The notes beneath the pieces were generated by a model, which saw nothing but the letters and a program-made list of their open reading frames with translations, was not told where the DNA came from and did not search any database. From the NCBI GenBank assembly GCA_041664745.1, contig JBAYKD010000003.1, positions 29,412-93,411 of the forward strand: 64,000 nt of DNA, in the 5' to 3' direction. This DNA is from Minisyncoccota bacterium. Its GTDB lineage: Bacteria; Patescibacteriota; Minisyncoccia; Phycocordibacterales; UBA9973. This document shows, in pieces, positions 1-64,000 of the stretch (within the stretch, counting starts at the first letter, position 1; each line of letters opens with the position of its first letter). A program made the position numbers and the translations under genes.

Positions 1-548
1 TCATTCAACATGAGAATCGGACGGGTATGCCCTTCGCTTATCTTGCCTTGAGATAAAGCATCAAGCATATCTTGAGGAAGTGCCAATATTCGTAAGGTGT
101 TGGAAACATATTCGCGACTTTTGCCGATCTTGGCGGCGATCTGTGTGTGATTAAATTTAAATTCTTCTACAAGTCTAAAGAATGCACGGGCACGATCAAC
201 AGCATTCAAATCTTCACGTTGAAGATTCTCAATAATAGCAAGCTCGAGCTTGGCCATGTTGTCATCACCGACGCGAATAATAACTGGGACTTGTTCTAAG
301 TGAGCAATTTTCGAAGCTCGCAATCTTCTTTCTCCAGCAATCAACTCATACTCGACAGCTATACCTTCGTCCTCCTTTAAAATTTCTACACGAGAAACAA
401 CGAGAGGTTGAAGCACTCCATACTGACGAATTGAATCTGCTAAATCTTGCAATCGGGCTTCATCGAATTCACGACGAGGCTGAAAAGGATTCGGCTTAAT
501 CTTTTCTATATCTACCCAAAAAATTGAATTACTATAAAGCTGTGACAT
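1..548 (-). CDS. parB: Chromosome partitioning protein ParB/Spo0J, N-terminal part (gene runs off the left edge)
   Basis: Absent from the ORF track because it is truncated. Manual translation from the ATG at 548 gives MSQLYSNSIFWVDIEKIKPNPFQPRREFDEARLQDLADSIRQYGVLQPLVV...LIAGERRLRASK...IENLQREDLN, which are typical ParB N-terminal motifs. Confidence 0.85.
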   Translation of the reverse strand, partial: MSQLYSNSIFWVDIEKIKPNPFQPRREFDEARLQDLADSIRQYGVLQPLVVSRVEILKEDEGIAVEYELIAGERRLRASKIAHLEQVPVIIRVGDDNMAKLELAIIENLQREDLNAVDRARAFFRLVEEFKFNHTQIAAKIGKSREYVSNTLRILALPQDMLDALSQGKISEGHTRPILMLN

Positions 549-576
549 GAGTATATTTTATCACAAATTAACCAAA

Positions 577-608
577 ATAAAAAACTAAGCAAAAGCTTAG
601 TTTTTTAT
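577..608. terminator. Bidirectional intrinsic terminator hairpin (CTAAGC-AAAA-GCTTAG flanked by A- and T-runs)
   Basis: The sequence is aaaaaaCTAAGCaaaaGCTTAGtttttt, lying between tRNA-Tyr and parB. Confidence 0.6.
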
Positions 609-614
609 TATTTG

Positions 615-697
615 TGCGTCGGGTTGGATTCGAACCAACGAAGGCCGAAGCCGACAGATTTACAGTCTGTTGTGATAGACCACTCCACCACCGACGC
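615..697 (-). tRNA. tRNA-Tyr (anticodon GUA), type II with long variable arm; no encoded CCA
   Basis: The reverse complement reads GCGTCGGTGGTGGAGTGGTCTATCACAACAGACTGTAAATCTGTCGGCTTCGGCCTTCGTTGGTTCGAATCCAACCCGACGCA. It has a 7-bp acceptor stem, a CU-GUA-AA anticodon loop and a GGTTCGAATCC T-arm. Confidence 0.9.
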
Positions 698-779
698 ATA
701 TTCTAACAAGGCTAATTATACACATTTATCTAAATTTTTCAATGTTTATAAATACCTTACGTCGATTGAATAAATCTTT

Positions 780-3476
780 TTATTTAACCTTCACTTTACT
801 TCCCATTTCAATATTTGAGACTATTTTTTTCTTCTTCATATCTACAATCAATTCTTTATCTCTCATCGTCACCACCACAATGTCCTCCTTCTTCACATTT
901 TTACTTAGAAGGAAATTTGCAACTGGATTTAATATTTTATTCTGAATAAGTCTGCCCAATGGTCTCGCCCCATAGTGAGGATCATAGCCTTCTTTTGCTA
1001 AGTAAGTGAGAGCATCATTTGAAATTTCAAATCCTATTTCTTTCGCCTGTAATCTGTCTTTCACAACTTTTATTTTTAGATCAACAATACTTCGAATAGC
1101 TTCCAATGAAAGAATATCGAAGACTATCACGTCGTCTAATCTATTTAAAAATTCTGGACGGAAATAATCTTTTAAAGATTCAAGAACTTTTTCCTTCGTC
1201 TGAGTATATTCATCTATTTTCGTATTGTTCGTAAACCCTAAGGACTCCATCTTCTCTATTAATTGCGTTCCAATATTTGAAGTAAGAATTATGACTGTAT
1301 TCTTGAAATTCACAACTCGCCCCTTAGCATCAGTTAGATGCCCTTCATCGAGTACTTGAAGAAGTATGTTGAAAACTTCTGGGTGTGCTTTCTCCACTTC
1401 GTCAAAAAGAATTACCGAGTAAGGTCTATGGCGAACAGCCTCTGTAAGATTACCTGATTCATCATAGCCAACGTAGCCAGGAGGCGAACCAATAAGCTTG
1501 GAAACGCTGTGCCTCTCCATGTATTCACTCATGTCCACTCGAATTAGAGCCTTGTCATCATTGAACATAAACTGTGCTAGGGTTTTCGTTAACTCCGTCT
1601 TTCCCACTCCTGTCGGACCTAAGAATATAAATGAACCAATAGGCTTGTTTGGATCAGAAACTCCTGCACGACTCATACGTATAACATTTGAGATCTTCTT
1701 TATCGCCTCATCTTGCCCAATAACTCTGCCCCGTAATATCTCTTCCATCTTTGCCAATTTTTCTCTTTCTTCTTCAAGCATTTTTGAAAGTGGAATACCT
1801 GTCCACATAGAAACGACTTCTCCTATATCTTCGGCTGTAATTTCTTCTTTTAATATTCTGCGAGATTTTTGTAATTTCTTAAGCCTTAGAAGTTTTGTGT
1901 CTAGTTTCTTTTTCAAATCGGGAATTTCTCCATAACGTATTTCAGCAGCACGAGAAAGAAGAGCTCGCATCTCGGCATTCTCACCTTCTACACGTAGATT
2001 ATCTAATTCCTTCTTAATACTTCTTATCTCGGAAACTGTCTCTTTTTCATTTTTCCACTTAAGTTCTATCTCATGAGTCTTCTCTTTCAAATTACTTATT
2101 TCTTTTTCAATTTCTTTAATTCTCCTTTCCGTTTTTTTATTGGCTTCTGATTTATTTCCATCTCGAGCAATTTCTTTAGACAAAGCTTCTTTCTCTATTT
2201 CAAAACGCATAATCTTTCTATGTGCGTCTTCTAATACAGGTGGCTTATTCTCAAGGGCAATACGAAGAGCTGACGAAGCTTCATCAATAAGATCTACAGC
2301 TTTATCAGGTAAATATCTGTTTGTAATATAACGAGTAGAAAGATTCACTGCGGAAATTATAGCATCATCAGTAATACGAACACCGTGATAAAGTTCATAT
2401 TTTTCTTTAAGTCCACGAAGGATTGCAATGGTATCGTCCATACTTGGTTCGTCTATAAATACTGGCTGGAAACGCCTCGCTAGCGCTGGATCCTTCTCAA
2501 TATGCTTTTGATATTCCTTTAATGTTGTGGCCCCAATAGCACGAAGCTCTCCACGAGCAAGTGCAGGCTTTAACATATTTGATGCATCAAGCGATCCTTC
2601 GGAACTTCCCGCTCCTACAATAGTATGAATCTCATCTATAAATAAAATTATCTTACCTTCGGCTCTTTCTATCTCTTTAAGAATTCCGCGAAGCCTCTCT
2701 TCAAATTCTCCTCTATATTTTGTGCCAGCGAGAAGAAGCCCTAAATCAAGCGAGACTACTTCTTTGTCTTTCAAACTCTCAGGTACATCATTCTTGGCAA
2801 TTCTCTGGGCTAGAGCTTCGGCTACAGCCGTCTTGCCAGTGCCAGCTTCACCTATAAGGATAGGATTGTTCTTCGTTCGACGAGAAAGTATTTGCATCAT
2901 TCTCATTATTTCTCTTTCGCGACCAATTACAGGATCAAGCTTATCTTGGCGTGCAAGATCAGTAAGATTCCTCGTAAATTTACTTATAAGTTTTGGCTTC
3001 TTTTTACTATTATCTATTCCGGCTCCTTTTTCTTTTCTTAGTTGAGCCAAAACATCAAGCACTTGAGGTCTATTAATTTTAAATTTACTTAGAAGTTCTT
3101 TTGATTCACTTGTAGTCTCTAAAAGTGAGACGAACAAATGCTCTGTGCCAACGAATTCATCTTTAACTTCCATTGCTACCTTACTTGAATTCTCTATAAC
3201 TTGCGCCAAATCTGGAGTCAAATATATCTGATATGATGGTGATAAAGTATTTTTATTCTCAGGTGATTCTATCATTTCACTTAAATTATCTACCAGTAAA
3301 GTTGTATCTACCTCCATTTTGTCGAGAATAGAAACAATAATAGAATCTTCTTGTATTAGAAGAGCTGTTAAGAGGTGTAAAGTATTTACATGATTGACTC
3401 CACGCTCAATAGCGAGCTCATGAGCTTTCCTGATTACTTCTTTAGCTTTAGTTGTGAAATTATTGAATGGGGGCAT
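780..3476 (-). CDS. clpB: ATP-dependent chaperone/disaggregase ClpB
   Basis: 898 aa with a Clp_N repeat and two AAA+ modules (GEAGTGKTAVAE and GPTGVGKTELTK Walker A motifs). A long coiled-coil middle domain lies between them. Confidence 0.9.
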   Translation of the reverse strand: MPPFNNFTTKAKEVIRKAHELAIERGVNHVNTLHLLTALLIQEDSIIVSILDKMEVDTTLLVDNLSEMIESPENKNTLSPSYQIYLTPDLAQVIENSSKVAMEVKDEFVGTEHLFVSLLETTSESKELLSKFKINRPQVLDVLAQLRKEKGAGIDNSKKKPKLISKFTRNLTDLARQDKLDPVIGREREIMRMMQILSRRTKNNPILIGEAGTGKTAVAEALAQRIAKNDVPESLKDKEVVSLDLGLLLAGTKYRGEFEERLRGILKEIERAEGKIILFIDEIHTIVGAGSSEGSLDASNMLKPALARGELRAIGATTLKEYQKHIEKDPALARRFQPVFIDEPSMDDTIAILRGLKEKYELYHGVRITDDAIISAVNLSTRYITNRYLPDKAVDLIDEASSALRIALENKPPVLEDAHRKIMRFEIEKEALSKEIARDGNKSEANKKTERRIKEIEKEISNLKEKTHEIELKWKNEKETVSEIRSIKKELDNLRVEGENAEMRALLSRAAEIRYGEIPDLKKKLDTKLLRLKKLQKSRRILKEEITAEDIGEVVSMWTGIPLSKMLEEEREKLAKMEEILRGRVIGQDEAIKKISNVIRMSRAGVSDPNKPIGSFIFLGPTGVGKTELTKTLAQFMFNDDKALIRVDMSEYMERHSVSKLIGSPPGYVGYDESGNLTEAVRHRPYSVILFDEVEKAHPEVFNILLQVLDEGHLTDAKGRVVNFKNTVIILTSNIGTQLIEKMESLGFTNNTKIDEYTQTKEKVLESLKDYFRPEFLNRLDDVIVFDILSLEAIRSIVDLKIKVVKDRLQAKEIGFEISNDALTYLAKEGYDPHYGARPLGRLIQNKILNPVANFLLSKNVKKEDIVVVTMRDKELIVDMKKKKIVSNIEMGSKVKVK

Positions 3477-3529
3477 AAAATTAGGTTCTAATAGCTTGGT
3501 TAGAGCAATTAGTAAAAAATATAAAAATA

Positions 3530-4168
3530 TTAATTTCCAGATGTTGTACTATTTGTACTTTTTGTTGTATCTGGTTTTGTTGTAGTAGTTTTCTTCTCTG
3601 AAAGTTTCAATATTGTAAATCCATTACCAAACTTTTTCAAAATAGTTGCATCAAAGTCAATTTTATTAAGAACAACTTTATAAACTAAACTATCGTTCAG
3701 AATAGAAGAGTCAACTAATACGAGACCAACATCTGAAATAATTATTCCTTGTCCAAGTGCCTTCGTTGCATCTGTCGTAGTAGTTGGGGTTGGTGTTGGT
3801 GAAGGAGTTGCTGCTCCTGTACTATCTACTGTCGTTGTACTTGGGGTAACTGGTGTTCCCGCATTAGGATCTACTGCTGGAACCTTCGCATCAACAGGAT
3901 ATATGGAGACAACAGTATCACCATCACCCAGTAGAGGGGCAACTTCTTTTACTTCTTTGGTAGGGGTTGTAGTACTTTTAACTGGTGCTTCAACTGTTGT
4001 GACTCTCTCTATGGTTCTCTGAATGACATTATTGATGGTCTGGGGTACACTCTTCGGCATTTGATTCATAAGAGATACGGTAATAATCCCTGTAGCAATA
4101 GAAACTACAAAAGTAATAAGTAATGTAAGTAAAACAAGCTGTTTTTTGTCTAATTCTTTGATATCCAT
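3530..4168 (-). CDS. Membrane-anchored hypothetical protein with T/P-rich linker and a degenerate half trypsin-like fold
   Basis: It has an N-terminal TM helix and a TTTPT/PSPTPTPTTTT linker. The C-terminal segment GQGIIISDVGLVLVDSSILNDSLVYKVVLNKIDFDATILKKFGNGFTILKL aligns by eye to GSGFIISSDGLIVTNRHVVD...DVAIIKI of the HtrA encoded at 47977..49296, but it lacks the catalytic His and Asp. Confidence 0.5.
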   Translation of the reverse strand: MDIKELDKKQLVLLTLLITFVVSIATGIITVSLMNQMPKSVPQTINNVIQRTIERVTTVEAPVKSTTTPTKEVKEVAPLLGDGDTVVSIYPVDAKVPAVDPNAGTPVTPSTTTVDSTGAATPSPTPTPTTTTDATKALGQGIIISDVGLVLVDSSILNDSLVYKVVLNKIDFDATILKKFGNGFTILKLSEKKTTTTKPDTTKSTNSTTSGN

Positions 4169-4193
4169 GTAGATATTATATCACATCTGTCTA

Positions 4194-5399
4194 CTATTTC
4201 CACTTACTATATTTCTCTAAAATTTTAGTTAGAAGAGAGACGGATTTATCTAAATGAGCTTTGGTTGTAGGGCGGCCGAGAGTAATACGGAGAGTGTGAC
4301 CATTATCTTCTCCACTTTTACAAGCACTCTTGGAAGAGACTTCTATTCCCTTCGCATCAAGCTCTACTACAAGTAACTCACTTGTGATACCCGATATAGA
4401 AATATTTATATTATTTGGAAGCCTCTCTTTCTTACTTCCATTCAAAACTATTTTGTAATCTCCTACTTTTATATTTAATAACTTATCTATTGCGTAATCA
4501 CGAAGTTTTGTGAGTCTATCTACTTCTTTATTTTTCATTTTATTTGTAATTTCTAACGCAAGTGCGAGTCCTGCAATAGAGGCTACATTTTCCGTACCAG
4601 AGCGAAGGCCCAGTTCTTGTCCTCCACCACTATATATAGGAGAAAGTTCCACTCCTCTTTTTTTATACAAAACACCAATACCTTTTGGTCCATAAATTTT
4701 AGAACCATTGAAAGACATCATATCTACACCCAATTTTTCGATATTCGTTGTGTCTAGGTAATTCATGGCTTGTGTGGCGTCAGTATGAAAAAGGGGGAAA
4801 TCCGCTCCCCGAGGCCTTGCCTTGGGCTCCCTAAAGGCAAGGCCTCCGTCCGCAACTTTTCCTTCCTTTCTATAATGTCTTATTTCTTTCGCAATATCTT
4901 CTATCGGCTGTATTGTGCCTATTTCATTATTCGCATACATTATAGAAATTAGAATAGTATTCTCTTTCATTGCCTCCCTTACATCTTTCGGATTTATAAT
5001 TCCTTCCTCGTCTACTTTTATATAAGTCACCTCTGCTCTACCTTCACTTTCCAAAAGTTTACAATTCATAAGCACTGCCGGATGCTCTATCAGGGATGTA
5101 ATAATGTGAGGAATTTTATTATTATTTAATTTAAAATTATTTACTATCCCTAAAATAGCAATTGCATTACTCTCCGTACTGCTACCAGTAAAAATTATCT
5201 CATCACTGTGAGCATTTATATTTTTAGCGATACTTTCTCTTGATTTCTCTATAATATTCCTTACTTTTACTCCACTACTATGAATTGAAGTGGCATTTGC
5301 ATAAAATTCCTTTTCATATAGAGACATAAGTCGAAAAACTCTTTCGTCTATTGGTGTCGCAGAAGCAAAATCGAGATATATTTTCCCTTTATTAAACAT
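4194..5399 (-). CDS. Cysteine desulfurase (class V aminotransferase, NifS/IscS-like)
   Basis: Motifs HTDATQ, SFNGSKIYGPKGIG (PLP lysine) and SSKSAC (catalytic Cys) are present. The protein carries an in-frame insertion of about 20 aa (see the repeat at 4793..4853). Confidence 0.85.
   Translation of the reverse strand: MFNKGKIYLDFASATPIDERVFRLMSLYEKEFYANATSIHSSGVKVRNIIEKSRESIAKNINAHSDEIIFTGSSTESNAIAILGIVNNFKLNNNKIPHIITSLIEHPAVLMNCKLLESEGRAEVTYIKVDEEGIINPKDVREAMKENTILISIMYANNEIGTIQPIEDIAKEIRHYRKEGKVADGGLAFREPKARPRGADFPLFHTDATQAMNYLDTTNIEKLGVDMMSFNGSKIYGPKGIGVLYKKRGVELSPIYSGGGQELGLRSGTENVASIAGLALALEITNKMKNKEVDRLTKLRDYAIDKLLNIKVGDYKIVLNGSKKERLPNNINISISGITSELLVVELDAKGIEVSSKSACKSGEDNGHTLRITLGRPTTKAHLDKSVSLLTKILEKYSKWK
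4793..4853. repeat. GC-rich palindromic insertion inside the cysteine desulfurase ORF
   Basis: An 11-bp inverted repeat, GAGGCCTTGCC(4811-4821)...GGCAAGGCCTC(4836-4846), sits in a locally GC-rich patch. It encodes ADGGLAFREPKARPRGADF immediately before the conserved HTDATQ motif. Confidence 0.6.
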
Positions 5400-5458
5400 A
5401 TTTAATACTATAACACATTTGTAAAAAATGCTTTATTAGTATATACTCTCTTTAGATT

Positions 5459-5902
5459 ATGACTATATCTATACTAATTTATATACTTTCGGGCGTTGTA
5501 GTAATCCTTTTGTTGTGGATCCTTTTAACAGAGTATCGTTTTAGGAAATTCTTCGCCGGCACAAAAGCTCGTAACCTAGAAGATGTCATGATAAAAATAG
5601 GAGAACAAATGAAGGACTTGAAGGAAACTCAAGTGGTAATCAATAAGCATTTAGTCACCGTAGATAAACGTCTCGATAAATCCATCCGAAGTGTAGAGAC
5701 AATTCGCTTCAACCCATTTCTTGATGCAGGGAGCAATCAAAGCTTCGCCATTTCATTCCTAAACGATGAAGGTAATGGAGTTGTGATGTCGAGTCTTTAT
5801 GCTCGTGATCGTATGAGTATATTTGCAAAACCTATCACAGGTGGTAAATCAGAATTTGAATTATCTACAGAAGAGAAAGAAGTATTAGAAAAATCAAAAT
5901 AA
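5459..5902 (+). CDS. DUF4446-like membrane-anchored protein (family name from memory)
   Basis: 147 aa with an N-terminal TM helix and a C-terminal FNPFLDAGSNQSFAISFLNDEGNGVVMSSLYARD block. Confidence 0.45.
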   Translation: MTISILIYILSGVVVILLLWILLTEYRFRKFFAGTKARNLEDVMIKIGEQMKDLKETQVVINKHLVTVDKRLDKSIRSVETIRFNPFLDAGSNQSFAISFLNDEGNGVVMSSLYARDRMSIFAKPITGGKSEFELSTEEKEVLEKSK

Positions 5903-5908
5903 AATATT

Positions 5909-7423
5909 ATGGATAAAAACCCATTACAAACAAATAAGTTTGTCCGCCCACCCGTCGTTGTTGTCATGGGGCATGTTGACCATGGGAAGTCCACTCTCCT
6001 AGATTATATTCGTAAATCCAATATTGTAGAGTGTGAAGCTGGCGGCATTACTCAGTGCATTAGTGCATATGAAGTAACTCACAAAAGTGAGACTGGAGAG
6101 AATAGACTTATCACCTTTCTAGATACTCCCGGACATGAAGCTTTTTCTAAAATGCGTGCACGTGGAGCTTTCGCTTCCGACATCGCCATCCTTGTCGTCT
6201 CTGCGGAAGATTCTGTAAAGGCACAAACTCTTGAAGCTTACAACACTATCATAGAAAGCAAGACTCCATATATAGTAGCTATCAATAAAATAGACCGCCC
6301 AAATGCTAATGTAGAAAAAACGAAAATGGACCTTGTGGAGAAAGGTATTTATCTAGAAGGACTTGGTGGAGACATCCCTTTCGTTCTTATTTCCGCTAAG
6401 ATTGGAACTGGAATAAATGAACTCCTAGATATGATTCTTCTTGTCTCTGACATGCAAGCTTTTACTGGTGATCCTAAATTAAACGCATCTGGAATAATCA
6501 TTGAAGCTAATCGTGAACCCAAGCGTGGTATTTCCGCTACTGCTATTATAAAAAATGGAACACTCCGCTCCGGAATGATCGTCGTCGCAGGAACTGCTAT
6601 GGTCACAACTCGCATCATGGAAAACTTCTTAGGTAAGAGTATCAAAGAAGCTACCTTCTCATCCCCTGTTCGATTGGTAGGATTTGAATCAATGCCAGAA
6701 GTTGGAAATACTTTCGAATCTTTCGCTAATAAAAAAGAAGCAGAAATTTACATCAATATGGTAAAAAATGAGGCTCTCAATAATCAAGCCCCAACGATGA
6801 AAAATGTTGCGCAAATTGGGAAAGTAATTCCTATCATAATAAAGACAGATGTTGTCGGATCCATGGAGGCACTTGAAAAAGAAATAAACAAATTAAATAA
6901 TAGTGAGATCTCATACAAAATTATTAGCTTCGGGGTTGGAGCAATAAATGAATCAGACTTAAAGATGGCAAATGCCAATAAGGAAACTATCGTTGTAGGA
7001 TTCAATACCAAACTCGACAACGGAGCTCGCGACTTGAATGAAACTCTTAAGGTAAACGTGGAGGTATTCGACATTATATACAAACTTACAGATTGGCTGA
7101 AAATTATAATAGACGAAAGAAGACCAAGAGTAGAGACGGTGGAAGTGACGGGAACTCTTAAAATATTGAAAACTTTCGGATCAACTAAAGATAAACAAGT
7201 CGTTGGAGGCAAAGTGCTCCTTGGGCGAATAGTGAATGGTGGCCAAGTCCGCATAATGCGTCGTGACTTTGAGATAGGTAAAGGGAAAATTGTAGAACTT
7301 CAACAAAATAAGATAAAAGCCAAAGAAGTACTGGAAGAAAATGAATGCGGAGTACAAGTAGAAACCAAGATAGATATAGCACCAGGCGACGTATTAGAAG
7401 CATTTATAACAACAATCAAGTAA
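5909..7423 (+). CDS. infB: Translation initiation factor IF-2 (short form, starts at the G domain)
   Basis: G1 motif [12 protein letters not shown], then DTPGHEAF and NKID, followed by C-terminal IF-2 domains. rbfA follows immediately. Confidence 0.9.
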
Positions 7424-7424
7424 T

Positions 7425-7751
7425 ATGTCCGAGTTTCGATCAGAAAAAATAACAAATCATATAAAAGAACTTGCCGCTATTTTCATAGAAAAAGAGGCGG
7501 GGCCTACTTCGATGATCACAGTCACTCGCGTACTACTTTCGCCTGACAATAAACGCGCAAAGATTATGATCAGCGTCCTTCCACGTGAGAAAGAGAACGC
7601 CGCTTATGGATTCATCAGAAGGAATTTGGGTAATTTGCGTAAGTACGTATCGAAAGGATTAAAAATAAATCCTATTCCATTCCTCGAAGTTGAAATAGAT
7701 GAAGGAGAAAAAAATCGTCAACGAATTGACGAGTTGCTCGCAAAAAGTTAG
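7425..7751 (+). CDS. rbfA: Ribosome-binding factor A
   Basis: 108 aa in the conserved infB-rbfA gene order, with an RbfA-like sequence (ITVTRVLLSPDNKRAKIMISVL). Confidence 0.8.
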   Translation: MSEFRSEKITNHIKELAAIFIEKEAGPTSMITVTRVLLSPDNKRAKIMISVLPREKENAAYGFIRRNLGNLRKYVSKGLKINPIPFLEVEIDEGEKNRQRIDELLAKS

Positions 7752-7765
7752 GATAAAAAAAATAA

Positions 7766-7837
7766 GGCGTGGTAGCCAAGTGGTAAGGCAGAGATCTGCA
7801 AAATCTCTATACGGCGGTTCAATTCCGCCCCACGCCT
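7766..7837 (+). tRNA. tRNA-Cys (anticodon GCA)
   Basis: GGCGTGGTAGCCAAGTGGTAAGGCAGAGATCTGCAAAATCTCTATACGGCGGTTCAATTCCGCCCCACGCCT forms a cloverleaf with a CU-GCA-AA anticodon loop. Confidence 0.9.
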
Positions 7838-7844
7838 CAAATTT

Positions 7845-7870
7845 AAAAACACTATCGAAATAGTGTTTTT
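7845..7870. terminator. Bidirectional terminator between convergent tRNA-Cys and tRNA-Leu
   Basis: aaaaACACTATcgaaATAGTGTttttt. Confidence 0.6.
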
Positions 7871-7876
7871 AGTGTG

Positions 7877-7958
7877 TGCCCAGGAGAGGACTTGAACCTC
7901 CAAGGATTGCTCCACTAGTTCCTAAGACTAGCGCGTATACCAATTCCGCCACCTGGGC
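7877..7958 (-). tRNA. tRNA-Leu (anticodon UAG), long variable arm
   Basis: The reverse complement reads GCCCAGGTGGCGGAATTGGTATACGCGCTAGTCTTAGGAACTAGTGGAGCAATCCTTGGAGGTTCAAGTCCTCTCCTGGGCA. Confidence 0.9.
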
Positions 7959-8035
7959 ATAAAGTCATACTAGCAAAAAAACATATAAATTACTAGTATT
8001 TTTTATTTATTTATTTTCATGCTAAACTATCCTCA

Positions 8036-8905
8036 ATGTCTCACGAGAAAACAGCAATCAGAACCACATACTTCAGCATTATAAGTAATGCACTTTTAGC
8101 TGCCATTAAATGGACGGCTGGGTATTTTGGCAATTCTTATGCCCTTATCGCCGATGCAATAGAATCCACTACTGACATTTTCTCCTCTGCTTTAGTTTTA
8201 TTTGGTATCAAGTATTCGAGTAAGCCCGCTGATAAAAATCACCCATATGGTCATGGTAGAATTGAGCCACTCGTCACTTTTTTGGTTGTAGGATTCCTTA
8301 TGGTCTCTGCAGGCATTATAGCTCGCCAGTCAATTATCAATATTCATACTCCTCATGAACTTCCCCGTGCTTATACTCTCATAATCTTAGCTGGAATAAT
8401 TATTTGGAAAGAAACTTCATATAGACTTGTTGTTAAGAAAAGTAAAGAGACAAAAAGTTCATCACTTAAGGCTGATGCATGGCACCATAGAAGTGATGCG
8501 ATAACTTCTGTAGCAGCATTCATAGGTATCACGATCGCTCTCATTTTAGGGAAAGGATATGAATCTGCCGATGACTGGGCTGCACTTTTCGCATCTGCTT
8601 TTATTTTATATAATTGCTATCTTATATTTAGACCAGCATTAGGAGAGGTTATGGATGAACATACACACGGGGAAGTAGAGTTGAGAGTAAGAGAGATATC
8701 AAAAACAATTTCTGGGGTTCTTGATACTGAAAAATGTTTAATAAGAAAAACTGGCATGAAATACCATGTGGATCTACACATAATAGTCAATAAAGATATC
8801 TCAGTCGAAGAAGGTCACAATATCTCCCATAGAGTTAAAGATAAATTACAAGTAGAAATCCCAGAAATTTCGAATATTCTGATCCATGTTGAACCCAATA
8901 ATTAG
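8036..8905 (+). CDS. Cation diffusion facilitator (CzcD/FieF-type) divalent metal efflux transporter
   Basis: 289 aa with six TM helices, the motif NALLAAIKWTAGYFGNSYALIADAIES, HHRSD, and a C-terminal cytoplasmic domain. Confidence 0.85.
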   Translation: MSHEKTAIRTTYFSIISNALLAAIKWTAGYFGNSYALIADAIESTTDIFSSALVLFGIKYSSKPADKNHPYGHGRIEPLVTFLVVGFLMVSAGIIARQSIINIHTPHELPRAYTLIILAGIIIWKETSYRLVVKKSKETKSSSLKADAWHHRSDAITSVAAFIGITIALILGKGYESADDWAALFASAFILYNCYLIFRPALGEVMDEHTHGEVELRVREISKTISGVLDTEKCLIRKTGMKYHVDLHIIVNKDISVEEGHNISHRVKDKLQVEIPEISNILIHVEPNN

Positions 8906-8950
8906 GCCATTAATTTGCATTTTACCCTAAAATGTAGTAGTCTGTAATAT

Positions 8951-9184
8951 ATGACGATTATTGCTAATATATTACCTTATATACAGATTATACTATCCCT
9001 TATATTAATAGGAGCCATTTTGATGCAACAATCAGACGCAGGCGTAGGAGGAGTATTGGGCGGAGGAGATGGCGGTGGTCTTTATCACACACGTCGTGGA
9101 TTTGAAAAGTTTCTTTTTGTAATGTCTATTACAGTCGCTATTCTTCTGACTCTCTCATCTCTACTTGCAGTATTCATTAAGTAG
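8951..9184 (+). CDS. secG: Preprotein translocase subunit SecG
   Basis: 77 aa with two TM helices separated by a Gly-rich loop (QQSDAGVGGVLGGGDGGG). Confidence 0.7.
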   Translation: MTIIANILPYIQIILSLILIGAILMQQSDAGVGGVLGGGDGGGLYHTRRGFEKFLFVMSITVAILLTLSSLLAVFIK

Positions 9185-9227
9185 TTTTCGAACTAAAAAT
9201 ATTAATCTAACTCTTTAAGAGTGCATT

Positions 9228-11051
9228 ATGCATAAATTTCTCTCATTTATAAAAGAATTTCGTATTCCTAAAAAACAAGAGCTTACCGCTTCATTAGAAT
9301 CCTTCTCTAAAAAAGAATTCTATATTTTCATTGTTGTGGCTTTAGTTGCTTTTGTGGGAATGGTAATAATTCTTGATCAGCTTAACAATAAATTCCTAGT
9401 TGATGTTCCTATTAAGGGTGGATCAACAACTGAAGGGATTATCGGAATGGCAACCCTTGTGAACCCAGTAACAGCTATCTCCGATGCAGATAAAGATTTA
9501 GTTTCTTTAGTTTACAGTGGACTTGTAAGAAGAATGCCTGATGGAAGCTTTATTCCTGACTTAGCCGAGTCATATACTATCTCTCCTGATGGATTAACTT
9601 ATACTTTCATTATTAAGAACAAAGTAACTTTCCATGATGGAGTAGTTGTGACCGCAGACGATGTCATATTCACAATCAACAAAATAAAAGACCAGCTCAT
9701 AAAAAGCCCACGAAGAATAGGCTGGGAAGGAATTAGTGTCGAGAAAATAGATGACAAAACTGTTACATTTAAATTAAAACAGCCATATATCTCCTTCCTA
9801 GACAATATGACACTGGGAATTCTTCCAGAGCACATCTGGCAAAATGTAGAGGATTCAAACTTCAATATCTCCCCTTTTAATATCAAGGCGATAGGATCAG
9901 GCCCATACAAGATCAAATCTGTCTTAAAAAATAAAGATGGCCTGCCACAAGAGTACAATTTAAAAAGCTTTTCAAATTTCACACTTGGAACTCCTAATAT
10001 AGACAATTTAAAAATTATTTCTTACCCAAACGAGAAAGATTTGATGAATGCAATATTGAGCGACTCTGTAAATCAGGCGGGCGGTATAAGTCCTAAAAAT
10101 GCAGAGGAGTTACAAAGAGATTCTCACACTATAAATACAGCATCTACTTCTAGAATCTTTGGATTATTTTATAATAGTAGTAAGAATAAAATCTTCATGG
10201 ATGCGGGTGTAGTCAAAGCTTTCAATCTTGCGTTGGATAGACAAGAGATTGTTGATAAAGTTCTCTACGGCTATGGAACAGTTATAGGAAGCCCTATTCC
10301 AGAAACCATTATTCCAAGCACTAAAAATGCAATTGTAAGTAATGAAGATAATTTTAAGAAAGCCAGCGACCTTCTTGATAAAAGTGGCTGGACAGTAAGA
10401 GATGATGGAATAAGAGCAAAGGGTGGCACAACGATTGTAAATAAAACTGTTGTAACTAAAGCAAAAAATGGTACCAAAAAATCAACCATAGTTCCAACGA
10501 AAGTAAATGGTGGTCCATTAACACAGCTCGCCTTCGCTATAACTACCGGAGACACACCAGAGCTAAGGCAATCAACTGAAATTATCAAAACACAATTAGA
10601 AAAATTAGGAGTCAAAGTAAATACGCAAAAAGTTTATGAGATGGGTCCTTTGAATCAAGTGATTCGTGATCGTGATTATGAAGTTCTATTCTTTGGTCAA
10701 ATAATAAACCATGAATCAGACCTATATTCATTCTGGCATTCTTCCCAGAAGAAAGATCCTGGATTGAATATTTCTATGTACGGTAATGCCAAAGTAGATA
10801 AAATACTTGAAGATGCTCAGAAAACAATTTCTCTAGATGCAAGATTATCTAAATATAAAGACTTTATAAATGAGTTCAATAAAGATCTTCCTGCCTTACT
10901 CATATACTCGCCTAAATACTTATACGCTACATCAAATGAACTTAATAATATAAATCTTAATAGCTTAATAAATCCTTCTGATAGATTTGCATCTATTTAT
11001 ACATGGTATGCAAACAAAGATCACGTATGGAAAATCTTTACCAAACAATAA
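9228..11051 (+). CDS. ABC transporter substrate-binding protein, family 5 (OppA/DppA-like), TM-anchored, no adjacent permease/ATPase
   Basis: 607 aa with an N-terminal TM anchor and SBP_bac_5-like blocks (TFHDGVVVTADDVIFT, GSGPYK). Confidence 0.75.
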   Translation: MHKFLSFIKEFRIPKKQELTASLESFSKKEFYIFIVVALVAFVGMVIILDQLNNKFLVDVPIKGGSTTEGIIGMATLVNPVTAISDADKDLVSLVYSGLVRRMPDGSFIPDLAESYTISPDGLTYTFIIKNKVTFHDGVVVTADDVIFTINKIKDQLIKSPRRIGWEGISVEKIDDKTVTFKLKQPYISFLDNMTLGILPEHIWQNVEDSNFNISPFNIKAIGSGPYKIKSVLKNKDGLPQEYNLKSFSNFTLGTPNIDNLKIISYPNEKDLMNAILSDSVNQAGGISPKNAEELQRDSHTINTASTSRIFGLFYNSSKNKIFMDAGVVKAFNLALDRQEIVDKVLYGYGTVIGSPIPETIIPSTKNAIVSNEDNFKKASDLLDKSGWTVRDDGIRAKGGTTIVNKTVVTKAKNGTKKSTIVPTKVNGGPLTQLAFAITTGDTPELRQSTEIIKTQLEKLGVKVNTQKVYEMGPLNQVIRDRDYEVLFFGQIINHESDLYSFWHSSQKKDPGLNISMYGNAKVDKILEDAQKTISLDARLSKYKDFINEFNKDLPALLIYSPKYLYATSNELNNINLNSLINPSDRFASIYTWYANKDHVWKIFTKQ

Positions 11052-11052
11052 T

Positions 11053-13035
11053 ATGAATGAAAAACCAAAAACACAACCAAATGGAAATAGAAATAATAAT
11101 TTCAACTATCGTAGAAACAATACGATAAGAGTGCTTCACAAAGAAGGTACTCCTAAGATAAATGTACCCACCGCGATACTTCCTAAAACAACAAATCAAC
11201 AGAGAGTAAAACAAGGACAAGGAGGAATGAGTCGAGGAAGTTACCAGTATGGCAACACAAAAGGAGGACGCAAGCCCCACATAAAGACTCCCCCACCACC
11301 AAAAGAAAATAATAGCTACGTCAGAAAAAGTAAGGCCAGCATTATTCCTCCACCCCTACCTGGAGTTATTCGTATAATTCCTTTAGGTGGTGTAGAAGAA
11401 ATCGGTAAGAATATGACAGCCATTGAGATAGGTAATGACATCATCGTCATCGACGCAGGTATGCAATTCAAAACAGAAGATACACCAGGAATTGATTACA
11501 TGATTCCTAACACAACTTATTTAGAGGAACGCAAGGATAAAATAAGGGCTATGTTAGTCACTCACGGCCACTTAGATCACATCGGAGGAATTCCTCTCGT
11601 TATGAGTCGTATCGGTAATCCACCATTATATTCTAGAAACTTGTCAGTCTTGGTTATGAAAAAGCGCCAAGAAGAATTCCCTCACTTGCCTGCATTAGAT
11701 GCACATATAGTGGAGAAAGATTCTGTAGTATACGCAGGCGATCTTCGTATCCGTTTCTTTGGAGTGACTCACACAATGCCCGACTCTATGGGTATCGTTA
11801 TCGAGACTCCTTATGGATCAATAATTACTCCTGGAGACTACAAGCTTGATCAAGTAGATGGAGTTGTGAGTGACGAAGAACAAAAGGAATATGCCTTCTT
11901 TGATAAAGAAAAAGTTCTTCTTCTCATGACTGACTCAACCAACATTGAAAATGAAGGTTTCTCTATTCCTGAAATTCGCGTACATGAAGGACTCGACAAA
12001 TTGATAAGACAAGGAACAGGACGTATTATCATCTCAGCCTTTGCTTCATCTATCACTCGTCTGATGAAGATAGTTGAAATAGCAGAATCCCTAGGCAAGA
12101 AAGTTGCCCTTGATGGTAGATCACTGAAAACCAACATGGAGATATGTGAAGCCGCAGGAATATTCAAACCCAAGAAAGGTACTATCATACCAGTCGAGGA
12201 TATCGACAAATACGCTCCTAATAAAATCTTAATAATGATGACAGGAGCCCAAGGTGAAGAATTTGCAGCCCTTTCTCGTGCTGCAAATAAAACTCACAAG
12301 AAGTTTACCATTCGTCCTGGAGATACAATTATCCTTTCATCTTCTATTGTTCCTGGTAATGAGATAGCGGTGCAACACCTGAAAGACAATCTGACTCGTC
12401 ATGGTGTACGTATCATCAGTTATAGAACAAGTGAAGAAACTGTCCACGCTACTGGTCATGGAAACCAAGAAGATATAAAGTGGCTCCACAGAAAGACTCA
12501 TCCTAAATTCTTTATTCCTATTCACGGCTGGCATTCAATGCTTGTAAAGCATAGAGAAGTAGCTATGTCACTCGGCATGTCCATGGACAACATTATAGTA
12601 CCTGACAATGGATCTATAATAGAGATAGTAGATAATGGCTCGAAAATGGTCCTCCGCAAAGAGAAGGCTCCATCAGGCGCAATGATGGTGGATGGATTCT
12701 CTATCGGAGATGAACAAGATGTCGTTATAAGAGATCGCGTGATGCTTGCTCAAGATGGTATGTTCGTCCTTATCGCTACTATTGATGGGACTACTGGTAA
12801 ACTTCGCAAATCTCCAGACATCATCTCAAGAGGATTCATATATCTAAAAGAGAACCAAGAACTACTTCATCAAGTAAGATTAATAATAAAGAAAACAATT
12901 GAAGATGGAACTATGGGAACAAACCCTATCAACTTTGATTCTATAAAAACAGCACTCGGTGATAATATATCAAAGTTCCTCTTCCAAAAAACAGCCAAGA
13001 GACCATTAGTAATACCAGTATTATTAAGTATATAA
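11053..13035 (+). CDS. rnj: Ribonuclease J (metallo-beta-lactamase/beta-CASP) with ~110-aa basic low-complexity N-terminal extension
   Basis: Motifs HGHLDHIGG, beta-CASP and the RNase J C-terminal domain are present. The ATG at 11053 directly follows the SBP stop codon. The track start at 10987 is a TTG that overlaps the SBP gene. Confidence 0.9.
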   Translation: MNEKPKTQPNGNRNNNFNYRRNNTIRVLHKEGTPKINVPTAILPKTTNQQRVKQGQGGMSRGSYQYGNTKGGRKPHIKTPPPPKENNSYVRKSKASIIPPPLPGVIRIIPLGGVEEIGKNMTAIEIGNDIIVIDAGMQFKTEDTPGIDYMIPNTTYLEERKDKIRAMLVTHGHLDHIGGIPLVMSRIGNPPLYSRNLSVLVMKKRQEEFPHLPALDAHIVEKDSVVYAGDLRIRFFGVTHTMPDSMGIVIETPYGSIITPGDYKLDQVDGVVSDEEQKEYAFFDKEKVLLLMTDSTNIENEGFSIPEIRVHEGLDKLIRQGTGRIIISAFASSITRLMKIVEIAESLGKKVALDGRSLKTNMEICEAAGIFKPKKGTIIPVEDIDKYAPNKILIMMTGAQGEEFAALSRAANKTHKKFTIRPGDTIILSSSIVPGNEIAVQHLKDNLTRHGVRIISYRTSEETVHATGHGNQEDIKWLHRKTHPKFFIPIHGWHSMLVKHREVAMSLGMSMDNIIVPDNGSIIEIVDNGSKMVLRKEKAPSGAMMVDGFSIGDEQDVVIRDRVMLAQDGMFVLIATIDGTTGKLRKSPDIISRGFIYLKENQELLHQVRLIIKKTIEDGTMGTNPINFDSIKTALGDNISKFLFQKTAKRPLVIPVLLSI

Positions 13036-13137
13036 ATAGAAGCTGCACAAATTATATTCTAAAAAAAGTCCTCGGATTCCTGAGTTACAACTCAGCCAGA
13101 CTATTTTTTATAAAATAATTTGTTTCGCTTAAAACCA

Positions 13138-14313
13138 ATGAACAAGATAAATCGAATGTACGTTCTCTCATTCTTATTTAGTTTACACATAGCACTATCA
13201 GCTTATGTGAATTCGACGTTCTTGCTGAAAATTATTTCGGAGAAATACGTGGGCATTCTTTATACAATTGCTTCTCTTGTGACTCTAATATTACTCACTA
13301 AAAGTGTAAATTTACTTAAACACTTTGGAAATCGTAATTTCGTTCTAATTTCACTATTAGTAAACATGGTGTCTTTGGTTGGAATGATAGTTTCCAAAAA
13401 TGCTTACATAATAGCGACTTCATTCATTGCATTAATAGCTACTAATACATTAGTTTTTCTTTCTATTGATATCTTTATAGAACATTTTGGTAATCCTTTA
13501 ACTATAGGGAAAACTCGTGGACTTTATCTAATGATAATTAACTTAGCTTGGATGCTATGCCCTCTTGTAACATCATTTCTAATAACAAAAGAAGGTGGTT
13601 ACGTTTCAATATATATAATATCGTTTATTACAACGATCATCATGACTATCGGACTACTCTTCTCTGTTAGAAATTTTGAAGATAGAAGTTATATAAAAAC
13701 ACCATTTCTACAAACTTACAAATTCCTAAAAGAGAATCATCACATGCTCGCGATAACAATGATAAACTTTATTCTACAATTCTTCTTCGCATTAATGGTT
13801 GTGTATATGCCGATATATTTATATGAACATATAGGGTTTAATTGGAGTCAAATAGGAATAATCTTTACTATTATGCTTACTCCATTTGTCATTTTTGGTT
13901 TGCCTATAGGAGCCCTCATAGATAATTGTAAAATGAAGAAAAGAACCTTACTTTATATAGGTATTATCATAATGAGTCTATCCACACTATCTATATCATT
14001 TATCGTTTCTACAAGTGTAGCATTATGGGCATTCATAATGTTCATGACCCGTATGGGTGCAAGTATAATAGAAACAACATCAGAGGTTTACTTCTTTACT
14101 CATGTCAAAGAAGAAGATACTTATCTATTAAGTATCTTCCGAGATATGTCACCAGTGGCTTACATTATCGCCCCTCTGATTAGTACACTTATATTCATAG
14201 TACTACCACTCAAATTCTTATTCGCAATTCTAGGAGTAATAATATTATCAGGACTGTACTACATCCCCCACTTAAAACATAATCACGACTATGGAATACC
14301 CAATACGAATTAA
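13138..14313 (+). CDS. MFS-type transporter
   Basis: About 12 predicted TM helices. The first ATG is at 13138; the track start at 13120 is a TTG. Confidence 0.65.
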   Translation: MNKINRMYVLSFLFSLHIALSAYVNSTFLLKIISEKYVGILYTIASLVTLILLTKSVNLLKHFGNRNFVLISLLVNMVSLVGMIVSKNAYIIATSFIALIATNTLVFLSIDIFIEHFGNPLTIGKTRGLYLMIINLAWMLCPLVTSFLITKEGGYVSIYIISFITTIIMTIGLLFSVRNFEDRSYIKTPFLQTYKFLKENHHMLAITMINFILQFFFALMVVYMPIYLYEHIGFNWSQIGIIFTIMLTPFVIFGLPIGALIDNCKMKKRTLLYIGIIIMSLSTLSISFIVSTSVALWAFIMFMTRMGASIIETTSEVYFFTHVKEEDTYLLSIFRDMSPVAYIIAPLISTLIFIVLPLKFLFAILGVIILSGLYYIPHLKHNHDYGIPNTN

Positions 14314-14998
14314 TAAATTTCTTGCACTGAAAAACTTTGCGACAAGAAAAGGAGCCGACGAACTTATAAAAAAGGGCTACGTTTTTATCAATGGACGAAA
14401 GGCTGTACTCGGCGACCAAGTATACCGAGATGAAGACGTAACAGTCAGTAGTAATGTGCCTAAGAAGGACTACATATACTACGCTTACAATAAAGCTACC
14501 GGCGTTTCGACGAATCCTGATGTGAAAACGAAAGACATTCTCTCTGTAACAAAATTTAAAGAGGCCGTCTTCCCTATCGGCAGACTTGATAAGGATTCAC
14601 ATGGATTAATTTTAATGACAAACGACGGACGCGTGACGGACAGACTACTCTCGCCTAAGTACGTTCATGAAAAAGAATACGTCGTGAAAGTTGAACCAAA
14701 CTTTTCAGACAAATTCTTAGAGCTAATGGCAAATGGTGTTCACTTTGATAAATTCATAAGCAAGAAGTGTAAAGTCTGGCGAACCACTAGTAAGTCAAAA
14801 GATACTTTTAATATTATTCTTACTGAGGGTAAGAAGCGTCAAATCAGACGCATGTGTGAAGCTCTACACCACAAGGTAGTAAACCTCAAACGCATACGCG
14901 TAATGAACATAGAACTTGGTAAACTAAACGAAGGAGAATACAGAGCAATAAATGGAGATGAACTAGATATATTGCTTAAATCACTACAGTTAAGATAA
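14291..14998 (+). CDS. Pseudouridine synthase, RsuA/RluB family (S4 domain + catalytic GRLDKDSHGL)
   Basis: An N-terminal S4-like segment (IRINKFLA) is followed by GRLDKDSHGLILMTNDG with the catalytic Asp and by KKRQIRRM. Confidence 0.85.
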   Translation: MEYPIRINKFLALKNFATRKGADELIKKGYVFINGRKAVLGDQVYRDEDVTVSSNVPKKDYIYYAYNKATGVSTNPDVKTKDILSVTKFKEAVFPIGRLDKDSHGLILMTNDGRVTDRLLSPKYVHEKEYVVKVEPNFSDKFLELMANGVHFDKFISKKCKVWRTTSKSKDTFNIILTEGKKRQIRRMCEALHHKVVNLKRIRVMNIELGKLNEGEYRAINGDELDILLKSLQLR

Positions 14999-15001
14999 AA
15001 C

Positions 15002-15040
15002 AAAACTTCCCCAAGGCAAGTCCTTGGGGAAGTTTTGTTT
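15002..15040. terminator. Bidirectional intrinsic terminator
   Basis: AAAACTTCCCCAAGGcaagtCCTTGGGGAAGTTTT lies between the convergent pseudouridine synthase and rpsR genes. Confidence 0.8.
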
Positions 15041-15047
15041 TATCTTT

Positions 15048-15248
15048 TTATTTTGCGATATAAGGTAGTAACCCCATAAAGCGAGCGCGCTTGATAGCGA
15101 CTGCTAGCTTTCTTTGATTTTTAGAAGTCACATCTGTACGGCGTCTTGCTTGCATACGAGCACTTGGAGTAAGGAATCTGCGAAGCAGCTCTATGTCCTT
15201 GTAGTCGATATGTTTGATGTTGTTTGATGAAAAGTAATCTTGTTTCAT
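15048..15248 (-). CDS. rpsR: 30S ribosomal protein S18
   Basis: 66 aa with IDYKDIELLRRFLT...KNQRKLAVAIKRARFMGLLPY. Confidence 0.9.
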   Translation of the reverse strand: MKQDYFSSNNIKHIDYKDIELLRRFLTPSARMQARRRTDVTSKNQRKLAVAIKRARFMGLLPYIAK

Positions 15249-15273
15249 TTTATTAATTCTTAATTGTTAATTT

Positions 15274-15723
15274 TTAGAACGGTATATCTTCTGAATTTAT
15301 TTGCTCATCTGGATACTCTATAGTATCTATCTCTTCCTCTTTCTTTGGTGCTGCTGCTTGACTAGGTGCAGATGAAGAATTTCCGCCTCCACTACTCTTT
15401 GCTCCGAACTGCACTGTATCGGCAATTATTTCTGTACGGTACTTCTTAGTATTCGTTGCAGCATCATCCCAACTACGAGTCTCCATTCGGCCTTCGACAA
15501 GTATCTGACTTCCCTTTTTCATATAAGTGGCGACGTTCTCTGCCGTCTTGCCCCATACTACGATATTGTGATAATCAGTCTTCTCTTGCCTTACTCCGTT
15601 TGAATCTTTGTAAGTACGATTCGTAGCGATACTGAAAGTACAAACCTTATTGCCAGAAGCGATAGCTTTCAATTCTGGATCGCGAGTTAAATTCCCAATG
15701 AGAATTGCTTTGTTTAAATACAT
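15274..15723 (-). CDS. ssb: Single-stranded DNA-binding protein
   Basis: OB fold (NKAILIGNLTRDPEL), a Gly/Ser-rich linker and an acidic C-terminal tip ending in DIPF. Confidence 0.9.
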   Translation of the reverse strand: MYLNKAILIGNLTRDPELKAIASGNKVCTFSIATNRTYKDSNGVRQEKTDYHNIVVWGKTAENVATYMKKGSQILVEGRMETRSWDDAATNTKKYRTEIIADTVQFGAKSSGGGNSSSAPSQAAAPKKEEEIDTIEYPDEQINSEDIPF

Positions 15724-15756
15724 AAATATAATAAATAGTTAAAATTATTAATATTT

Positions 15757-16260
15757 CTATTCTACCACAAGTGCCTCGATTTCTTTATCTATGGTCTCTT
15801 CGTTGATAGGTAGAGACTCTTCAGCTTTTGGAGTAGAACGGCGCTTGAAGCCATCTTTATTTCCATAGGCTCTCTTTGTAGACATCGTGTTACCACGAAC
15901 TGTCTTGATCATTAAGTAGCGAACAAGCTTTTCATTCTTGTCTAATGCATCTTTTATAATCTTCCCATTTATCGTGCTGCACTCAAATTTGACCCAACCA
16001 AAATAACCATAAGAAAACTTTTGCTTCTTATTATTGATAGAACGAGTCATTTCGTATGCTAATTCTAGCATCTTAGGATATTCATCAGAGATAAAGGTTG
16101 CCCCCATGTCCGACAAAGAATCCTTCAAATTTGTAACTTCTCCTCCAAGATTTTCATCTGGAATACTTGGAACCATAATATAACCAACCTCATATATAGA
16201 AGATTTAACATCTGCTTCTTCTGCAGATACTACTTCTACAACTTCTTTTTCTTTTGCCAT
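15757..16260 (-). CDS. rpsF: 30S ribosomal protein S6 (with N- and C-terminal extensions)
   Basis: It sits in the rpsF-ssb-rpsR gene order and has an S6-like core (YEVGYIMVP...LVRYLMIK). Confidence 0.8.
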   Translation of the reverse strand: MAKEKEVVEVVSAEEADVKSSIYEVGYIMVPSIPDENLGGEVTNLKDSLSDMGATFISDEYPKMLELAYEMTRSINNKKQKFSYGYFGWVKFECSTINGKIIKDALDKNEKLVRYLMIKTVRGNTMSTKRAYGNKDGFKRRSTPKAEESLPINEETIDKEIEALVVE

Positions 16261-16414
16261 TTATTTAGAGCGTTATTACTAAATTTTAATAGTAAAACAC
16301 GCTTAATTATTAATTTTAATACCACTCCATTATGGACCTGTGTGTACCGACTTCAGGGTCGGGACAAATGAAATGTAGAGTCATACTAACAGAAAAAGGA
16401 GGATAAGTAAAGGC

Positions 16415-16548
16415 GATTAATTCCTCTCCCCCTTACTAAGGGGGAGATGCCGGAGGCAGAAGGGGTCTGACCCCTCCTCAGAGCATTGCCTTGCGAAGTC
16501 TGACCCCTCCCCAACCCTCCCCTTAGTAAGGGGAGGAGGAATTAATTC
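16415..16548. repeat. Full-length GC-rich repeat element with ~30-nt terminal inverted repeats, each end itself a CCCC/GGGG hairpin
   Basis: The left end is GATTAATTCCTCTCCCCCTTACTAAGGGGGAG. The reverse complement of the right end is GAATTAATTCCTCCTCCCCTTACTAAGGGGAG. There is an internal direct repeat GTCTGACCCCTCC x2. About 41 nt of the element recur almost identically at 26444-26484. Confidence 0.75.
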
Positions 16549-19500
16549 TGTGCTGGAACTATCGCTGCATTGTAGGCAGTAATGGCGTCATTGAGGGTTG
16601 TGACTTGGGCATCAATTACATCTTGAGTATCAGTAGTTGCTCCTGTGGCAGCTGCGTTGGCTGTTATGAGAGTAGCGAGTGAGCCGACTATATGCTCGCC
16701 GGGAATTACTGATTCTATAGCACTAGCATCTATAAGTCCTTGAGCTATACCTTTAGCAGTAGTGAGAGCGGAGATGTCGGAAGGTTGATTGTTTGATATT
16801 AATAATGCCATTGCATCATTTAATGCTGCCGTCTTTGCCGTCTTATTTGCTTCTAGTTCCGCCCCGGTTTGTGCAGGAGTTTGTGATTCTACTACTTCTG
16901 GTAGTAATAATGCAGAATCTCTTGCAGGGGTGAATAATAACCAACTATCTGCCGTATAGTCAGCTTCTACTTTAGCAGCTATGGTTGTTTTGGCAGTTGT
17001 TAGATCGGTATCTATTTTTGCTACTCTGGCTGCTTCTATCTCTTCAAGGGTGGGGGTTACTTCATTGCCACCATTATTTCCATCACTGTTGGAATCTATA
17101 ATCAATGCTTTGAGTGACTGTAACTCACTACGATTGATACAGACGGCTTCCTGCCCTGGGTCCGTGAGACAAACTTCGCCAGTAAATATTCTCGTAATCT
17201 TATTCCCTGCATTTGCAAGCCAAGCGGTAAGATTATCTCTCAAAGTATTCACTATCGCCTGCCCCGCTCCATCCACTTCAAATTTATTTATACCTTCTAA
17301 TTTTAGATTGAGTTCTTTGATAGCATTCACTGATGCAGCAAGTATCGTTGTAGTATTTACTTGTCTGTTGCCGGAAGGATTAATGTTTACAGCTTCTGGA
17401 ATTGCAGTTTCCACATTTTGAGCAATGAATCCTGAGTAGTCTATACCTCCATCATATAATCCTGAATCTGTTTTCCAAGAGTATGTTTGTGGATTGATTT
17501 GCATGATAGCGTTTAGACCTAGTGTAAAATCTTCCTTTATATCCTTTAGACGTGCATCGGATGTACAACTCATGGTGCCTGCACCGTTGGTTTGAATACC
17601 TCCGCAGGAAACGAGATTAGATATACCGACGCTTCCATCATAACTAATACGCATTCTTTCTGATGTTCCATAAGAATCTCCTGTCGCAAAAATTAAATTA
17701 CCCTTATTCCAATTAGAATCTCCTCCAGCACCTTCTAATATTCCATAAATAGAAGCATAAGAAGCATTATATGTTCCAGATGAAGTCTTTGAGCTAAACG
17801 CAATAATAGGTGAATAAACACCTGGAGCATAAGTATTATTTGCTAATACAAGACCAGCTGTTCCGTTTGTTGTTGTAGCTAGTGAATGACTTGCTATAAA
17901 TGCTGGTGAAGTTGCTACACTACTACCATTAATATAAAATAGGGCACTTCCAGAATAAGTTCCTAATGAAGTTACTGGCCCAGTAGAACTAATAGATGAA
18001 GCATTAATTGTACCGTTCACATCTAATTTTGCCGCCGGGGTTGTTGTCCCGATACCGACGGAGCCGGTGCCTAATACGCTTACCCATTCGTGAGCCACAT
18101 CTGTTCCTGCGACACGGATACCGAATCTATTATCAGCAGCATTATAAGCCGAACCGATATACGCATTATTATTTCCATTTACGTTAAATCCCCAAAAAGT
18201 ATTTTCAGTTGAAGCACCAATTTTTCCTGCTCTCAAGAAAACTGTATCGGAACCTTCTTGAGAAAGAATATCAAGTTTCGCCCCTGGCCCCGTCGTCCCG
18301 ATGCCGACGTTGCCGTCGTTTTTAATTGTCATTCTTATACTAGGTGTAAATTCTGTATTAGCAGTAGCTGCTGCGGCATCAGCATAAAAATTTATACCAT
18401 CTATATAGCTAAGTATTATTCCTCTTGAACCAAAACTTGCATGAGTATTACCCCATTTTAATTTAAGAGCATTGCTTTCGTAACCAGAAGAATAATAAGA
18501 ATTATGAGTAATGAAAGCATCTCCAGCTGCGTCTTGCTGATCTAAATTCAAACCATAACTCGCACCAGCATGAATCATCCCTGCTACATCCAACTTTGCA
18601 CTTGGTGTTACTGTCCCGATTCCTACATTACCGAGATTTATATTAAATGGTGGAGTTCCTCCTTGATCAACATTTTGAATTTGAAATAACCCTGGTGATC
18701 CACCTGAAGAAGCAATTGTCCAATCAGCATTAGCAGAACCTGTATCTAATTCAATACCTGCAGTCCAAGAAGTATTTCCAGATTTTACAAGAATTTGATT
18801 TCCATTACTACCCTCTACTTGCAACAACTTTCCAGGTGCGGTTGTCCCAATACCCACATTTCCGCCACTTGGTAATAGAACAAGTTCGTCCCCGTCACTC
18901 CATCCTTCTCTGTGAATTGCCATCATTGTTCTATCTGCTCCTGCCCCACCATTCATATTAGTAGTCTTCATATTAAATCTTTCTGTATGGTCATATGAAC
19001 TTGCAACACCAGCAAGATTTTTATCTTCTCCAAAAATTGTTAAGTATCCTCCACCATAAGCACCCGTTTGAATTTTTAATCCAGTATTGTCTGTTGCACG
19101 ATAAATATCCAATAAGCCACTTGGCCCAGTTGTCCCGATGCCGACGTTACCGTTTGTTTGAAGTGTCAATAAAGTAGAGGTTTCTAAAAGCCCATCTGCA
19201 TTTGCAGAAAACTTAAATTTATCTGAATCAGAATTATCTACTCCAAAGTTCCAAACTGAAGCTCCACCATCATCCATTAAAATTTTTGTATCTCCACCAT
19301 TAGGCCCAGTTACCATTCTTATTCTAGCGTGAGAAGCTGTATTTGTATTATCAGTATTTTCTAAATTAAAAGAAGCAGCAGTTCCTGCGGTTGCTTCTTT
19401 TACATCTAGTTTCCAAAGAGGATTCGTCGTCCCGATACCGACATTGCCGTTTGATCTTAAAATAGTTAAAGCGGAAGAACTTGTACCATAGTTATATAAT

Positions 19501-22322
19501 TGCCAATCAGAATTTCCTGCTGTAGCACCAGAACCAAGATACCAATCATTCACTCCATTGGTTTGCCATCTGATAGCATTCTCTACTGTATTTGTAACAC
19601 TACGATTAAGGTAAATATTTGCTTGTCCTGTACCATCTCCTATAGTAACATTCCCCGCCACACTTAATTTTGTTCCTGGTCCCGTCGTCCCGATGCCGAC
19701 GCTTGTTCCATTATCGTAAATCAAAGAATTTCCAAATGCACTTGTCCCTGTAAATTTTGGAATATAGTTTGTTGTTCCTACTCCTGTGGTAATAGAAATA
19801 GGAGTTATTGCCAAATCATTAGTAACGCCAGATGATGGTTTTGGATCCATTGTTACAGCAGTAACAGTATTTAGTCCATTATAATTTTGATACGCCTCAC
19901 TTGTAATATAAGCTTCAATGGTAGAATAAATAGATAACCCAGATACTGATACATATAGATATCCATTGTAATTAAATAAATTTACAGGATATGCCACACC
20001 GTTTGCAGTAGTATAATTCATAGAAATAACTCCTGTATTTAATAATGTACCAGAAATATTAATAGTACTATTTCTACCGCCGTTAAAATCTACTATCTTA
20101 ATAGTTCCATGAAATAGTGAATAATTATTTGCAGCAATACTTGTCGCAATCAAGGCTGTAGTCGAAGAACTGTTATAAATTGATACTGGATTTAATGCAG
20201 ATGAAGCGAAAGCAGAAGCATGCTGGCCGTCCAACATATCAGCATTTAGGTTTGTAACTGCTGTTGTAGAAGTGACAGATAAAGGAGAAGTACCAGTAGC
20301 AATATTTGAGAATAATTGGGTACCAGTAATTGTTCCGTCCGCTAAAATATTATTGTCCCCCGCATCAGACTCACCTCCAACATGAAGCCCTCCATTTATT
20401 GCAAGTTTTGAAAGTGGTGCTGTTGTTCCAATACCGAAGTTGCCAGTGCTTGTGATTCTCATTCTTTCATTTGAAAAAGTCATTCCTCCAGTTGCAAAAA
20501 TTATTGGTGCAACAGCAGAAGTAGCAACTACAAGTCCCCCCGTATCACTTTCTGTTAATACACCAGTGGCAGGAACATTGTTAAAGTTTGTATTACCAGT
20601 AGCCGAGCCATTCTGAACAAAAGAAAATGTTCCTGTGTCTCCAACGGCTTGAAGTTGAGGACGACTAGTCGTAAGTAAATTTCCATCTACTTGTATCACA
20701 GTATTCCCGGCACTTGAAACAACTAATTGGCGTGTTGGCCCCGTTGTGCCGATTCCAACGTTGCCACTACTATCCATTGTTATGCCTGTCGCTGAACCAA
20801 TAGAAGTTCCAACGGACCAGTAAGATTTTGTACCATCTGTACCAATGGAAGAAACAGCACTACCTCCTAAAGTAAGAGGTACATTATCCATCAAATTAAG
20901 TCCCCAAGATGTTTCCGATGCGACAAGATATCCTCTTAGATAAGTATTACCATTTACATCAAGAATATATCCTGCCCCTGGTGCTGTCGTCCCTACTCCC
21001 ACTCTATGAGTTCCAGAATCAACAAATAAAGAATTGGCATCAACTGTCAGATTATGAATGCCAAGATCTACATTTGTTGTACCTCCTGTGTAAGGAATAT
21101 ATCCTGCGGCAGTCGCATAATAGTTTCCATGTTGCCCATCTAGAAGATCAGCATTTAAGTTCGTATTGAGAGTTGTAGAAGTGACAGCGAAAGGAGAAGT
21201 GCCAGTAGCGAGAGTAGATGTAAGTTGATTGTTCATTCCGATAGTTGTAATGCCAGAAAGTGCTCCTGCGGAAGTCGCTTTGAATCCTGAAGAATTAATT
21301 GTGAGAGTATCATCCACTCCATTACCGATTGTAATTATTTTGGCATTAACATTTGTTCCAATTAAAATACTTCCGGTAGTTCCTGAGTCTAAAGTTAAAG
21401 CTCCAGTTGTTCCTGAATTAATAGTTAATGCTCCACTATCTGCAATATTGTTTGTAGTAAATGTTTGTGTTCCGATTACTGTCCCTGTGATAAATGTCCC
21501 TATACCGGCGTTACTGATTCTAGTAACTCCATTTAGAGAAAGTAGACCAGCAGTGATGGCGACATCACCAGCAGTCGCAGTAATATTTCCAGTTGTTGCC
21601 GTCAATCCCAAAGTAGCTGTGATAAGTCCTGAAATTGTAGGAGTGGCTGTCCATGCAGTTCCTGTGACTGTTAAGTTACCACCGAGTGATGTGAGGTTAG
21701 CACCTGATACTGTGAATGTATTATCTAGGGATGTTGCTCCGTGGAGAGTGAGAAGACCAGGAGTTGTGACTGAACCTATGGTGTTGATGGAAGATGCACC
21801 AGAGCCAAAAGTGTTGGTAGAATTGATAGCAGTAGATATAGTAGCATTGCCGGTGGATGTGATGCCAGTGGAAGCAACAATAGCTCCAGTGGAATTGACT
21901 TGGAACAAATCGCCATCACCGACAGTAAGGAGAGAGGCGGGAGTAGTGTCACCAATGCCGACAGAGCCGGCGAAATATGATTGCCCTCCGGCAGAATAAA
22001 TAGAATAATTATTATTAGCACCCTTGGTCATATTGGTAATATAGAGACCATACTGATTCGTTATTGTTCCTGTTCCTGTAGCATTCATAACATATAGACC
22101 ATAGCGATTAGATAATGTGCCACTACCATTCCAATTCGTAGAGCCAACGAATGAAGCTCCTTGATTGATAGTCCCAGTCGCTCCAGCGACGCTGGCAATT
22201 TTCCCCCATACTCCAACGAGAGGAATATGATTCCCGTCTCCATTCCAATTTTGGGTGTTTGTCGCTCCTACTTGAGCATTTGAATATGTGCCCCAAGCAT
22301 AACCAGTGAAAGACTGGAAGTA
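16542..22322 (-). CDS. Giant tail-fibre-like surface protein, C-terminal reading frame (track ORF 16542..22088; frame is open upstream to 22322)
   Basis: About 12 copies of G(N/S)VGIGTT(G/A)PxxKL(D/S)V, two NLNAD(L/M)LDGQH motifs, a Peptidase_S74-like block (SDARLKDIKEDF...GFIAQNVE...AIKEL) and FIVAR-like C-terminal repeats. Residues upstream of the annotated Met continue the YGLY repeat pattern (RYGLYVMNATGTG...QYGLYITNM). Confidence 0.8.
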   Translation of the reverse strand, partial: YFQSFTGYAWGTYSNAQVGATNTQNWNGDGNHIPLVGVWGKIASVAGATGTINQGASFVGSTNWNGSGTLSNRYGLYVMNATGTGTITNQYGLYITNMTKGANNNYSIYSAGGQSYFAGSVGIGDTTPASLLTVGDGDLFQVNSTGAIVASTGITSTGNATISTAINSTNTFGSGASSINTIGSVTTPGLLTLHGATSLDNTFTVSGANLTSLGGNLTVTGTAWTATPTISGLITATLGLTATTGNITATAGDVAITAGLLSLNGVTRISNAGIGTFITGTVIGTQTFTTNNIADSGALTINSGTTGALTLDSGTTGSILIGTNVNAKIITIGNGVDDTLTINSSGFKATSAGALSGITTIGMNNQLTSTLATGTSPFAVTSTTLNTNLNADLLDGQHGNYYATAAGYIPYTGGTTNVDLGIHNLTVDANSLFVDSGTHRVGVGTTAPGAGYILDVNGNTYLRGYLVASETSWGLNLMDNVPLTLGGSAVSSIGTDGTKSYWSVGTSIGSATGITMDSSGNVGIGTTGPTRQLVVSSAGNTVIQVDGNLLTTSRPQLQAVGDTGTFSFVQNGSATGNTNFNNVPATGVLTESDTGGLVVATSAVAPIIFATGGMTFSNERMRITSTGNFGIGTTAPLSKLAINGGLHVGGESDAGDNNILADGTITGTQLFSNIATGTSPLSVTSTTAVTNLNADMLDGQHASAFASSALNPVSIYNSSSTTALIATSIAANNYSLFHGTIKIVDFNGGRNSTINISGTLLNTGVISMNYTTANGVAYPVNLFNYNGYLYVSVSGLSIYSTIEAYITSEAYQNYNGLNTVTAVTMDPKPSSGVTNDLAITPISITTGVGTTNYIPKFTGTSAFGNSLIYDNGTSVGIGTTGPGTKLSVAGNVTIGDGTGQANIYLNRSVTNTVENAIRWQTNGVNDWYLGSGATAGNSDWQLYNYGTSSSALTILRSNGNVGIGTTNPLWKLDVKEATAGTAASFNLENTDNTNTASHARIRMVTGPNGGDTKILMDDGGASVWNFGVDNSDSDKFKFSANADGLLETSTLLTLQTNGNVGIGTTGPSGLLDIYRATDNTGLKIQTGAYGGGYLTIFGEDKNLAGVASSYDHTERFNMKTTNMNGGAGADRTMMAIHREGWSDGDELVLLPSGGNVGIGTTAPGKLLQVEGSNGNQILVKSGNTSWTAGIELDTGSANADWTIASSGGSPGLFQIQNVDQGGTPPFNINLGNVGIGTVTPSAKLDVAGMIHAGASYGLNLDQQDAAGDAFITHNSYYSSGYESNALKLKWGNTHASFGSRGIILSYIDGINFYADAAAATANTEFTPSIRMTIKNDGNVGIGTTGPGAKLDILSQEGSDTVFLRAGKIGASTENTFWGFNVNGNNNAYIGSAYNAADNRFGIRVAGTDVAHEWVSVLGTGSVGIGTTTPAAKLDVNGTINASSISSTGPVTSLGTYSGSALFYINGSSVATSPAFIASHSLATTTNGTAGLVLANNTYAPGVYSPIIAFSSKTSSGTYNASYASIYGILEGAGGDSNWNKGNLIFATGDSYGTSERMRISYDGSVGISNLVSCGGIQTNGAGTMSCTSDARLKDIKEDFTLGLNAIMQINPQTYSWKTDSGLYDGGIDYSGFIAQNVETAIPEAVNINPSGNRQVNTTTILAASVNAIKELNLKLEGINKFEVDGAGQAIVNTLRDNLTAWLANAGNKITRIFTGEVCLTDPGQEAVCINRSELQSLKALIIDSNSDGNNGGNEVTPTLEEIEAARVAKIDTDLTTAKTTIAAKVEADYTADSWLLFTPARDSALLLPEVVESQTPAQTGAELEANKTAKTAALNDAMALLISNNQPSDISALTTAKGIAQGLIDASAIESVIPGEHIVGSLATLITANAAATGATTDTQDVIDAQVTTLNDAITAYNAAIVPAQN
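17286..17561 (-). other. Peptidase S74-like intramolecular chaperone/autoprocessing domain inside the giant ORF
   Basis: SDARLKDIKEDFTLGLNAIMQINPQTYSWKTD...IDYSGFIAQNVETAIPEAV...TTTILAASVNAIKELNLKLE matches the remembered PF13884 pattern SDxRxKxNI...(F/W)xxK...GFIAQE...P....(I/L)xELxxK. Confidence 0.7.
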
Positions 22323-24586
22323 CTATTGTAAGTCTTGTTTACATTTATTCCATACCAATCACTATTAGCATCTAAAACCGTAGAAGCTTCTCCGACCAAC
22401 AATTCTACGTAATTACTTGATGCATTATTCCCTAGAGCTATACGCCCTAAATTATTTATATTATAATTTCCGCCAGCCATATTTGATCCGAGAGTAAGAT
22501 TGCTGACAGGACTGGAATTGAAATTAATTGTTTTAGAAGAAGCAATTTCAAAAGTAGAAGCTGGAGCTGTCGTCCCAATCCCAATACGATGATTGAGTGA
22601 ATCAATAGAAAGAGTATCTGTGTCAAAAGATAGTCCATTTACTCCACCGGTAAGTGCAAAGTTGGTATCGTTAGCAAAAGTCCAAGTTGTAGAATTTACG
22701 GTTGTTGCTCCTGTCCCTGTAGTGAGAGTGTTACTTCCTGTGATAGTTGTGTTTCCATTAAGTGATACTGCCCCGCTACCAGTAGAGAAAGTGTTGGCTC
22801 CTGTTTGAGAAAATGTATTGTCTAGGGTTGTAACCCCGTGAATAGTGACGATATCCGTTCCTGCATCTCCTAATGTAGTATTGTCTAAGACGGAGAGACT
22901 GGCAACAGTTGTTGATCCACTTGTGACAGAGCCAGTGAGTATTACGCTGTTACCATAGATATTACCTTCAGCATCTACGACGAACTTTACAACGTCTGCT
23001 ACAGATGCACCAATCAGATTACCATTAGGAACTGAGGAAGTAAGGTTGATGTAAATGGTAGAGTCAGAGATGTTCGATGTACCTGTGGGCCAAGTGGAGA
23101 AGAGGTGGGCGAGAGTTGGTCTATGAGTGAAAATAGTTTGACCAGAAATTGTAGTTGGTCCATTGATTGAGACAGCGCCTGTACCTGTAGAGAAGGAACC
23201 AGCTCCTATTTGTGAAAAAGTTTTCCCATCGGCAAGTGTCGTATCTCCATTTAAAGAGATGGCACCTGTACCAGTTGTGAGTGTATATGCTCCTACTTGG
23301 GTAATGTTGTTGTTTAAGGTTGTAGGTTCATTGATAGTTAGTGTTCCAGGAGCTTCGACTAGACCGATCGTGGTAGTACCACTTAGTGTACCGTTTGAAA
23401 TACGAGGAGAACGTATGGTTGTATTGTTTAGGATTCCTTCTTCTGTAATGTTATCAGATGAACTGTTGATGGATTTGATGATGGAGTCGTAGACACGATC
23501 TGTTTGATTGGTATTGTGGTTGATGTTGTTTAGGAGAGCTAGTTCTACACCTTGGAGTCTTGGAAGGATGGATGGATCGTATTGGTTGATGTAAATGTCG
23601 CGTTGTTGCTGAGTGATGTTTGTGATTGCCGTAGGTCGTGAGACCGAAGGTCCTGAGCCAGTAGGCGAAGGATTAGTTTCCCCTGATAAGGGGACGGAAG
23701 GGGTTTGTATTGGAGGGGTTTGTTTAGGTGTTGCTGTTGTTGTTACAAGAGATCGAGGGAGAGTGACCGGCACTGTAATTATTTTAGGTTCTGAAAGTAT
23801 CACAAGGAATGAATTCCAATCTGAGACAATATTATTTGGAGCAGATAAAATTCCACTCCATAATGATGTTGCGAGTTTCTTTGTATCAGCCACTCCATTC
23901 TCGGCAGAGTCTATAATTCCGTTTATGAATACTCCCCAGCCACTCTGGATTCCATTGGAAGCTCCCAAGAGTGAATCCCCAACGGAAGCAGTAAGAGATG
24001 ATTGAGGTGCTGAAAAATTATTTGAAGAAATTTTATTATAAGCAAGTAGAGCTCTGTTACCCACAGAAGTAAATCCTCTCGTCATTTTATTCTGAAGAGA
24101 AACTGAAAATTGTTTATTTGCGTTTAAAGATTTTTCTGTATTATTTAAAATTCCAAAAGTAAATGTACTCCATCCATCTGCCAAACTTTCACTGATATTG
24201 GAAAGTAAATTTTCTGTATGAATACTGTTTGTATTATTTTCCTGGCTTCCTAAAAAGTAGGAGCCGAATGAAGAAAGTCCGATAAATATGACGAGGGTAA
24301 AGATCAAAGCATTCGCTGAAAATTGTCGTCCGAATACGTCCTTGATGGATGAGTTTTTTGTGGAGTTTTTGTGAAGGTTTTTCTGAGCAATAATGTACCT
24401 CTTAACCTCGCCTTCGGTAGTGAACCAGATCCCTCCTTTTTTGACACCTTTCATCTCGCCATTGCGTATCAAAAAACCAAGGTAGTCCTGAGCATACCCA
24501 GAAATTTCAGCTGCTTGCTTTAGAGAGATCTCTTTTTTAAACAATTGCATTTTATTTATAATTACAAGGATATCTCGGATGGCCAT
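22268..24586 (-). CDS. Giant surface protein, N-terminal reading frame: HTH domain, TM helix, beta-helix-like repeats
   Basis: 772 aa. Residues ~18-65 (EISLKQAAEISGYAQDYLGFLIRNGEMKGVKKGGIWFTTEGEVKRYI) look like an excisionase/MerR-type HTH_17 domain. A TM helix covers aa ~91-113. These are followed by FSTGTGAVS(L/I)NG repeats and one HRIGIGTTAP tail-fibre repeat. The frame ends 1 nt out of frame with the downstream ORF. Confidence 0.75.
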   Translation of the reverse strand: MAIRDILVIINKMQLFKKEISLKQAAEISGYAQDYLGFLIRNGEMKGVKKGGIWFTTEGEVKRYIIAQKNLHKNSTKNSSIKDVFGRQFSANALIFTLVIFIGLSSFGSYFLGSQENNTNSIHTENLLSNISESLADGWSTFTFGILNNTEKSLNANKQFSVSLQNKMTRGFTSVGNRALLAYNKISSNNFSAPQSSLTASVGDSLLGASNGIQSGWGVFINGIIDSAENGVADTKKLATSLWSGILSAPNNIVSDWNSFLVILSEPKIITVPVTLPRSLVTTTATPKQTPPIQTPSVPLSGETNPSPTGSGPSVSRPTAITNITQQQRDIYINQYDPSILPRLQGVELALLNNINHNTNQTDRVYDSIIKSINSSSDNITEEGILNNTTIRSPRISNGTLSGTTTIGLVEAPGTLTINEPTTLNNNITQVGAYTLTTGTGAISLNGDTTLADGKTFSQIGAGSFSTGTGAVSINGPTTISGQTIFTHRPTLAHLFSTWPTGTSNISDSTIYINLTSSVPNGNLIGASVADVVKFVVDAEGNIYGNSVILTGSVTSGSTTVASLSVLDNTTLGDAGTDIVTIHGVTTLDNTFSQTGANTFSTGSGAVSLNGNTTITGSNTLTTGTGATTVNSTTWTFANDTNFALTGGVNGLSFDTDTLSIDSLNHRIGIGTTAPASTFEIASSKTINFNSSPVSNLTLGSNMAGGNYNINNLGRIALGNNASSNYVELLVGEASTVLDANSDWYGINVNKTYNSTSSLSLVMLGAHIQMLK
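23665..23705. repeat. Shortened in-frame copy of the GC-rich element inside the giant ORF
   Basis: The minus strand reads ACCCCTTCCGTCCCCTTATCAGGGGAAACTAATCCTTCG (TPSVPLSGETNPS). The metG copy reads ACCCCCTCTGCC...TCCCCCTTAGCAGGGGGCGAAAATTCG (TPSASGISPLAGGENS). Confidence 0.5.
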
Positions 24587-24652
24587 TAAAATTATTTTCT
24601 TTACCTCGGATATCCGAGGTGATTATTCTTAATATCTCGGACGTCCGATATT
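24568..24652. promoter_or_regulatory. Three related palindromic sites at the 5' end of the giant gene (candidate operator or 5'-UTR hairpins)
   Basis: A perfect 18-nt palindrome ACCTCGGATATCCGAGGT lies at 24603-24620. A 12-nt palindrome TCGGACGTCCGA lies at 24637-24648. An identical 10-mer ATATCTCGGA occurs at 24570-24579 (overlapping codons 3-6) and at 24632-24641. Confidence 0.5.
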
Positions 24653-24697
24653 GCCTAATTACTCTTTATATTATAACAAAATAGCAAAGTCATGCAA

Positions 24698-24743
24698 GAA
24701 AAAACACACCTAAAAGTGTGGATAACTTTTAGGTGTGTTTTTT
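24698..24743. terminator. Intrinsic terminator downstream of tatD (bidirectional hairpin)
   Basis: aaaaAACACACCTAAAAGtgtggataaCTTTTAGGTGTGTTtttt abuts the tatD stop codon. Confidence 0.8.
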
Positions 24744-25611
24744 AGCTCAAATTGAACAAATTTTTAACGTTAGCGAGAATCATAGCCGCCGTTTCCCCTT
24801 CATTTAAGCCCTTAATTTCGGCTATTTTTTTGACTATTTCTTCCACATAAACGGGCTCATTCCTTTGGCCTCTATACGGCACTGGCGCGACGTATGGACT
24901 GTCGGTATCGGCCATGATTTTGGCTAGTGGTAAGGACCTGATTGTCTCCTCGTAATTTATCAATCTTTTGGAGTTTTTTCGTGGCTTGTAAGTTATCACT
25001 CCAGCGAAAGAAATATAGAATCCGAAGTCAATAAATGCCTCCGCATCTAAGAGTGTTCCTGCAAAAAAATGGACCACACCTTTTAAGTTTTTATACTTTT
25101 TTAAAATTTCTAAAACATCTGCATACGCGTTGCGGCTGAGATCTTCTTCATTGTTCCTTATGTGAAGCATGAGTGGCAGATCAAGTTCGCTCGCAAGTTC
25201 TATCTGTGCGATGAATGCAACTTTCTGTTTCTCTATACTCTCTTCGTCCATATGATAATAGTCGAGTCCACACTCCCCTATTCCTACAACTTTTCCCAAA
25301 CTTACTAATTCTTTATATTTTTCTTTATCAAAAATTTCTCCACGTGATGTGAACTCTGCCCCTTCACTTCCCAATTCACTTTCATCATGGAAAGACGCAC
25401 CTGTGTGAATCGGATGAAGTCCGATCGTCGCATAAACTCCCTCATACTCATTCGTCATCTCTACTGCTTTTTTTGAAGTATCAAATTGTGTACCAATATT
25501 TATAACCAAAGTATCCCTACCTAATGCACGAGAAAGAACTGCATCTCGATCGTCATCGAAAATTTTAAAATTTGTATGCGCGTGTATGTCGATGTATTTA
25601 GGATTTTTCAT
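24742..25611 (-). CDS. tatD: TatD-family metal-dependent hydrolase/DNase
   Basis: IDIHAHTNF, GLHP, ECGLDY, HxR and DTDSPY motifs. The ATG at 25611 is preferred; the track start at 25683 is a GTG that reads through the repeat element. Confidence 0.85.
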   Translation of the reverse strand: MKNPKYIDIHAHTNFKIFDDDRDAVLSRALGRDTLVINIGTQFDTSKKAVEMTNEYEGVYATIGLHPIHTGASFHDESELGSEGAEFTSRGEIFDKEKYKELVSLGKVVGIGECGLDYYHMDEESIEKQKVAFIAQIELASELDLPLMLHIRNNEEDLSRNAYADVLEILKKYKNLKGVVHFFAGTLLDAEAFIDFGFYISFAGVITYKPRKNSKRLINYEETIRSLPLAKIMADTDSPYVAPVPYRGQRNEPVYVEEIVKKIAEIKGLNEGETAAMILANVKNLFNLS

Positions 25612-25621
25612 ATTTGTATTT

Positions 25622-25716
25622 TGGATTGCTCCCCTCCTTTTCAAGGAGGGGGTTGGGGGTGGTAATTCTGAATTAATCACCACCTCGCCCTTCGGGCACT
25701 CCTCCTCAACAAGGAG
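25622..25716. repeat. Composite GC-rich hairpin element between metG and tatD
   Basis: Hairpins include CCCCTCCTTttcAAGGAGGGG, GGTGGTAATTctgAATTAATCACCACC, GCCCttcGGGC and TCCTCCTcaacaAGGAGGA. The segment CCCCAACCCCCTCC (minus strand) matches the CCCCAACCCTCCCC segment of the element at 16415-16548. Confidence 0.6.
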
Positions 25717-25729
25717 GAGAGAAATTCAT

Positions 25730-27226
25730 TTATTCTTTTCTTAAAAACAATGGAGTCTCGGGCTTTTTATTTTCTTTAATTAGTTGTTTCAATTTTACGT
25801 TTGTTTCTGGCATTAGTGGATTAAGCATTCGAGCAATATCATAAAGTTTTAATACTAAATCTTTGATCATCTCCTTCCCTCTTTCTTCATCCACTTTCAC
25901 TACCTTGAATGGCTCGGTGGCTTGGATTGTTTTATCTAGTTCTCCTATTTTCTCCCATACATAATCAATTGCCTTTTTCAAATCAAAAGTTTCGTATATT
26001 GCAAAATATTCTGTGAAATCTGATTTTTCAGATATCTCTGGGCACTTGTCTAAATACTTTTCTGATAGAGTTAAAATACGAGATGAGAGATTCCCCAATC
26101 CATTCGCAAGGCCCGAATTGTAAGCATCTTTGAAACGCTCAAGAGTGAATGGACTGTCTTCGAAGCTTCCTACTTCACGAAGGAGGAAGTACCTGAGAGC
26201 ATCTGTGCCATATTCACTCACAATGTCCTTAGGATCAACTCCATTACCAAGACTCTTAGACATACGGACCCCTCCTTCAGCTGTTATGAAGCCATTCACT
26301 ACTATCTGGTGCGAGTTCGGCACTCCGGCCGCCATAAGCATCGCTTGCCACATAGCAGCTTGGAAACGAGTATTGTCCTTACCACAATATTGCGTCGGAT
26401 TTCCATTGACCCAATACTTTTGAAAATTGGATTCCGAATTTTCGCCCCCTGCTAAGGGGGAGATGCCAGAGGCAGAGGGGGTCTTTCCCTTTTCATCAGG
26501 CCAACCAAGTGTCGAAATATAATTCACAAGAGCATCAAACCAGACGTACATCACCTGATCGGAATCCCCTGGAACCTCTATGCCCCAAGGCATTTTCTCT
26601 TTCAAACGAGAAATTGAGAAATCAATGAGACCTCCTTTAACAAAATTTTTGATCTCATTTAGTCTAAAATCAGGAATAACAAAGTTGGGATTCTCCTCAT
26701 AAAATTTTAAAAGCTTTTCACCAAACTCCGAATATTTGAAGAAATAATTCTCTTCGTTTATAGTTTTAAGTTCAAGATTAGGGTGGAGTGGGCATTTGCC
26801 ATCTACTAGCTCAGAGTCAGTTTTCTCACTTTCACAACCGACGCAATACTTGGCCTCGTAAGTTTTCTTGTAAATGTATCCATTGTTCTGTACCCTCTTC
26901 CAGAATTCCTGTGCAGCACTTTCGTGAGCTTTGTCAGTCGTACGAATAAAGTGGATGTCCTCCACAATTCCAAACATCTTCAATTGTTCTTTAAAAGTCA
27001 CAAACCCTTGATCAACAAATGCTTGGGTGGGGGTATTTTCTTCTTTGGCTTTCTCAAATATTTTCATGCCATGCTCATCAGTGCCAGTATTGAAATAAAC
27101 ATCATATCCAAGTAATTTCTTATAGCGAACAATTGTATCTGCACGGACGAATTCTAAGGCATGCCCCATATGAAGTGGTGCGTTTACGTAAGGAAGAGTA
27201 GTAGTTAGAAAGAAAGTTTTAGACAT
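25730..27226 (-). CDS. metG: Methionine--tRNA ligase (short form)
   Basis: Class I HIGH-type motif (PYVNAPLHMGHA), a Zn knuckle (CVGCESEK...CPLH) and KMSKS. It contains an in-frame repeat-derived insertion of about 20 aa. Confidence 0.9.
   Translation of the reverse strand: MSKTFFLTTTLPYVNAPLHMGHALEFVRADTIVRYKKLLGYDVYFNTGTDEHGMKIFEKAKEENTPTQAFVDQGFVTFKEQLKMFGIVEDIHFIRTTDKAHESAAQEFWKRVQNNGYIYKKTYEAKYCVGCESEKTDSELVDGKCPLHPNLELKTINEENYFFKYSEFGEKLLKFYEENPNFVIPDFRLNEIKNFVKGGLIDFSISRLKEKMPWGIEVPGDSDQVMYVWFDALVNYISTLGWPDEKGKTPSASGISPLAGGENSESNFQKYWVNGNPTQYCGKDNTRFQAAMWQAMLMAAGVPNSHQIVVNGFITAEGGVRMSKSLGNGVDPKDIVSEYGTDALRYFLLREVGSFEDSPFTLERFKDAYNSGLANGLGNLSSRILTLSEKYLDKCPEISEKSDFTEYFAIYETFDLKKAIDYVWEKIGELDKTIQATEPFKVVKVDEERGKEMIKDLVLKLYDIARMLNPLMPETNVKLKQLIKENKKPETPLFLRKE
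26444..26484. repeat. Half copy of the GC-rich element inserted in frame in metG
   Basis: GCCCCCTGCTAAGGGGGAGATGCCAGAGGCAGAGGGGGTCT compares with CCCCCTTACTAAGGGGGAGATGCCGGAGGCAGAAGGGGTCT at 16427-16468. It is translated on the minus strand as KTPSASGISPLAGGENSES. Confidence 0.8.
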
Positions 27227-27236
27227 AAAATATTAA

Positions 27237-28307
27237 TTAATTATCTCGAGCTAAAATCTTTTTCTTTTCAATGTCGTCTAAAAATTCAAATAAACAAACA
27301 GCAAATGGAATAGCTAGTATGACGCCCCAGAAGCCAGCTAATTCTAAGCCAATAAGAATAGAAAGGATAATAACAAGTGGAGATATGCCTATGACCTTTT
27401 TTATAACTAAAGGATAAATAAGGTAAGCTTCAAATTGATGTAATATGAAATACAAACCACCTGAAAGCAAAGCAAGAGTCACGCCACCATCTAGATAAGA
27501 GAATGCGACAGCAGGGATAACAGCTAAATAAATACCAAAAGGAATAAGCTCCAAGAAACCAGTTATCAAGGCGAGAACCAACGAATATTTCACACCCAAA
27601 ATCGTAAGACCTAGGTAGGTAAGTACTCCCATTATGAGGCCTATCAGCATTTGGCCTTGCATCCAAAGGCCAATTTTGTGCTCTGTACGCTGCCATAGAT
27701 CGATAATATATTCTTCACTTTCATCAGGAATAATAATTCGAAGGAAATTTTCAATACCTTTCTCTTTGATAGATAAATAAAATGAAATCATTACGATCAG
27801 GATAAGGTTCATTAAACTCCCGAAAACTTGACTGAATATATTGAACAAACCACCAGAAAGACTACTAGCTAAACCTTGAGTACTTTTTACAAGATCCCCA
27901 ATAGATCCACTAGAAGAAATCGTATTGACAACTCCCTTCGCACCAGAGATTGCAGCTGGCTGGAAAGTATTTAGAATACTACCGTTAGGAATATATGAAC
28001 TGAGCGATGAAACAAGTGAGGACATTTCATCAATAAATACAGGGATGAAAACTGAAGCTAACCCAATCAAAACTGAAAAGACAAAAACATAAATCAAGAA
28101 CACAAGTAAAGCTCGATTCTTGATATATCGCTTGAGTTTACCCACAGCAGACTCGACAAAAGAAGCGATAACTATAGCTGTCAAAACTATCAAAATAATA
28201 TTGATAAGTCTAATGGAAAGGAAAATAAGCCCAACAACTACCAAAACCTTAACTATAGTTTCAGTTGAAATACTAACCTTTAAATGTTTTGTGTTATCGT
28301 CGCTCAT
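27237..28307 (-). CDS. AI-2E family transporter (PerM/YhhT-like permease)
   Basis: 356 aa, polytopic, with a conserved C-terminal GFWGVILAIP block. Confidence 0.75.
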   Translation of the reverse strand: MSDDNTKHLKVSISTETIVKVLVVVGLIFLSIRLINIILIVLTAIVIASFVESAVGKLKRYIKNRALLVFLIYVFVFSVLIGLASVFIPVFIDEMSSLVSSLSSYIPNGSILNTFQPAAISGAKGVVNTISSSGSIGDLVKSTQGLASSLSGGLFNIFSQVFGSLMNLILIVMISFYLSIKEKGIENFLRIIIPDESEEYIIDLWQRTEHKIGLWMQGQMLIGLIMGVLTYLGLTILGVKYSLVLALITGFLELIPFGIYLAVIPAVAFSYLDGGVTLALLSGGLYFILHQFEAYLIYPLVIKKVIGISPLVIILSILIGLELAGFWGVILAIPFAVCLFEFLDDIEKKKILARDN

Positions 28308-28341
28308 ATTTTACATAATATCACAATTTAGAGCCTATTAC

Positions 28342-29613
28342 CTAGAACTTTAAAATGTCTAAAAATTGAGTATTTTCTTTGTAAGGACCTATTATCGCGA
28401 GATTCAGATTCTTGGTTTTAAAGATAATTTTAGCCATTTTTTGAATATCTTCTGCTGTTACTTTTTTAATCTCTTTTATTTTCTCATCTAGAGTCTTCAT
28501 TTCCCTCTTCATTAGTTCTTGTGCACCATAAAAGTTCGCAACATCATCCGTAGCTTCGAGGGACATCTTCATATTACCAATTATCAAAGCCTTCACTTTA
28601 TCAAGTTCCTTTTCACCTACTTTCTTATTTATAAGTAAATTACATTCTTTAATTATTTCTCCGATGACTTCTTCTACTCTTTTATTATTTACACCAGCAG
28701 AAATCTGCATTGACCCATGATCAAGTGATGGACTATTGTAAACTCGTACATAGTAAGCTACACCCATTTCTTCACGAAGTTTAGAGAAAAGTCTTGAACT
28801 CATTCCAGCACCGAGTACCCCGCACAAAAGTGACAACGTCGTATTTCTCTTGTCAAATAAGGAGAAACTACGTACTCCAAGTATAAAGTGAGTCTGGTCA
28901 GTATCTTTATATAAAACTTTTACGTTTGGTTTGGATTGGATATCTTTCGTCTTCGATTTCTTTTCTCCATTATTCACAGGGACATCTTTAAAATATTTAC
29001 CTACTTCTTTATAAACTTCATCATTCTTAATATTACCTGCGACTATGACAACTGTTTTCGTGGCGACGTAATGACTCTTTTTATAATTTACAAAATTATC
29101 CCGAATCATTTTCTTTATATTCTCTTTAGACCCTAAGGTACTTCGTCCAGCTGGTTGTTCACCATAAAGAACTTCACTCCATAGATCAGATACATGGGCT
29201 TGCGGCATGTCCTCATACATATTGATCTCTTCTGTTATCACACCTTTCTCTTTCTCCATTTCACTACTCGGAAAAGTAGAGTTTAAATATATATCAGATA
29301 TGATATCAAAAATTTGTTTGAAATTCTTTGAGTCCCCTTTCGCATAAAATCCAGTAAGCTCATTGCCGGTGAAAGCATTGTACTGACAACCAAGAGAGTC
29401 AAGCTCGTGGGAAATAATCTGTGCAGAATTCCTCTTCAAAGTCCCCTTGAAGCACATATGCTCTAAGAAGTGCGAAATACCATTTACCTCTTTCTCTTCA
29501 TAATCACTTCCGGTACCCACAAGGACAAGAACCGTTACCGTCGGATTATCCTTCATCGGCACCGTAATCACCCTTAGGCCATTCTTATATGTTTTCTTTT
29601 TAGCTTTTTGCAT
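28342..29613 (-). CDS. M16 family zinc peptidase (insulinase/pitrilysin-like)
   Basis: Inverted zinc motif HFLEHMCFKGT plus a downstream Glu; 423 aa with a two-domain layout. Confidence 0.85.
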   Translation of the reverse strand: MQKAKKKTYKNGLRVITVPMKDNPTVTVLVLVGTGSDYEEKEVNGISHFLEHMCFKGTLKRNSAQIISHELDSLGCQYNAFTGNELTGFYAKGDSKNFKQIFDIISDIYLNSTFPSSEMEKEKGVITEEINMYEDMPQAHVSDLWSEVLYGEQPAGRSTLGSKENIKKMIRDNFVNYKKSHYVATKTVVIVAGNIKNDEVYKEVGKYFKDVPVNNGEKKSKTKDIQSKPNVKVLYKDTDQTHFILGVRSFSLFDKRNTTLSLLCGVLGAGMSSRLFSKLREEMGVAYYVRVYNSPSLDHGSMQISAGVNNKRVEEVIGEIIKECNLLINKKVGEKELDKVKALIIGNMKMSLEATDDVANFYGAQELMKREMKTLDEKIKEIKKVTAEDIQKMAKIIFKTKNLNLAIIGPYKENTQFLDILKF

Positions 29614-29654
29614 AGAGGCATTTTAGCATATTTTGAGGGTATTATAAAATTGAT

Positions 29655-29691
29655 AAAAAGCGTCCCCAAGCAATGCTTGGGGACGCTTTTA
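29655..29691. terminator. Intrinsic terminator after glyQS (bidirectional hairpin)
   Basis: aaaAGCGTCCCCAAGCaatGCTTGGGGACGCTttt. Confidence 0.8.
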
Positions 29692-29693
29692 CT

Positions 29694-30992
29694 TTAATTC
29701 ATTTTTTCTTTTATATAATCCACTATGTCTTCTTTCTTTATTCTCTCTTGCTTGCCAGTATCACGATCGCGGATAGTGACGGAGTCATCGGTCAAAGTAT
29801 CAAAGTCGACAACTATACACCACGGCGTACCTATCTCATCCTGTCTTCTGTAACGCTTGCCTATGTTGCCATTGTCGTCCCACATTACTCGCCCAAACTC
29901 ATCCTTAAGATTACGATAGATTATACGAGCATACTCTCTAAGCTCTGGTTTATTCTTCAAAAGGGGCGATACAGCGCAAACTACGGGGGCTACAGACGAT
30001 TTAAATGCTAAATATGGCCTTACCTCTTCCCCACTCTCATCCTCCGTATAAGCACTTAATAATAAGGCTAAAAATGTCCTTTCCACACCAAAAGATGGCT
30101 CTATAACATGAGGAATTATCTTTGTACTTGTCTCCTCATCTTGATATATAAGATTATGACTTTTTAAATCAAAGTCTGTTCTATAAGCTAAACCATAAAG
30201 TTCTTTCCTTCCAAATGGGAAATCAAACTCAAAATCAATAGTGCGTTTTGAATAATGCGCAAGGTCCTCTTTGTCTACTTCAAGCTCATGAACTTTATTC
30301 ATATCTATACCCATACTCTCCATCCAAGAGAGCATCTCATCTCGGAAATATTCAAAATAATTTTCCCAACCTTCCTCCTTTATAAAATATTCTACTTCCA
30401 TTTGCTCTATCTCACGCACACGGAAAATAAAATCACGGGGAGTGATCTCATTCCTGAAAGCCTTCCCTATCTGAGCCATACCGAACGGCAACTTTGGGTG
30501 GAAAGAGTCTACAACGTTTTTAAAATTCACAAACATTCCTTGGGCTGTCTCAGGTCTTAGATAAACCGTGGCGGAAGAATCCTCTACTGCACCTATCTGC
30601 GTCTGAAACATCATATTGAATTGACGAGCAGGACCAGTCTTGCCTCCACAGTCATCACAAACACCTTTCTCTTTTAAAGTATCTTCACGGAATCTCTTTT
30701 TACATTTTGTACATTCTACAAGTGGATCTGTGAAAGTATCTACGTGCCCTGAGGCTTTCCAAACAGCACTATTCATAAGAATCGCTGCGTCTACTCCATA
30801 CATGTCGTCTCTGCCATCTACAAACTTTTTCCACCATAAAGTTTTAATATTATTCTTGAGAGCAACTCCGAGTGGGCCATAATCGAAAGTCCCTGCGAGT
30901 CCACCATAAATCTCTGAGCCTTGATAAACAAACCCTCTCCTCTTACAGAGTGACATAATCTTGTCCATTAAATTGTTTTCTTCTTTTTCCAT
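29694..30992 (-). CDS. glyQS: Glycine--tRNA ligase (class II, homodimeric GlyQS type)
   Basis: GFVYQGSEIYGGLAGTFDYGPLG, FRNEITPR, class II motifs and a C-terminal anticodon-binding domain. Confidence 0.9.
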   Translation of the reverse strand: MEKEENNLMDKIMSLCKRRGFVYQGSEIYGGLAGTFDYGPLGVALKNNIKTLWWKKFVDGRDDMYGVDAAILMNSAVWKASGHVDTFTDPLVECTKCKKRFREDTLKEKGVCDDCGGKTGPARQFNMMFQTQIGAVEDSSATVYLRPETAQGMFVNFKNVVDSFHPKLPFGMAQIGKAFRNEITPRDFIFRVREIEQMEVEYFIKEEGWENYFEYFRDEMLSWMESMGIDMNKVHELEVDKEDLAHYSKRTIDFEFDFPFGRKELYGLAYRTDFDLKSHNLIYQDEETSTKIIPHVIEPSFGVERTFLALLLSAYTEDESGEEVRPYLAFKSSVAPVVCAVSPLLKNKPELREYARIIYRNLKDEFGRVMWDDNGNIGKRYRRQDEIGTPWCIVVDFDTLTDDSVTIRDRDTGKQERIKKEDIVDYIKEKMN

Positions 30993-30994
30993 AT

Positions 30995-32863
30995 TTATTG
31001 TATAACACGTTCCTGTCCTGATTGAAAGACCGGATCTCCTGATAATAAAGTATTAATAGCCATATATGTATCCTTCACAAGGGTACCCGTAAATGCGTCT
31101 GTACCTGAAAGGTAAACTTCCTTCATAAGTTGAGGAACACTTCCGACTTGTGATGTTGATGGATTAAGCGCAATAACAAATGACCCTTCGCGACTATTTG
31201 CTCCACCGGTATTCGCACTAACTGATCCTATATTCCAAATAACTTCACGAGTAACTTCATTATAAGTTATATTCTCACGTGGTGAAGAATTACTAACCCA
31301 CTTTACATAGATAGGTAAGACTGATCTAGCAACTGCACCTGAAAGAGCATTACTGCCATTCCTTATACTCCAAGTCACATTGTAATGAGTCAGAGTCTCT
31401 GCTTTCGGAGGAAGAGAACCATCTTTGTAACTAGCAGAAGAAGCGATTTGGAAATCTGACAACATTTTCACAATTTTTTTCGAGAAATTATTTATCTCAG
31501 TATAGGTCGATCCAAGAGATGGTCGACGACCCTTTATACTAACATCAATGGTCATTTGTGGATCTTTGATACTACTATCTCCACTTAAAGAAGATAAGGA
31601 TTTAATACTAAAATTCAATTCGCCTTTCTCCCCTGGCTCAATACTAGATAAATCTGAATTGGAATTTTTGTCCCAAATTATACGACTGTTTTGCGAATCA
31701 AAGAATCCTTCCCCAGGATCTACGGACATTTTATCCAATACATTTCCACCTAGGTTGGCAATAATTTCACCATCTGTAATTCTATCTGATAAATTATTCG
31801 CCCAAGTTATTCGAACATTCACCTTCTCTCCTAAAGATGATGTATCATTAACTAATATATTGGCTTCTAAGAAAGGCTTAATAATAGTGACAGTTTGAAT
31901 TAAGGAATTATAAACTACATCTATAGTGGACTTATCAGTCTTCTTGGTCGTACCAGCATAGACGTGGAAAACTTGCTGGTCTTGATCTTGGCCTATTATC
32001 CTACCAGTAACAATAATCTTGACCGGATTCGTTAGACTCAAATCACTCAAACTCCACATAGAATTATTGAAAACTGGAGCAGGTATAGCACTCTCAAAAA
32101 TAAAATTGTTCGGGTACGTTAGCTGTAGCATCGTGTCACTACTTGGAAGAGTTGTGTTTAAAGTCGCCTTTACTGTAAAAGATATAGGTTGATCAGAAGT
32201 CACAGTACTAGGTGCATCAACTGATAAAGATAGAGGAGCGGAACTAATATTTACAGCATAAGCCTTTTCTTTTGTAAAAATAGCATTGGAACCCTCTGGG
32301 TGATAATCAAGAGAAACATTGACACTGCGATCAGATCTCTCATCTCCAAAGAGAGTCACTTTAATATTCTTTGTGACTGTTTCGCCTGGTTTAATCGTAC
32401 CAATATTTATACGGGGTAAACGAACAACGTCAACTTCTGCATTACTGGCACCACTAGGATAAGATATTAAAAGATTGGCAAGTTCAAGACTCGCCTTGTT
32501 GCGATTCACAACTTCTATCTCTAAGGGAAGCTCCTCCCCTCCTTTAGTAAAAGCATTACCGATAACAGTGATGTCTATATTGTCGCTCGTCACAGAAACT
32601 CCGCCTTTATAAAAAGTATAAAGAGAAAATCCTGCGGCTCCAAAGAAAAATATAATGGCTACAATAAAAAACTTTTTAAATATTGATGTTTTAGGTTTAC
32701 GTATATCACTCATAGAATTATTCAACTCTTCATTCCTCCATTCCGGCTCTACTTTGTGATTCACCTTATGAAGTACACCCTCGTGAACACGGTGAGTTAC
32801 GGTATCAACAGGGTCATAAAGATGACGCTTGATATCTTCAATTTTGTGATCACTTTCTGTCAT
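30995..32863 (-). CDS. Large membrane-anchored hypothetical protein with repeated Ig-like/beta-sandwich regions
   Basis: 622 aa with one TM helix near aa 65-85 and beta-rich extracellular sequence. No catalytic motif was recognised. Confidence 0.4.
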   Translation of the reverse strand: MTESDHKIEDIKRHLYDPVDTVTHRVHEGVLHKVNHKVEPEWRNEELNNSMSDIRKPKTSIFKKFFIVAIIFFFGAAGFSLYTFYKGGVSVTSDNIDITVIGNAFTKGGEELPLEIEVVNRNKASLELANLLISYPSGASNAEVDVVRLPRINIGTIKPGETVTKNIKVTLFGDERSDRSVNVSLDYHPEGSNAIFTKEKAYAVNISSAPLSLSVDAPSTVTSDQPISFTVKATLNTTLPSSDTMLQLTYPNNFIFESAIPAPVFNNSMWSLSDLSLTNPVKIIVTGRIIGQDQDQQVFHVYAGTTKKTDKSTIDVVYNSLIQTVTIIKPFLEANILVNDTSSLGEKVNVRITWANNLSDRITDGEIIANLGGNVLDKMSVDPGEGFFDSQNSRIIWDKNSNSDLSSIEPGEKGELNFSIKSLSSLSGDSSIKDPQMTIDVSIKGRRPSLGSTYTEINNFSKKIVKMLSDFQIASSASYKDGSLPPKAETLTHYNVTWSIRNGSNALSGAVARSVLPIYVKWVSNSSPRENITYNEVTREVIWNIGSVSANTGGANSREGSFVIALNPSTSQVGSVPQLMKEVYLSGTDAFTGTLVKDTYMAINTLLSGDPVFQSGQERVIQ

Positions 32864-32890
32864 ACTTTTATTATTATATCATATTTTAAA

Positions 32891-33475
32891 TTAAAGTTGA
32901 CTTTCATTTAGAGCTTTATTTATATGAGATATAATGGATTGTTTTTCTTTCAAAAGTAAATTGGTTTTGTAAAGATTGATAGGACAACCAAGATAACCCG
33001 ATAGGTCCGCTGACTCCCCTATATATCCGAGTGAATTCATTATTCTTAAAACGAGATGAAGTTCGAGTGCCTCACGAGAACTAGACTCTATCTCTGTATT
33101 ATCAAGTAAGTATAATGCTTGGATAAAATCATCAAATATTTTCTCATTGGATTCTTCACCATCACAAAGCCTCTCTAATAATTTACTTATACGAGCAATT
33201 ATAAGTAATGAAGGACGCGATTTGCGAGCAAAGGGAAAAGTGGAAATATTTGAAGCCGTTGTCACTCGCCAAATATCTTTACCGCGAACAAAATCAATTT
33301 TTGCATAAGAAAAATCCTGCATTGAAAACCTGAGCTTCGACTTGTGGAGTCGGACACCTTGCACCATCGCACGCACGAGACCCATCTCACGAGTATAGAT
33401 CGTAAGCATTTTGTTCGCTTCACCCTTGTTATACGAATTTAGTATAAATCCATTTGTGTGATAAATATGGTGCAT
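32891..33475 (-). CDS. recO: DNA repair protein RecO (short form)
   Basis: N-terminal OB fold (GFILNSYNKGEANKMLTIYTREMGLVRAMVQGVR); 194 aa. Confidence 0.75.
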   Translation of the reverse strand: MHHIYHTNGFILNSYNKGEANKMLTIYTREMGLVRAMVQGVRLHKSKLRFSMQDFSYAKIDFVRGKDIWRVTTASNISTFPFARKSRPSLLIIARISKLLERLCDGEESNEKIFDDFIQALYLLDNTEIESSSREALELHLVLRIMNSLGYIGESADLSGYLGCPINLYKTNLLLKEKQSIISHINKALNESQL

Positions 33476-33494
33476 TATAAATCAAGTTTAATAA

Positions 33495-34085
33495 TTATTT
33501 TCTAAAATGAGTAGTTCCTAGAGAATTGGTCATCTTTAATAATGATTCTAAGGCAGGTGGCAATACAAAACAGGAAGCAGAACCATTCAAGTGACCACCA
33601 TTTGGAATAATAATTAGATCACATGCTAACTTTTTAGATAGTTCAATCGCATCAGACAAAGGAACATTAACATCATTGTCTCCATGAATTATTGTGAAAT
33701 TCTTGCAGACATTTTTAATATGATCAAAATCAAATGTTGTATCTAAAAAAGTATCAACTGATTCGTATCCCTCCTTCTCTATCTTTGATAATGGGCCCGA
33801 GACGAGCACAGCCCCACCTATCTTGTAGTCTGTATCCAAACTCTCTAAATATCGGAGAATAGCAGGCACACCCAAAGAATGCCCTATTAAGAAGATATCT
33901 TCTGTAGGATTCTTTACAGCCTCTTTAATAGCTGTAATCCAGTCACTTTTTACAGGCATATCTGGAGCGGGCATTGGTATAGCACACGCATATATATCAT
34001 TCTTTGCGAGCTCCCCCATAAGCCAAGGCCGCCAGCCACCATTGGGCTTGCCGTGGAAACCATGAATCATAAATACTTTTTTCAT
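33495..34085 (-). CDS. Alpha/beta serine hydrolase, RBBP9/YdeN-like
   Basis: The MIHGFHGKPNGGW start, the GHSLG nucleophile elbow and C-terminal D...H residues are present. Confidence 0.7.
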   Translation of the reverse strand: MKKVFMIHGFHGKPNGGWRPWLMGELAKNDIYACAIPMPAPDMPVKSDWITAIKEAVKNPTEDIFLIGHSLGVPAILRYLESLDTDYKIGGAVLVSGPLSKIEKEGYESVDTFLDTTFDFDHIKNVCKNFTIIHGDNDVNVPLSDAIELSKKLACDLIIIPNGGHLNGSASCFVLPPALESLLKMTNSLGTTHFRK

Positions 34086-34089
34086 GCCT

Positions 34090-34524
34090 CTATTTTACCA
34101 TATTATCAAGATAATTTTTAGCCTCTTTCAAAACCTCATTTCGGCTCTCATGGTAGAAAATATCTAATGCTTCTTTAAATGTTACCCACTTATATTCACT
34201 AACTTCTTTCTCATCAATTTTAACATTCTTATCGTCTACAAACCCTATAAAATATTCATTAACTTTTAATTTATTCCCTTCAGTATAAGAAAGTTCATAT
34301 TCCTCATGAATAAGAGGAAAATCTAGAATTTTTATTTTAGTTATACCAGTCTCCTCTTCTAACTCACGCATGGCTGTCTCAATCGGAGTCTCACCTTCCT
34401 CCATGTGACCCTTAGCAAAACTCCAATTATCAATATTGGTTTTTATTTGTTTAAGAATTAAAAATTTAGGTTGTTCTTCTTTGAAAACAACAATAACACC
34501 ATAACATTGTTCTATTGGTAACAT
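34090..34524 (-). CDS. NUDIX hydrolase (Ap4A-hydrolase-like)
   Basis: Nudix box GHMEEGETPIETAMRELEEETGI. The start codon abuts the ileS stop. Confidence 0.75.
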   Translation of the reverse strand: MLPIEQCYGVIVVFKEEQPKFLILKQIKTNIDNWSFAKGHMEEGETPIETAMRELEEETGITKIKILDFPLIHEEYELSYTEGNKLKVNEYFIGFVDDKNVKIDEKEVSEYKWVTFKEALDIFYHESRNEVLKEAKNYLDNMVK

Positions 34525-34525
34525 G

Positions 34526-37500
34526 CTATAAAAGACTAATCTTAAATATTAATTCCCCAATTTTTATTTCTGTGCCCTCTACTTCTTTTATTTGTATTTC
34601 TTTGGCACTGACTGTCTTTATGAGTTCTGTCTTAAATTTATTTATTAATTTCTGCCCATTTACATTTGTACTGATAACAAGAGTAACAACATCATTAGGA
34701 TTTAATCCTTTATTCTTTCTCTCATCTTGAATCGCTCGAATAAGCTCACGATACTGACCTTCAAAACGAAGATCCTCTGTAATATGAGTATCGAGCTCTA
34801 TTTTTTGTTCTTCTCCTTCTATAAATTTAACATTCTTTATGTTTAATTCATCCTTCAATATTTCAATGTACTCATCCTTAATCTTATACTTAGTTGCTAT
34901 TAATTTATTTAATGGCTGACGTACTGGTATTCCAACTTTTTGTCTGGCTTGTAATCCAAGAGTGACAACTTCACGAACTTCTTTCATTTCTTTAATAATT
35001 TCAGTATTTATATTTTTAACTTCAATATTTGCGACAAAATCTGTGAGATGAATACTAATAGAATCTCCATCCAATCTTAATTTCTTCCATACATCTTCGG
35101 CTATAAATGGCATAAACGGAGCAAAAAGTTTTGCTGTCGTTTTCAATACAAAATACAAAGTACTCTTGGCCTCTTTGTCTCCATCCTTTATTCGATCCCT
35201 TGAACGACGTAAATACCACGTTGAAAGATCTTCAATAAATAATTCATATGGTTTGGTGGATAAAGATAAATCATATATCTCCATACCATCTTTCATTTCA
35301 TTAATAAATTGATATAGTCGAGCAATTATCCACTGATCTAAAATGTTTGTCGATGCTTTATATTCCATACCTTCAATATCATGATCACGATAAAGTTCGT
35401 AAAAAGCTACTACGTTGTCAAAACGACTTATAATCTTGCTTGAAACTTCTTGAACTAATTTCTCAGAGAAATTTACATCTTCACCTTTCATTAAAGTACT
35501 AGACATCAGATAAAAACGAAGAGCATCAACTCCATACTTGTTGAACAAAAGCCAAGGGTCTGGAAAATTCATTTTTGATTTCGCCATTTTACTTCCATCT
35601 TCGGCTAAAACTGTACCGGTGGTCACTATATTCTCAAATGGTGCTTTACCAAATAAAATAGTAGAAATAACATGTGTATAGTAAAACCAAGTTCTCGTCT
35701 GAGCAATATACTCAGCTACAAATCCTCCAGGGAAATTGTCTTTCTGCCAATTCGGATTTTCAAATGGGAAGTGATCTTGAGCGAAAGGCATTGACCCTGA
35801 CTCAAACCAACAGTCAATAACTTCTGGAATCCTTTTGTATTCTTCTCCATCCTCACCAACTAAAATAATCGAATCTATATAAGGACGATGAAGATCTACC
35901 TCGTAATTACTATTGTGTGGAAGTGGAACAAAAGGAAGTGAGACTGCTTCTGCATTATCTAAATAATTATAACTCTTCTCGGGACCTACTAGATCAAGAG
36001 TTTTCTCTATACTTAAATTATTTACGCCAGCATACATGAGCCATACGGGACTTCCGTGCGTAATAATCAAAACATTTTTACCGGAATAACTTTTCTCAAT
36101 ATCATACAAGAAGCTCATAGATCTGCGTCGAACTTTTTCATATGATTCATTACCAATTGGTGCTTTGTAAAAATTTTCTACTGTTTTTGGAAAATCATTA
36201 TGATACTCTAACCATTTCTTGCCTTCATACATAGGAACTGACATTTCATGAAGACGATCATCAAAAATAATTTTCTCTTTATCGAAGCCAATAGCCTTCG
36301 CTACTAATTCTGCAGTCTCTTTTGTTCTCACAAAAGGAGAAGTGATTATCACATCAATATTTTCATTTTTTAATCCCTCCCCTGCTTTCTCTGCTTGGCT
36401 GCGTCCAAGTTCTGTAAGATTATCGTCATTATTTACTGTATCACTTATCAAACCTTTTACATTACACTCCGTCTCTCCATGACGCATCATGAAATATTTG
36501 TTACCAGACTTTTTTACTTTTGATTTTAAATCTTCTAGTGAACTTACCATCATCACCTTGCCTTCTTTTGACTTCCAAATAGGAAGAGGACTCGCCCAAT
36601 AACGGTTACGAGATATGGTCCAGTCTGGTGCCGACTCCATAGTATTCTTGAAGCGTCCTTCTTTTAAGTGACCTGGAATCCAATTCATATCTTCACCTTT
36701 TAAAAGTAAATCATTCTTTACTTTTTGAATATTCACAAACCAAGATGGAAGTGCATAATAAAGAAGAGGAGTCTCACATCTGTAACAATGAGGGTATGAG
36801 TGAATTATTTTCTCTTTAGCGAAAAGGATACCTTTTTGAGCAAGATACTTAATGATCAAGACGTCTGTCGATTGATGATCCTCCTTTGGTTTAACTTTCA
36901 CATTTGGGAAATCAACTATCTCTTTTGAGAAATCTCCATTGGGTTCTACATGACGAATAAAAGGAATGTTGTGTTCTTTGGCCAAATTCATATCATCTTC
37001 ACCAAAAGCTGGAGCTTCATGTGCAATACCTGTACCCTTATCTATGGTTACAAAATCTGCATGCCAAATTTTCCAAATATTTTCCTTATTTGGCATATCT
37101 ACATTCTTGTAGTAATCAAATATTGGCTCATATGAAAGGCCAACGAGTTCATTACCTTTAAGTTCTTTTACTTCTACTTGTGTTTCATTGTATCCATTTA
37201 ATAAATATTTTTTATTCTTCAATACACCTGATCCTTCTTCAATACCATCAGGGTGAGAGATAAAATGATTAAAATAATCTTTACTGAATAAATAACTTTC
37301 GCCATTTTTAAATATTACATTTTTACTATCTAATATAGTCATCTGGATGTACTCAATATCATTATTTACCGCAATCGCCGTATTTCCTGGAAGAGTCCAA
37401 GGCGTTGTCGTCCAAGCAAGTAAATATGTATCTTTATATTTTTCATCTAAAATTTTAAACTTCACATAGACAGAAATATCTGTAATATCTTTATAACTAT

Positions 37501-38104
37501 TATCCATAGCTATTTCGGAATTTGCTATCGGAGTCTCACAACGTGGACAATAAGCAAGAACTCTCACTCCTTCATAGAGTAATCCCTTCTTGTTCATCTC
37601 ACCTAGCGCCCACCAGACACTCTCTATGAAAGTGTTATCCATCGTTTTATATGAATTATCAAAATCTACCCAGCGTCCCATACGATCGACTGTCTTCTTC
37701 CATTCATTTACATAAGTAAGAACTTTACTGCGAGCATGATCGGTAAATTTATCTATACCGAGAGCTTCAATAGCTTTCTTGCCTGAAATTCCTAAATCTT
37801 TTTCAACAATATTTTCGATCGGTAATCCATGACAATCCCAGCCCCAACGACGAGGTACGGTATAGCCACTCATGGTCTTGTACCTACCAATAACATCTTT
37901 CACAGTACTACCGAGAATGTGCCCATAGTGAGGAAGCCCTGAAGCAAAAGGAGGTCCATCATAAAAAACATACTTTCCTTTTGGTGCATCTTTCTCTAGA
38001 CTTTTTTTGAAGACGTCATTCTCTTTCCAGAATTGCAAAATAGCTTCTTCTCGGAGTGCTAATTGCGACTTCACTATTTCATTTGCTTTCTTTTTATCTT
38101 CCAT
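34526..38104 (-). CDS. ileS: Isoleucine--tRNA ligase carrying an inserted histidine-phosphatase (PGAM-like) domain
   Basis: HIGH-type motif (PHYGHILG), CP1 editing motif WTTTPWTLPGNTA and KMAKSKMN. The 1192-aa length is explained by a ~200-aa RHG...H domain between IWKSKEGKVMMV and DLHRPYID. Confidence 0.9.
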   Translation of the reverse strand: MEDKKKANEIVKSQLALREEAILQFWKENDVFKKSLEKDAPKGKYVFYDGPPFASGLPHYGHILGSTVKDVIGRYKTMSGYTVPRRWGWDCHGLPIENIVEKDLGISGKKAIEALGIDKFTDHARSKVLTYVNEWKKTVDRMGRWVDFDNSYKTMDNTFIESVWWALGEMNKKGLLYEGVRVLAYCPRCETPIANSEIAMDNSYKDITDISVYVKFKILDEKYKDTYLLAWTTTPWTLPGNTAIAVNNDIEYIQMTILDSKNVIFKNGESYLFSKDYFNHFISHPDGIEEGSGVLKNKKYLLNGYNETQVEVKELKGNELVGLSYEPIFDYYKNVDMPNKENIWKIWHADFVTIDKGTGIAHEAPAFGEDDMNLAKEHNIPFIRHVEPNGDFSKEIVDFPNVKVKPKEDHQSTDVLIIKYLAQKGILFAKEKIIHSYPHCYRCETPLLYYALPSWFVNIQKVKNDLLLKGEDMNWIPGHLKEGRFKNTMESAPDWTISRNRYWASPLPIWKSKEGKVMMVSSLEDLKSKVKKSGNKYFMMRHGETECNVKGLISDTVNNDDNLTELGRSQAEKAGEGLKNENIDVIITSPFVRTKETAELVAKAIGFDKEKIIFDDRLHEMSVPMYEGKKWLEYHNDFPKTVENFYKAPIGNESYEKVRRRSMSFLYDIEKSYSGKNVLIITHGSPVWLMYAGVNNLSIEKTLDLVGPEKSYNYLDNAEAVSLPFVPLPHNSNYEVDLHRPYIDSIILVGEDGEEYKRIPEVIDCWFESGSMPFAQDHFPFENPNWQKDNFPGGFVAEYIAQTRTWFYYTHVISTILFGKAPFENIVTTGTVLAEDGSKMAKSKMNFPDPWLLFNKYGVDALRFYLMSSTLMKGEDVNFSEKLVQEVSSKIISRFDNVVAFYELYRDHDIEGMEYKASTNILDQWIIARLYQFINEMKDGMEIYDLSLSTKPYELFIEDLSTWYLRRSRDRIKDGDKEAKSTLYFVLKTTAKLFAPFMPFIAEDVWKKLRLDGDSISIHLTDFVANIEVKNINTEIIKEMKEVREVVTLGLQARQKVGIPVRQPLNKLIATKYKIKDEYIEILKDELNIKNVKFIEGEEQKIELDTHITEDLRFEGQYRELIRAIQDERKNKGLNPNDVVTLVISTNVNGQKLINKFKTELIKTVSAKEIQIKEVEGTEIKIGELIFKISLL
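35906..36502 (-). other. Histidine phosphatase superfamily (branch 1, PGAM/cofactor-dependent mutase-like) domain inserted in IleRS
   Basis: YFMMRHGETECN (RHG), SPFVRTKETA (second Arg), HEMSVPMYEGK (Glu) and LIITHGSPV (second His), covering aa ~535-733 of the ORF. Confidence 0.75.
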
Positions 38105-38150
38105 ATATTTAAATTTTTATAACTAATAATATTTTTCTATATTTTCTCTA

Positions 38151-38184
38151 GTGGCATATCTACGCCATGGCGTAGATATGCCAC
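38151..38184. repeat. 34-nt perfect palindrome in the ileS 5' UTR
   Basis: GTGGCATATCTACGCCATGGCGTAGATATGCCAC equals its own reverse complement (15-bp stem, 4-nt loop). It lies between the T-box terminator and the ileS ATG. Confidence 0.7.
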
Positions 38185-38190
38185 TTCAAT

Positions 38191-38394
38191 AAAAAAACTC
38201 GTCCACGTACAACAATTACAATAATTGCTATACAAGGACGAGCTTCTCTCGTGGTACCACCTCGTTTACTTCTCATTTAAAGGGTTCTACTTCGTCGTGA
38301 GGTCTTGCCTCACGATGTTTCTTCCCAATGCTCCGAGGCGATAACCTCTTCACTGCATATACTTGAATAATAACACCAAAATAAAAATTTGCAA
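38191..38394 (-). promoter_or_regulatory. T-box riboswitch leader of ileS (promoter, short Stem I region, T-box/antiterminator, terminator)
   Basis: On the minus strand, TTGCAA-16 nt-TATTAT is followed by ...AACGAGGUGGUACCACGAGAGAAGCUCGUCC. The core GGUGGUACC matches the conserved T-box sequence. CUCGUCC can pair either with upstream ACGAG or with downstream GGACGAG, which is followed by U7 (a long terminator stem). AUC (Ile) triplets lie at 38340-38342 and 38314-38316. Confidence 0.75.
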
Positions 38395-38514
38395 GAAAAT
38401 TAATCTGGGTGTAGTATCTAATCGAATTGCACTTTTTAGGACATTACATTTAGATGGGTGTCTATAAGATTATTTTTCAAAAATTGGTTTAATGCGCGCT
38501 TATATAAACTAGTC

Positions 38515-38795
38515 AGAAAAAAGTAATCTTTTAAAGGAATCACACGTTGGAACAACACAGCCAAAATGCTGAAAAGCAGAAGAACGTTGGTGTGCCGAGG
38601 TGGTTAGGTGTCAAACTGAAGGATCAGGAAATACGTGCCAGCAGACGCGGTTATACGTATACCTAATTCAGGTTCAGCAATTCTAGCTTTGAAAGGGAAA
38701 CATATAGCGAAAGCTAGACCAAGTGGCCAAGAAGTATCCCACTCAAAGTGAAAAGACCCTGTCTGTTCTAACGAGCAGCAGGGTTCTTTTATTTT
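38515..38795 (+). ncRNA. Unclassified structured RNA containing a 16S rRNA helix-18/530-loop look-alike; 5' end uncertain
   Basis: No ORF is present. Stems include CTAGCTTT(38683-90)/AAAGCTAG(38710-17), ATACGT/ACGTAT around GTGCCAGCAGACGCGGTTATAC (38635-38656), and AGTGG/CCACT. The region ends in a strong intrinsic terminator, ACCCTGTCTG...CAGCAGGGT followed by TCTTTTATTTTTT. Confidence 0.55.
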
Positions 38796-40466
38796 TTATA
38801 TGACTTCATTCTGATAACACTTTTCACAATAAATTATTTCAGGACGTTCTGGTGCATAAGATGTCTCAAATTCATTTGTACACCCTTCTTTCATACAAGA
38901 ACGATGCCAGAGTTTATTTGGTCCACGAGATTTTATTCTTCTATAGTGTCTACAATCAGGACAAAGTCGAGGAAGTGGAACATCTAGTTTTTTGTAAAAT
39001 AAAAATTCATTAGGAATTACTTTATAATTCTTGCTACAAGATTCACAGACATAAATTTCTTGTGTTGCATCAAAATCAATCTCAGAGAAACTTTCTGGTA
39101 TTTCTTCTATCTTCTTCGTTTCTTTATCATATGTCCCTCTTTCTGTATCTTCCCACTTAAAACCTTGAGATAAAGCTTTTTCTTTAGATAATATAAACTG
39201 CTCATAAGCTGGAGTCTCGTTGTAACCAAAGCAAGATAAGTCTTTATTAAAGAATTCTCCATACCGTCCACTTTCTCTTAATTCATTTTTTATTTTATTT
39301 AAAATCTCTTCATACTCTTTCTTTTCATATTGTTTATTTAAAATACAATAATTCTTTTTCCTTAAACCTACACAACCAAAACAATTATTGGAATTGAAAC
39401 AATACATAGAATATTCTACAAATGAACAAGTCCAACAAAGAGCATCACAAATTAGATTTGAATTATCAATACCTGTATTTATAGAATTATAAATAAGGGA
39501 AGCATTTCTACCCGCAGTATCACAGTCCATAGTATCTTTAGCATTACGCCATATATGTACCCCATATTTATTATCTTCAGCCTCATAACAGTGGAAACAT
39601 GATCTACAATTTTTTACATTTTTCATATAAGAACCTGTAGAATTTACAGCTTTCATTATTTCTGCAAATTTACGAGGTTGCTTCTTCAAAAAATCTTCAT
39701 ATTTTTCTCTAAAGTTTTTAATTCCTGAAGAAGTATTAATCGCTAATTCTTTTTTAATTTTTTCATATTCTTCTTTTGAATATTTTTCATTAAAAATATA
39801 ATTACTTTTATCCCGCAAATTTATACATCCAATACAATCCGTGCAACCTTTGCAATCGGTTAAAAAGTAACTTGTCGTACAATCATGACATCCTTTACTA
39901 TATAAAAGCTTATAGGAATTGTAACAATCATCAGATTCATAAGTCAGCTCACATTTTGAAGCAAAAGAAGTATCTACTACATCCCTACATTCTTGAATCC
40001 AATAAGAGTGAATAGAATCTTCGTTGTTTGATGATTCTATAATAAAATAACAATTCTTATTATCAGCAGAGATATTGGTATAATCACTCCCAGGACTTCG
40101 CATATAGATAAGTGAAACCTTAGGGACAGATTGCCACAACTTTTTAAATTGTTCAAAAAATGAAATCTCCGGATTATAATCTAAGCCATAATCTTCCCCT
40201 CCCCAATCATCAGCAAACCAACAATCATAACACCAAATCTTAAATGGCTTGTTTTCTGAATACATTGATATTACATCTTTATCACATTTATCACATTTCC
40301 TTTTATAAAAAGTTCTTTCATTACGAAAACTTAAGCGAAGTTGAGCCCTACAATCTGGACATATGGAAGGAGCATTTATTCCTATCTTTTCATAAAAACC
40401 AAAATCATCAGATTCTATAATAAAGTCTTTTTTACAATTCTGACATATTTTGGTTTGAGAATTCAT
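38796..40466 (-). CDS. Cys-rich hypothetical protein with terminal zinc-ribbon modules and an internal duplicated Cys-cluster domain
   Basis: The N-terminal CQNCKKDFIIESDDFGFYEKIGINAPSICPDCRAQLR is mirrored by the C-terminal CESCSKNYKVIPNEFLFYKKLDVPLPRLCPDCRHYRR. The internal repeat CHDC...CKGCTDCIGCINLRDKSNYIFNEKYSKEEYEKI pairs with CWTC...CFNSNNCFGCVGLRKKNYCILNKQYEKKEYEEI. Confidence 0.6.
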   Translation of the reverse strand: MNSQTKICQNCKKDFIIESDDFGFYEKIGINAPSICPDCRAQLRLSFRNERTFYKRKCDKCDKDVISMYSENKPFKIWCYDCWFADDWGGEDYGLDYNPEISFFEQFKKLWQSVPKVSLIYMRSPGSDYTNISADNKNCYFIIESSNNEDSIHSYWIQECRDVVDTSFASKCELTYESDDCYNSYKLLYSKGCHDCTTSYFLTDCKGCTDCIGCINLRDKSNYIFNEKYSKEEYEKIKKELAINTSSGIKNFREKYEDFLKKQPRKFAEIMKAVNSTGSYMKNVKNCRSCFHCYEAEDNKYGVHIWRNAKDTMDCDTAGRNASLIYNSINTGIDNSNLICDALCWTCSFVEYSMYCFNSNNCFGCVGLRKKNYCILNKQYEKKEYEEILNKIKNELRESGRYGEFFNKDLSCFGYNETPAYEQFILSKEKALSQGFKWEDTERGTYDKETKKIEEIPESFSEIDFDATQEIYVCESCSKNYKVIPNEFLFYKKLDVPLPRLCPDCRHYRRIKSRGPNKLWHRSCMKEGCTNEFETSYAPERPEIIYCEKCYQNEVI

Positions 40467-40469
40467 AAT

Positions 40470-40742
40470 CTATTTATTCTTTATCCAATACTTTTTTACA
40501 ATAGGTATTGATTGAGTAGAAAGAATGAAACCAAGTACAGGAATCAAAGCACTTAAATATGGTTTAGACACTCCAATACTATATAGAACAAAAATAGCTG
40601 CAATATAAGTAATAATGCTTATAGATAAAATTCTGATAAAACTTGTCTCCCAAGCCTTATCAAGCTCTACCCTTTTATTTCTCTCCTCTATTTTATTTAA
40701 TCTTTCTTCTACTGTATCCATAATATTCTTTATACTAATCAT
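40470..40742 (-). CDS. Small membrane protein (coiled-coil N-terminus + 2 TM helices), hypothetical
   Basis: 90 aa, tightly packed between argS and the Cys-rich gene. Confidence 0.4.
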   Translation of the reverse strand: MISIKNIMDTVEERLNKIEERNKRVELDKAWETSFIRILSISIITYIAAIFVLYSIGVSKPYLSALIPVLGFILSTQSIPIVKKYWIKNK

Positions 40743-40770
40743 TAAAACCTAACTAATATAAACTAATTCT

Positions 40771-42483
40771 CTACATTTTCTCTGGAACTTCAATGCCTAA
40801 GAGCCAGAGGCCATTCTTCATAGTTTGATAAAATGACTTCACAAGATCTAAGTGATAAGCCATATATTTATTTTCTTCTGCAAGTATTTGAGTATTACCG
40901 TAGAAAGTGTTGAAGGCACTTGCAAGTAGGGTCAAGTACGTTGCTATGTGATGCGGTTCAAGCGACTCATATGCATAAGATACAACTTCAGGGAATTGAT
41001 ATAGGAATTTTTCTAAATCTGTGACATTCTCTGGAATTTCTTTCTTTCCATCAGTATTAAATTTAACTGCTTTTGAAATAATCGAATTTGCTCGAACTGT
41101 TGTGTATTGTAGATATGGACCCGAATCACCTTCGAAAGAAATAGATTTTTCAAAGTCGTAAATAATATTACTTCCAAGTGAAGATCTAAGGATTGAATAT
41201 TTGAGTGCTGCCACTCCCACTACTTCAGAAATTTTCTTTTTCTCTTCATCTTTTAATTCGCGATCTTTTACTTTCTCAAGAACGATATCCATTGAATCTC
41301 GTAAAAGCAACTCACCTGTAATTACATTCCCTTTCCTTGAAGACATCTTGCCAGAAGCTAAACGCATCATACCGTGAGTAATATGCTGCATACGTGATTC
41401 TAAATCTGGATGCATTATAGAAAGGGCCTTTTGCACAACTTTCATATACTCAGCTTGCTCGATAGCCGTCGTCACAATAGAAACATCAGGGTTCTCTTTT
41501 TCAAATTTTGTTATTGTTAGACCTATCTCTTTTGATTCATATGTTGGTAAACCCTTAGAATTTATAAATACACGAGTATGTAACCTTGGATCATATTTCT
41601 CGCCATGGAAAACAATAGCTCCATCGGACTCGTCGAAAACTTTGCCAACATTTTCCCTGACAATCTTCTCTCCCATCACGGCCATTTCACTTTCAAAAAA
41701 GTAATATTCAAATTTTGTTCCAAGAATTTTATATATTTCTTCAAAGGCTTCAAGAGTTACTTTTCTACCCCAATCATAAATTTTATTGATCTCTACATCA
41801 CTTCTATCGTAAACTTTTTTATTTATAACTTCTATTTCTTCTTTAGCATTTTCATCTGTATCATATAGATTACTTCCCTTTGAATAGCATTCACCAATAT
41901 ATTGCGCCTGTTCTGCGACTGATTTTGAACTATCTGTTAATCCAAACTTTATAAGGCCATATATTGCCTTGGCTACGTGTGGGCCAACATCACCTTGATA
42001 ATTCGCATGAATAGTCTTTGCACCAGAGAACTCCATAATACGAGAAATAGACTCACCTATAGAATTACTCATAAGATGCCCAATATGAAAAGGTTTAAAT
42101 GGATTCGGCTGAGTATATTCAACCATCACCTTCTTGCCCGACAATAATTCATTCCTCCCCCAATCATCTCCTTTTTCTAAAATATCTTTCACGCTAGAAG
42201 TAAAAAAATCTCGTGATAGATAAAAATTTATGAATCCCGGACCTGCTATTTCTACTTTTTCAATTCCACCGAAGCCTTGCTTCGGTAAACCCTTTAATTC
42301 TATAATTATTTTTTCGGCTAACTCTTTCGGATTAGTTTTAAGTCCTTTTGCACAAACCATTGCTACGTTTGTGGAATAATCTCCATTCTTAAAATCTTCT
42401 GGGTGTTCAATAGAAAAATTCACATCCTCAATGTTAAGATTTTTCAATGCTTCTTTTATTAATTTTTCTATTTGTGACTTCAT
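40771..42483 (-). CDS. argS: Arginine--tRNA ligase
   Basis: An Arg_tRNA_synt_N region, the PNPFKPFHIGHL HIGH-type motif and a DALR anticodon-binding C-terminus ending in M. The ATG at 42483 follows the dut stop; the track start at 42516 is a GTG inside dut. Confidence 0.9.
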   Translation of the reverse strand: MKSQIEKLIKEALKNLNIEDVNFSIEHPEDFKNGDYSTNVAMVCAKGLKTNPKELAEKIIIELKGLPKQGFGGIEKVEIAGPGFINFYLSRDFFTSSVKDILEKGDDWGRNELLSGKKVMVEYTQPNPFKPFHIGHLMSNSIGESISRIMEFSGAKTIHANYQGDVGPHVAKAIYGLIKFGLTDSSKSVAEQAQYIGECYSKGSNLYDTDENAKEEIEVINKKVYDRSDVEINKIYDWGRKVTLEAFEEIYKILGTKFEYYFFESEMAVMGEKIVRENVGKVFDESDGAIVFHGEKYDPRLHTRVFINSKGLPTYESKEIGLTITKFEKENPDVSIVTTAIEQAEYMKVVQKALSIMHPDLESRMQHITHGMMRLASGKMSSRKGNVITGELLLRDSMDIVLEKVKDRELKDEEKKKISEVVGVAALKYSILRSSLGSNIIYDFEKSISFEGDSGPYLQYTTVRANSIISKAVKFNTDGKKEIPENVTDLEKFLYQFPEVVSYAYESLEPHHIATYLTLLASAFNTFYGNTQILAEENKYMAYHLDLVKSFYQTMKNGLWLLGIEVPEKM

Positions 42484-42484
42484 A

Positions 42485-42913
42485 TTATTTATGTCCTGTT
42501 GTTCCAAACCCTCCACGATTACTACTACTCATAATATCAACTTCCTCCCATTCTGCAATATCAACCCTTACAAAGACTCCCTGTCCTAAACGTTCTCCTT
42601 TTTCTATTGTAACATCATTATCTGTCATATTATAAACCTGTAATAATATCTCATCAGATTCACCATGATAATCATTGTCGATATATCCTACACTAACAAA
42701 GAGACCCTTCTTTTTCAAAGTACTAGATCTGTCTTTAATCTCTAACATATATCCCTTTGGAATCTCAATGATCACATTGGTTGGTAGGCGCTCTAATGTC
42801 TTAGGCAAGATAACAGCATCAATACGAGAATACAAATCAAAAGCTACCGCCCCTAGAGTATGATATTCTGGCAATGGAAAACTTTTATCTATTCTTTTAA
42901 TTTTGATTTTCAT
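42485..42913 (-). CDS. dut: dUTP diphosphatase
   Basis: 142 aa with a trimeric dUTPase-like sequence and C-terminal motif V (SSNRGGFGTTG). Confidence 0.8.
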   Translation of the reverse strand: MKIKIKRIDKSFPLPEYHTLGAVAFDLYSRIDAVILPKTLERLPTNVIIEIPKGYMLEIKDRSSTLKKKGLFVSVGYIDNDYHGESDEILLQVYNMTDNDVTIEKGERLGQGVFVRVDIAEWEEVDIMSSSNRGGFGTTGHK

Positions 42914-42985
42914 TTTAATACTTTTTTAACTTCTTTATAAATCATTTCATGAATTTGTTCACGAGATAAAATCTCCTTTTTCTTT

Positions 42986-43417
42986 TTATTCTTTATCATA
43001 AAAGTTTTTCCCTGTTATAAATGAATCCAATGTAATCTGTGTTGGATAAAATAAGGGTGAAGGTAATTCATCAATTGAACACCACTGCCAATCTCCTATC
43101 TTTTCATTTGGAAAATTTGTCTCTTCTCCGTCTTCCCAATCTGCAACAAAATTAGCTAAAATATCTTGTCTGTCTTCGTGCTTTTTGTAATTTGCCAAAG
43201 ACATGAAAATTATATTTTTTATATTAATTCCAGCTTCTTCTAAAACCTCTCTTTTAACACACTCTGCAAAAGATTCATCATATTCTAGATGTCCTCCAGG
43301 AAAAGAATACTCACCTGATCCATGAGAACCTTTTCTCTTCCCTATTAGAACCTTTCCTTCTTTCCAAATCATTATACCTACACAAGGTTTTAATTTATCT
43401 CTTTGTCCTTCTATCAT
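42986..43417 (-). CDS. NUDIX hydrolase (MutT-like)
   Basis: Nudix box GGHLEYDESFAECVKREVLEEAGI. Confidence 0.75.
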   Translation of the reverse strand: MIEGQRDKLKPCVGIMIWKEGKVLIGKRKGSHGSGEYSFPGGHLEYDESFAECVKREVLEEAGINIKNIIFMSLANYKKHEDRQDILANFVADWEDGEETNFPNEKIGDWQWCSIDELPSPLFYPTQITLDSFITGKNFYDKE

Positions 43418-43419
43418 AA

Positions 43420-44595
43420 TTATTTGCCCATCAAAACTTTATCCATCCTTGCTGCTAATTTCACCATATCAGCCTCTTTCTTCCCGCGAGTAGTTTCTGC
43501 ACAAGTACCAAGGCGAATACCTGATGGATCCATAGGACCGCGTGGGTCGCCTGGGATTGTATTCATATTCACTATTATTCCTGCTTTTTCAAGCTTTGCA
43601 CTTGCATCCTTGCCTGGTATTCCTTTACCTTCCATCCATGTATCCATAAGTATAAGGTGTGAATCTGTACCGCCTGATATGATATGCCAGCCCTTCTTTT
43701 GTAATTCTTTTGCTAAAACTCTCGCATTCTTCACAACTTGTTTTGCATACTTTTTGAATTCTGGTTTAGAAGCTTCAAGGAATGCGACGGCGGCGGCGGC
43801 AATAGTATTCTCGTGAGGACCACCAAAGAGCCCTGGAATAATCATCTTGTCTAATTTCTTATCAAACTCTCTTGCGTCCTTCTTCACAAATAAAATTGCG
43901 TGACGAGGACCACGGAGAGATTTGTGAGTAGTGGTCATCACAGAGTCGGCATAAGGAAATGGTGACGGGTAAGCTCCACCTGCAACAAGTCCTGCAAAGT
44001 GCGACATATCTACATGAAGTAATGAACCTGATGCATCTGCAATTTCTCTAAACTTTTTAAAATCAACGACACGTGGATATGCTGTAAAACCTGCCACAAT
44101 AATATTTGGCTTCTCTTCTACTGCAAGTTTCTTAATCGCATCATAATCTATCATTTCTGTTTTCTTATCAAGTTCAAATTGAACAGGCTTCCAAAGTTTG
44201 CCCGTCATAGAACCTGGGTATCCATGAGTAAGGTGGCCCCCTGAAGAAAGCTTCATCCCCATTATCTTTCCACCAAGTGGAACGAGAGCTGAGTAAAGTG
44301 CAAAGTTCGCAGGACTTCCTGAAAGAGTTTGAACATTTACATGCCACTCTGTGGCTTTTAATTTGAAAAGTTTTAATGCACGAGCAATTGCAAGATTTTC
44401 AACTTTGTCTATAACTTGATTACCACCATAATACCTTCTTCCTGGATAACCTTCAGCATATTTATTCGTAAGCTTGGAACCAAGAGCTTTCAGTACATCA
44501 TCGGAAACAATGTTCTCTGATGCTATTAAGTTTACAACACTTTTCTGTCTCTTCTCTTCTTCTTTTATGAGTTTTTCTATTTGTTTGTCTTTCAT
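43420..44595 (-). CDS. glyA: Serine hydroxymethyltransferase
   Basis: LIASENIVS, YAEGYPGRRYYGG and TTTHKSLRGPR (PLP lysine). Confidence 0.9.
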   Translation of the reverse strand: MKDKQIEKLIKEEEKRQKSVVNLIASENIVSDDVLKALGSKLTNKYAEGYPGRRYYGGNQVIDKVENLAIARALKLFKLKATEWHVNVQTLSGSPANFALYSALVPLGGKIMGMKLSSGGHLTHGYPGSMTGKLWKPVQFELDKKTEMIDYDAIKKLAVEEKPNIIVAGFTAYPRVVDFKKFREIADASGSLLHVDMSHFAGLVAGGAYPSPFPYADSVMTTTHKSLRGPRHAILFVKKDAREFDKKLDKMIIPGLFGGPHENTIAAAAVAFLEASKPEFKKYAKQVVKNARVLAKELQKKGWHIISGGTDSHLILMDTWMEGKGIPGKDASAKLEKAGIIVNMNTIPGDPRGPMDPSGIRLGTCAETTRGKKEADMVKLAARMDKVLMGK

Positions 44596-44747
44596 AATTA
44601 TGGTGATAAATTAGATTTGTAATATATTGATTTTAACATATTTGGCAAAAAACAAGAAAAGGCTATAATAGATATATATGAGAGCATACATTAGATATAG
44701 TGAAAAAAATATTAGAGTTATAATAAAATACCATTTGAGATAGCCAT

Positions 44748-45269
44748 ATGATATCCATAATATCTGCCATAGGAAATAATAACGAAATAGGAAGGAAAAA
44801 TAAACTTCTATGTAATTTACCGGCAGATATGAAACACTTCCGAGAAACAACAAGAGGACACACTGTAATAATGGGGCAAAGAACTTTTGAATCACTTGGG
44901 ACAGGAACAGATGGCGACCCTGGGAAACCACTTCCAAATAGAAGAAATATAATTCTTACCCTAAATAAAGAATACAAAAGAAATGACGTGGAAGTTGTTT
45001 ATTCGCTTGAAGAATTAGATGAATTATTAAAAGACACTACAGAAAAAGATGAGGAGTTATTTATAATAGGTGGAGGACAAATATATAAACTCTTTATAGA
45101 AAAAGCAGATAGACTATATATTACTCACGTAAATGCAGAATTCTCTGACGCTGATACTTACTTCCCTACTATAGAAGAATCAAAATGGCAAAAAGTAAAA
45201 GAAGAAAAACACGAACTAGATGAGAAAAATAAATACGCCTACTCTTTTGTAGAGTATACAAAAAAATGA
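44748..45269 (+). CDS. folA: Dihydrofolate reductase
   Basis: ISAIGNNNEIGRKNKLLCNLPADMKHFRETTRGHTVIMGQRTFESLG and IIGGGQIY. Confidence 0.9.
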   Translation: MISIISAIGNNNEIGRKNKLLCNLPADMKHFRETTRGHTVIMGQRTFESLGTGTDGDPGKPLPNRRNIILTLNKEYKRNDVEVVYSLEELDELLKDTTEKDEELFIIGGGQIYKLFIEKADRLYITHVNAEFSDADTYFPTIEESKWQKVKEEKHELDEKNKYAYSFVEYTKK

Positions 45270-45706
45270 AAAAAGTCGTTAATAAAACATATGCAAAGGG
45301 AAAAGGAGAATATGAAAAGGTTATTTCTTCTATTGAGAAAAAAGGTAAATGCCCTTTTTGCCCAGATAATTTTAAATATCACAAAGAACCCATCTTACAA
45401 AAAGAGAACGGTTGGTTTCTTACAAAAAATAGTTGGCCTTATAAAAATACCGAGCACCACCTGCTCATCATCGGCGAAGAACACAAAGAAAATTTTGACG
45501 AGTTGAATGATATAGATTTTAAGTCAGTAAAAAAATTAACAGCCTGGGCTTTAAAAAAATTTAAAATAAGAGGCGGTGCTTTAACTATACGCTTTGGAGA
45601 TACAGACCACACTGGAGCAACAGTTTGCCACTTACATTTTCATTTGATCTCTCCTAAATTAAATAAAAATAAGAAAGCAAAAACGGTTTATTTCCCTATC
45701 GGCTAA
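45266..45706 (+). CDS. HIT-superfamily protein (GalT/ATP adenylyltransferase-like branch) with N-terminal CPFCP motif
   Basis: Histidine triad HLHFHLI; ATGA start/stop overlap with folA. Confidence 0.6.
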   Translation: MKKVVNKTYAKGKGEYEKVISSIEKKGKCPFCPDNFKYHKEPILQKENGWFLTKNSWPYKNTEHHLLIIGEEHKENFDELNDIDFKSVKKLTAWALKKFKIRGGALTIRFGDTDHTGATVCHLHFHLISPKLNKNKKAKTVYFPIG

Positions 45707-45715
45707 ATAATTTTT

Positions 45716-46540
45716 CTAAATAGCGACTTCAGCTTTAATATTTGGATCAGCCTCATAATCTACTAAAGTAAAATCTTCATATTTAAAATCAAAAATATCT
45801 TTTATTTCAGGATTAATAATTAGTTTCGGTAATTTTTTAGGAATTCTCTGTAACTGCTCTCTGGCTTGTTCAAAATGATTATTGTAGATATGCACATCAG
45901 ACATTGTGTGAATAAATTCTTTTGGTTTCATCCCTGTCACTTGAGCGATCATAAGTAGCAATAAAGAATATGAAGCAATATTGTATGGCACACCTAAAAA
46001 AACATCTGCGCTTCTCTGAAATAAATGCAGTGATAATTCACCATTAACTGCAAAACATTTAAAAATACCATGGCAAGGAGCCACAAATACTTTATCAACA
46101 TCTTCTGGATTCCAAGCAGTCACCATATGTCGACGCCAGTCTGGATGTTCTTTAAGACCATCAATTAGGTTCTTGATCTGATCAATCTCTCCACCGTCTG
46201 TTTTCTTCCAGTGCCTCCATTGAGCTCCATAAATTCTTCCTACATCTCCGACAGGTAACCCCATTTTTTGAGAAATTTCTGGAGTTGCCCATTCATCCCA
46301 AATAGAAACCTTGTTGTCCTTCATAAATTGAATATCTGTTTCTCCACGCAAGAACCATAACAATTCAATAGCAATTGATTTAAAATGAAGTTTTTTAGTA
46401 GTAAGCATAGGAAATTCCCCTTTTGATAAATCAAATCTCATTGTTCGCCCGCAAACAGCAATACTCCCTACTCCGTGTGGGTCACTTTTGCCTTGTCCAT
46501 TTTCTAACACATCTTTTAATAAATCTAAATATTGACGCAT
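45716..46540 (-). CDS. thyA: Thymidylate synthase (ThyA)
   Basis: MRQYLDLL, the catalytic LAPCH variant (VAPCHGIF), QRSADVFLGVPYNIASY and a C-terminal ...AI. Confidence 0.9.
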   Translation of the reverse strand: MRQYLDLLKDVLENGQGKSDPHGVGSIAVCGRTMRFDLSKGEFPMLTTKKLHFKSIAIELLWFLRGETDIQFMKDNKVSIWDEWATPEISQKMGLPVGDVGRIYGAQWRHWKKTDGGEIDQIKNLIDGLKEHPDWRRHMVTAWNPEDVDKVFVAPCHGIFKCFAVNGELSLHLFQRSADVFLGVPYNIASYSLLLLMIAQVTGMKPKEFIHTMSDVHIYNNHFEQAREQLQRIPKKLPKLIINPEIKDIFDFKYEDFTLVDYEADPNIKAEVAI

Positions 46541-46541
46541 A

Positions 46542-47387
46542 TTATTTTTTTTTATTTTTTATATCAACCGCTAATAATTTTATGCCAAATAATTTTAATA
46601 ATTTTTCTCCACTTAAATTTGCTATACCTTCAGAAAAATAACATTTTTTTATTCCAGAATGAATAATGATCTTTACACAAACTGGGCATGGGAAATGTGT
46701 AACATATAAACTTGTCCCTTCCAGAGAGATACCCTTTCGTGCTGCTTCGGCAATTATTTTTTGCTCACCATGAATAGTAGAGCTCAGTTCTTGTTTTTCT
46801 CCAGCTTTAACAAAGTCTCGGATATGCCCCACTTGGTAAGGAGTATAATCGCTCGGAATTCCTTCGTTATAATCACGTAAGATTATCGAATTATCTTTCA
46901 CAACCACAGCCCCGACATTTCTCCACCAGCACCCACTTTTGTGCGCCTCTTTATAAGCCTCTTCCATCCACTTTTTGTCTTCGGGTTTTGTGCTTTTTTT
47001 CTCTTTTAAAGAATGGTTAGAAATAACACTATCCGCATCCCAACGTAAAAAAACTTTGTCCCATTTTATGTTTTTTTCAATAAAATAAAGCTTGGCTAGC
47101 TCTCTAGAGAATTTATCATTTACTAATAACAATTTCTCATTTTTCAATTTCAGTAAATTCTTTTCACTAAGCACTTGAACTTTCTGAAAACCGAAGGTGC
47201 TAAAAAGTTTTTGCGCAATATTGTGGTCAAAAGAAGCAATATCTTCTTTTGTTCCTAAAATTTTTTCTACCAATTTATTCTCTGCAATATAAATATGAGA
47301 GATATTGTTTTTATTTTTTTTTATGAAATTCAAAAAACCTTTATGAATTACAGGAATATTTATCACGAGAATTCTCTTTTCTTTCAT
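46542..47387 (-). CDS. dCMP deaminase (ComEB-like zinc deaminase) with ~140-aa unassigned N-terminal domain
   Basis: The C-terminal half has the HGEQKI (HAE-type) and FPCPVCVKII (PCxxC) zinc motifs. The N-terminal half has no motif I recognise. Confidence 0.75.
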   Translation of the reverse strand: MKEKRILVINIPVIHKGFLNFIKKNKNNISHIYIAENKLVEKILGTKEDIASFDHNIAQKLFSTFGFQKVQVLSEKNLLKLKNEKLLLVNDKFSRELAKLYFIEKNIKWDKVFLRWDADSVISNHSLKEKKSTKPEDKKWMEEAYKEAHKSGCWWRNVGAVVVKDNSIILRDYNEGIPSDYTPYQVGHIRDFVKAGEKQELSSTIHGEQKIIAEAARKGISLEGTSLYVTHFPCPVCVKIIIHSGIKKCYFSEGIANLSGEKLLKLFGIKLLAVDIKNKKK

Positions 47388-47388
47388 A

Positions 47389-47940
47389 TTATTTTTTCTT
47401 AATCTTTTTATTTTTTTTGCTTTTTACTTGATCAAGTAAGTGAATTTTTATTACATTTTGCACGATATCCGTCGATGAGGTATTTAAAGCTTGTCTTGGT
47501 ATAACTGAAAGCTTTTTACAATATTTTGCAATCATTTTTTTCTGCTCTTCAGTATAACTATTCCCTTCTACTGCCACAAAAATATCAATTGGTAAATCTT
47601 TGATAATCCCATACTGCCAATTCCCCTTTTTGTCTATATCGTCAACCAAAGTAACATAGTCTATACAATCCTGATATGACAACATTTCAGCTCTCTCTTT
47701 TTCGGGAATAATTGGACGAAGAGGACCTTTGTAGGACTTGATTCCTCTGTCACTATCTACCCCTACAATAAGAACATCTCCATAACTTTTAGCATTATTC
47801 AAATACCTTAAATGCCCAATATGAAGCATATCCCATGAACCAATAGTGCAAACAATTTTATGCCCCAAAACTTTATGTGCCTTTATTTTTCTTATTAAAT
47901 CCTTGTGGTTTGGAGTAAATTTTTTAGTAATATTTTCCAT
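47389..47940 (-). CDS. Cytidylyltransferase-fold nucleotidyltransferase (RfaE domain II / TagD-like)
   Basis: GSWDMLHIGHLRYLNNAKSYGDVLIVGVDSD...KGPLRPI. The ATG at 47940 is preferred over the TTG at 47973. Confidence 0.7.
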   Translation of the reverse strand: MENITKKFTPNHKDLIRKIKAHKVLGHKIVCTIGSWDMLHIGHLRYLNNAKSYGDVLIVGVDSDRGIKSYKGPLRPIIPEKERAEMLSYQDCIDYVTLVDDIDKKGNWQYGIIKDLPIDIFVAVEGNSYTEEQKKMIAKYCKKLSVIPRQALNTSSTDIVQNVIKIHLLDQVKSKKNKKIKKK

Positions 47941-47976
47941 ATTGTGAGTATACCACAAAAAAACATAAACCAAACA

Positions 47977-49296
47977 CTACTGTCCATCCGCTGCAGCTTC
48001 AAGCTTAACATTCACAACTTTCTCTACTCCACTCGAAAGAATCTTGAACTTCAAAGTTTCACCTATCTTTTTATCACGAATAATAGACATAAAATCATTA
48101 TCTTGGGTTAGAAGTACACCATTGATAGAGAGAATAATATCATCCTCTACAATGCCGGCCTTCTCTGCTGGAGATCCCGGTATAACTGCTACGTCACTCG
48201 CTGTCGCTCCTTTCGCTACCAAAATTCCATAATCAACAGACAAATTTAATTTAGTTTTTAAATCTCCCGTTACTTTCACATATCTAATTCCTACATATGG
48301 ACGAGAAATTTTCCCAGTTTTCTTCACTTGGTCTATGACACTCTTCACACTATTAATAGGTAAAGAAAATCCAACATTAGATGAACCTTGCGCAATAGCT
48401 ACATTGATACCAACCACCTCACCCTTCAAATTAAGCAACGGCCCACCAGAGTTTCCTTTATTGATAGCAGCATCCGTTTGTATAACTTTATAAAGAAATT
48501 CTTGATAACCACTACCACCAGATGCAGATAGACTACGAGAAAGACCCGAGACAACTCCAGTAGAAACAGTATTTTTAAATTCACCCAGTGCATTACCAAT
48601 AGCAACAACACTTTCTCCAACTTCAAGCTGGTCTGAATTGGCAAATTGTAAATAAGGAAGATTGGTAGCATTAATTTTTATAATGGCTACATCGAGCACA
48701 CTATCGCGAGCTAAAACCGTCGCAGTATATTCCTTACCATTATTTAACAAGACAGTATAAATCGCGTCAGTTGTATCTACAACATGGCGATTTGTAACAA
48801 TCAAACCATCCGATGAAATAATAAAACCAGAGCCACTACCAAGTTCTTGCTTCTTCATACCGTTTGGAGTATATACTGGCGTCGTTAAAAATAAATCAGG
48901 AATGATATCACCAAATTGATCTGTAACATTCTCATCTTTATACGAGACAGAATATTGAGGAACTTCCTTACTTACAACAATAGAAACAACAGCGGGCTTC
49001 GCCTTCCTCACCGCAGTAACAACTGTATCAACTTCTACTTTCTTTTCTGGTATTGTTGGCACGATTGGTGCCTCAGCAATTTTCTCTATAAAGACTGGCT
49101 CTTTCTTAGAAATTTCTCCGTTTGTTATATAATTGTTTGCAATATAACTAAAAATCCTTGCCCTATAATGCCAAAAAATGGCAAACAAAATAGCAATTGT
49201 AATTAAAATTGTTAAAAAACTTATCAAAAATATTTTTATAATTTGATAATTAAAAATATTTTTTATTCTCTTTAATATATTAAAATATTTTTTCAT
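47977..49296 (-). CDS. HtrA/DegP-family serine protease with one PDZ domain, TM-anchored
   Basis: Catalytic triad contexts TNRHVV, DVAIIKI and GNSGGPL, plus a C-terminal PDZ domain (PGSPAEKAGI). Confidence 0.85.
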   Translation of the reverse strand: MKKYFNILKRIKNIFNYQIIKIFLISFLTILITIAILFAIFWHYRARIFSYIANNYITNGEISKKEPVFIEKIAEAPIVPTIPEKKVEVDTVVTAVRKAKPAVVSIVVSKEVPQYSVSYKDENVTDQFGDIIPDLFLTTPVYTPNGMKKQELGSGSGFIISSDGLIVTNRHVVDTTDAIYTVLLNNGKEYTATVLARDSVLDVAIIKINATNLPYLQFANSDQLEVGESVVAIGNALGEFKNTVSTGVVSGLSRSLSASGGSGYQEFLYKVIQTDAAINKGNSGGPLLNLKGEVVGINVAIAQGSSNVGFSLPINSVKSVIDQVKKTGKISRPYVGIRYVKVTGDLKTKLNLSVDYGILVAKGATASDVAVIPGSPAEKAGIVEDDIILSINGVLLTQDNDFMSIIRDKKIGETLKFKILSSGVEKVVNVKLEAAADGQ

Positions 49297-49307
49297 ATTT
49301 AATTATT

Positions 49308-49937
49308 TTATCTAATAATAAAGAAACCTAAAATCATGGCTACAAAGTTCAGCACCGTATGAGCAGCTGAAATAAGTGGTAAATTCTTGTATTGATAATA
49401 CATCCAAGCAAAACCAATCCCAGCAATGAAAGTCATCGGCAAGACAAAAACAGAGTTCAAATATATAACGTGCATCATTGCAAAGACTGCAGCGTTTAAA
49501 ACAATGATGAAATAAACATTCTTCCAAGTCCTCTCTAACATGTTCATCAGAATTCCTCTAAATACAATCTCTTGTAAAATACTAATAGGAATAAACAAAA
49601 GAAGGAACTTTGCATTCTCCCACCATTCTAGAAACGGGCTATGGGGAACAATTTGTGACAACCAAAAAAGGAATAGAACTCCACCAACTGTAAAAATAGA
49701 ATAAGGAATTATATCCTTCATGAAATCCTTATGAATCCCCATGTCAGCATATGACCATTTTGAATGCTTAACTATTCCAAATAAAAGAATAGCTATACCA
49801 AAAAGCATCATAAAACGTAAATTGCCTGGCAAAATTTTAAAGTACAAAAGTAATACTGGTATAATATACAAGTATAATATCTGTAACCAGACAAGCTCTT
49901 TCTCTTTATTGGGATTATTTGGAACTTCATTCTCCAT
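49308..49937 (-). CDS. CPBP family intramembrane glutamic endopeptidase (CAAX-protease-like)
   Basis: Motifs QEIVFRGIL, FAMMH and a C-terminal AAHTVLN in a polytopic protein. Confidence 0.75.
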   Translation of the reverse strand: MENEVPNNPNKEKELVWLQILYLYIIPVLLLYFKILPGNLRFMMLFGIAILLFGIVKHSKWSYADMGIHKDFMKDIIPYSIFTVGGVLFLFWLSQIVPHSPFLEWWENAKFLLLFIPISILQEIVFRGILMNMLERTWKNVYFIIVLNAAVFAMMHVIYLNSVFVLPMTFIAGIGFAWMYYQYKNLPLISAAHTVLNFVAMILGFFIIR

Positions 49938-49991
49938 ATAGAAGATATTATACCAAAATTACTATTTATTTAGAAACATTAACTTATATAC

Positions 49992-50435
49992 CTAATTAGT
50001 CTTGGTTTGAACTGGAAGCATTGGCCTAATCTGTACCGAAATAGCACTAACGCTTCCGTCGGGATTGGCAGTACCTGTAATCATAACTTGCTTACCTACG
50101 ACAACATCAGCAACGACACCATCTATAGTCTTCTCAACTTTTGTTGCAGGAGAGAATAGAACTATTTTAGACCCACCATCACGAAGCTTAACTGTCATAC
50201 TGGTAGCATCCATAGAAAGGACTTCACCAGACACTACTCCCCCTCCACGCACCATTTCCTGACCCCTTACTCCACTATTTTGTCCACCGAAACCGTTTTG
50301 ACTAAATCCACCTTGGCGATTTGTTAATTGACTTGCAGAACTTTTAGAACTGCCATATTTCATTCCTCCTAAAAAACTCAAACCCGCAACCAGTAGAACG
50401 ATAGCTATCATTCCCACAATTTTTTTATCTTTCAT
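49992..50435 (-). CDS. Secreted/anchored small beta-domain protein (DUF5666-like), hypothetical
   Basis: A signal/anchor helix and a Gly-rich linker are followed by the C-terminal block GGVVSGEVLSMDATSMTVKL...VMITGTANPDGSVSAISVQIRP. Confidence 0.45.
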   Translation of the reverse strand: MKDKKIVGMIAIVLLVAGLSFLGGMKYGSSKSSASQLTNRQGGFSQNGFGGQNSGVRGQEMVRGGGVVSGEVLSMDATSMTVKLRDGGSKIVLFSPATKVEKTIDGVVADVVVGKQVMITGTANPDGSVSAISVQIRPMLPVQTKTN

Positions 50436-50483
50436 ATAATTTTATATTTATTTATTAATAATAATTAAAGTCTTCGCAAGCAT

Positions 50484-51704
50484 TTACTCGTACCTAAGTG
50501 CCTCGATTGGATTCAACTTTGAAGCACGCTGTGCTGGGTAATAACCGAAAACAATTCCAATAAAAGCCGAAACACCAAAGGCTAGGAGTACAGACGAGAT
50601 TGATACTTGTGCCTGTAATATTCCTAATATTGTTACCAGATAAGACACCCCCCAACCGAGTATCACTCCGATAACTCCACCGATGAATGTAAGCATGACA
50701 GCTTCTACTAGAAACTGTATATTCACATCTCTCCTTTTAGCACCTATGGCTTTTCGAAGTCCTATCTCACGCGTTCTCTCCGTCACTGAAGTCAGCATCA
50801 TATTCATAATCCCAATACCTCCAACAACAAGAGAGATTCCAGCCACTGCAGCAAGTAATGATGTAAAGGTACTTGTTACCGAAGAAGCTGTCGCTATAAT
50901 ATCCGCTTGATTCATTGTAGAAAAGTCGGCTGAAGCTGAATCCAAGTTATGGCGAGTCAAAAGAGTTGCTGTAATATCTGCCTGAACTTGAGTTGTCGCA
51001 TTAGAACTTTCGGCAGAAACATTAATAGAAGTTACATATTGATCACCTGAGAAATAACGCTGAGCGGTTGCAAGTGGTATATAGATCATATCATCAGCAT
51101 TTTGGAAACCAGTACCACCCTTCGCTTTAGTAATTCCAATGATTTTAAATTGAATACTTTTAATACGAATTATTTGTCCAACAACGTCAGTCGCCCCTTC
51201 TCCAAATAAATCTGTCACAACTGTCGGACCCAAAACAGCAACCTTAGAACCACTTTGATTATTCTGGTCTGTAATAAAATCTCCTTGGTCTATTTCTAAA
51301 TTCTTAACAGAAAGATAATCTGAAGTAATTCCATCAACAGTTGTATTAGTATTAGTACCCTTAGCTGTTACCTGATAACGCCCTGAAACTTCAGCTGCAA
51401 CAGATTTCACTCCATCAAGAGTTTTTAATGCTTCTACATCTTTTAAGGTTAATGTCTTCGCTCCACCACGACCTTGACTCACCTGCTGACCTACTCCACG
51501 AGGAGCACCAGGAGAAACTATAACGAGGTTAGATCCGATAGATTGGATAGAAGCTGAAATAGAATTTTGAGCACCTGTTCCTATCGCTGTCATAGCGATG
51601 ACAGACGCAATACCTATAACAATACCAAGCATCGTTAATCCTGAACGAGCTTTATTCCCTGATAGCGCCATAATTGTTTCTTCTAAAATATCTTTTGTTT
51701 TCAT
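50484..51704 (-). CDS. ABC transporter permease, MacB/FtsX type
   Basis: 406 aa with a MacB_PCD-like periplasmic domain between TM1 and TM2 and a C-terminal FtsX helix bundle. Confidence 0.85.
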   Translation of the reverse strand: MKTKDILEETIMALSGNKARSGLTMLGIVIGIASVIAMTAIGTGAQNSISASIQSIGSNLVIVSPGAPRGVGQQVSQGRGGAKTLTLKDVEALKTLDGVKSVAAEVSGRYQVTAKGTNTNTTVDGITSDYLSVKNLEIDQGDFITDQNNQSGSKVAVLGPTVVTDLFGEGATDVVGQIIRIKSIQFKIIGITKAKGGTGFQNADDMIYIPLATAQRYFSGDQYVTSINVSAESSNATTQVQADITATLLTRHNLDSASADFSTMNQADIIATASSVTSTFTSLLAAVAGISLVVGGIGIMNMMLTSVTERTREIGLRKAIGAKRRDVNIQFLVEAVMLTFIGGVIGVILGWGVSYLVTILGILQAQVSISSVLLAFGVSAFIGIVFGYYPAQRASKLNPIEALRYE

Positions 51705-52408
51705 ATATTTTTTATAACTCTTTTATTATGTAAGTTATTATCACTAATAATAAGTCCATCACGGATAGTAATAATTCTATCGGCATGTTCAGCAACATCG
51801 GGTTCGTGAGTTATTAATATAATTGTTCGTCCTTGTTCTTTGTTTAATTTCTGAAAAGTCCCTAGTACTATCTCCCCAGTCTTTGTATCTAGATTACCCG
51901 TTGGCTCATCAGCTAGAATAAGAGTCGGATTATTCACAAGAGCACGAGCAATAGCAACACGTTGGATCTGACCTCCTGAAAGTTGGTTTGATAAATGAAA
52001 AAAATGTGCTTCATCTAATCCTGCTGAAATTAAAGCTTCTTTTGCTCTTTTTTCTCTTTCTTCATGAGAAATTCCATCATAAACAAGTGGCAACATTACA
52101 TTACGTAAAACTGTCGTCCGAGGAAGTAAATTAAATGACTGAAAAACAAATCCTATCTTATCTTTACGAATATCAGCCAACTGGTCATCGGTCAAAGTTG
52201 AAACATCTTTGCCATCTAGAAGATATGTTCCACCTGTCGGACTATCGAGCGCTCCCAATATATGCATTAAGGTTGATTTACCAGAACCAGAAGGTCCCAT
52301 TATTGCTACAAACTCACCATCTTTTATAGTAAAGTTAACTCCCTTAAGTGCTTGAAATGGCTCTCCTCCAGAATTATATGTTTTTATTATATTACGTATT
52401 TCAATCAT
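51701..52408 (-). CDS. ABC transporter ATP-binding protein (MacB/LolD-like)
   Basis: Walker [10 protein letters not shown], signature LSGGQIQR and Walker B ILADEPT. The ATG at 52408 is preferred; the track start is a GTG overlapping the upstream gene. Confidence 0.9.
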
Positions 52409-52412
52409 ATAA

Positions 52413-54026
52413 TTAATTTCTTGGTCCACCACCACTAACAGCTCCTAAAATACTCGGTGTTGTTGATTTTGTAACAGTAGTCGCAGTTCCTTTAATCGTT
52501 TTCGTAACAATAATATCACCAACCTTAAGACCTGAAATAATTTCAGATGATGTATCGTCTGCTAGACCAATCGTGACATCTACTTGTCTTGGAAGAGTTC
52601 CCGATACAGACCCTTGAACACCTGCTGTTGCGGCGGCTAATGGTGCGTCAAAGACTTCTACATAACTTGTACCACCCTGACTTTTAATGGCACTATTAGG
52701 CACAGCAATGACATCTGTAGCTGTATCGGTAATAATAGTAGCAGAGACACTCATGCCAGGCTTTACTCTATCATCATCAACATCAAGACTGATCAAAACA
52801 TTATAAGTAACAACACCCTGACTAACAATTCCGACAGAATCAATACCATCTACTTTACCTGTAATAGTTAATCCATCTATGGCATCAAAAGTTAAGGTAG
52901 CTTTTTGTCCTAATTTAATTTTTGCTATATCAACTTCATTCAATGCAATTTTAACAATCTTTTGTTTAGCAATTAAAGTACCAATACTACCACTAGCCGA
53001 CTGACCAACTTTTGCAGTTAGAGTTGCAATTATTCCATCAAAAGGAGCTCGCACAAAACAATCATTATAAGCATTTTGTTTTGTTTCTACGTTTAATTGT
53101 GATTGGCGTAGATCAAGAGGATCAGCTGGAGACAAGGTATCAGCTAATGACTGCTTGCCTTCTTCAATACTGTTTAAACTAGAAGTTATGCTATTTACAT
53201 AACTGTTCACACTTGTGGTCCACGAAGTTAAATCTTCTTGATTAGTTGCTGTAGCAGTAGTTCCACTTTGATCTAAATCGTTTGTTGTATAATCAAAACT
53301 TGCTTGAGTTAATTTTACGGCATTTGATATTACTTTTGCAGTATCAAGAGCCTCGCTTGTGAGCTTCTCTATATCACTATTACTACTTGATCTAGATAAA
53401 GTTTTATAAAAAGATACTGTTGAATCGAGACTATTTTTTGCATCCCAATAAGCTTTCTCAGATAAATCTAATTTACTTTTACCAGCTTTACCCAATAACA
53501 TTTTATTTTGATAACCCAAATATCCATTATTCAAAGAATCCATTCCAGTAACAATAGTCTGCATATCTACTACAAAAGAAGAAACATTATTCCATGAATC
53601 ATCATAGGCCTTTGCTGTAGAATTTTCTTTTTGAAGCACGCTTAGAGTATTTGGCGTCTTTAATTTATCAAGCGAAAGCTGTGCAGTTTCAAGTGCTATC
53701 CTAGCGTCACGAGAATCAATACTAGCAATAAGCTGGCCTCTCCTTACTTCTTGTCCAACTTTTACTGGAACAGAAATAACATCTCCAGATGCTTTGGCGT
53801 TTATGTCCACAGTATCACTAGATTCTATCTGCCCACTTCCAGAAACAGAGGTGATCACACTTCCATTTGAAACAACATTTGTAACATATCTAGTTTCTGT
53901 ACTTGTTTTATTTTTAAAAAATAAGAAATAAAAAATAACAATAATGGCTATAAGTATCGCAATGCTCCAAAATTTGTTATTAGAAATAAAAGATTTTATT
54001 TTCTGTATAAGAGTTAAATTATTCAT
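52413..54026 (-). CDS. Efflux periplasmic adaptor (HlyD/MacA family) with extended alpha-helical insert
   Basis: An N-terminal TM helix, biotinyl-lipoyl-like halves and beta-barrel motifs (VRAPFDGIIA, GMSVSATI). Confidence 0.75.
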   Translation of the reverse strand: MNNLTLIQKIKSFISNNKFWSIAILIAIIVIFYFLFFKNKTSTETRYVTNVVSNGSVITSVSGSGQIESSDTVDINAKASGDVISVPVKVGQEVRRGQLIASIDSRDARIALETAQLSLDKLKTPNTLSVLQKENSTAKAYDDSWNNVSSFVVDMQTIVTGMDSLNNGYLGYQNKMLLGKAGKSKLDLSEKAYWDAKNSLDSTVSFYKTLSRSSSNSDIEKLTSEALDTAKVISNAVKLTQASFDYTTNDLDQSGTTATATNQEDLTSWTTSVNSYVNSITSSLNSIEEGKQSLADTLSPADPLDLRQSQLNVETKQNAYNDCFVRAPFDGIIATLTAKVGQSASGSIGTLIAKQKIVKIALNEVDIAKIKLGQKATLTFDAIDGLTITGKVDGIDSVGIVSQGVVTYNVLISLDVDDDRVKPGMSVSATIITDTATDVIAVPNSAIKSQGGTSYVEVFDAPLAAATAGVQGSVSGTLPRQVDVTIGLADDTSSEIISGLKVGDIIVTKTIKGTATTVTKSTTPSILGAVSGGGPRN

Positions 54027-54031
54027 AATTG

Positions 54032-54550
54032 TTATATATTCTTATCATTAAATTCCGACATGTTTAGGTTTATCTCTTCTGGGGAAGGAATAATTCTTAT
54101 TAATTTTGCTTCTATCTGCCCTTGATCGTTTGGATTGCCTATTACAATGATAAATTTATCTACAACTAAATTATCTTTGGTAACTTTATCCTTTCTCTCT
54201 AATATGTTCGTATCATCTTTTATAACTACAACCTTTTCTGTTTGATCTTTATCTAATACTACAATGTTCGGAAATTCTATCCTGATAATCTTACCGATGG
54301 CTCCATGTGCATTGGGCATTTCTTTTAGATTATCCCTCATGAAAGGTGGAGCTTTACGCATTGGACCAAAATTTCTTTCATAATTATTCCCCCAATCATT
54401 ACGAAACGATGCCTTTCTAAAACCCGCTATCATACCTAATTGAAATATTAAAACTATAATAAAAACTATACCAATAGCATATATTAGCTTTTTGAAATTT
54501 TTCGACTCTGCAAAACTTTTTATGTCATTTTTTATTTGATGTATGTTCAT
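54032..54550 (-). CDS. Membrane-anchored hypothetical protein with C-terminal small beta-domain
   Basis: One TM helix. The C-terminal HGAIGKIIRIEFPNIVVLDKD...FIIVIGNPNDQGQIEAKLIRIIP resembles the C-termini of the 49992..50435 and 61931..62635 proteins. Confidence 0.4.
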   Translation of the reverse strand: MNIHQIKNDIKSFAESKNFKKLIYAIGIVFIIVLIFQLGMIAGFRKASFRNDWGNNYERNFGPMRKAPPFMRDNLKEMPNAHGAIGKIIRIEFPNIVVLDKDQTEKVVVIKDDTNILERKDKVTKDNLVVDKFIIVIGNPNDQGQIEAKLIRIIPSPEEINLNMSEFNDKNI

Positions 54551-54551
54551 A

Positions 54552-54959
54552 TTATATATTCCAATTAATTAATAAATTACTTCTATATTGATGAAAAGCT
54601 TTTCTTAGAGAGACGAGCATTGAGAATAGTAAGAATGATAAAGCTCCGAGACTTGCCACTGGAAGTGAATCGGCAAGAGATAATAAATATTCTTTCCAAT
54701 ACGTTGCAAACAAACCGGCATCTGAGAAAACTAATGATGCATATTGGAAGAAGCCAGATGAATTAAATTGTTGTTTTATATGGAAAGACATAAAAACAAA
54801 ACCACCTAAAGATAATACCCCTACAATACCATAGGATATAGATTGTATCTTTAGGCGTTTTGCTTGCCTTAACTGTATGCCACGCCAAATAGCATCCGAA
54901 AGCCCTGTTTCCGGATGATTGTACGCCTGCTTGAACAATTTTGATAAATTATCGTTCAT
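54552..54959 (-). CDS. Putative membrane anti-sigma factor
   Basis: 135 aa with a cytoplasmic N-terminus and 2-3 TM helices, positioned downstream of the ECF sigma gene. Assignment is by context only. Confidence 0.4.
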   Translation of the reverse strand: MNDNLSKLFKQAYNHPETGLSDAIWRGIQLRQAKRLKIQSISYGIVGVLSLGGFVFMSFHIKQQFNSSGFFQYASLVFSDAGLFATYWKEYLLSLADSLPVASLGALSFLLFSMLVSLRKAFHQYRSNLLINWNI

Positions 54960-55114
54960 ATACTAAGGTATACGAGACTACAATAACTTTTGGTGCAAGG
55001 GAAAAAACTTGCATAAAAATAGCTCTCTTCAAAAACCACACAATAAAACTCTGCTGAGTTTTTTGCTCGTACTCGGGCCGTCGCCCTCCGTAAGGCTTTT
55101 TTCAGAGACTATTT

Positions 55115-55657
55115 TTATTCCAGTTTTTTCTTGAGCAATACAAGCGCCCTGTGATGATAGCTCTTCACAGTATTCATGGGCTTGCCTAGTACCTCGCCTA
55201 TTTCTTTGAAGGTCATATCTTCTTGATAATAGAGAGTGAGTACTAATTTATAATTTGGAGGAAGTTCATCTAAAATTTTCAAAAGCATTTTCTTGTCCTC
55301 TAATTTCTCAAAAATTTCATCTTGTAAAATAGATTCATCTTCTATCTCCTCTTCTTTAAAATCTTCATCATCTAAGGATGAAAATGAAATGGACTTCTTC
55401 TTACGTAAATAATCTGTAATAGTATTGCGAGTGATTACGAAAAGCCAAGTTTTAAATTGCGACTTATCGCTATTAAAACTTTTTAAATTTTCCCAAGCTT
55501 TTATGAAAACTTCTTGGACAATATCTTGTGCATACAAGGGCCCAACAAACCGAAATGTGAAATTGTAAATAGAAGAAGTGTGCTTATCTATAAGCACCTT
55601 GAGAGAATTATCATCTCCATTTAAATATTGTTGTATTAATGTATAATCTTCTTCCAT
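55115..55657 (-). CDS. ECF-type RNA polymerase sigma-70 family factor
   Basis: Region 2 (DIVQEVFIKAWENL...FKTWLFVITRN) and region 4 (MTFKEIGEVLGKPMNTVKSYHHRA). Confidence 0.85.
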   Translation of the reverse strand: MEEDYTLIQQYLNGDDNSLKVLIDKHTSSIYNFTFRFVGPLYAQDIVQEVFIKAWENLKSFNSDKSQFKTWLFVITRNTITDYLRKKKSISFSSLDDEDFKEEEIEDESILQDEIFEKLEDKKMLLKILDELPPNYKLVLTLYYQEDMTFKEIGEVLGKPMNTVKSYHHRALVLLKKKLE

Positions 55658-55669
55658 CAATCTAATATA

Positions 55670-56284
55670 CTACTTTTTGTTGTATTTGGGATGTTCTTCT
55701 TTTATAGACAAAAAATAGTTTGCGTATCTGGATAATGCAAAAAGTACAGACGAGAGACGATTAAGATATGCAATAGTGACCTTGCCTATCCTAACTCCGT
55801 CATCAAGAACGGCTATCACTCGCCTCTCACATCTACGAGCTAGGGTCCTTCCAAAATCAAGTTCAGCACTTAAGAGGCTACCACCAGAAACAGTGAATGA
55901 AGTTATAGGTGGTAATGATTCACTAATAATTTTAATAATACTTTCTATTTTATTTAGACTAGACTTTTCGACTGTCATCTCCGAGCCTGCTAATTCTGCT
56001 TGGATAATAAAAAGAGTTTGCTGTAAACCACTTATAACATCACTAAATAATATCTTATTCTTCTTATTTAAAACTATTTTCATCTGCTCATTTTGTGCAT
56101 AAACTTTCACAATACCAAGATATGCATTGAGTTCATCGAGTGCACCTAAGGCCTCTATAATATCTGCGCTTTTGGAAATTCGTCCTTGATCACAATGAAA
56201 AAGGGTCGTGGTACCAAGGTCCCCCTTACCTGTATATAAAGTATTTTTCTTAGATTTTTTACTATTTATCTTCGTTACCTTCAT
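55670..56284 (-). CDS. PduO-type ATP:cob(I)alamin adenosyltransferase family protein
   Basis: YTGKGDLGTTTLF, ALDELNAYLG and the helical bundle C-terminus. Confidence 0.75.
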   Translation of the reverse strand: MKVTKINSKKSKKNTLYTGKGDLGTTTLFHCDQGRISKSADIIEALGALDELNAYLGIVKVYAQNEQMKIVLNKKNKILFSDVISGLQQTLFIIQAELAGSEMTVEKSSLNKIESIIKIISESLPPITSFTVSGGSLLSAELDFGRTLARRCERRVIAVLDDGVRIGKVTIAYLNRLSSVLFALSRYANYFLSIKEEHPKYNKK

Positions 56285-56325
56285 AGTTTAATTATTATAC
56301 CAACACAAAACTTTTCCCCCAACTA

Positions 56326-56354
56326 TTGACTTTTCATAAAAAAATGCTTATAAT
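56326..56354 (+). promoter_or_regulatory. Consensus sigma-70 promoter for small ORF 1
   Basis: TTGACT (56326-31), 17 nt, then TATAAT (56349-54). Confidence 0.65.
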
Positions 56355-56396
56355 ATAAGTGAAAAATAATTGTTAAACTATTAATTTCCAGGACTT

Positions 56397-56576
56397 ATGG
56401 ATGATGATGAAAAAAATGAGTGGATGACAAGAAACAATGCCACATTCTCACACTTCGTGGGAGAAAAAGAAGTTTGGGAATCTCCTAAATTTACCATAGT
56501 CTGGCATAACGGACTCAAAGGTATGTCTAAGGGAGCACTAACCGAAGAGGAAGAAAAAAATATCTTCGGTAGGTAA
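56397..56576 (+). CDS. Small hypothetical protein (59 aa), not in ORF track (below the size cutoff)
   Basis: ATG preceded by AGGA. Translation: MDDDEKNEWMTRNNATFSHFVGEKEVWESPKFTIVWHNGLKGMSKGALTEEEEKNIFGR. It is followed by the terminator GAGCAGacaaaaaCTGCTCtttcttttt. Confidence 0.45.
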   Translation: MDDDEKNEWMTRNNATFSHFVGEKEVWESPKFTIVWHNGLKGMSKGALTEEEEKNIFGR

Positions 56577-56587
56577 AAAATTTGATC

Positions 56588-56615
56588 GAGCAGACAAAAA
56601 CTGCTCTTTCTTTTT
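56588..56615 (+). terminator. Intrinsic terminator after small ORF 1
   Basis: GAGCAG-acaaaaa-CTGCTC followed by a T-rich run. Confidence 0.6.
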
Positions 56616-56632
56616 ACCCAAAATCCCCAATA

Positions 56633-56661
56633 TTGACTATTCTACGTATAAGGAATAAGAT
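56633..56661 (+). promoter_or_regulatory. Sigma-70-like promoter for small ORF 2 (paralogous to 56326..56354)
   Basis: TTGACT (56633-38), 17 nt, then TAAGAT (56656-61). It shares the CCCCAANATTGACT upstream context and a downstream TAATTGTTAAA leader with the first cassette. Confidence 0.55.
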
Positions 56662-56706
56662 AAAAATTAAGTATGTTCTAATTGTTAAATTCTTAAACTT
56701 AAGCTT

Positions 56707-56910
56707 ATGTGCGACGTCTTAGTAAAGTTAACGGGGGAATTCAAAAATTTAGGAGAGAAAAAAGCAATTCTAAAAAGAAAAAGGCTCGAAGTATCTCAGT
56801 CCATTAAAAACGCAGTTATTCTCTTTGTCTTTGTTCAAGACAAAAATGCGAAAAAGACCCTGGACCGGTACAAGAAAAAACACCCAAAAGCGGTGGAAGT
56901 AGTCGTTTAA
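56707..56910 (+). CDS. Small basic hypothetical protein (67 aa)
   Basis: Track ORF with its own promoter and a downstream hairpin plus T-run. No recognisable family. Confidence 0.4.
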   Translation: MCDVLVKLTGEFKNLGEKKAILKRKRLEVSQSIKNAVILFVFVQDKNAKKTLDRYKKKHPKAVEVVV

Positions 56911-56978
56911 AAAAACAGTTTTTTAAGCCTAAAAAAAGTGATGCCCATAAAGCACCACTTTTTTAACGCCCTAAAAAA

Positions 56979-58091
56979 TTATTTATAATACACGCCCACA
57001 GCTTCACTTATATTTTCATACCCATCTTTTTTAATTAGTTTTGCGAGATCTTTATTTATCTCCCCTATTACACTTGGACCCTCGTATATCATACTTGTAA
57101 TTAACTGAACAAGACTTGAACCTCTTTTAATTTTTTCATAAGCATCCGCACCTGTAAAAATTCCTCCACAACCAATTATTATAAATCTATCCTTATATTT
57201 CTTGTAAATTTCACTTATAAGATTATTGGATAGAGCTTCTGTAGGCTTGCCACTGAAGTTACCCTTACCGGCATTTTTTATTTCTCCTTTATCAAAATAA
57301 ACATTACTTCTATCCTTCACTAAGTTTGACATAATGACTCCAGAAACCCATTTGTATGAAGATGCAATCTCACAAAGAGCCAGAGTCTCCTCTACACTTT
57401 TCTCGGCATACATTTTTATAAATAATGGCTTATCAATATTTAAATAAGATAGTTTATTCAAAAGGATAGAAAATCCGACAGGATCATCAAACTTCTCTTT
57501 TAGGTTTTCGATATTTATAAGATTAGGACAGGAAATATTTAATTCATAATAATCAAAGTGACCAGATTTTAATACAACTTCAAAAGACAGAAATACATCC
57601 TCGGCCATATCCTCAATCTTTTTGTAAGATTGATTCGTAGAACCTATACTAATACCAAGTGGAATAGAAGCCTTCTCCCTAGACACTTTATTTAAGACAT
57701 AAAAAATCCCATTGTTTTTGAAACCTTTGTTCACAAGAAGAGATAAAGATTTTGGTAATCTACCAAGCATTGGCTTTGGATTACCAACATATGGCGAGTA
57801 AGTAATAGAGCCAATAGTATGATAACCAAAACCAACAGACGGAAGTATGCCGATAAGATCTGCATCATAATCAAAACCAGCAGCAAGACCAATAGGATTC
57901 TTAAATTTAATTCCTAAGACTTTTTGTTTTAGAATATCATTTTTATATCTGAATATTTTTTTTACGATCTTTCTAGTAAATTTAAAACGCCCCAAAAGAT
58001 TTCCCTTCTCTAGGAAGTAAGTATGAACGTCATCTGCCGGAAACTTAAAAAGTATCGGTTTAATAATTTTTTTATAAATAAACTTGATCAT
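56979..58091 (-). CDS. pyrD: Dihydroorotate dehydrogenase, class 2-like
   Basis: NPIGLAAGFDYDA, GSITYSPYVGNPKPM, a NISCPN-type motif and the C-terminal GGIFTGADAYEKIKRGSSLVQL. Confidence 0.8.
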   Translation of the reverse strand: MIKFIYKKIIKPILFKFPADDVHTYFLEKGNLLGRFKFTRKIVKKIFRYKNDILKQKVLGIKFKNPIGLAAGFDYDADLIGILPSVGFGYHTIGSITYSPYVGNPKPMLGRLPKSLSLLVNKGFKNNGIFYVLNKVSREKASIPLGISIGSTNQSYKKIEDMAEDVFLSFEVVLKSGHFDYYELNISCPNLINIENLKEKFDDPVGFSILLNKLSYLNIDKPLFIKMYAEKSVEETLALCEIASSYKWVSGVIMSNLVKDRSNVYFDKGEIKNAGKGNFSGKPTEALSNNLISEIYKKYKDRFIIIGCGGIFTGADAYEKIKRGSSLVQLITSMIYEGPSVIGEINKDLAKLIKKDGYENISEAVGVYYK

Positions 58092-58092
58092 T

Positions 58093-58488
58093 TTATTCTG
58101 TAGTTACTCCATCAAATTCAGGGCCATCGGCTTCCGCCTCCGCTTTAGTAGAACGAAGTACACCATCCTTGTGATGTGCTGGAGAGTAGATAGTATACAT
58201 CTTAAGCCCATTTACACCAGCTATAACGTTATGATTCGCTCCACTTGGTACAATGACTGCATCACCATCTGCTACCTGATACTCTGTCTCATTTATTATT
58301 ACCTTGCCCGTCCCCGCTTCGAAACGGAAGAATTGATCATTATCTGGATGAACTTCCATGCCAATATCTTCGTTAGGATTTAGGCTCATAAGTACAAGTT
58401 GACAATGTGCACCCGTATAAAGCACCTTACGAAAATTATTATTTTCTTTTGTTAAACTTTCTATATTTTGTTTGAATCCTTTTTTCAT
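58093..58488 (-). CDS. Cupin-domain protein
   Basis: 131 aa with a cupin_2-like GMEVHPDNDQFFRFEAGTGKV...VIVPSGANHNV. Confidence 0.65.
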   Translation of the reverse strand: MKKGFKQNIESLTKENNNFRKVLYTGAHCQLVLMSLNPNEDIGMEVHPDNDQFFRFEAGTGKVIINETEYQVADGDAVIVPSGANHNVIAGVNGLKMYTIYSPAHHKDGVLRSTKAEAEADGPEFDGVTTE

Positions 58489-58501
58489 ATGATTATATAA
58501 A

Positions 58502-59818
58502 TTAATTAATAACTTCTTCTATTATACTCCCCTTTTCATATATTATTAAATCGTCCTTGTTTTGTACCCAAGCCTTCTGTAAAGAATCTATTATCCTCCA
58601 AGTCTCCAAAACCTCTTCATTTGAAGAGAATAAACTATGATCACCATTAATTGCATTAAAAAGTACTTGCTCATAAGCTTCAGGTAATGCACTATAATGA
58701 TCTTTAAATAAGAAATTTAAAGCATGTCGGCTTACTTGATGTTCATAACCTGGACGCTTCGCCCAGACAGAGAATGAAATACCTTCATCTGGCTGAAGAC
58801 GTAACAGTAATTCATTTGATTCATGGTCATGACCTTTCCTATATAAAATTCTTATTTCCGTATACTTATCATGAAGTGCCTTACCAGTTTTTAAATTTAT
58901 TTCTACTCCCTGCCACTTTGGATCATTGGACTCTAAATTTATCGAAGCAAAAGTTTCCGTCATACTTTGTGGATTGTCTACTTCTTTCTTATAGCCATCA
59001 TATTGACCACGGAAAGATTCATTTTCTTTTACCTTAAGTTGTCTTAAAGCTTCATATCTCTCTTGTGGAACAAGCTCTAAATGCTCTTCGTCTGGTATAT
59101 CCATAAGCGTCAAAGCAAGTAATTGAAGTAAATGGCTTTGGATTAGATCCCTGAGAGCTCCTGTCTGTTCATAGAAATTTACTCGTCCTTCTATGCCTAA
59201 TTTTTCAGAAACTACAACTTCAATCTTTTCAATAAAATCTTTATTCCAAGTTCTTTTAAATAAAGAATTGCCACCACGAAATACTATAATATTCTGAGCT
59301 GTCTCTTTGGCTAAGTAATGATCAATACGATAAACCTGCTCTTTCTTAAAACAACGATCTATGTGATCAACTAAACTTTTAGCACTTTCTAAATCTACTC
59401 CAAATGGTTTCTCAAGCAAAAGCTTCACTCCTTCCTTACTGGCAAGACCCGACTCCCCTAAGAGACCAATAATAGATTTGGAAGTTGTAGGAGGAACAGA
59501 AAGATAAAACAAACATTGTGTAGAACTTCCAAAATCTTTCTCTATCGCTTCTATCCTACTTCCCAACTTTCTGTAATCTTCTACATTATTTAAATCCATC
59601 TGGAACATTTCTGTACTACTCCTCAGATATTCTTTGTTTGTTGTACTTTGTAGTAAATCATTCAGATTAATATCTGACTGCCTCGTCACTCCAATTATTT
59701 TAAATTGTTCTGGTATCTTACCACTCTCGGCTATCTGCCCGATAGCTGGAAGAAGCTTCCTTTTAGATAAGTCGCCTGAAATTCCTATTATAATTAAAAT
59801 TGTTGGTTTACTTATCAT
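58502..59818 (-). CDS. zwf: Glucose-6-phosphate 1-dehydrogenase
   Basis: IIGISGDLSKRKLLPA (NADP site) and RIDHYLAKE (active-site motif). Confidence 0.9.
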   Translation of the reverse strand: MISKPTILIIIGISGDLSKRKLLPAIGQIAESGKIPEQFKIIGVTRQSDINLNDLLQSTTNKEYLRSSTEMFQMDLNNVEDYRKLGSRIEAIEKDFGSSTQCLFYLSVPPTTSKSIIGLLGESGLASKEGVKLLLEKPFGVDLESAKSLVDHIDRCFKKEQVYRIDHYLAKETAQNIIVFRGGNSLFKRTWNKDFIEKIEVVVSEKLGIEGRVNFYEQTGALRDLIQSHLLQLLALTLMDIPDEEHLELVPQERYEALRQLKVKENESFRGQYDGYKKEVDNPQSMTETFASINLESNDPKWQGVEINLKTGKALHDKYTEIRILYRKGHDHESNELLLRLQPDEGISFSVWAKRPGYEHQVSRHALNFLFKDHYSALPEAYEQVLFNAINGDHSLFSSNEEVLETWRIIDSLQKAWVQNKDDLIIYEKGSIIEEVIN

Positions 59819-59837
59819 TTTTTTATTAATTATTTAA

Positions 59838-60740
59838 CTAATTGTTTATCTTGTGTCCACCGAAAGCATTACGCATGGACGCAAGCAACTTTGTAGCAAA
59901 ATTAACTTTACCTTTTTGTGATTCAATTCTGACATCAAAAGAAGTCTGTATGGCAGGTGTATCTATACCAAACTCTTTAGCAACTTCAAGCGCCCAACGT
60001 GCTTCACCTGACTCAGCAACAGTACCCTCTACTCCATTCAGTTCTCTATTATCTTTCAATATATCTCTCGTAAGTTCATTAAGCCATGAAGTGATCACGC
60101 TCCTATGCTGCCAAACAACCGAAGCTTTGTATAAATCTAAACTCTTGTATGGACCCTCTTTGAGTAACCTATACCCTTCTGCTAAACTTTCCATCATGCC
60201 GTATTCTATAGCATTGTGAACCATTTTAACATAGTGACCAGATCCACTTTCGCCAAAGTATGCATACATGCCAGTAGGCTCTTTAAGCGTCTCTAGAACT
60301 TCCTTTATTTTATCAACTGAAGTACTATCTCCGCCAACCATCATAGAAAATCCATTCTGATAACCCCAGATGCCACCTGATGTACCTATATCAATCATTT
60401 CAGAACCGCTAGCTCTAACCTTCTCACTTCTTCTAAGACTGTCACTCCATTTAGAATTTCCACCATCTATCAAAATACTCCCCTTAGGAATGAGTGTAAG
60501 CCAAGTATCTATCTCACTATCGACAACATCTGATGGCACCATGATCCAGATAATTACTTGGTCTCCTCCAAATGAAGATACGACTTCCTCTTTCGTATAA
60601 GCCCCTATCATTCCAAGAGTCTTCATCTCATCGACAAGTCCACTACTTCTGTTTGAAGCAATGACAGTATGTCCGCCTTCATGAAGCTTCTTTGCTATTT
60701 GTGAACCCATTCTTCCTAAACCAAAAATTGCTATTTTCAT
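59838..60740 (-). CDS. gnd: 6-phosphogluconate dehydrogenase, decarboxylating (short, ~300-aa form)
   Basis: MKIAIFGLGRMGSQIA Rossmann start, GSGHYVKMVHNAIEYG and the C-terminal FGGH. Confidence 0.85.
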   Translation of the reverse strand: MKIAIFGLGRMGSQIAKKLHEGGHTVIASNRSSGLVDEMKTLGMIGAYTKEEVVSSFGGDQVIIWIMVPSDVVDSEIDTWLTLIPKGSILIDGGNSKWSDSLRRSEKVRASGSEMIDIGTSGGIWGYQNGFSMMVGGDSTSVDKIKEVLETLKEPTGMYAYFGESGSGHYVKMVHNAIEYGMMESLAEGYRLLKEGPYKSLDLYKASVVWQHRSVITSWLNELTRDILKDNRELNGVEGTVAESGEARWALEVAKEFGIDTPAIQTSFDVRIESQKGKVNFATKLLASMRNAFGGHKINN

Positions 60741-60742
60741 AA

Positions 60743-61414
60743 TTATTCTTTTTTGTAATCTGTAAAAATTGTTAATAATGGAATTCTTTTTAATATTTGA
60801 GAAGGATCTTCATCAATAGGAAATTCTTTTTGTAGTTTTTCTAAAATTGGCCATTTCGTTTCTCCCATAGCAAAAACGATCGCTTCATCAAGCTTTGTTA
60901 TAACCTTAGGTGTTATCGTAATACGATCAAAAGAAGGAGTCTCATAAGCACAAACTAATTCAGAGGAATTAACCGCATCACTAAATGGTAAAACTCCGGC
61001 AGTATGTCCATCTATACCAATACCAAAATTCCCTATTTTATAATCTGCTTTCTCTAATTCTTCTTTTAAAACATCTCTAAGTCTTTTAGTTGTATCTACA
61101 AAACTTTCACCAGTTAAAAATGTAATTATCTTTGCTTTTTCTATCTCAAAACCTAGTTGTTTTAATTGATACCAGTTTGAATCTAGGTGGTTCTCTGCAC
61201 CAAATCTTTCATCTGTTAAGGTTATTACGAGTCTCCCTGGGAGATTTGTATTTATCTTATCTGCGACTTTTGATTGAACTTTTATAGAAGAACCTCCAGT
61301 AACAAACCAGAGTACTCTCTTCCCTTCTGCTAACTTATTATTAATAGCTTCTGCTACAAAGATGGCAATTTCTTCCTCATCTTTAGTTGTTTTTATATTA
61401 AGATTCATATTCAT
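60743..61414 (-). CDS. pgl: 6-phosphogluconolactonase (NagB/RpiA/CoA-transferase-like fold)
   Basis: FVTGGSS and GIGIDGHTAGVLP motifs, in a zwf-gnd-pgl-type cluster. Confidence 0.75.
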   Translation of the reverse strand: MNMNLNIKTTKDEEEIAIFVAEAINNKLAEGKRVLWFVTGGSSIKVQSKVADKINTNLPGRLVITLTDERFGAENHLDSNWYQLKQLGFEIEKAKIITFLTGESFVDTTKRLRDVLKEELEKADYKIGNFGIGIDGHTAGVLPFSDAVNSSELVCAYETPSFDRITITPKVITKLDEAIVFAMGETKWPILEKLQKEFPIDEDPSQILKRIPLLTIFTDYKKE

Positions 61415-61447
61415 ATTATAGCACCAACCAAGTACTTTTATGTAAAC

Positions 61448-61478
61448 TAAAATAAAGCCTATTTTAGGCTTTATTTTG
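61448..61478. terminator. Intrinsic terminator (bidirectional hairpin)
   Basis: AAAATAAAGCCtattttaGGCTTTATTTT lies just downstream of the 61487..61825 gene. Confidence 0.75.
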
Positions 61479-61486
61479 ATTAGTTG

Positions 61487-61825
61487 TTATTTTGTTTTAC
61501 CTGATTTCTGTAAATCTAATGCTTTTCTGATAGAATTCGCTTCTTTAATTTTACCTTCTTTGGCAAGCTTCCAAGCTTCGACAAATTTAGGGAAATTATC
61601 TTTCGTAATTAGCGGATCGATCATGCCTGTCTTGTTTATTACTAATTGTCTCCATGCTTCAAAATCAACATTGGTCATCACTTGATCAATTTGAGACTCA
61701 AATGACTGACTGTATCCTGGACTTTTTTTAGAAAAATCTTGGGCCGCAAAAGCTGTGCCAGATACTCCTAACCCTAAAGTCAAAGCTAGTAAACCACTCA
61801 TTATTAAAGTATTTCTGTTTTTCAT
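61487..61825 (-). CDS. Small secreted hypothetical protein
   Basis: 112 aa with a signal peptide ending in GTAFA-AQ and a helical mature part. Confidence 0.45.
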   Translation of the reverse strand: MKNRNTLIMSGLLALTLGLGVSGTAFAAQDFSKKSPGYSQSFESQIDQVMTNVDFEAWRQLVINKTGMIDPLITKDNFPKFVEAWKLAKEGKIKEANSIRKALDLQKSGKTK

Positions 61826-61930
61826 AATTTTAATGAACTATTTTGTTATGTATTCCAAAATAATCTTGATTTAAACTTGTAAGTGCAGGCTGTCACTTCC
61901 TACACCTATGATACGCGAAAGATTAACTTT

Positions 61931-62635
61931 TTATCTCACTTTTATTGACGTTACTTTCCAAGACCTTATCTCATTTGCATTAAAAATATTATTTATTCCG
62001 TTTTCGCCAACAATTTTAACATTTCTCCCTACTTCTATAAGAGTCTGACTACCAATAAAAGAATCCTTTGTATTTATAATCCAAACTAAACCATTAAAGT
62101 CTATGAGTTCTATCTCGCCATCTTTCACTTTAGTTATTGTTCCTGACAAAAGACCATCTTCTGGATGAGACCAAACTTCATATTTATTAAAAATAAAATT
62201 ACTGTAAGCTGGAGCATTATTTACTATATAATTTTCCATATATTCATCTATGCCAACTGAATAAAATATCGTACCAAAAATAATTGTTGATCCCATATAA
62301 ATACCAATGATCATTATAAAACCACGCCTGTGACCTAATGGAGTTTGTCTGTAATAATATTCGCCTAACATAGTGAATATGCCCAAAGAAACAAGCCAGA
62401 AATATGGAACAGTTCTCAAGATGAAATTAAAACCAAATTTATTATATAAATCCCAATCATTATTAAACAAAGCAGATAAAATAATGGAAAAAGTAAAAGC
62501 CCCAATAAATAAAGATAAAATAACTACGAACCAAAACAAGGCGCGTTTAATATTAAAAACCTTTCGTGGAATTGGCTTAATACCTTCCTCTCGAATCCTT
62601 TCAAATGCTATTTGGCTTATGTTTTTATTTTCCAT
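61931..62635 (-). CDS. Polytopic membrane protein, putative anti-sigma/sensor partner of the adjacent ECF sigma
   Basis: 234 aa. The start is 1 nt after the sigma gene stop. The C-terminal domain GLLSGTITKVKDGEIELIDFNG...VKIVGENGINNIFNANEIRSW is similar to the 49992..50435 and 54032..54550 C-termini. Confidence 0.4.
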   Translation of the reverse strand: MENKNISQIAFERIREEGIKPIPRKVFNIKRALFWFVVILSLFIGAFTFSIILSALFNNDWDLYNKFGFNFILRTVPYFWLVSLGIFTMLGEYYYRQTPLGHRRGFIMIIGIYMGSTIIFGTIFYSVGIDEYMENYIVNNAPAYSNFIFNKYEVWSHPEDGLLSGTITKVKDGEIELIDFNGLVWIINTKDSFIGSQTLIEVGRNVKIVGENGINNIFNANEIRSWKVTSIKVR

Positions 62636-62636
62636 A

Positions 62637-63224
62637 TCATTTATTAATTATTAATTTATCATACTCTTCCTTGAAAAGTTTCTTGCCCCTTAATATTAAA
62701 TTACCAATTGTAGAGACTGGCTTCTTCAAAATATCGGCAATCTCTGTATAATCTTTCTCATCAAGAAAACGTAAAACTAATACTTCGCGATATTTCTCGT
62801 CTAATTTGGAGAGAGCCTCGTCTATCATTTTCCTATCAAATGAATTATCCATATCTTTCGTCATGTCAAAAGAATCACCAAATCTCTCCAAATCTTCTAC
62901 TTCAAGGGCAATACTTGGGCGAATAGACTTTTTCCTTATCGCACTTACTGCCTCATTGTGAGCTATTCGATAAATCCAAGAAGAAAACTGAAGTTCTCTA
63001 TCAAAACCATTCAAATTATAATAAGTCTTGATAAAAACTTCTTGTAAAACATCCTCGGCGTCTTCGCGACTGAATTTGGAAATTCTCATAATGTATCTCA
63101 AAAGCTTTTCTTCATACCTTTTAGATAAAAATAAAAAATAATTAGGATCACTCAAGGATAATCCAACTAATTCTATATCTGTTTTTTCTATGTTTTTATT
63201 GTCAAAAAGATGGGTATCTGTCAT
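62637..63224 (-). CDS. ECF-type RNA polymerase sigma-70 family factor (second copy)
   Basis: Region 2 (DVLQEVFIKTYYNL...FSSWIYRIAHN) and region 4 (YTEIADILKKPVSTIGNLILRG). Confidence 0.85.
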   Translation of the reverse strand: MTDTHLFDNKNIEKTDIELVGLSLSDPNYFLFLSKRYEEKLLRYIMRISKFSREDAEDVLQEVFIKTYYNLNGFDRELQFSSWIYRIAHNEAVSAIRKKSIRPSIALEVEDLERFGDSFDMTKDMDNSFDRKMIDEALSKLDEKYREVLVLRFLDEKDYTEIADILKKPVSTIGNLILRGKKLFKEEYDKLIINK

Positions 63225-63264
63225 ATCCTGTTATTATAACCTTAATACGTAAAATAAGAGAAAT

Positions 63265-64000
63265 TTATCGCAAAAGCTTATATGAATTAATAATTTTATT
63301 GAAATCACTTTCTGTTAGATGTGAATCTCCTACTACAACCTCACGTAATGTCTTTCCGTCCGAAATAGACTTCTCCACTATTTGAGAGACTACGTCATAG
63401 CCAAGGTGAGGAACCAAAATAGTTGCGTAAGCAGTTGAGTTCTCAAGATGATATATACATCTTTCCTTATTAGCTTTAACCCCCTCTACACACAACTTAT
63501 TAAACTGACTTATCACTTCAGTCGTGAGCCTTATTGATTCTATTAATTTATCAATAATAATAGGCAACATTACTCCGAGCTCTAACTGTGAAGCTTCAAC
63601 GGCCTTCTCGATAGAAACATTATTCCCGGAAACCAAGTAATATAATTGATTGACTGTCTCGGGCATAATTGGGTTAACCTTGCCAGGCATTATAGAAGAT
63701 CCTTTTTGAAGTTCTGGTAAAGTTATCTCCCCTATTCCTCCGTTCGGACCAGAAGCCATAAATTTAAAATCATTGGCAATCTTAGACAAGTCAACAGAAA
63801 GAGAAACAATCACTTGGGAAATTATTAAAAAGTCAGTTTGTGAACTTGTCCTCGCCATTAGATTCTTCGCACGAGAAAATTTACCACCAGTAATTTTATT
63901 AAGCTCTTTATAAACTTCTTTTATATATATAGGGCTCGCATTCAATGAATCCCCTATAGCTGTCCCACCTAAATTCAGAATTTTTGATAAATCTTGTGCC
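63265..64000 (-). CDS. Aspartate ammonia-lyase / class II fumarase family protein, C-terminal part (gene runs off the right edge)
   Basis: Signature GSSIMPGKVNPIMPE; the VNPxxPE variant favours aspartase. The frame stays open to position 64000 (..LNLGGTAIGDSLNASP..), and the track start at 63945 is an internal TTG. Confidence 0.8.
   Translation of the reverse strand, partial: AQDLSKILNLGGTAIGDSLNASPIYIKEVYKELNKITGGKFSRAKNLMARTSSQTDFLIISQVIVSLSVDLSKIANDFKFMASGPNGGIGEITLPELQKGSSIMPGKVNPIMPETVNQLYYLVSGNNVSIEKAVEASQLELGVMLPIIIDKLIESIRLTTEVISQFNKLCVEGVKANKERCIYHLENSTAYATILVPHLGYDVVSQIVEKSISDGKTLREVVVGDSHLTESDFNKIINSYKLLR

Follow-up and report, generated by a model that had tools for sequence, protein, structure and literature searches.

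Closest described families and folds

The curated families nearest to the protein described here are the Pfam entries zf_Tbcl (PF13451) and zf_Tbcl_2 (PF23477). Both are labelled 'probable treble clef', cover only about 40 residues and are without an assigned function, and our protein falls below the threshold of each. Two of its finger modules (ZnA1 and ZnA2) share the spacing CxxC-x24-CPxCR with zf_Tbcl, which matches two stretches of the protein (21.8 bits, E 1.8e-4, cut-off 24); several orthologues carry precomputed matches to this entry, and the protein is best considered a borderline relative. The other two (ZnB) are reminiscent of the CxxC...YCxxC pattern of zf_Tbcl_2, to which one relative, P0344, scores 17.6 bits and a paralogue gives a faint match; the protein itself has no match to PF23477 at E <= 10 (gathering threshold 27 bits). 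A literature search found no description of the family or of PF13451 and PF23477.

Phage 'zinc-ribbon domain proteins' of ~40 amino acids superpose on the fingers at rmsd 0.8 (Foldseek, BFVD/PDB). At the C-terminus, the ribbon W-x-R-x-C...C...YC-x-x-CY can be aligned to finger 2 of CRP-family LIM domains (E 1e-3). The match stops at that one finger, however, and the C2HC + C4 arrangement of a LIM domain is not kept: the two sites here are 18 residues apart as against 2, and all ligands are Cys.

For the central part of the protein, described beta-helices offer the closest comparisons. The Tenebrio molitor antifreeze protein (TmAFP) is a narrow beta-helix with a Cys ladder, built of 12-residue coils of the form TCTxSxxCxxAx. 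Our sequence likewise has a 12-residue unit, with a small residue (Cys, Ser or Ala) at every third position, the one predicted to turn inward, and Asn/Asp at the corners. However, there is no sequence or Foldseek match to such structures. Our protein is cytoplasmic and its Cys residues exchange with Ser, so that a disulfide ladder is not obligatory; it also has no Thr ice-binding face, and its predicted solenoid comes in two copies, with helices and zinc fingers as caps. A second comparison is with the right-handed beta-helix of TBCC, RP2 and C-CAP. The motif of the last coil, S-[VY]-F-L-x-D-C-x-x-C-...-C-x-x-L-R, can be lined up with human TBCC (2yuh) and an RP2 sequence. We nevertheless discarded this as evidence of homology, given an hhalign probability of 1.4%, an hmmsearch E of 0.3 against the PDB, and no Pfam TBCC or Foldseek match. 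When the PDB was searched by sequence, whether from the protein alone, from the family profile or from a profile of the first repeat, nothing emerged beyond these weak LIM-finger and TBCC-motif matches.

The gene and its product

The gene lies in a 64-kb stretch of Minisyncoccota DNA (the window). Its features, with those that flank it, are as follows.

38745-38795, no strand assigned: GC-rich hairpin, likely a bidirectional intrinsic terminator (dG -25.5 kcal/mol, z = -7.0)
38796..40466, minus strand: complete coding sequence, 556 aa plus stop (ATG start; stop codon 38796-38798)
38799..38912, minus strand: ZnB2, residues 519-556, copy of ZnB1, C524/C529/C547/C550 (conservation, co-occurrence, PDB profile match)
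38913..39065, minus strand: ZnA2, residues 468-518, copy of ZnA1, C474/C477/C502/C505 (BLASTP, hhalign, conservation, charge, co-occurrence)
39066..39323, minus strand: helix and highly conserved acidic linker, residues 382-467 (conservation, AF2 model, charge)
39324..39635, minus strand: repeat 2 of the predicted beta-solenoid, residues 278-381, homologue of repeat 1 (BLASTP, hhalign, AF2, periodicity, specificity positions)
39636..39779, minus strand: predicted helical hairpin after repeat 1, residues 230-277 (AF2 model)
39780..40058, minus strand: repeat 1 of the predicted beta-solenoid, residues 137-229, Cys/Ser ladder in units of 12 residues (DSSP, periodicity, specificity positions)
40059..40166, minus strand: conserved helical linker, residues 101-136, motif PFFEQF..L...VPK (conservation, AF2 model)
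40167..40310, minus strand: ZnB1, residues 53-100, second Cys4 ribbon, C58/C61/C79/C82 (co-occurrence, conservation, AF2 model)
40311..40466, minus strand: ZnA1, residues 1-52, treble-clef-type Cys4 finger, C8/C11/C36/C39 (zf_Tbcl 21.8 bits, cut-off 24)
40470..40742, minus strand: 90-aa open reading frame with a single transmembrane segment, 3 nt upstream of the start codon (ORF call, relatives)

The open reading frame is as the first-pass annotation gave it. An identical protein in public data, MFA6386569.1 ('hypothetical protein WCW04_02265 [Candidatus Paceibacterota bacterium]'), is annotated only as hypothetical. The dN/dS values against six orthologues (0.06-0.14) indicate a real gene under strong purifying selection. 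As the first-pass annotation had also concluded, there is neither a signal peptide nor a TM helix (the Kyte-Doolittle 19-residue mean peaks at 1.05). Although acidic as a whole (pI 5.7), the protein has one finger that is basic, at residues 468-518 (net +6).

Of its 38 cysteines (6.8% of residues), 16 are terminal and 22 central. They form 13 non-overlapping CxxC pairs and one Cx4C pair; counting overlapping CxxC runs, 29 of the 38 belong to such pairs, in agreement with the pairing noted earlier. The same annotation had reported no radical-SAM CxxxCxxC motif. Such a string is present (C340-x3-C344-x2-C347), but it is not a radical-SAM motif: just 11%, 35% and 28% of relatives have Cys at these three positions, and there is no Pfam match.

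Four Cys4 modules at the termini

The two ends of the protein are homologous, as had been recognized from the sequence (residues 7-83 versus 473-551, BLASTP E 3e-16, 30% identity; family-profile hhalign probability 99.5%, E 4e-22). Across 343 relatives, the 16 terminal cysteines behave as four all-or-none Cys4 tetrads. C8/C11/C36/C39 and C474/C477/C502/C505 are kept or lost jointly (phi 0.57-0.95). Those of ZnA1, modelled at an AF2 pLDDT of about 95, are kept in 91-99% of relatives (tetrad co-occurrence phi 0.57-0.86). In ZnB1, phi is 0.99 among C61, C79 and C82 and 0.52-0.54 with C58, and the module is missing as a unit in about one third of family members. The ZnB2 cysteines are 97-99% conserved (phi 0.67-1.0), and it is this module that bears the weak likeness to the second LIM finger (PDB profile, CRP LIM finger, E 1e-3). 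A basic helix (CRAQLRLSFRN) follows the finger in ZnA1, and ZnA2 has a basic helix in a module of net charge +6. These patterns, together with the sub-threshold zf_Tbcl matches, are consistent with four zinc sites, a treble-clef finger and a ribbon at each end, and uphold the earlier zinc-ribbon-like reading for the terminal modules.

A duplicated beta-solenoid at the centre

The tandem duplication proposed for the centre of the protein is real and extends beyond the stretch originally quoted. Residues 138-243 align with 287-396 by BLASTP (E 1e-9, 29% identity) and residues 156-242 with 306-393 by hhalign (probability 98.5%, E 3.5e-15), which bears out a nested A-B-B'-A' layout. What does not hold is the description of these repeats as zinc-ribbon-like. 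The 22 central cysteines show no co-loss (maximum phi 0.42 across 343 relatives), are often swapped for Ser or Val, and recur every third residue within a 12-residue unit. The periods of 3 and 12 correspond to the inward positions of a solenoid; hydrophobicity in repeat 1 has a power of 13.9 for period 3 and of 5.2 for period 12.

An AF2 model built on 139 diverse sequences (pLDDT 90, pTM 0.92) depicts a soluble, pseudo-two-fold protein whose centre is a duplicated narrow beta-solenoid, with moderate confidence in the first coils (pLDDT 71-78). With 36 close sequences as input, the core had been modelled poorly (pLDDT 67.7). In the model on diverse sequences, the inward-facing solenoid positions come at every third residue and hold Cys, Ser or other small side chains, so the central cysteines would mostly serve core packing rather than bind metal. 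The solenoids close with conserved motifs, C205-x2-C208-x2-C211-x2-C214..LR.K..x(I/F)FN in repeat 1 and C362-x2-C365..LRKK.YC374ILNK.Y in repeat 2. The acidic linker that follows carries GEYGEFFP...S.FGYNET...FPL.KEEA...GFKWED.

The C205/C208/C211/C214 run (79-94% conserved), with C365 and C374, could be a metal or Fe-S site. Extending this to the whole protein, with central cysteines such as this run acting as ligands of a redox, Fe-S or metal-buffering protein, seems very unlikely to us. The Cys content is high, C205, C208, C211, C365 and C374 are 85-94% conserved, and CutA1 adjoins the family gene in 9 of 85 related loci. Counter to this, the central cysteines lack tetrad co-variation and most are interchangeable with Ser or Val, and the many conserved non-Cys residues argue against a simple metal sink. 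A 4Fe-4S ferredoxin was considered and rejected on conservation, with no pattern of co-loss; the run, moreover, is CxxCxxCxxC without Pro rather than the ferredoxin CxxCxxCxxxCP, and Fer4 matches weakly in 1 of 19 members (E 0.37).

Alternatively, the protein may be a beta-helix enzyme of the acyltransferase or gamma-carbonic-anhydrase type, whose two solenoids would mimic an acyl-CoA-binding subunit interface. The modelled local strand geometry is similar to that of these left-handed beta-helices, with DSSP strands of period 6 in repeat 1; LpxA, LpxD, GlmU, PglD and gamma-CA dominate the Foldseek noise list, GNAT fusions link the family to CoA chemistry, and orthogroup-invariant His and Glu are present. 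Yet all Foldseek matches are at E >= 0.88 and TM <= 0.22 (rmsd > 10 A), there is no Hexapep match in Pfam and no 18-residue period (power 0.6 and 0.3), and, over the family as a whole, the His residues are not kept. We consider this explanation improbable.

The central ~370 residues are covered by no Pfam, NCBIfam, PDB-sequence or Foldseek match. The first-pass annotation was right not to recognise the family, given that its core belongs to no curated one. The Foldseek search on a structural model that it had proposed returned no matching fold, with nothing below E 0.02 in PDB and BFVD and only finger-sized matches.

A large family with one slow-evolving member

The protein belongs to a very large, uncharacterised family of proteins of about 560 aa that is centred on Patescibacteria (CPR), comprising 3,786 clusters (50% identity) at E <= 1e-3 and 1,475 at E <= 1e-30. 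In 60 of the 85 loci, 2-7 co-oriented copies occur in tandem within 6 kb. Paralogues at the same locus typically share 31-48% identity (5th to 95th percentile), with 57.6% as the maximum, and the duplications are therefore old. The window gene is a member of a slow-evolving core orthogroup. Its orthologues are 49-71% identical across the class and more conserved than the adjacent ArgRS and IleRS. The window encodes only this conserved core member, without a paralogue array. A profile search aimed at paralogues recovered mostly the same orthogroup.

All paralogues have the finger modules in common; residues specific to a subfamily gather on the first coils of the solenoids. The 36 orthogroup-specific invariant positions are concentrated in residues 134-191 and 292-345, with none in ZnA1 or ZnB2. 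They include ESSNNE, W156 and Q158 in the first coils of repeat 1 and H292, H304, W306, R307, T317 and R320 in those of repeat 2. At these positions, other subfamilies have conserved residues of their own.

Fusions to an N-terminal GNAT domain are recurrent (nine clusters; eight relatives are 55-62% identical to P0243). One further fusion, to IMPase, occurs in non-CPR-like contigs. The 556-aa protein matched no PADLOC family and, in PHROGs, only entries of unknown function (E >= 0.009).

Genomic neighbourhood

The gene order first reported, ArgRS, the 90-aa membrane open reading frame and then the 556-aa gene, is correct, as is the overlap of stop codon and terminator: the hairpin at 38745-38795 lies between an A-tract and a U-tract, and the U-tract overlaps the stop codon. 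This hairpin likely ends the transcription unit of the gene. The 90-aa frame is kept only in four close relatives (4 of 85 loci); we rejected it as a conserved partner, and it probably lies outside the protein's function. Placement of the gene in an aminoacyl-tRNA synthetase/nucleotide-metabolism operon proved to reflect local synteny only, and we set aside a synthetase linkage. Across the 85 loci, synthetase neighbours (ArgRS 6, GluRS 8, IleRS 5) occur at about the rough expectation for genomes this small. In addition, a promoter-like site and a T-box-like leader belong to ileS itself, which thus is not co-transcribed with the 556-aa gene.

These observations bear on whether the protein is a translation factor that binds or modifies RNA or tRNA, along the lines of the first-pass annotation's guess, with the four fingers gripping RNA and a pocket that reads or modifies a base. 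Arguing for this are the basic helices of the treble-clef fingers (R40/R44/R48 N-terminal; R506/R510 C-terminal, net +6), extreme conservation, on a par with or above that of the synthetase genes, and the surroundings of two fused relatives. In one GNAT-fused relative the gene overlaps the stop of der (EngA) and follows RNase III as well as genes whose products have cysteine-desulfurase (Aminotran_5), MnmA-type and radical-SAM (UPF0004) domains, and the IMPase-fused relative adjoins a SpoU RNA methylase gene. However, the synthetase neighbourhood is not conserved, the der/MnmA/RNase III context was not reproduced around another GNAT fusion and is rejected as a conserved setting, and up to 7 paralogues per array have no obvious RNA counterpart. 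Nucleic-acid binding in general is also disfavoured because the protein is acidic overall. On balance we regard an RNA-directed role as unlikely, if still worth keeping in view.

Genes for VirD4/TrwB-like ATPases are recurrent neighbours, with 34 in 30 of the 85 loci and 15 within 100 nt of a family gene, although this enrichment is overstated, since the loci share ancestry and a few are duplicates. The one long VirD4-like form that we scanned carries PF23477 (zf_Tbcl_2), and the VirD4-like ATPase has a conserved tail, KEVPEDxLRKxLE, at its C-terminus. One paper counts 5,713 such orphan T4CP homologues in 2,918 Patescibacteria genomes, mostly far from virB4 (PMC12102498). No VirD4-like ATPase is encoded anywhere in the 64-kb window.

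It could be argued that the family members are substrates or effectors of these orphan VirD4/TraG-like coupling ATPases, the arrays being the exported repertoire of an episymbiont. The old, fast-diverging paralogue arrays adjoin T4CP-like ATPases in about one third of loci, and the C-terminal module is basic. Against export, the orthogroup does not behave like effectors, being among the most conserved proteins of these genomes; an N-terminal TM segment is absent from the ATPases inspected and most such homologues are far from virB4; and four zinc sites on a rigid fold (pTM 0.92) would make a poor secretion substrate. Nor is the family found on phage or viral contigs (no tblastn match among 50,697 phage records), save for one contig-end fragment in IMG/VR. 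An effector role would thus come as a surprise.

Proposed function and significance

The reading that we prefer, and hold tentatively, is that the protein is a ligand-specific adaptor or enzyme scaffold in which four fingers would clamp a duplicated solenoid. The finger modules, common to all paralogues, may both hold the fold together and serve as the docking site for one macromolecular partner of the whole family, candidates being nucleic acid and the orphan VirD4/TraG-like ATPases, which have a related finger. The polar Glu, Ser, Asn, His, Trp and Arg residues of the first solenoid coils, invariant within a subfamily, would form a ligand-recognition or catalytic site, and a tandem array would comprise modules of different specificities on one scaffold. 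This putative pocket is drawn from conservation patterns and the model, and assumes the finger layout and a spatial clustering of the specificity residues.

The picture thereby changes from a string of zinc ribbons to four predicted zinc fingers clamping a duplicated beta-solenoid. On this picture each chain should bind about 4 Zn and have roughly 22 free thiols, and a specificity surface that is open to mutation is marked out. Further experimental handles are the fusions to GNAT and IMPase and the orphan VirD4-like ATPases encoded next to family genes.

Taken as a whole, a broader proposal is possible but doubtful: that this conserved core member represents an undescribed, Patescibacteria-centred family whose double Cys/Ser-ladder solenoid would be a new fold class, and whose arrays would supply ligand-specific adaptors or enzymes that, with orphan VirD4/TraG-like ATPases, form lineage-specific machinery without a described counterpart. 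CPR genomes are tiny, yet some spend at least 10 kb on arrays of these 560-aa genes, and one copy of the family stays more conserved than the neighbouring aminoacyl-tRNA synthetases. This unannotated family is therefore a strong candidate for a lineage-defining function.

Repeat architecture and cysteine pattern

The gene studied here lies exactly where the first-pass annotation had placed it:

38796..40466, minus strand: target ORF, ATG start, 556 aa

It is a real gene: dN/dS is 0.06–0.14 against six orthologues (73–83% amino acid identity), with dS near saturation. An identical protein is public (MFA6386569.1, 'hypothetical protein WCW04_02265 [Candidatus Paceibacterota bacterium]'), and the best relatives carry the annotation Candidatus Nomurabacteria.

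Cysteines number 38, against only 6 His; they include 13 CxxC pairs without overlap and a single Cx4C. Both duplications proposed from the sequence were borne out. Residues 7–83 align with 473–551 (BLASTP E 3e-16, 30% identity; hhalign of the N- and C-terminal family profiles, probability 99.5%, E 4e-22), and residues 138–243 with 287–396 (BLASTP E 1e-9; hhalign, pairing 156–242 with 306–393, probability 98.5%, E 3.5e-15). With homologous termini and an internal central duplication, the nested order A-B-B'-A' is real. As had been claimed, there is no TM segment in the protein (maximum 19-residue hydropathy 1.05). The claimed absence of a radical-SAM CxxxCxxC motif held in substance though not to the letter: the string occurs at residues 340–347, and we reject it as a radical-SAM signature because C340 is kept as Cys in only 11% of relatives. 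The observation as a whole is thus confirmed.

Co-occurrence of cysteines (phi), computed across 343 family sequences, resolves the terminal residues into four all-or-none tetrads, which we take as the signature of Cys4 metal sites:

C8/C11/C36/C39: tetrad 1
C58/C61/C79/C82: tetrad 2 (phi 0.99 among the last three), lost as a unit in about one third of family members
C474/C477/C502/C505: tetrad 3 (phi 0.82–0.95)
C524/C529/C547/C550: tetrad 4 (phi 0.67–1.0)

Central cysteines behave differently. Their maximum phi in the same sequences is 0.42, and many positions hold Cys in only 7–63% of sequences, with Ser or Val otherwise. Family hydrophobicity power is 13.9 and 5.5 at period 3 and 5.2 and 5.6 at period 12, with none at period 18 in the central repeats. 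Stacked as hexads, the repeats have Cys, Ser or small residues at positions 1 and 4 and Asn, Asp or Gly at positions 3 and 6. From the low phi, the Ser/Val replacement, the periodicity and the hexad pattern, we read the central cysteines as a ladder facing the inside of a narrow solenoid rather than as zinc knuckles. The last coil of each repeat is better conserved (C205/C208/C211/C214 at 79–94%, C365/C374 at 88–94%), and these residues are possible additional sites. The first interpretation was therefore partly right: it stands for the four terminal zinc-finger modules and for the nested duplication but not for the core, which we read as a Cys/Ser-lined beta-solenoid and not as zinc ribbons.

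Predicted structure

AlphaFold2 modelled the core poorly with 36 close sequences (pLDDT 67.7); with 139 diverse sequences it reached pLDDT 90 and pTM 0.92. Both ends of the model are finger-plus-helix modules (pLDDT 93–98). Across residues 139–228 and 282–379 very short strands succeed one another at period 6 or 3, with helices after each stretch (231–260 and 382–399), and the centre of the protein is thus predicted to be a duplicated beta-solenoid, the first coils being less confident (pLDDT 71–78).

Fold comparisons gave little beyond the fingers. The best Foldseek match of the model in the PDB was only E 0.88 and TM 0.22, in a noise list where left-handed beta-helix enzymes predominate; BFVD returned only phage 'zinc-ribbon domain proteins' of about 40 residues superposing on one finger. 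In PDB profile searches the second finger of a LIM domain matched residues ~512–549 (E 1e-3), and a match to the last-coil motif of TBCC was non-significant (E 0.3). Homology to TBCC/RP2 was rejected (hhalign probability 1.4% against RP2). Residues ~100–470 matched none of the curated families scanned. The Tenebrio antifreeze beta-helix is a 12-residue Cys/Ser/Ala ladder; the central pattern resembles it, although no match backs homology.

Family distribution, arrays and fusions

The family is large. A word-indexed search gave more than 6,000 matches. The best 120 are all full-length (550–600 aa) and 56–88% identical; they are called either 'hypothetical' or 'zinc-ribbon domain containing protein', and their sources are Nomura-, Jorgensen- and Liptonbacteria, Minisyncoccia and 'Patescibacteria group'. 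When 1.84 billion cluster representatives were scanned exhaustively with HMMER, 3,786 clusters (50% identity) matched at E <= 1e-3, and with the cut-off at E <= 1e-30 the number was 1,475. Among GTDB species genomes, 80 loci were recovered, with titles nearly all Patescibacteria or generic 'uncultured bacterium' and one Burkholderiales; a search seeded with a divergent relative added Gracilibacteria and Peregrinibacteria. The target belongs to none of the characterised families tested.

Family genes are commonly arrayed. Two to seven lie inside 6 kb at 60 of 85 related loci (a set with a few duplicates of the same contig), almost all on the same strand and sometimes spanning a whole 13.7-kb stretch. 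The 82 sequences that make up the window gene's orthogroup are 49–71% identical pairwise; copies outside it share 30–46% with one another. Pairs within a locus are mostly 31–48% identical, with a maximum of 57.6%, so the duplications are old. In close relatives the target is more conserved than the adjacent ArgRS: at locus L004 its orthologue is 84% identical and ArgRS 76%, and at L040 the values are 58% for the target, 28% for ArgRS and 37% for IleRS. The window holds one family copy only. In the closest relatives (L004, L007, L009, L012) a paralogue of the 579-aa class, 29–33% identical, sits after ArgRS (and the 90-aa ORF where present) and before the orthologue:

L004 6227-7966: ~579-aa paralogue
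L009 4249-5988: ~579-aa paralogue
L012 4498-6246: ~579-aa paralogue

Since it is missing from the window (40467–40770) and from L010, array size differs among near relatives. On a 1.39-Mb contig (L092, 1–17674), five copies occupy 17.7 kb with two TrmB-type regulators interspersed; the family is therefore arrayed outside Paceibacteria loci too.

Some members are fused to enzymes. An N-terminal GNAT acetyltransferase domain is present in nine clusters (P0243 and P0297–P0304, the latter eight 55–62% identical to P0243, whose first zinc site is degenerate), and an inositol-monophosphatase-family domain, likewise N-terminal, in one (P0311):

L088 and L090, about 8001-10196 in each: GNAT fusions
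L091 3687-6185: inositol-monophosphatase-family fusion P0311

These forms came from the search seeded with a divergent relative, and their contigs, which look non-CPR, also encode POR, histidine kinases, a T3SS/flagellar-type ATPase and an acetyl-CoA synthetase-type (AMP-binding) enzyme. In one case the GNAT fusion overlaps the der stop, and the genes before it encode Aminotran_5 (cysteine-desulfurase), MnmA-type and UPF0004/radical-SAM domains as well as RNase III; the context of a second is unrelated. The fusions show the family domain serving as a module beside small catalytic domains.

Genomic context

The first-pass annotation had correctly given the gene order as ArgRS, a 90-aa membrane protein and the target; the gap before the last is 3 nt. 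It had also placed the target in an aminoacyl-tRNA synthetase/nucleotide-metabolism operon, which is not a functional clue: among the 85 loci, GluRS adjoins at 8, ArgRS at 6 and IleRS at 5, by our estimate roughly chance for such genomes.

40470-40742, minus strand: 90-aa single-TM ORF, 3 nt upstream of the target
38430-38795, plus strand: ~370 nt between target stop and ileS promoter, ending in a strong, probably bidirectional terminator
38394-38367: promoter-like site of the downstream ileS
38231-38362, minus strand: T-box-like leader of ileS (38.6 bits, E 7e-7)
34526-38104, minus strand: IleRS, 1,192 aa
42485-42516: 32-nt overlap of the ArgRS ORF (GTG start) with the end of the upstream dUTPase-like ORF
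16542-22088, minus strand: 1,848-aa ORF

Counterparts of the 90-aa ORF (62–82% identical) are confined to four related loci (L009, L010, L012, L047), and it has a weak YukC-like Pfam match (E 7e-4). The target ends at a strong hairpin (dG -25.5 kcal/mol, z -7.0) with an A-tract on one side and a U-tract on the other. The adjoining ~370 nt, which are missing from the closest related loci and unmatched in Rfam, contain 'gtgccagcagacgcggttatacg', resembling the 16S helix-18/530-loop sequence (the h18-mimic of the first reading). The T-box match falls well short of Rfam's gathering score (93), and its region (38114–38429) is conserved at 67–94% in L004, L007, L009 and L010. IleRS carries a complete histidine-phosphatase domain (PF00300, residues 538–713, E 1e-36) between catalytic-core segments, as does its L004 orthologue. 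The ArgRS overlap depends on ORFs called mechanically from the first start codon that follows a stop. ORFs from ~33.5 kb to 64 kb are mostly on the minus strand. The 1,848-aa ORF, Gly/Thr/Ser-rich with many 'GIGTT'-type repeats, resembles a giant surface or fibre protein.

One neighbour recurs. A soluble VirD4/TrwB/TraG-like ATPase is encoded by 34 genes in 30 of the 85 loci, and for 15 of these genes a family member lies no more than 100 nt away; about 2 such neighbours would be expected in 85 loci, a rough figure that assumes ~2 per genome and leaves shared ancestry uncorrected.

L001 7727-10027: VirD4/TrwB/TraG-like ATPase
L022 7735-10818: VirD4/TrwB/TraG-like ATPase
L003 3757-5202: VirD4/TrwB/TraG-like ATPase
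~27 other loci: likewise

Several long forms have a long disordered or low-complexity tail with the conserved end 'KEVPEDxLRKxLE'; the one long form scanned contains PF23477 zf_Tbcl_2, and one also matches the PADLOC models mad8 and HerA. Short forms (about 481 aa) occur with a DUF8128 membrane protein, a 180-aa protein and CutA1 (for example, L003). The 64-kb window contains no VirD4-like ATPase.

Discussion

Conservation separates the parts of the protein. Thirty-six positions are invariant in the orthogroup and matched in <= 35% of paralogues. Twelve lie in solenoid 1 (E144, S145, S146, N147, N148, Y155, W156, Q158, S167, D179, D180, K191), directly preceded by A134 and D135, and ten in solenoid 2 (H292, Y294, H304, W306, R307, A309, T317, R320, N330, W345). 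None of the 36 falls in the N-terminal finger (ZnA1) or the C-terminal ribbon copy (ZnB2), both family-universal, and the same positions are conserved as different residues in other subfamilies. This would fit a shared scaffold or docking part combined with a subfamily-specific recognition or catalytic surface.

Our best model, tentative and somewhat short of an even chance, is a zinc-clamped, pseudo-dimeric solenoid. The fingers would clamp the solenoid and dock a shared partner, and the solenoid would present a ligand or catalytic site specific to each subfamily. The aminoacyl-tRNA synthetase neighbourhood gives no functional clue to the target; the leading candidates for the partner are the orphan VirD4-like ATPases and nucleic acid.
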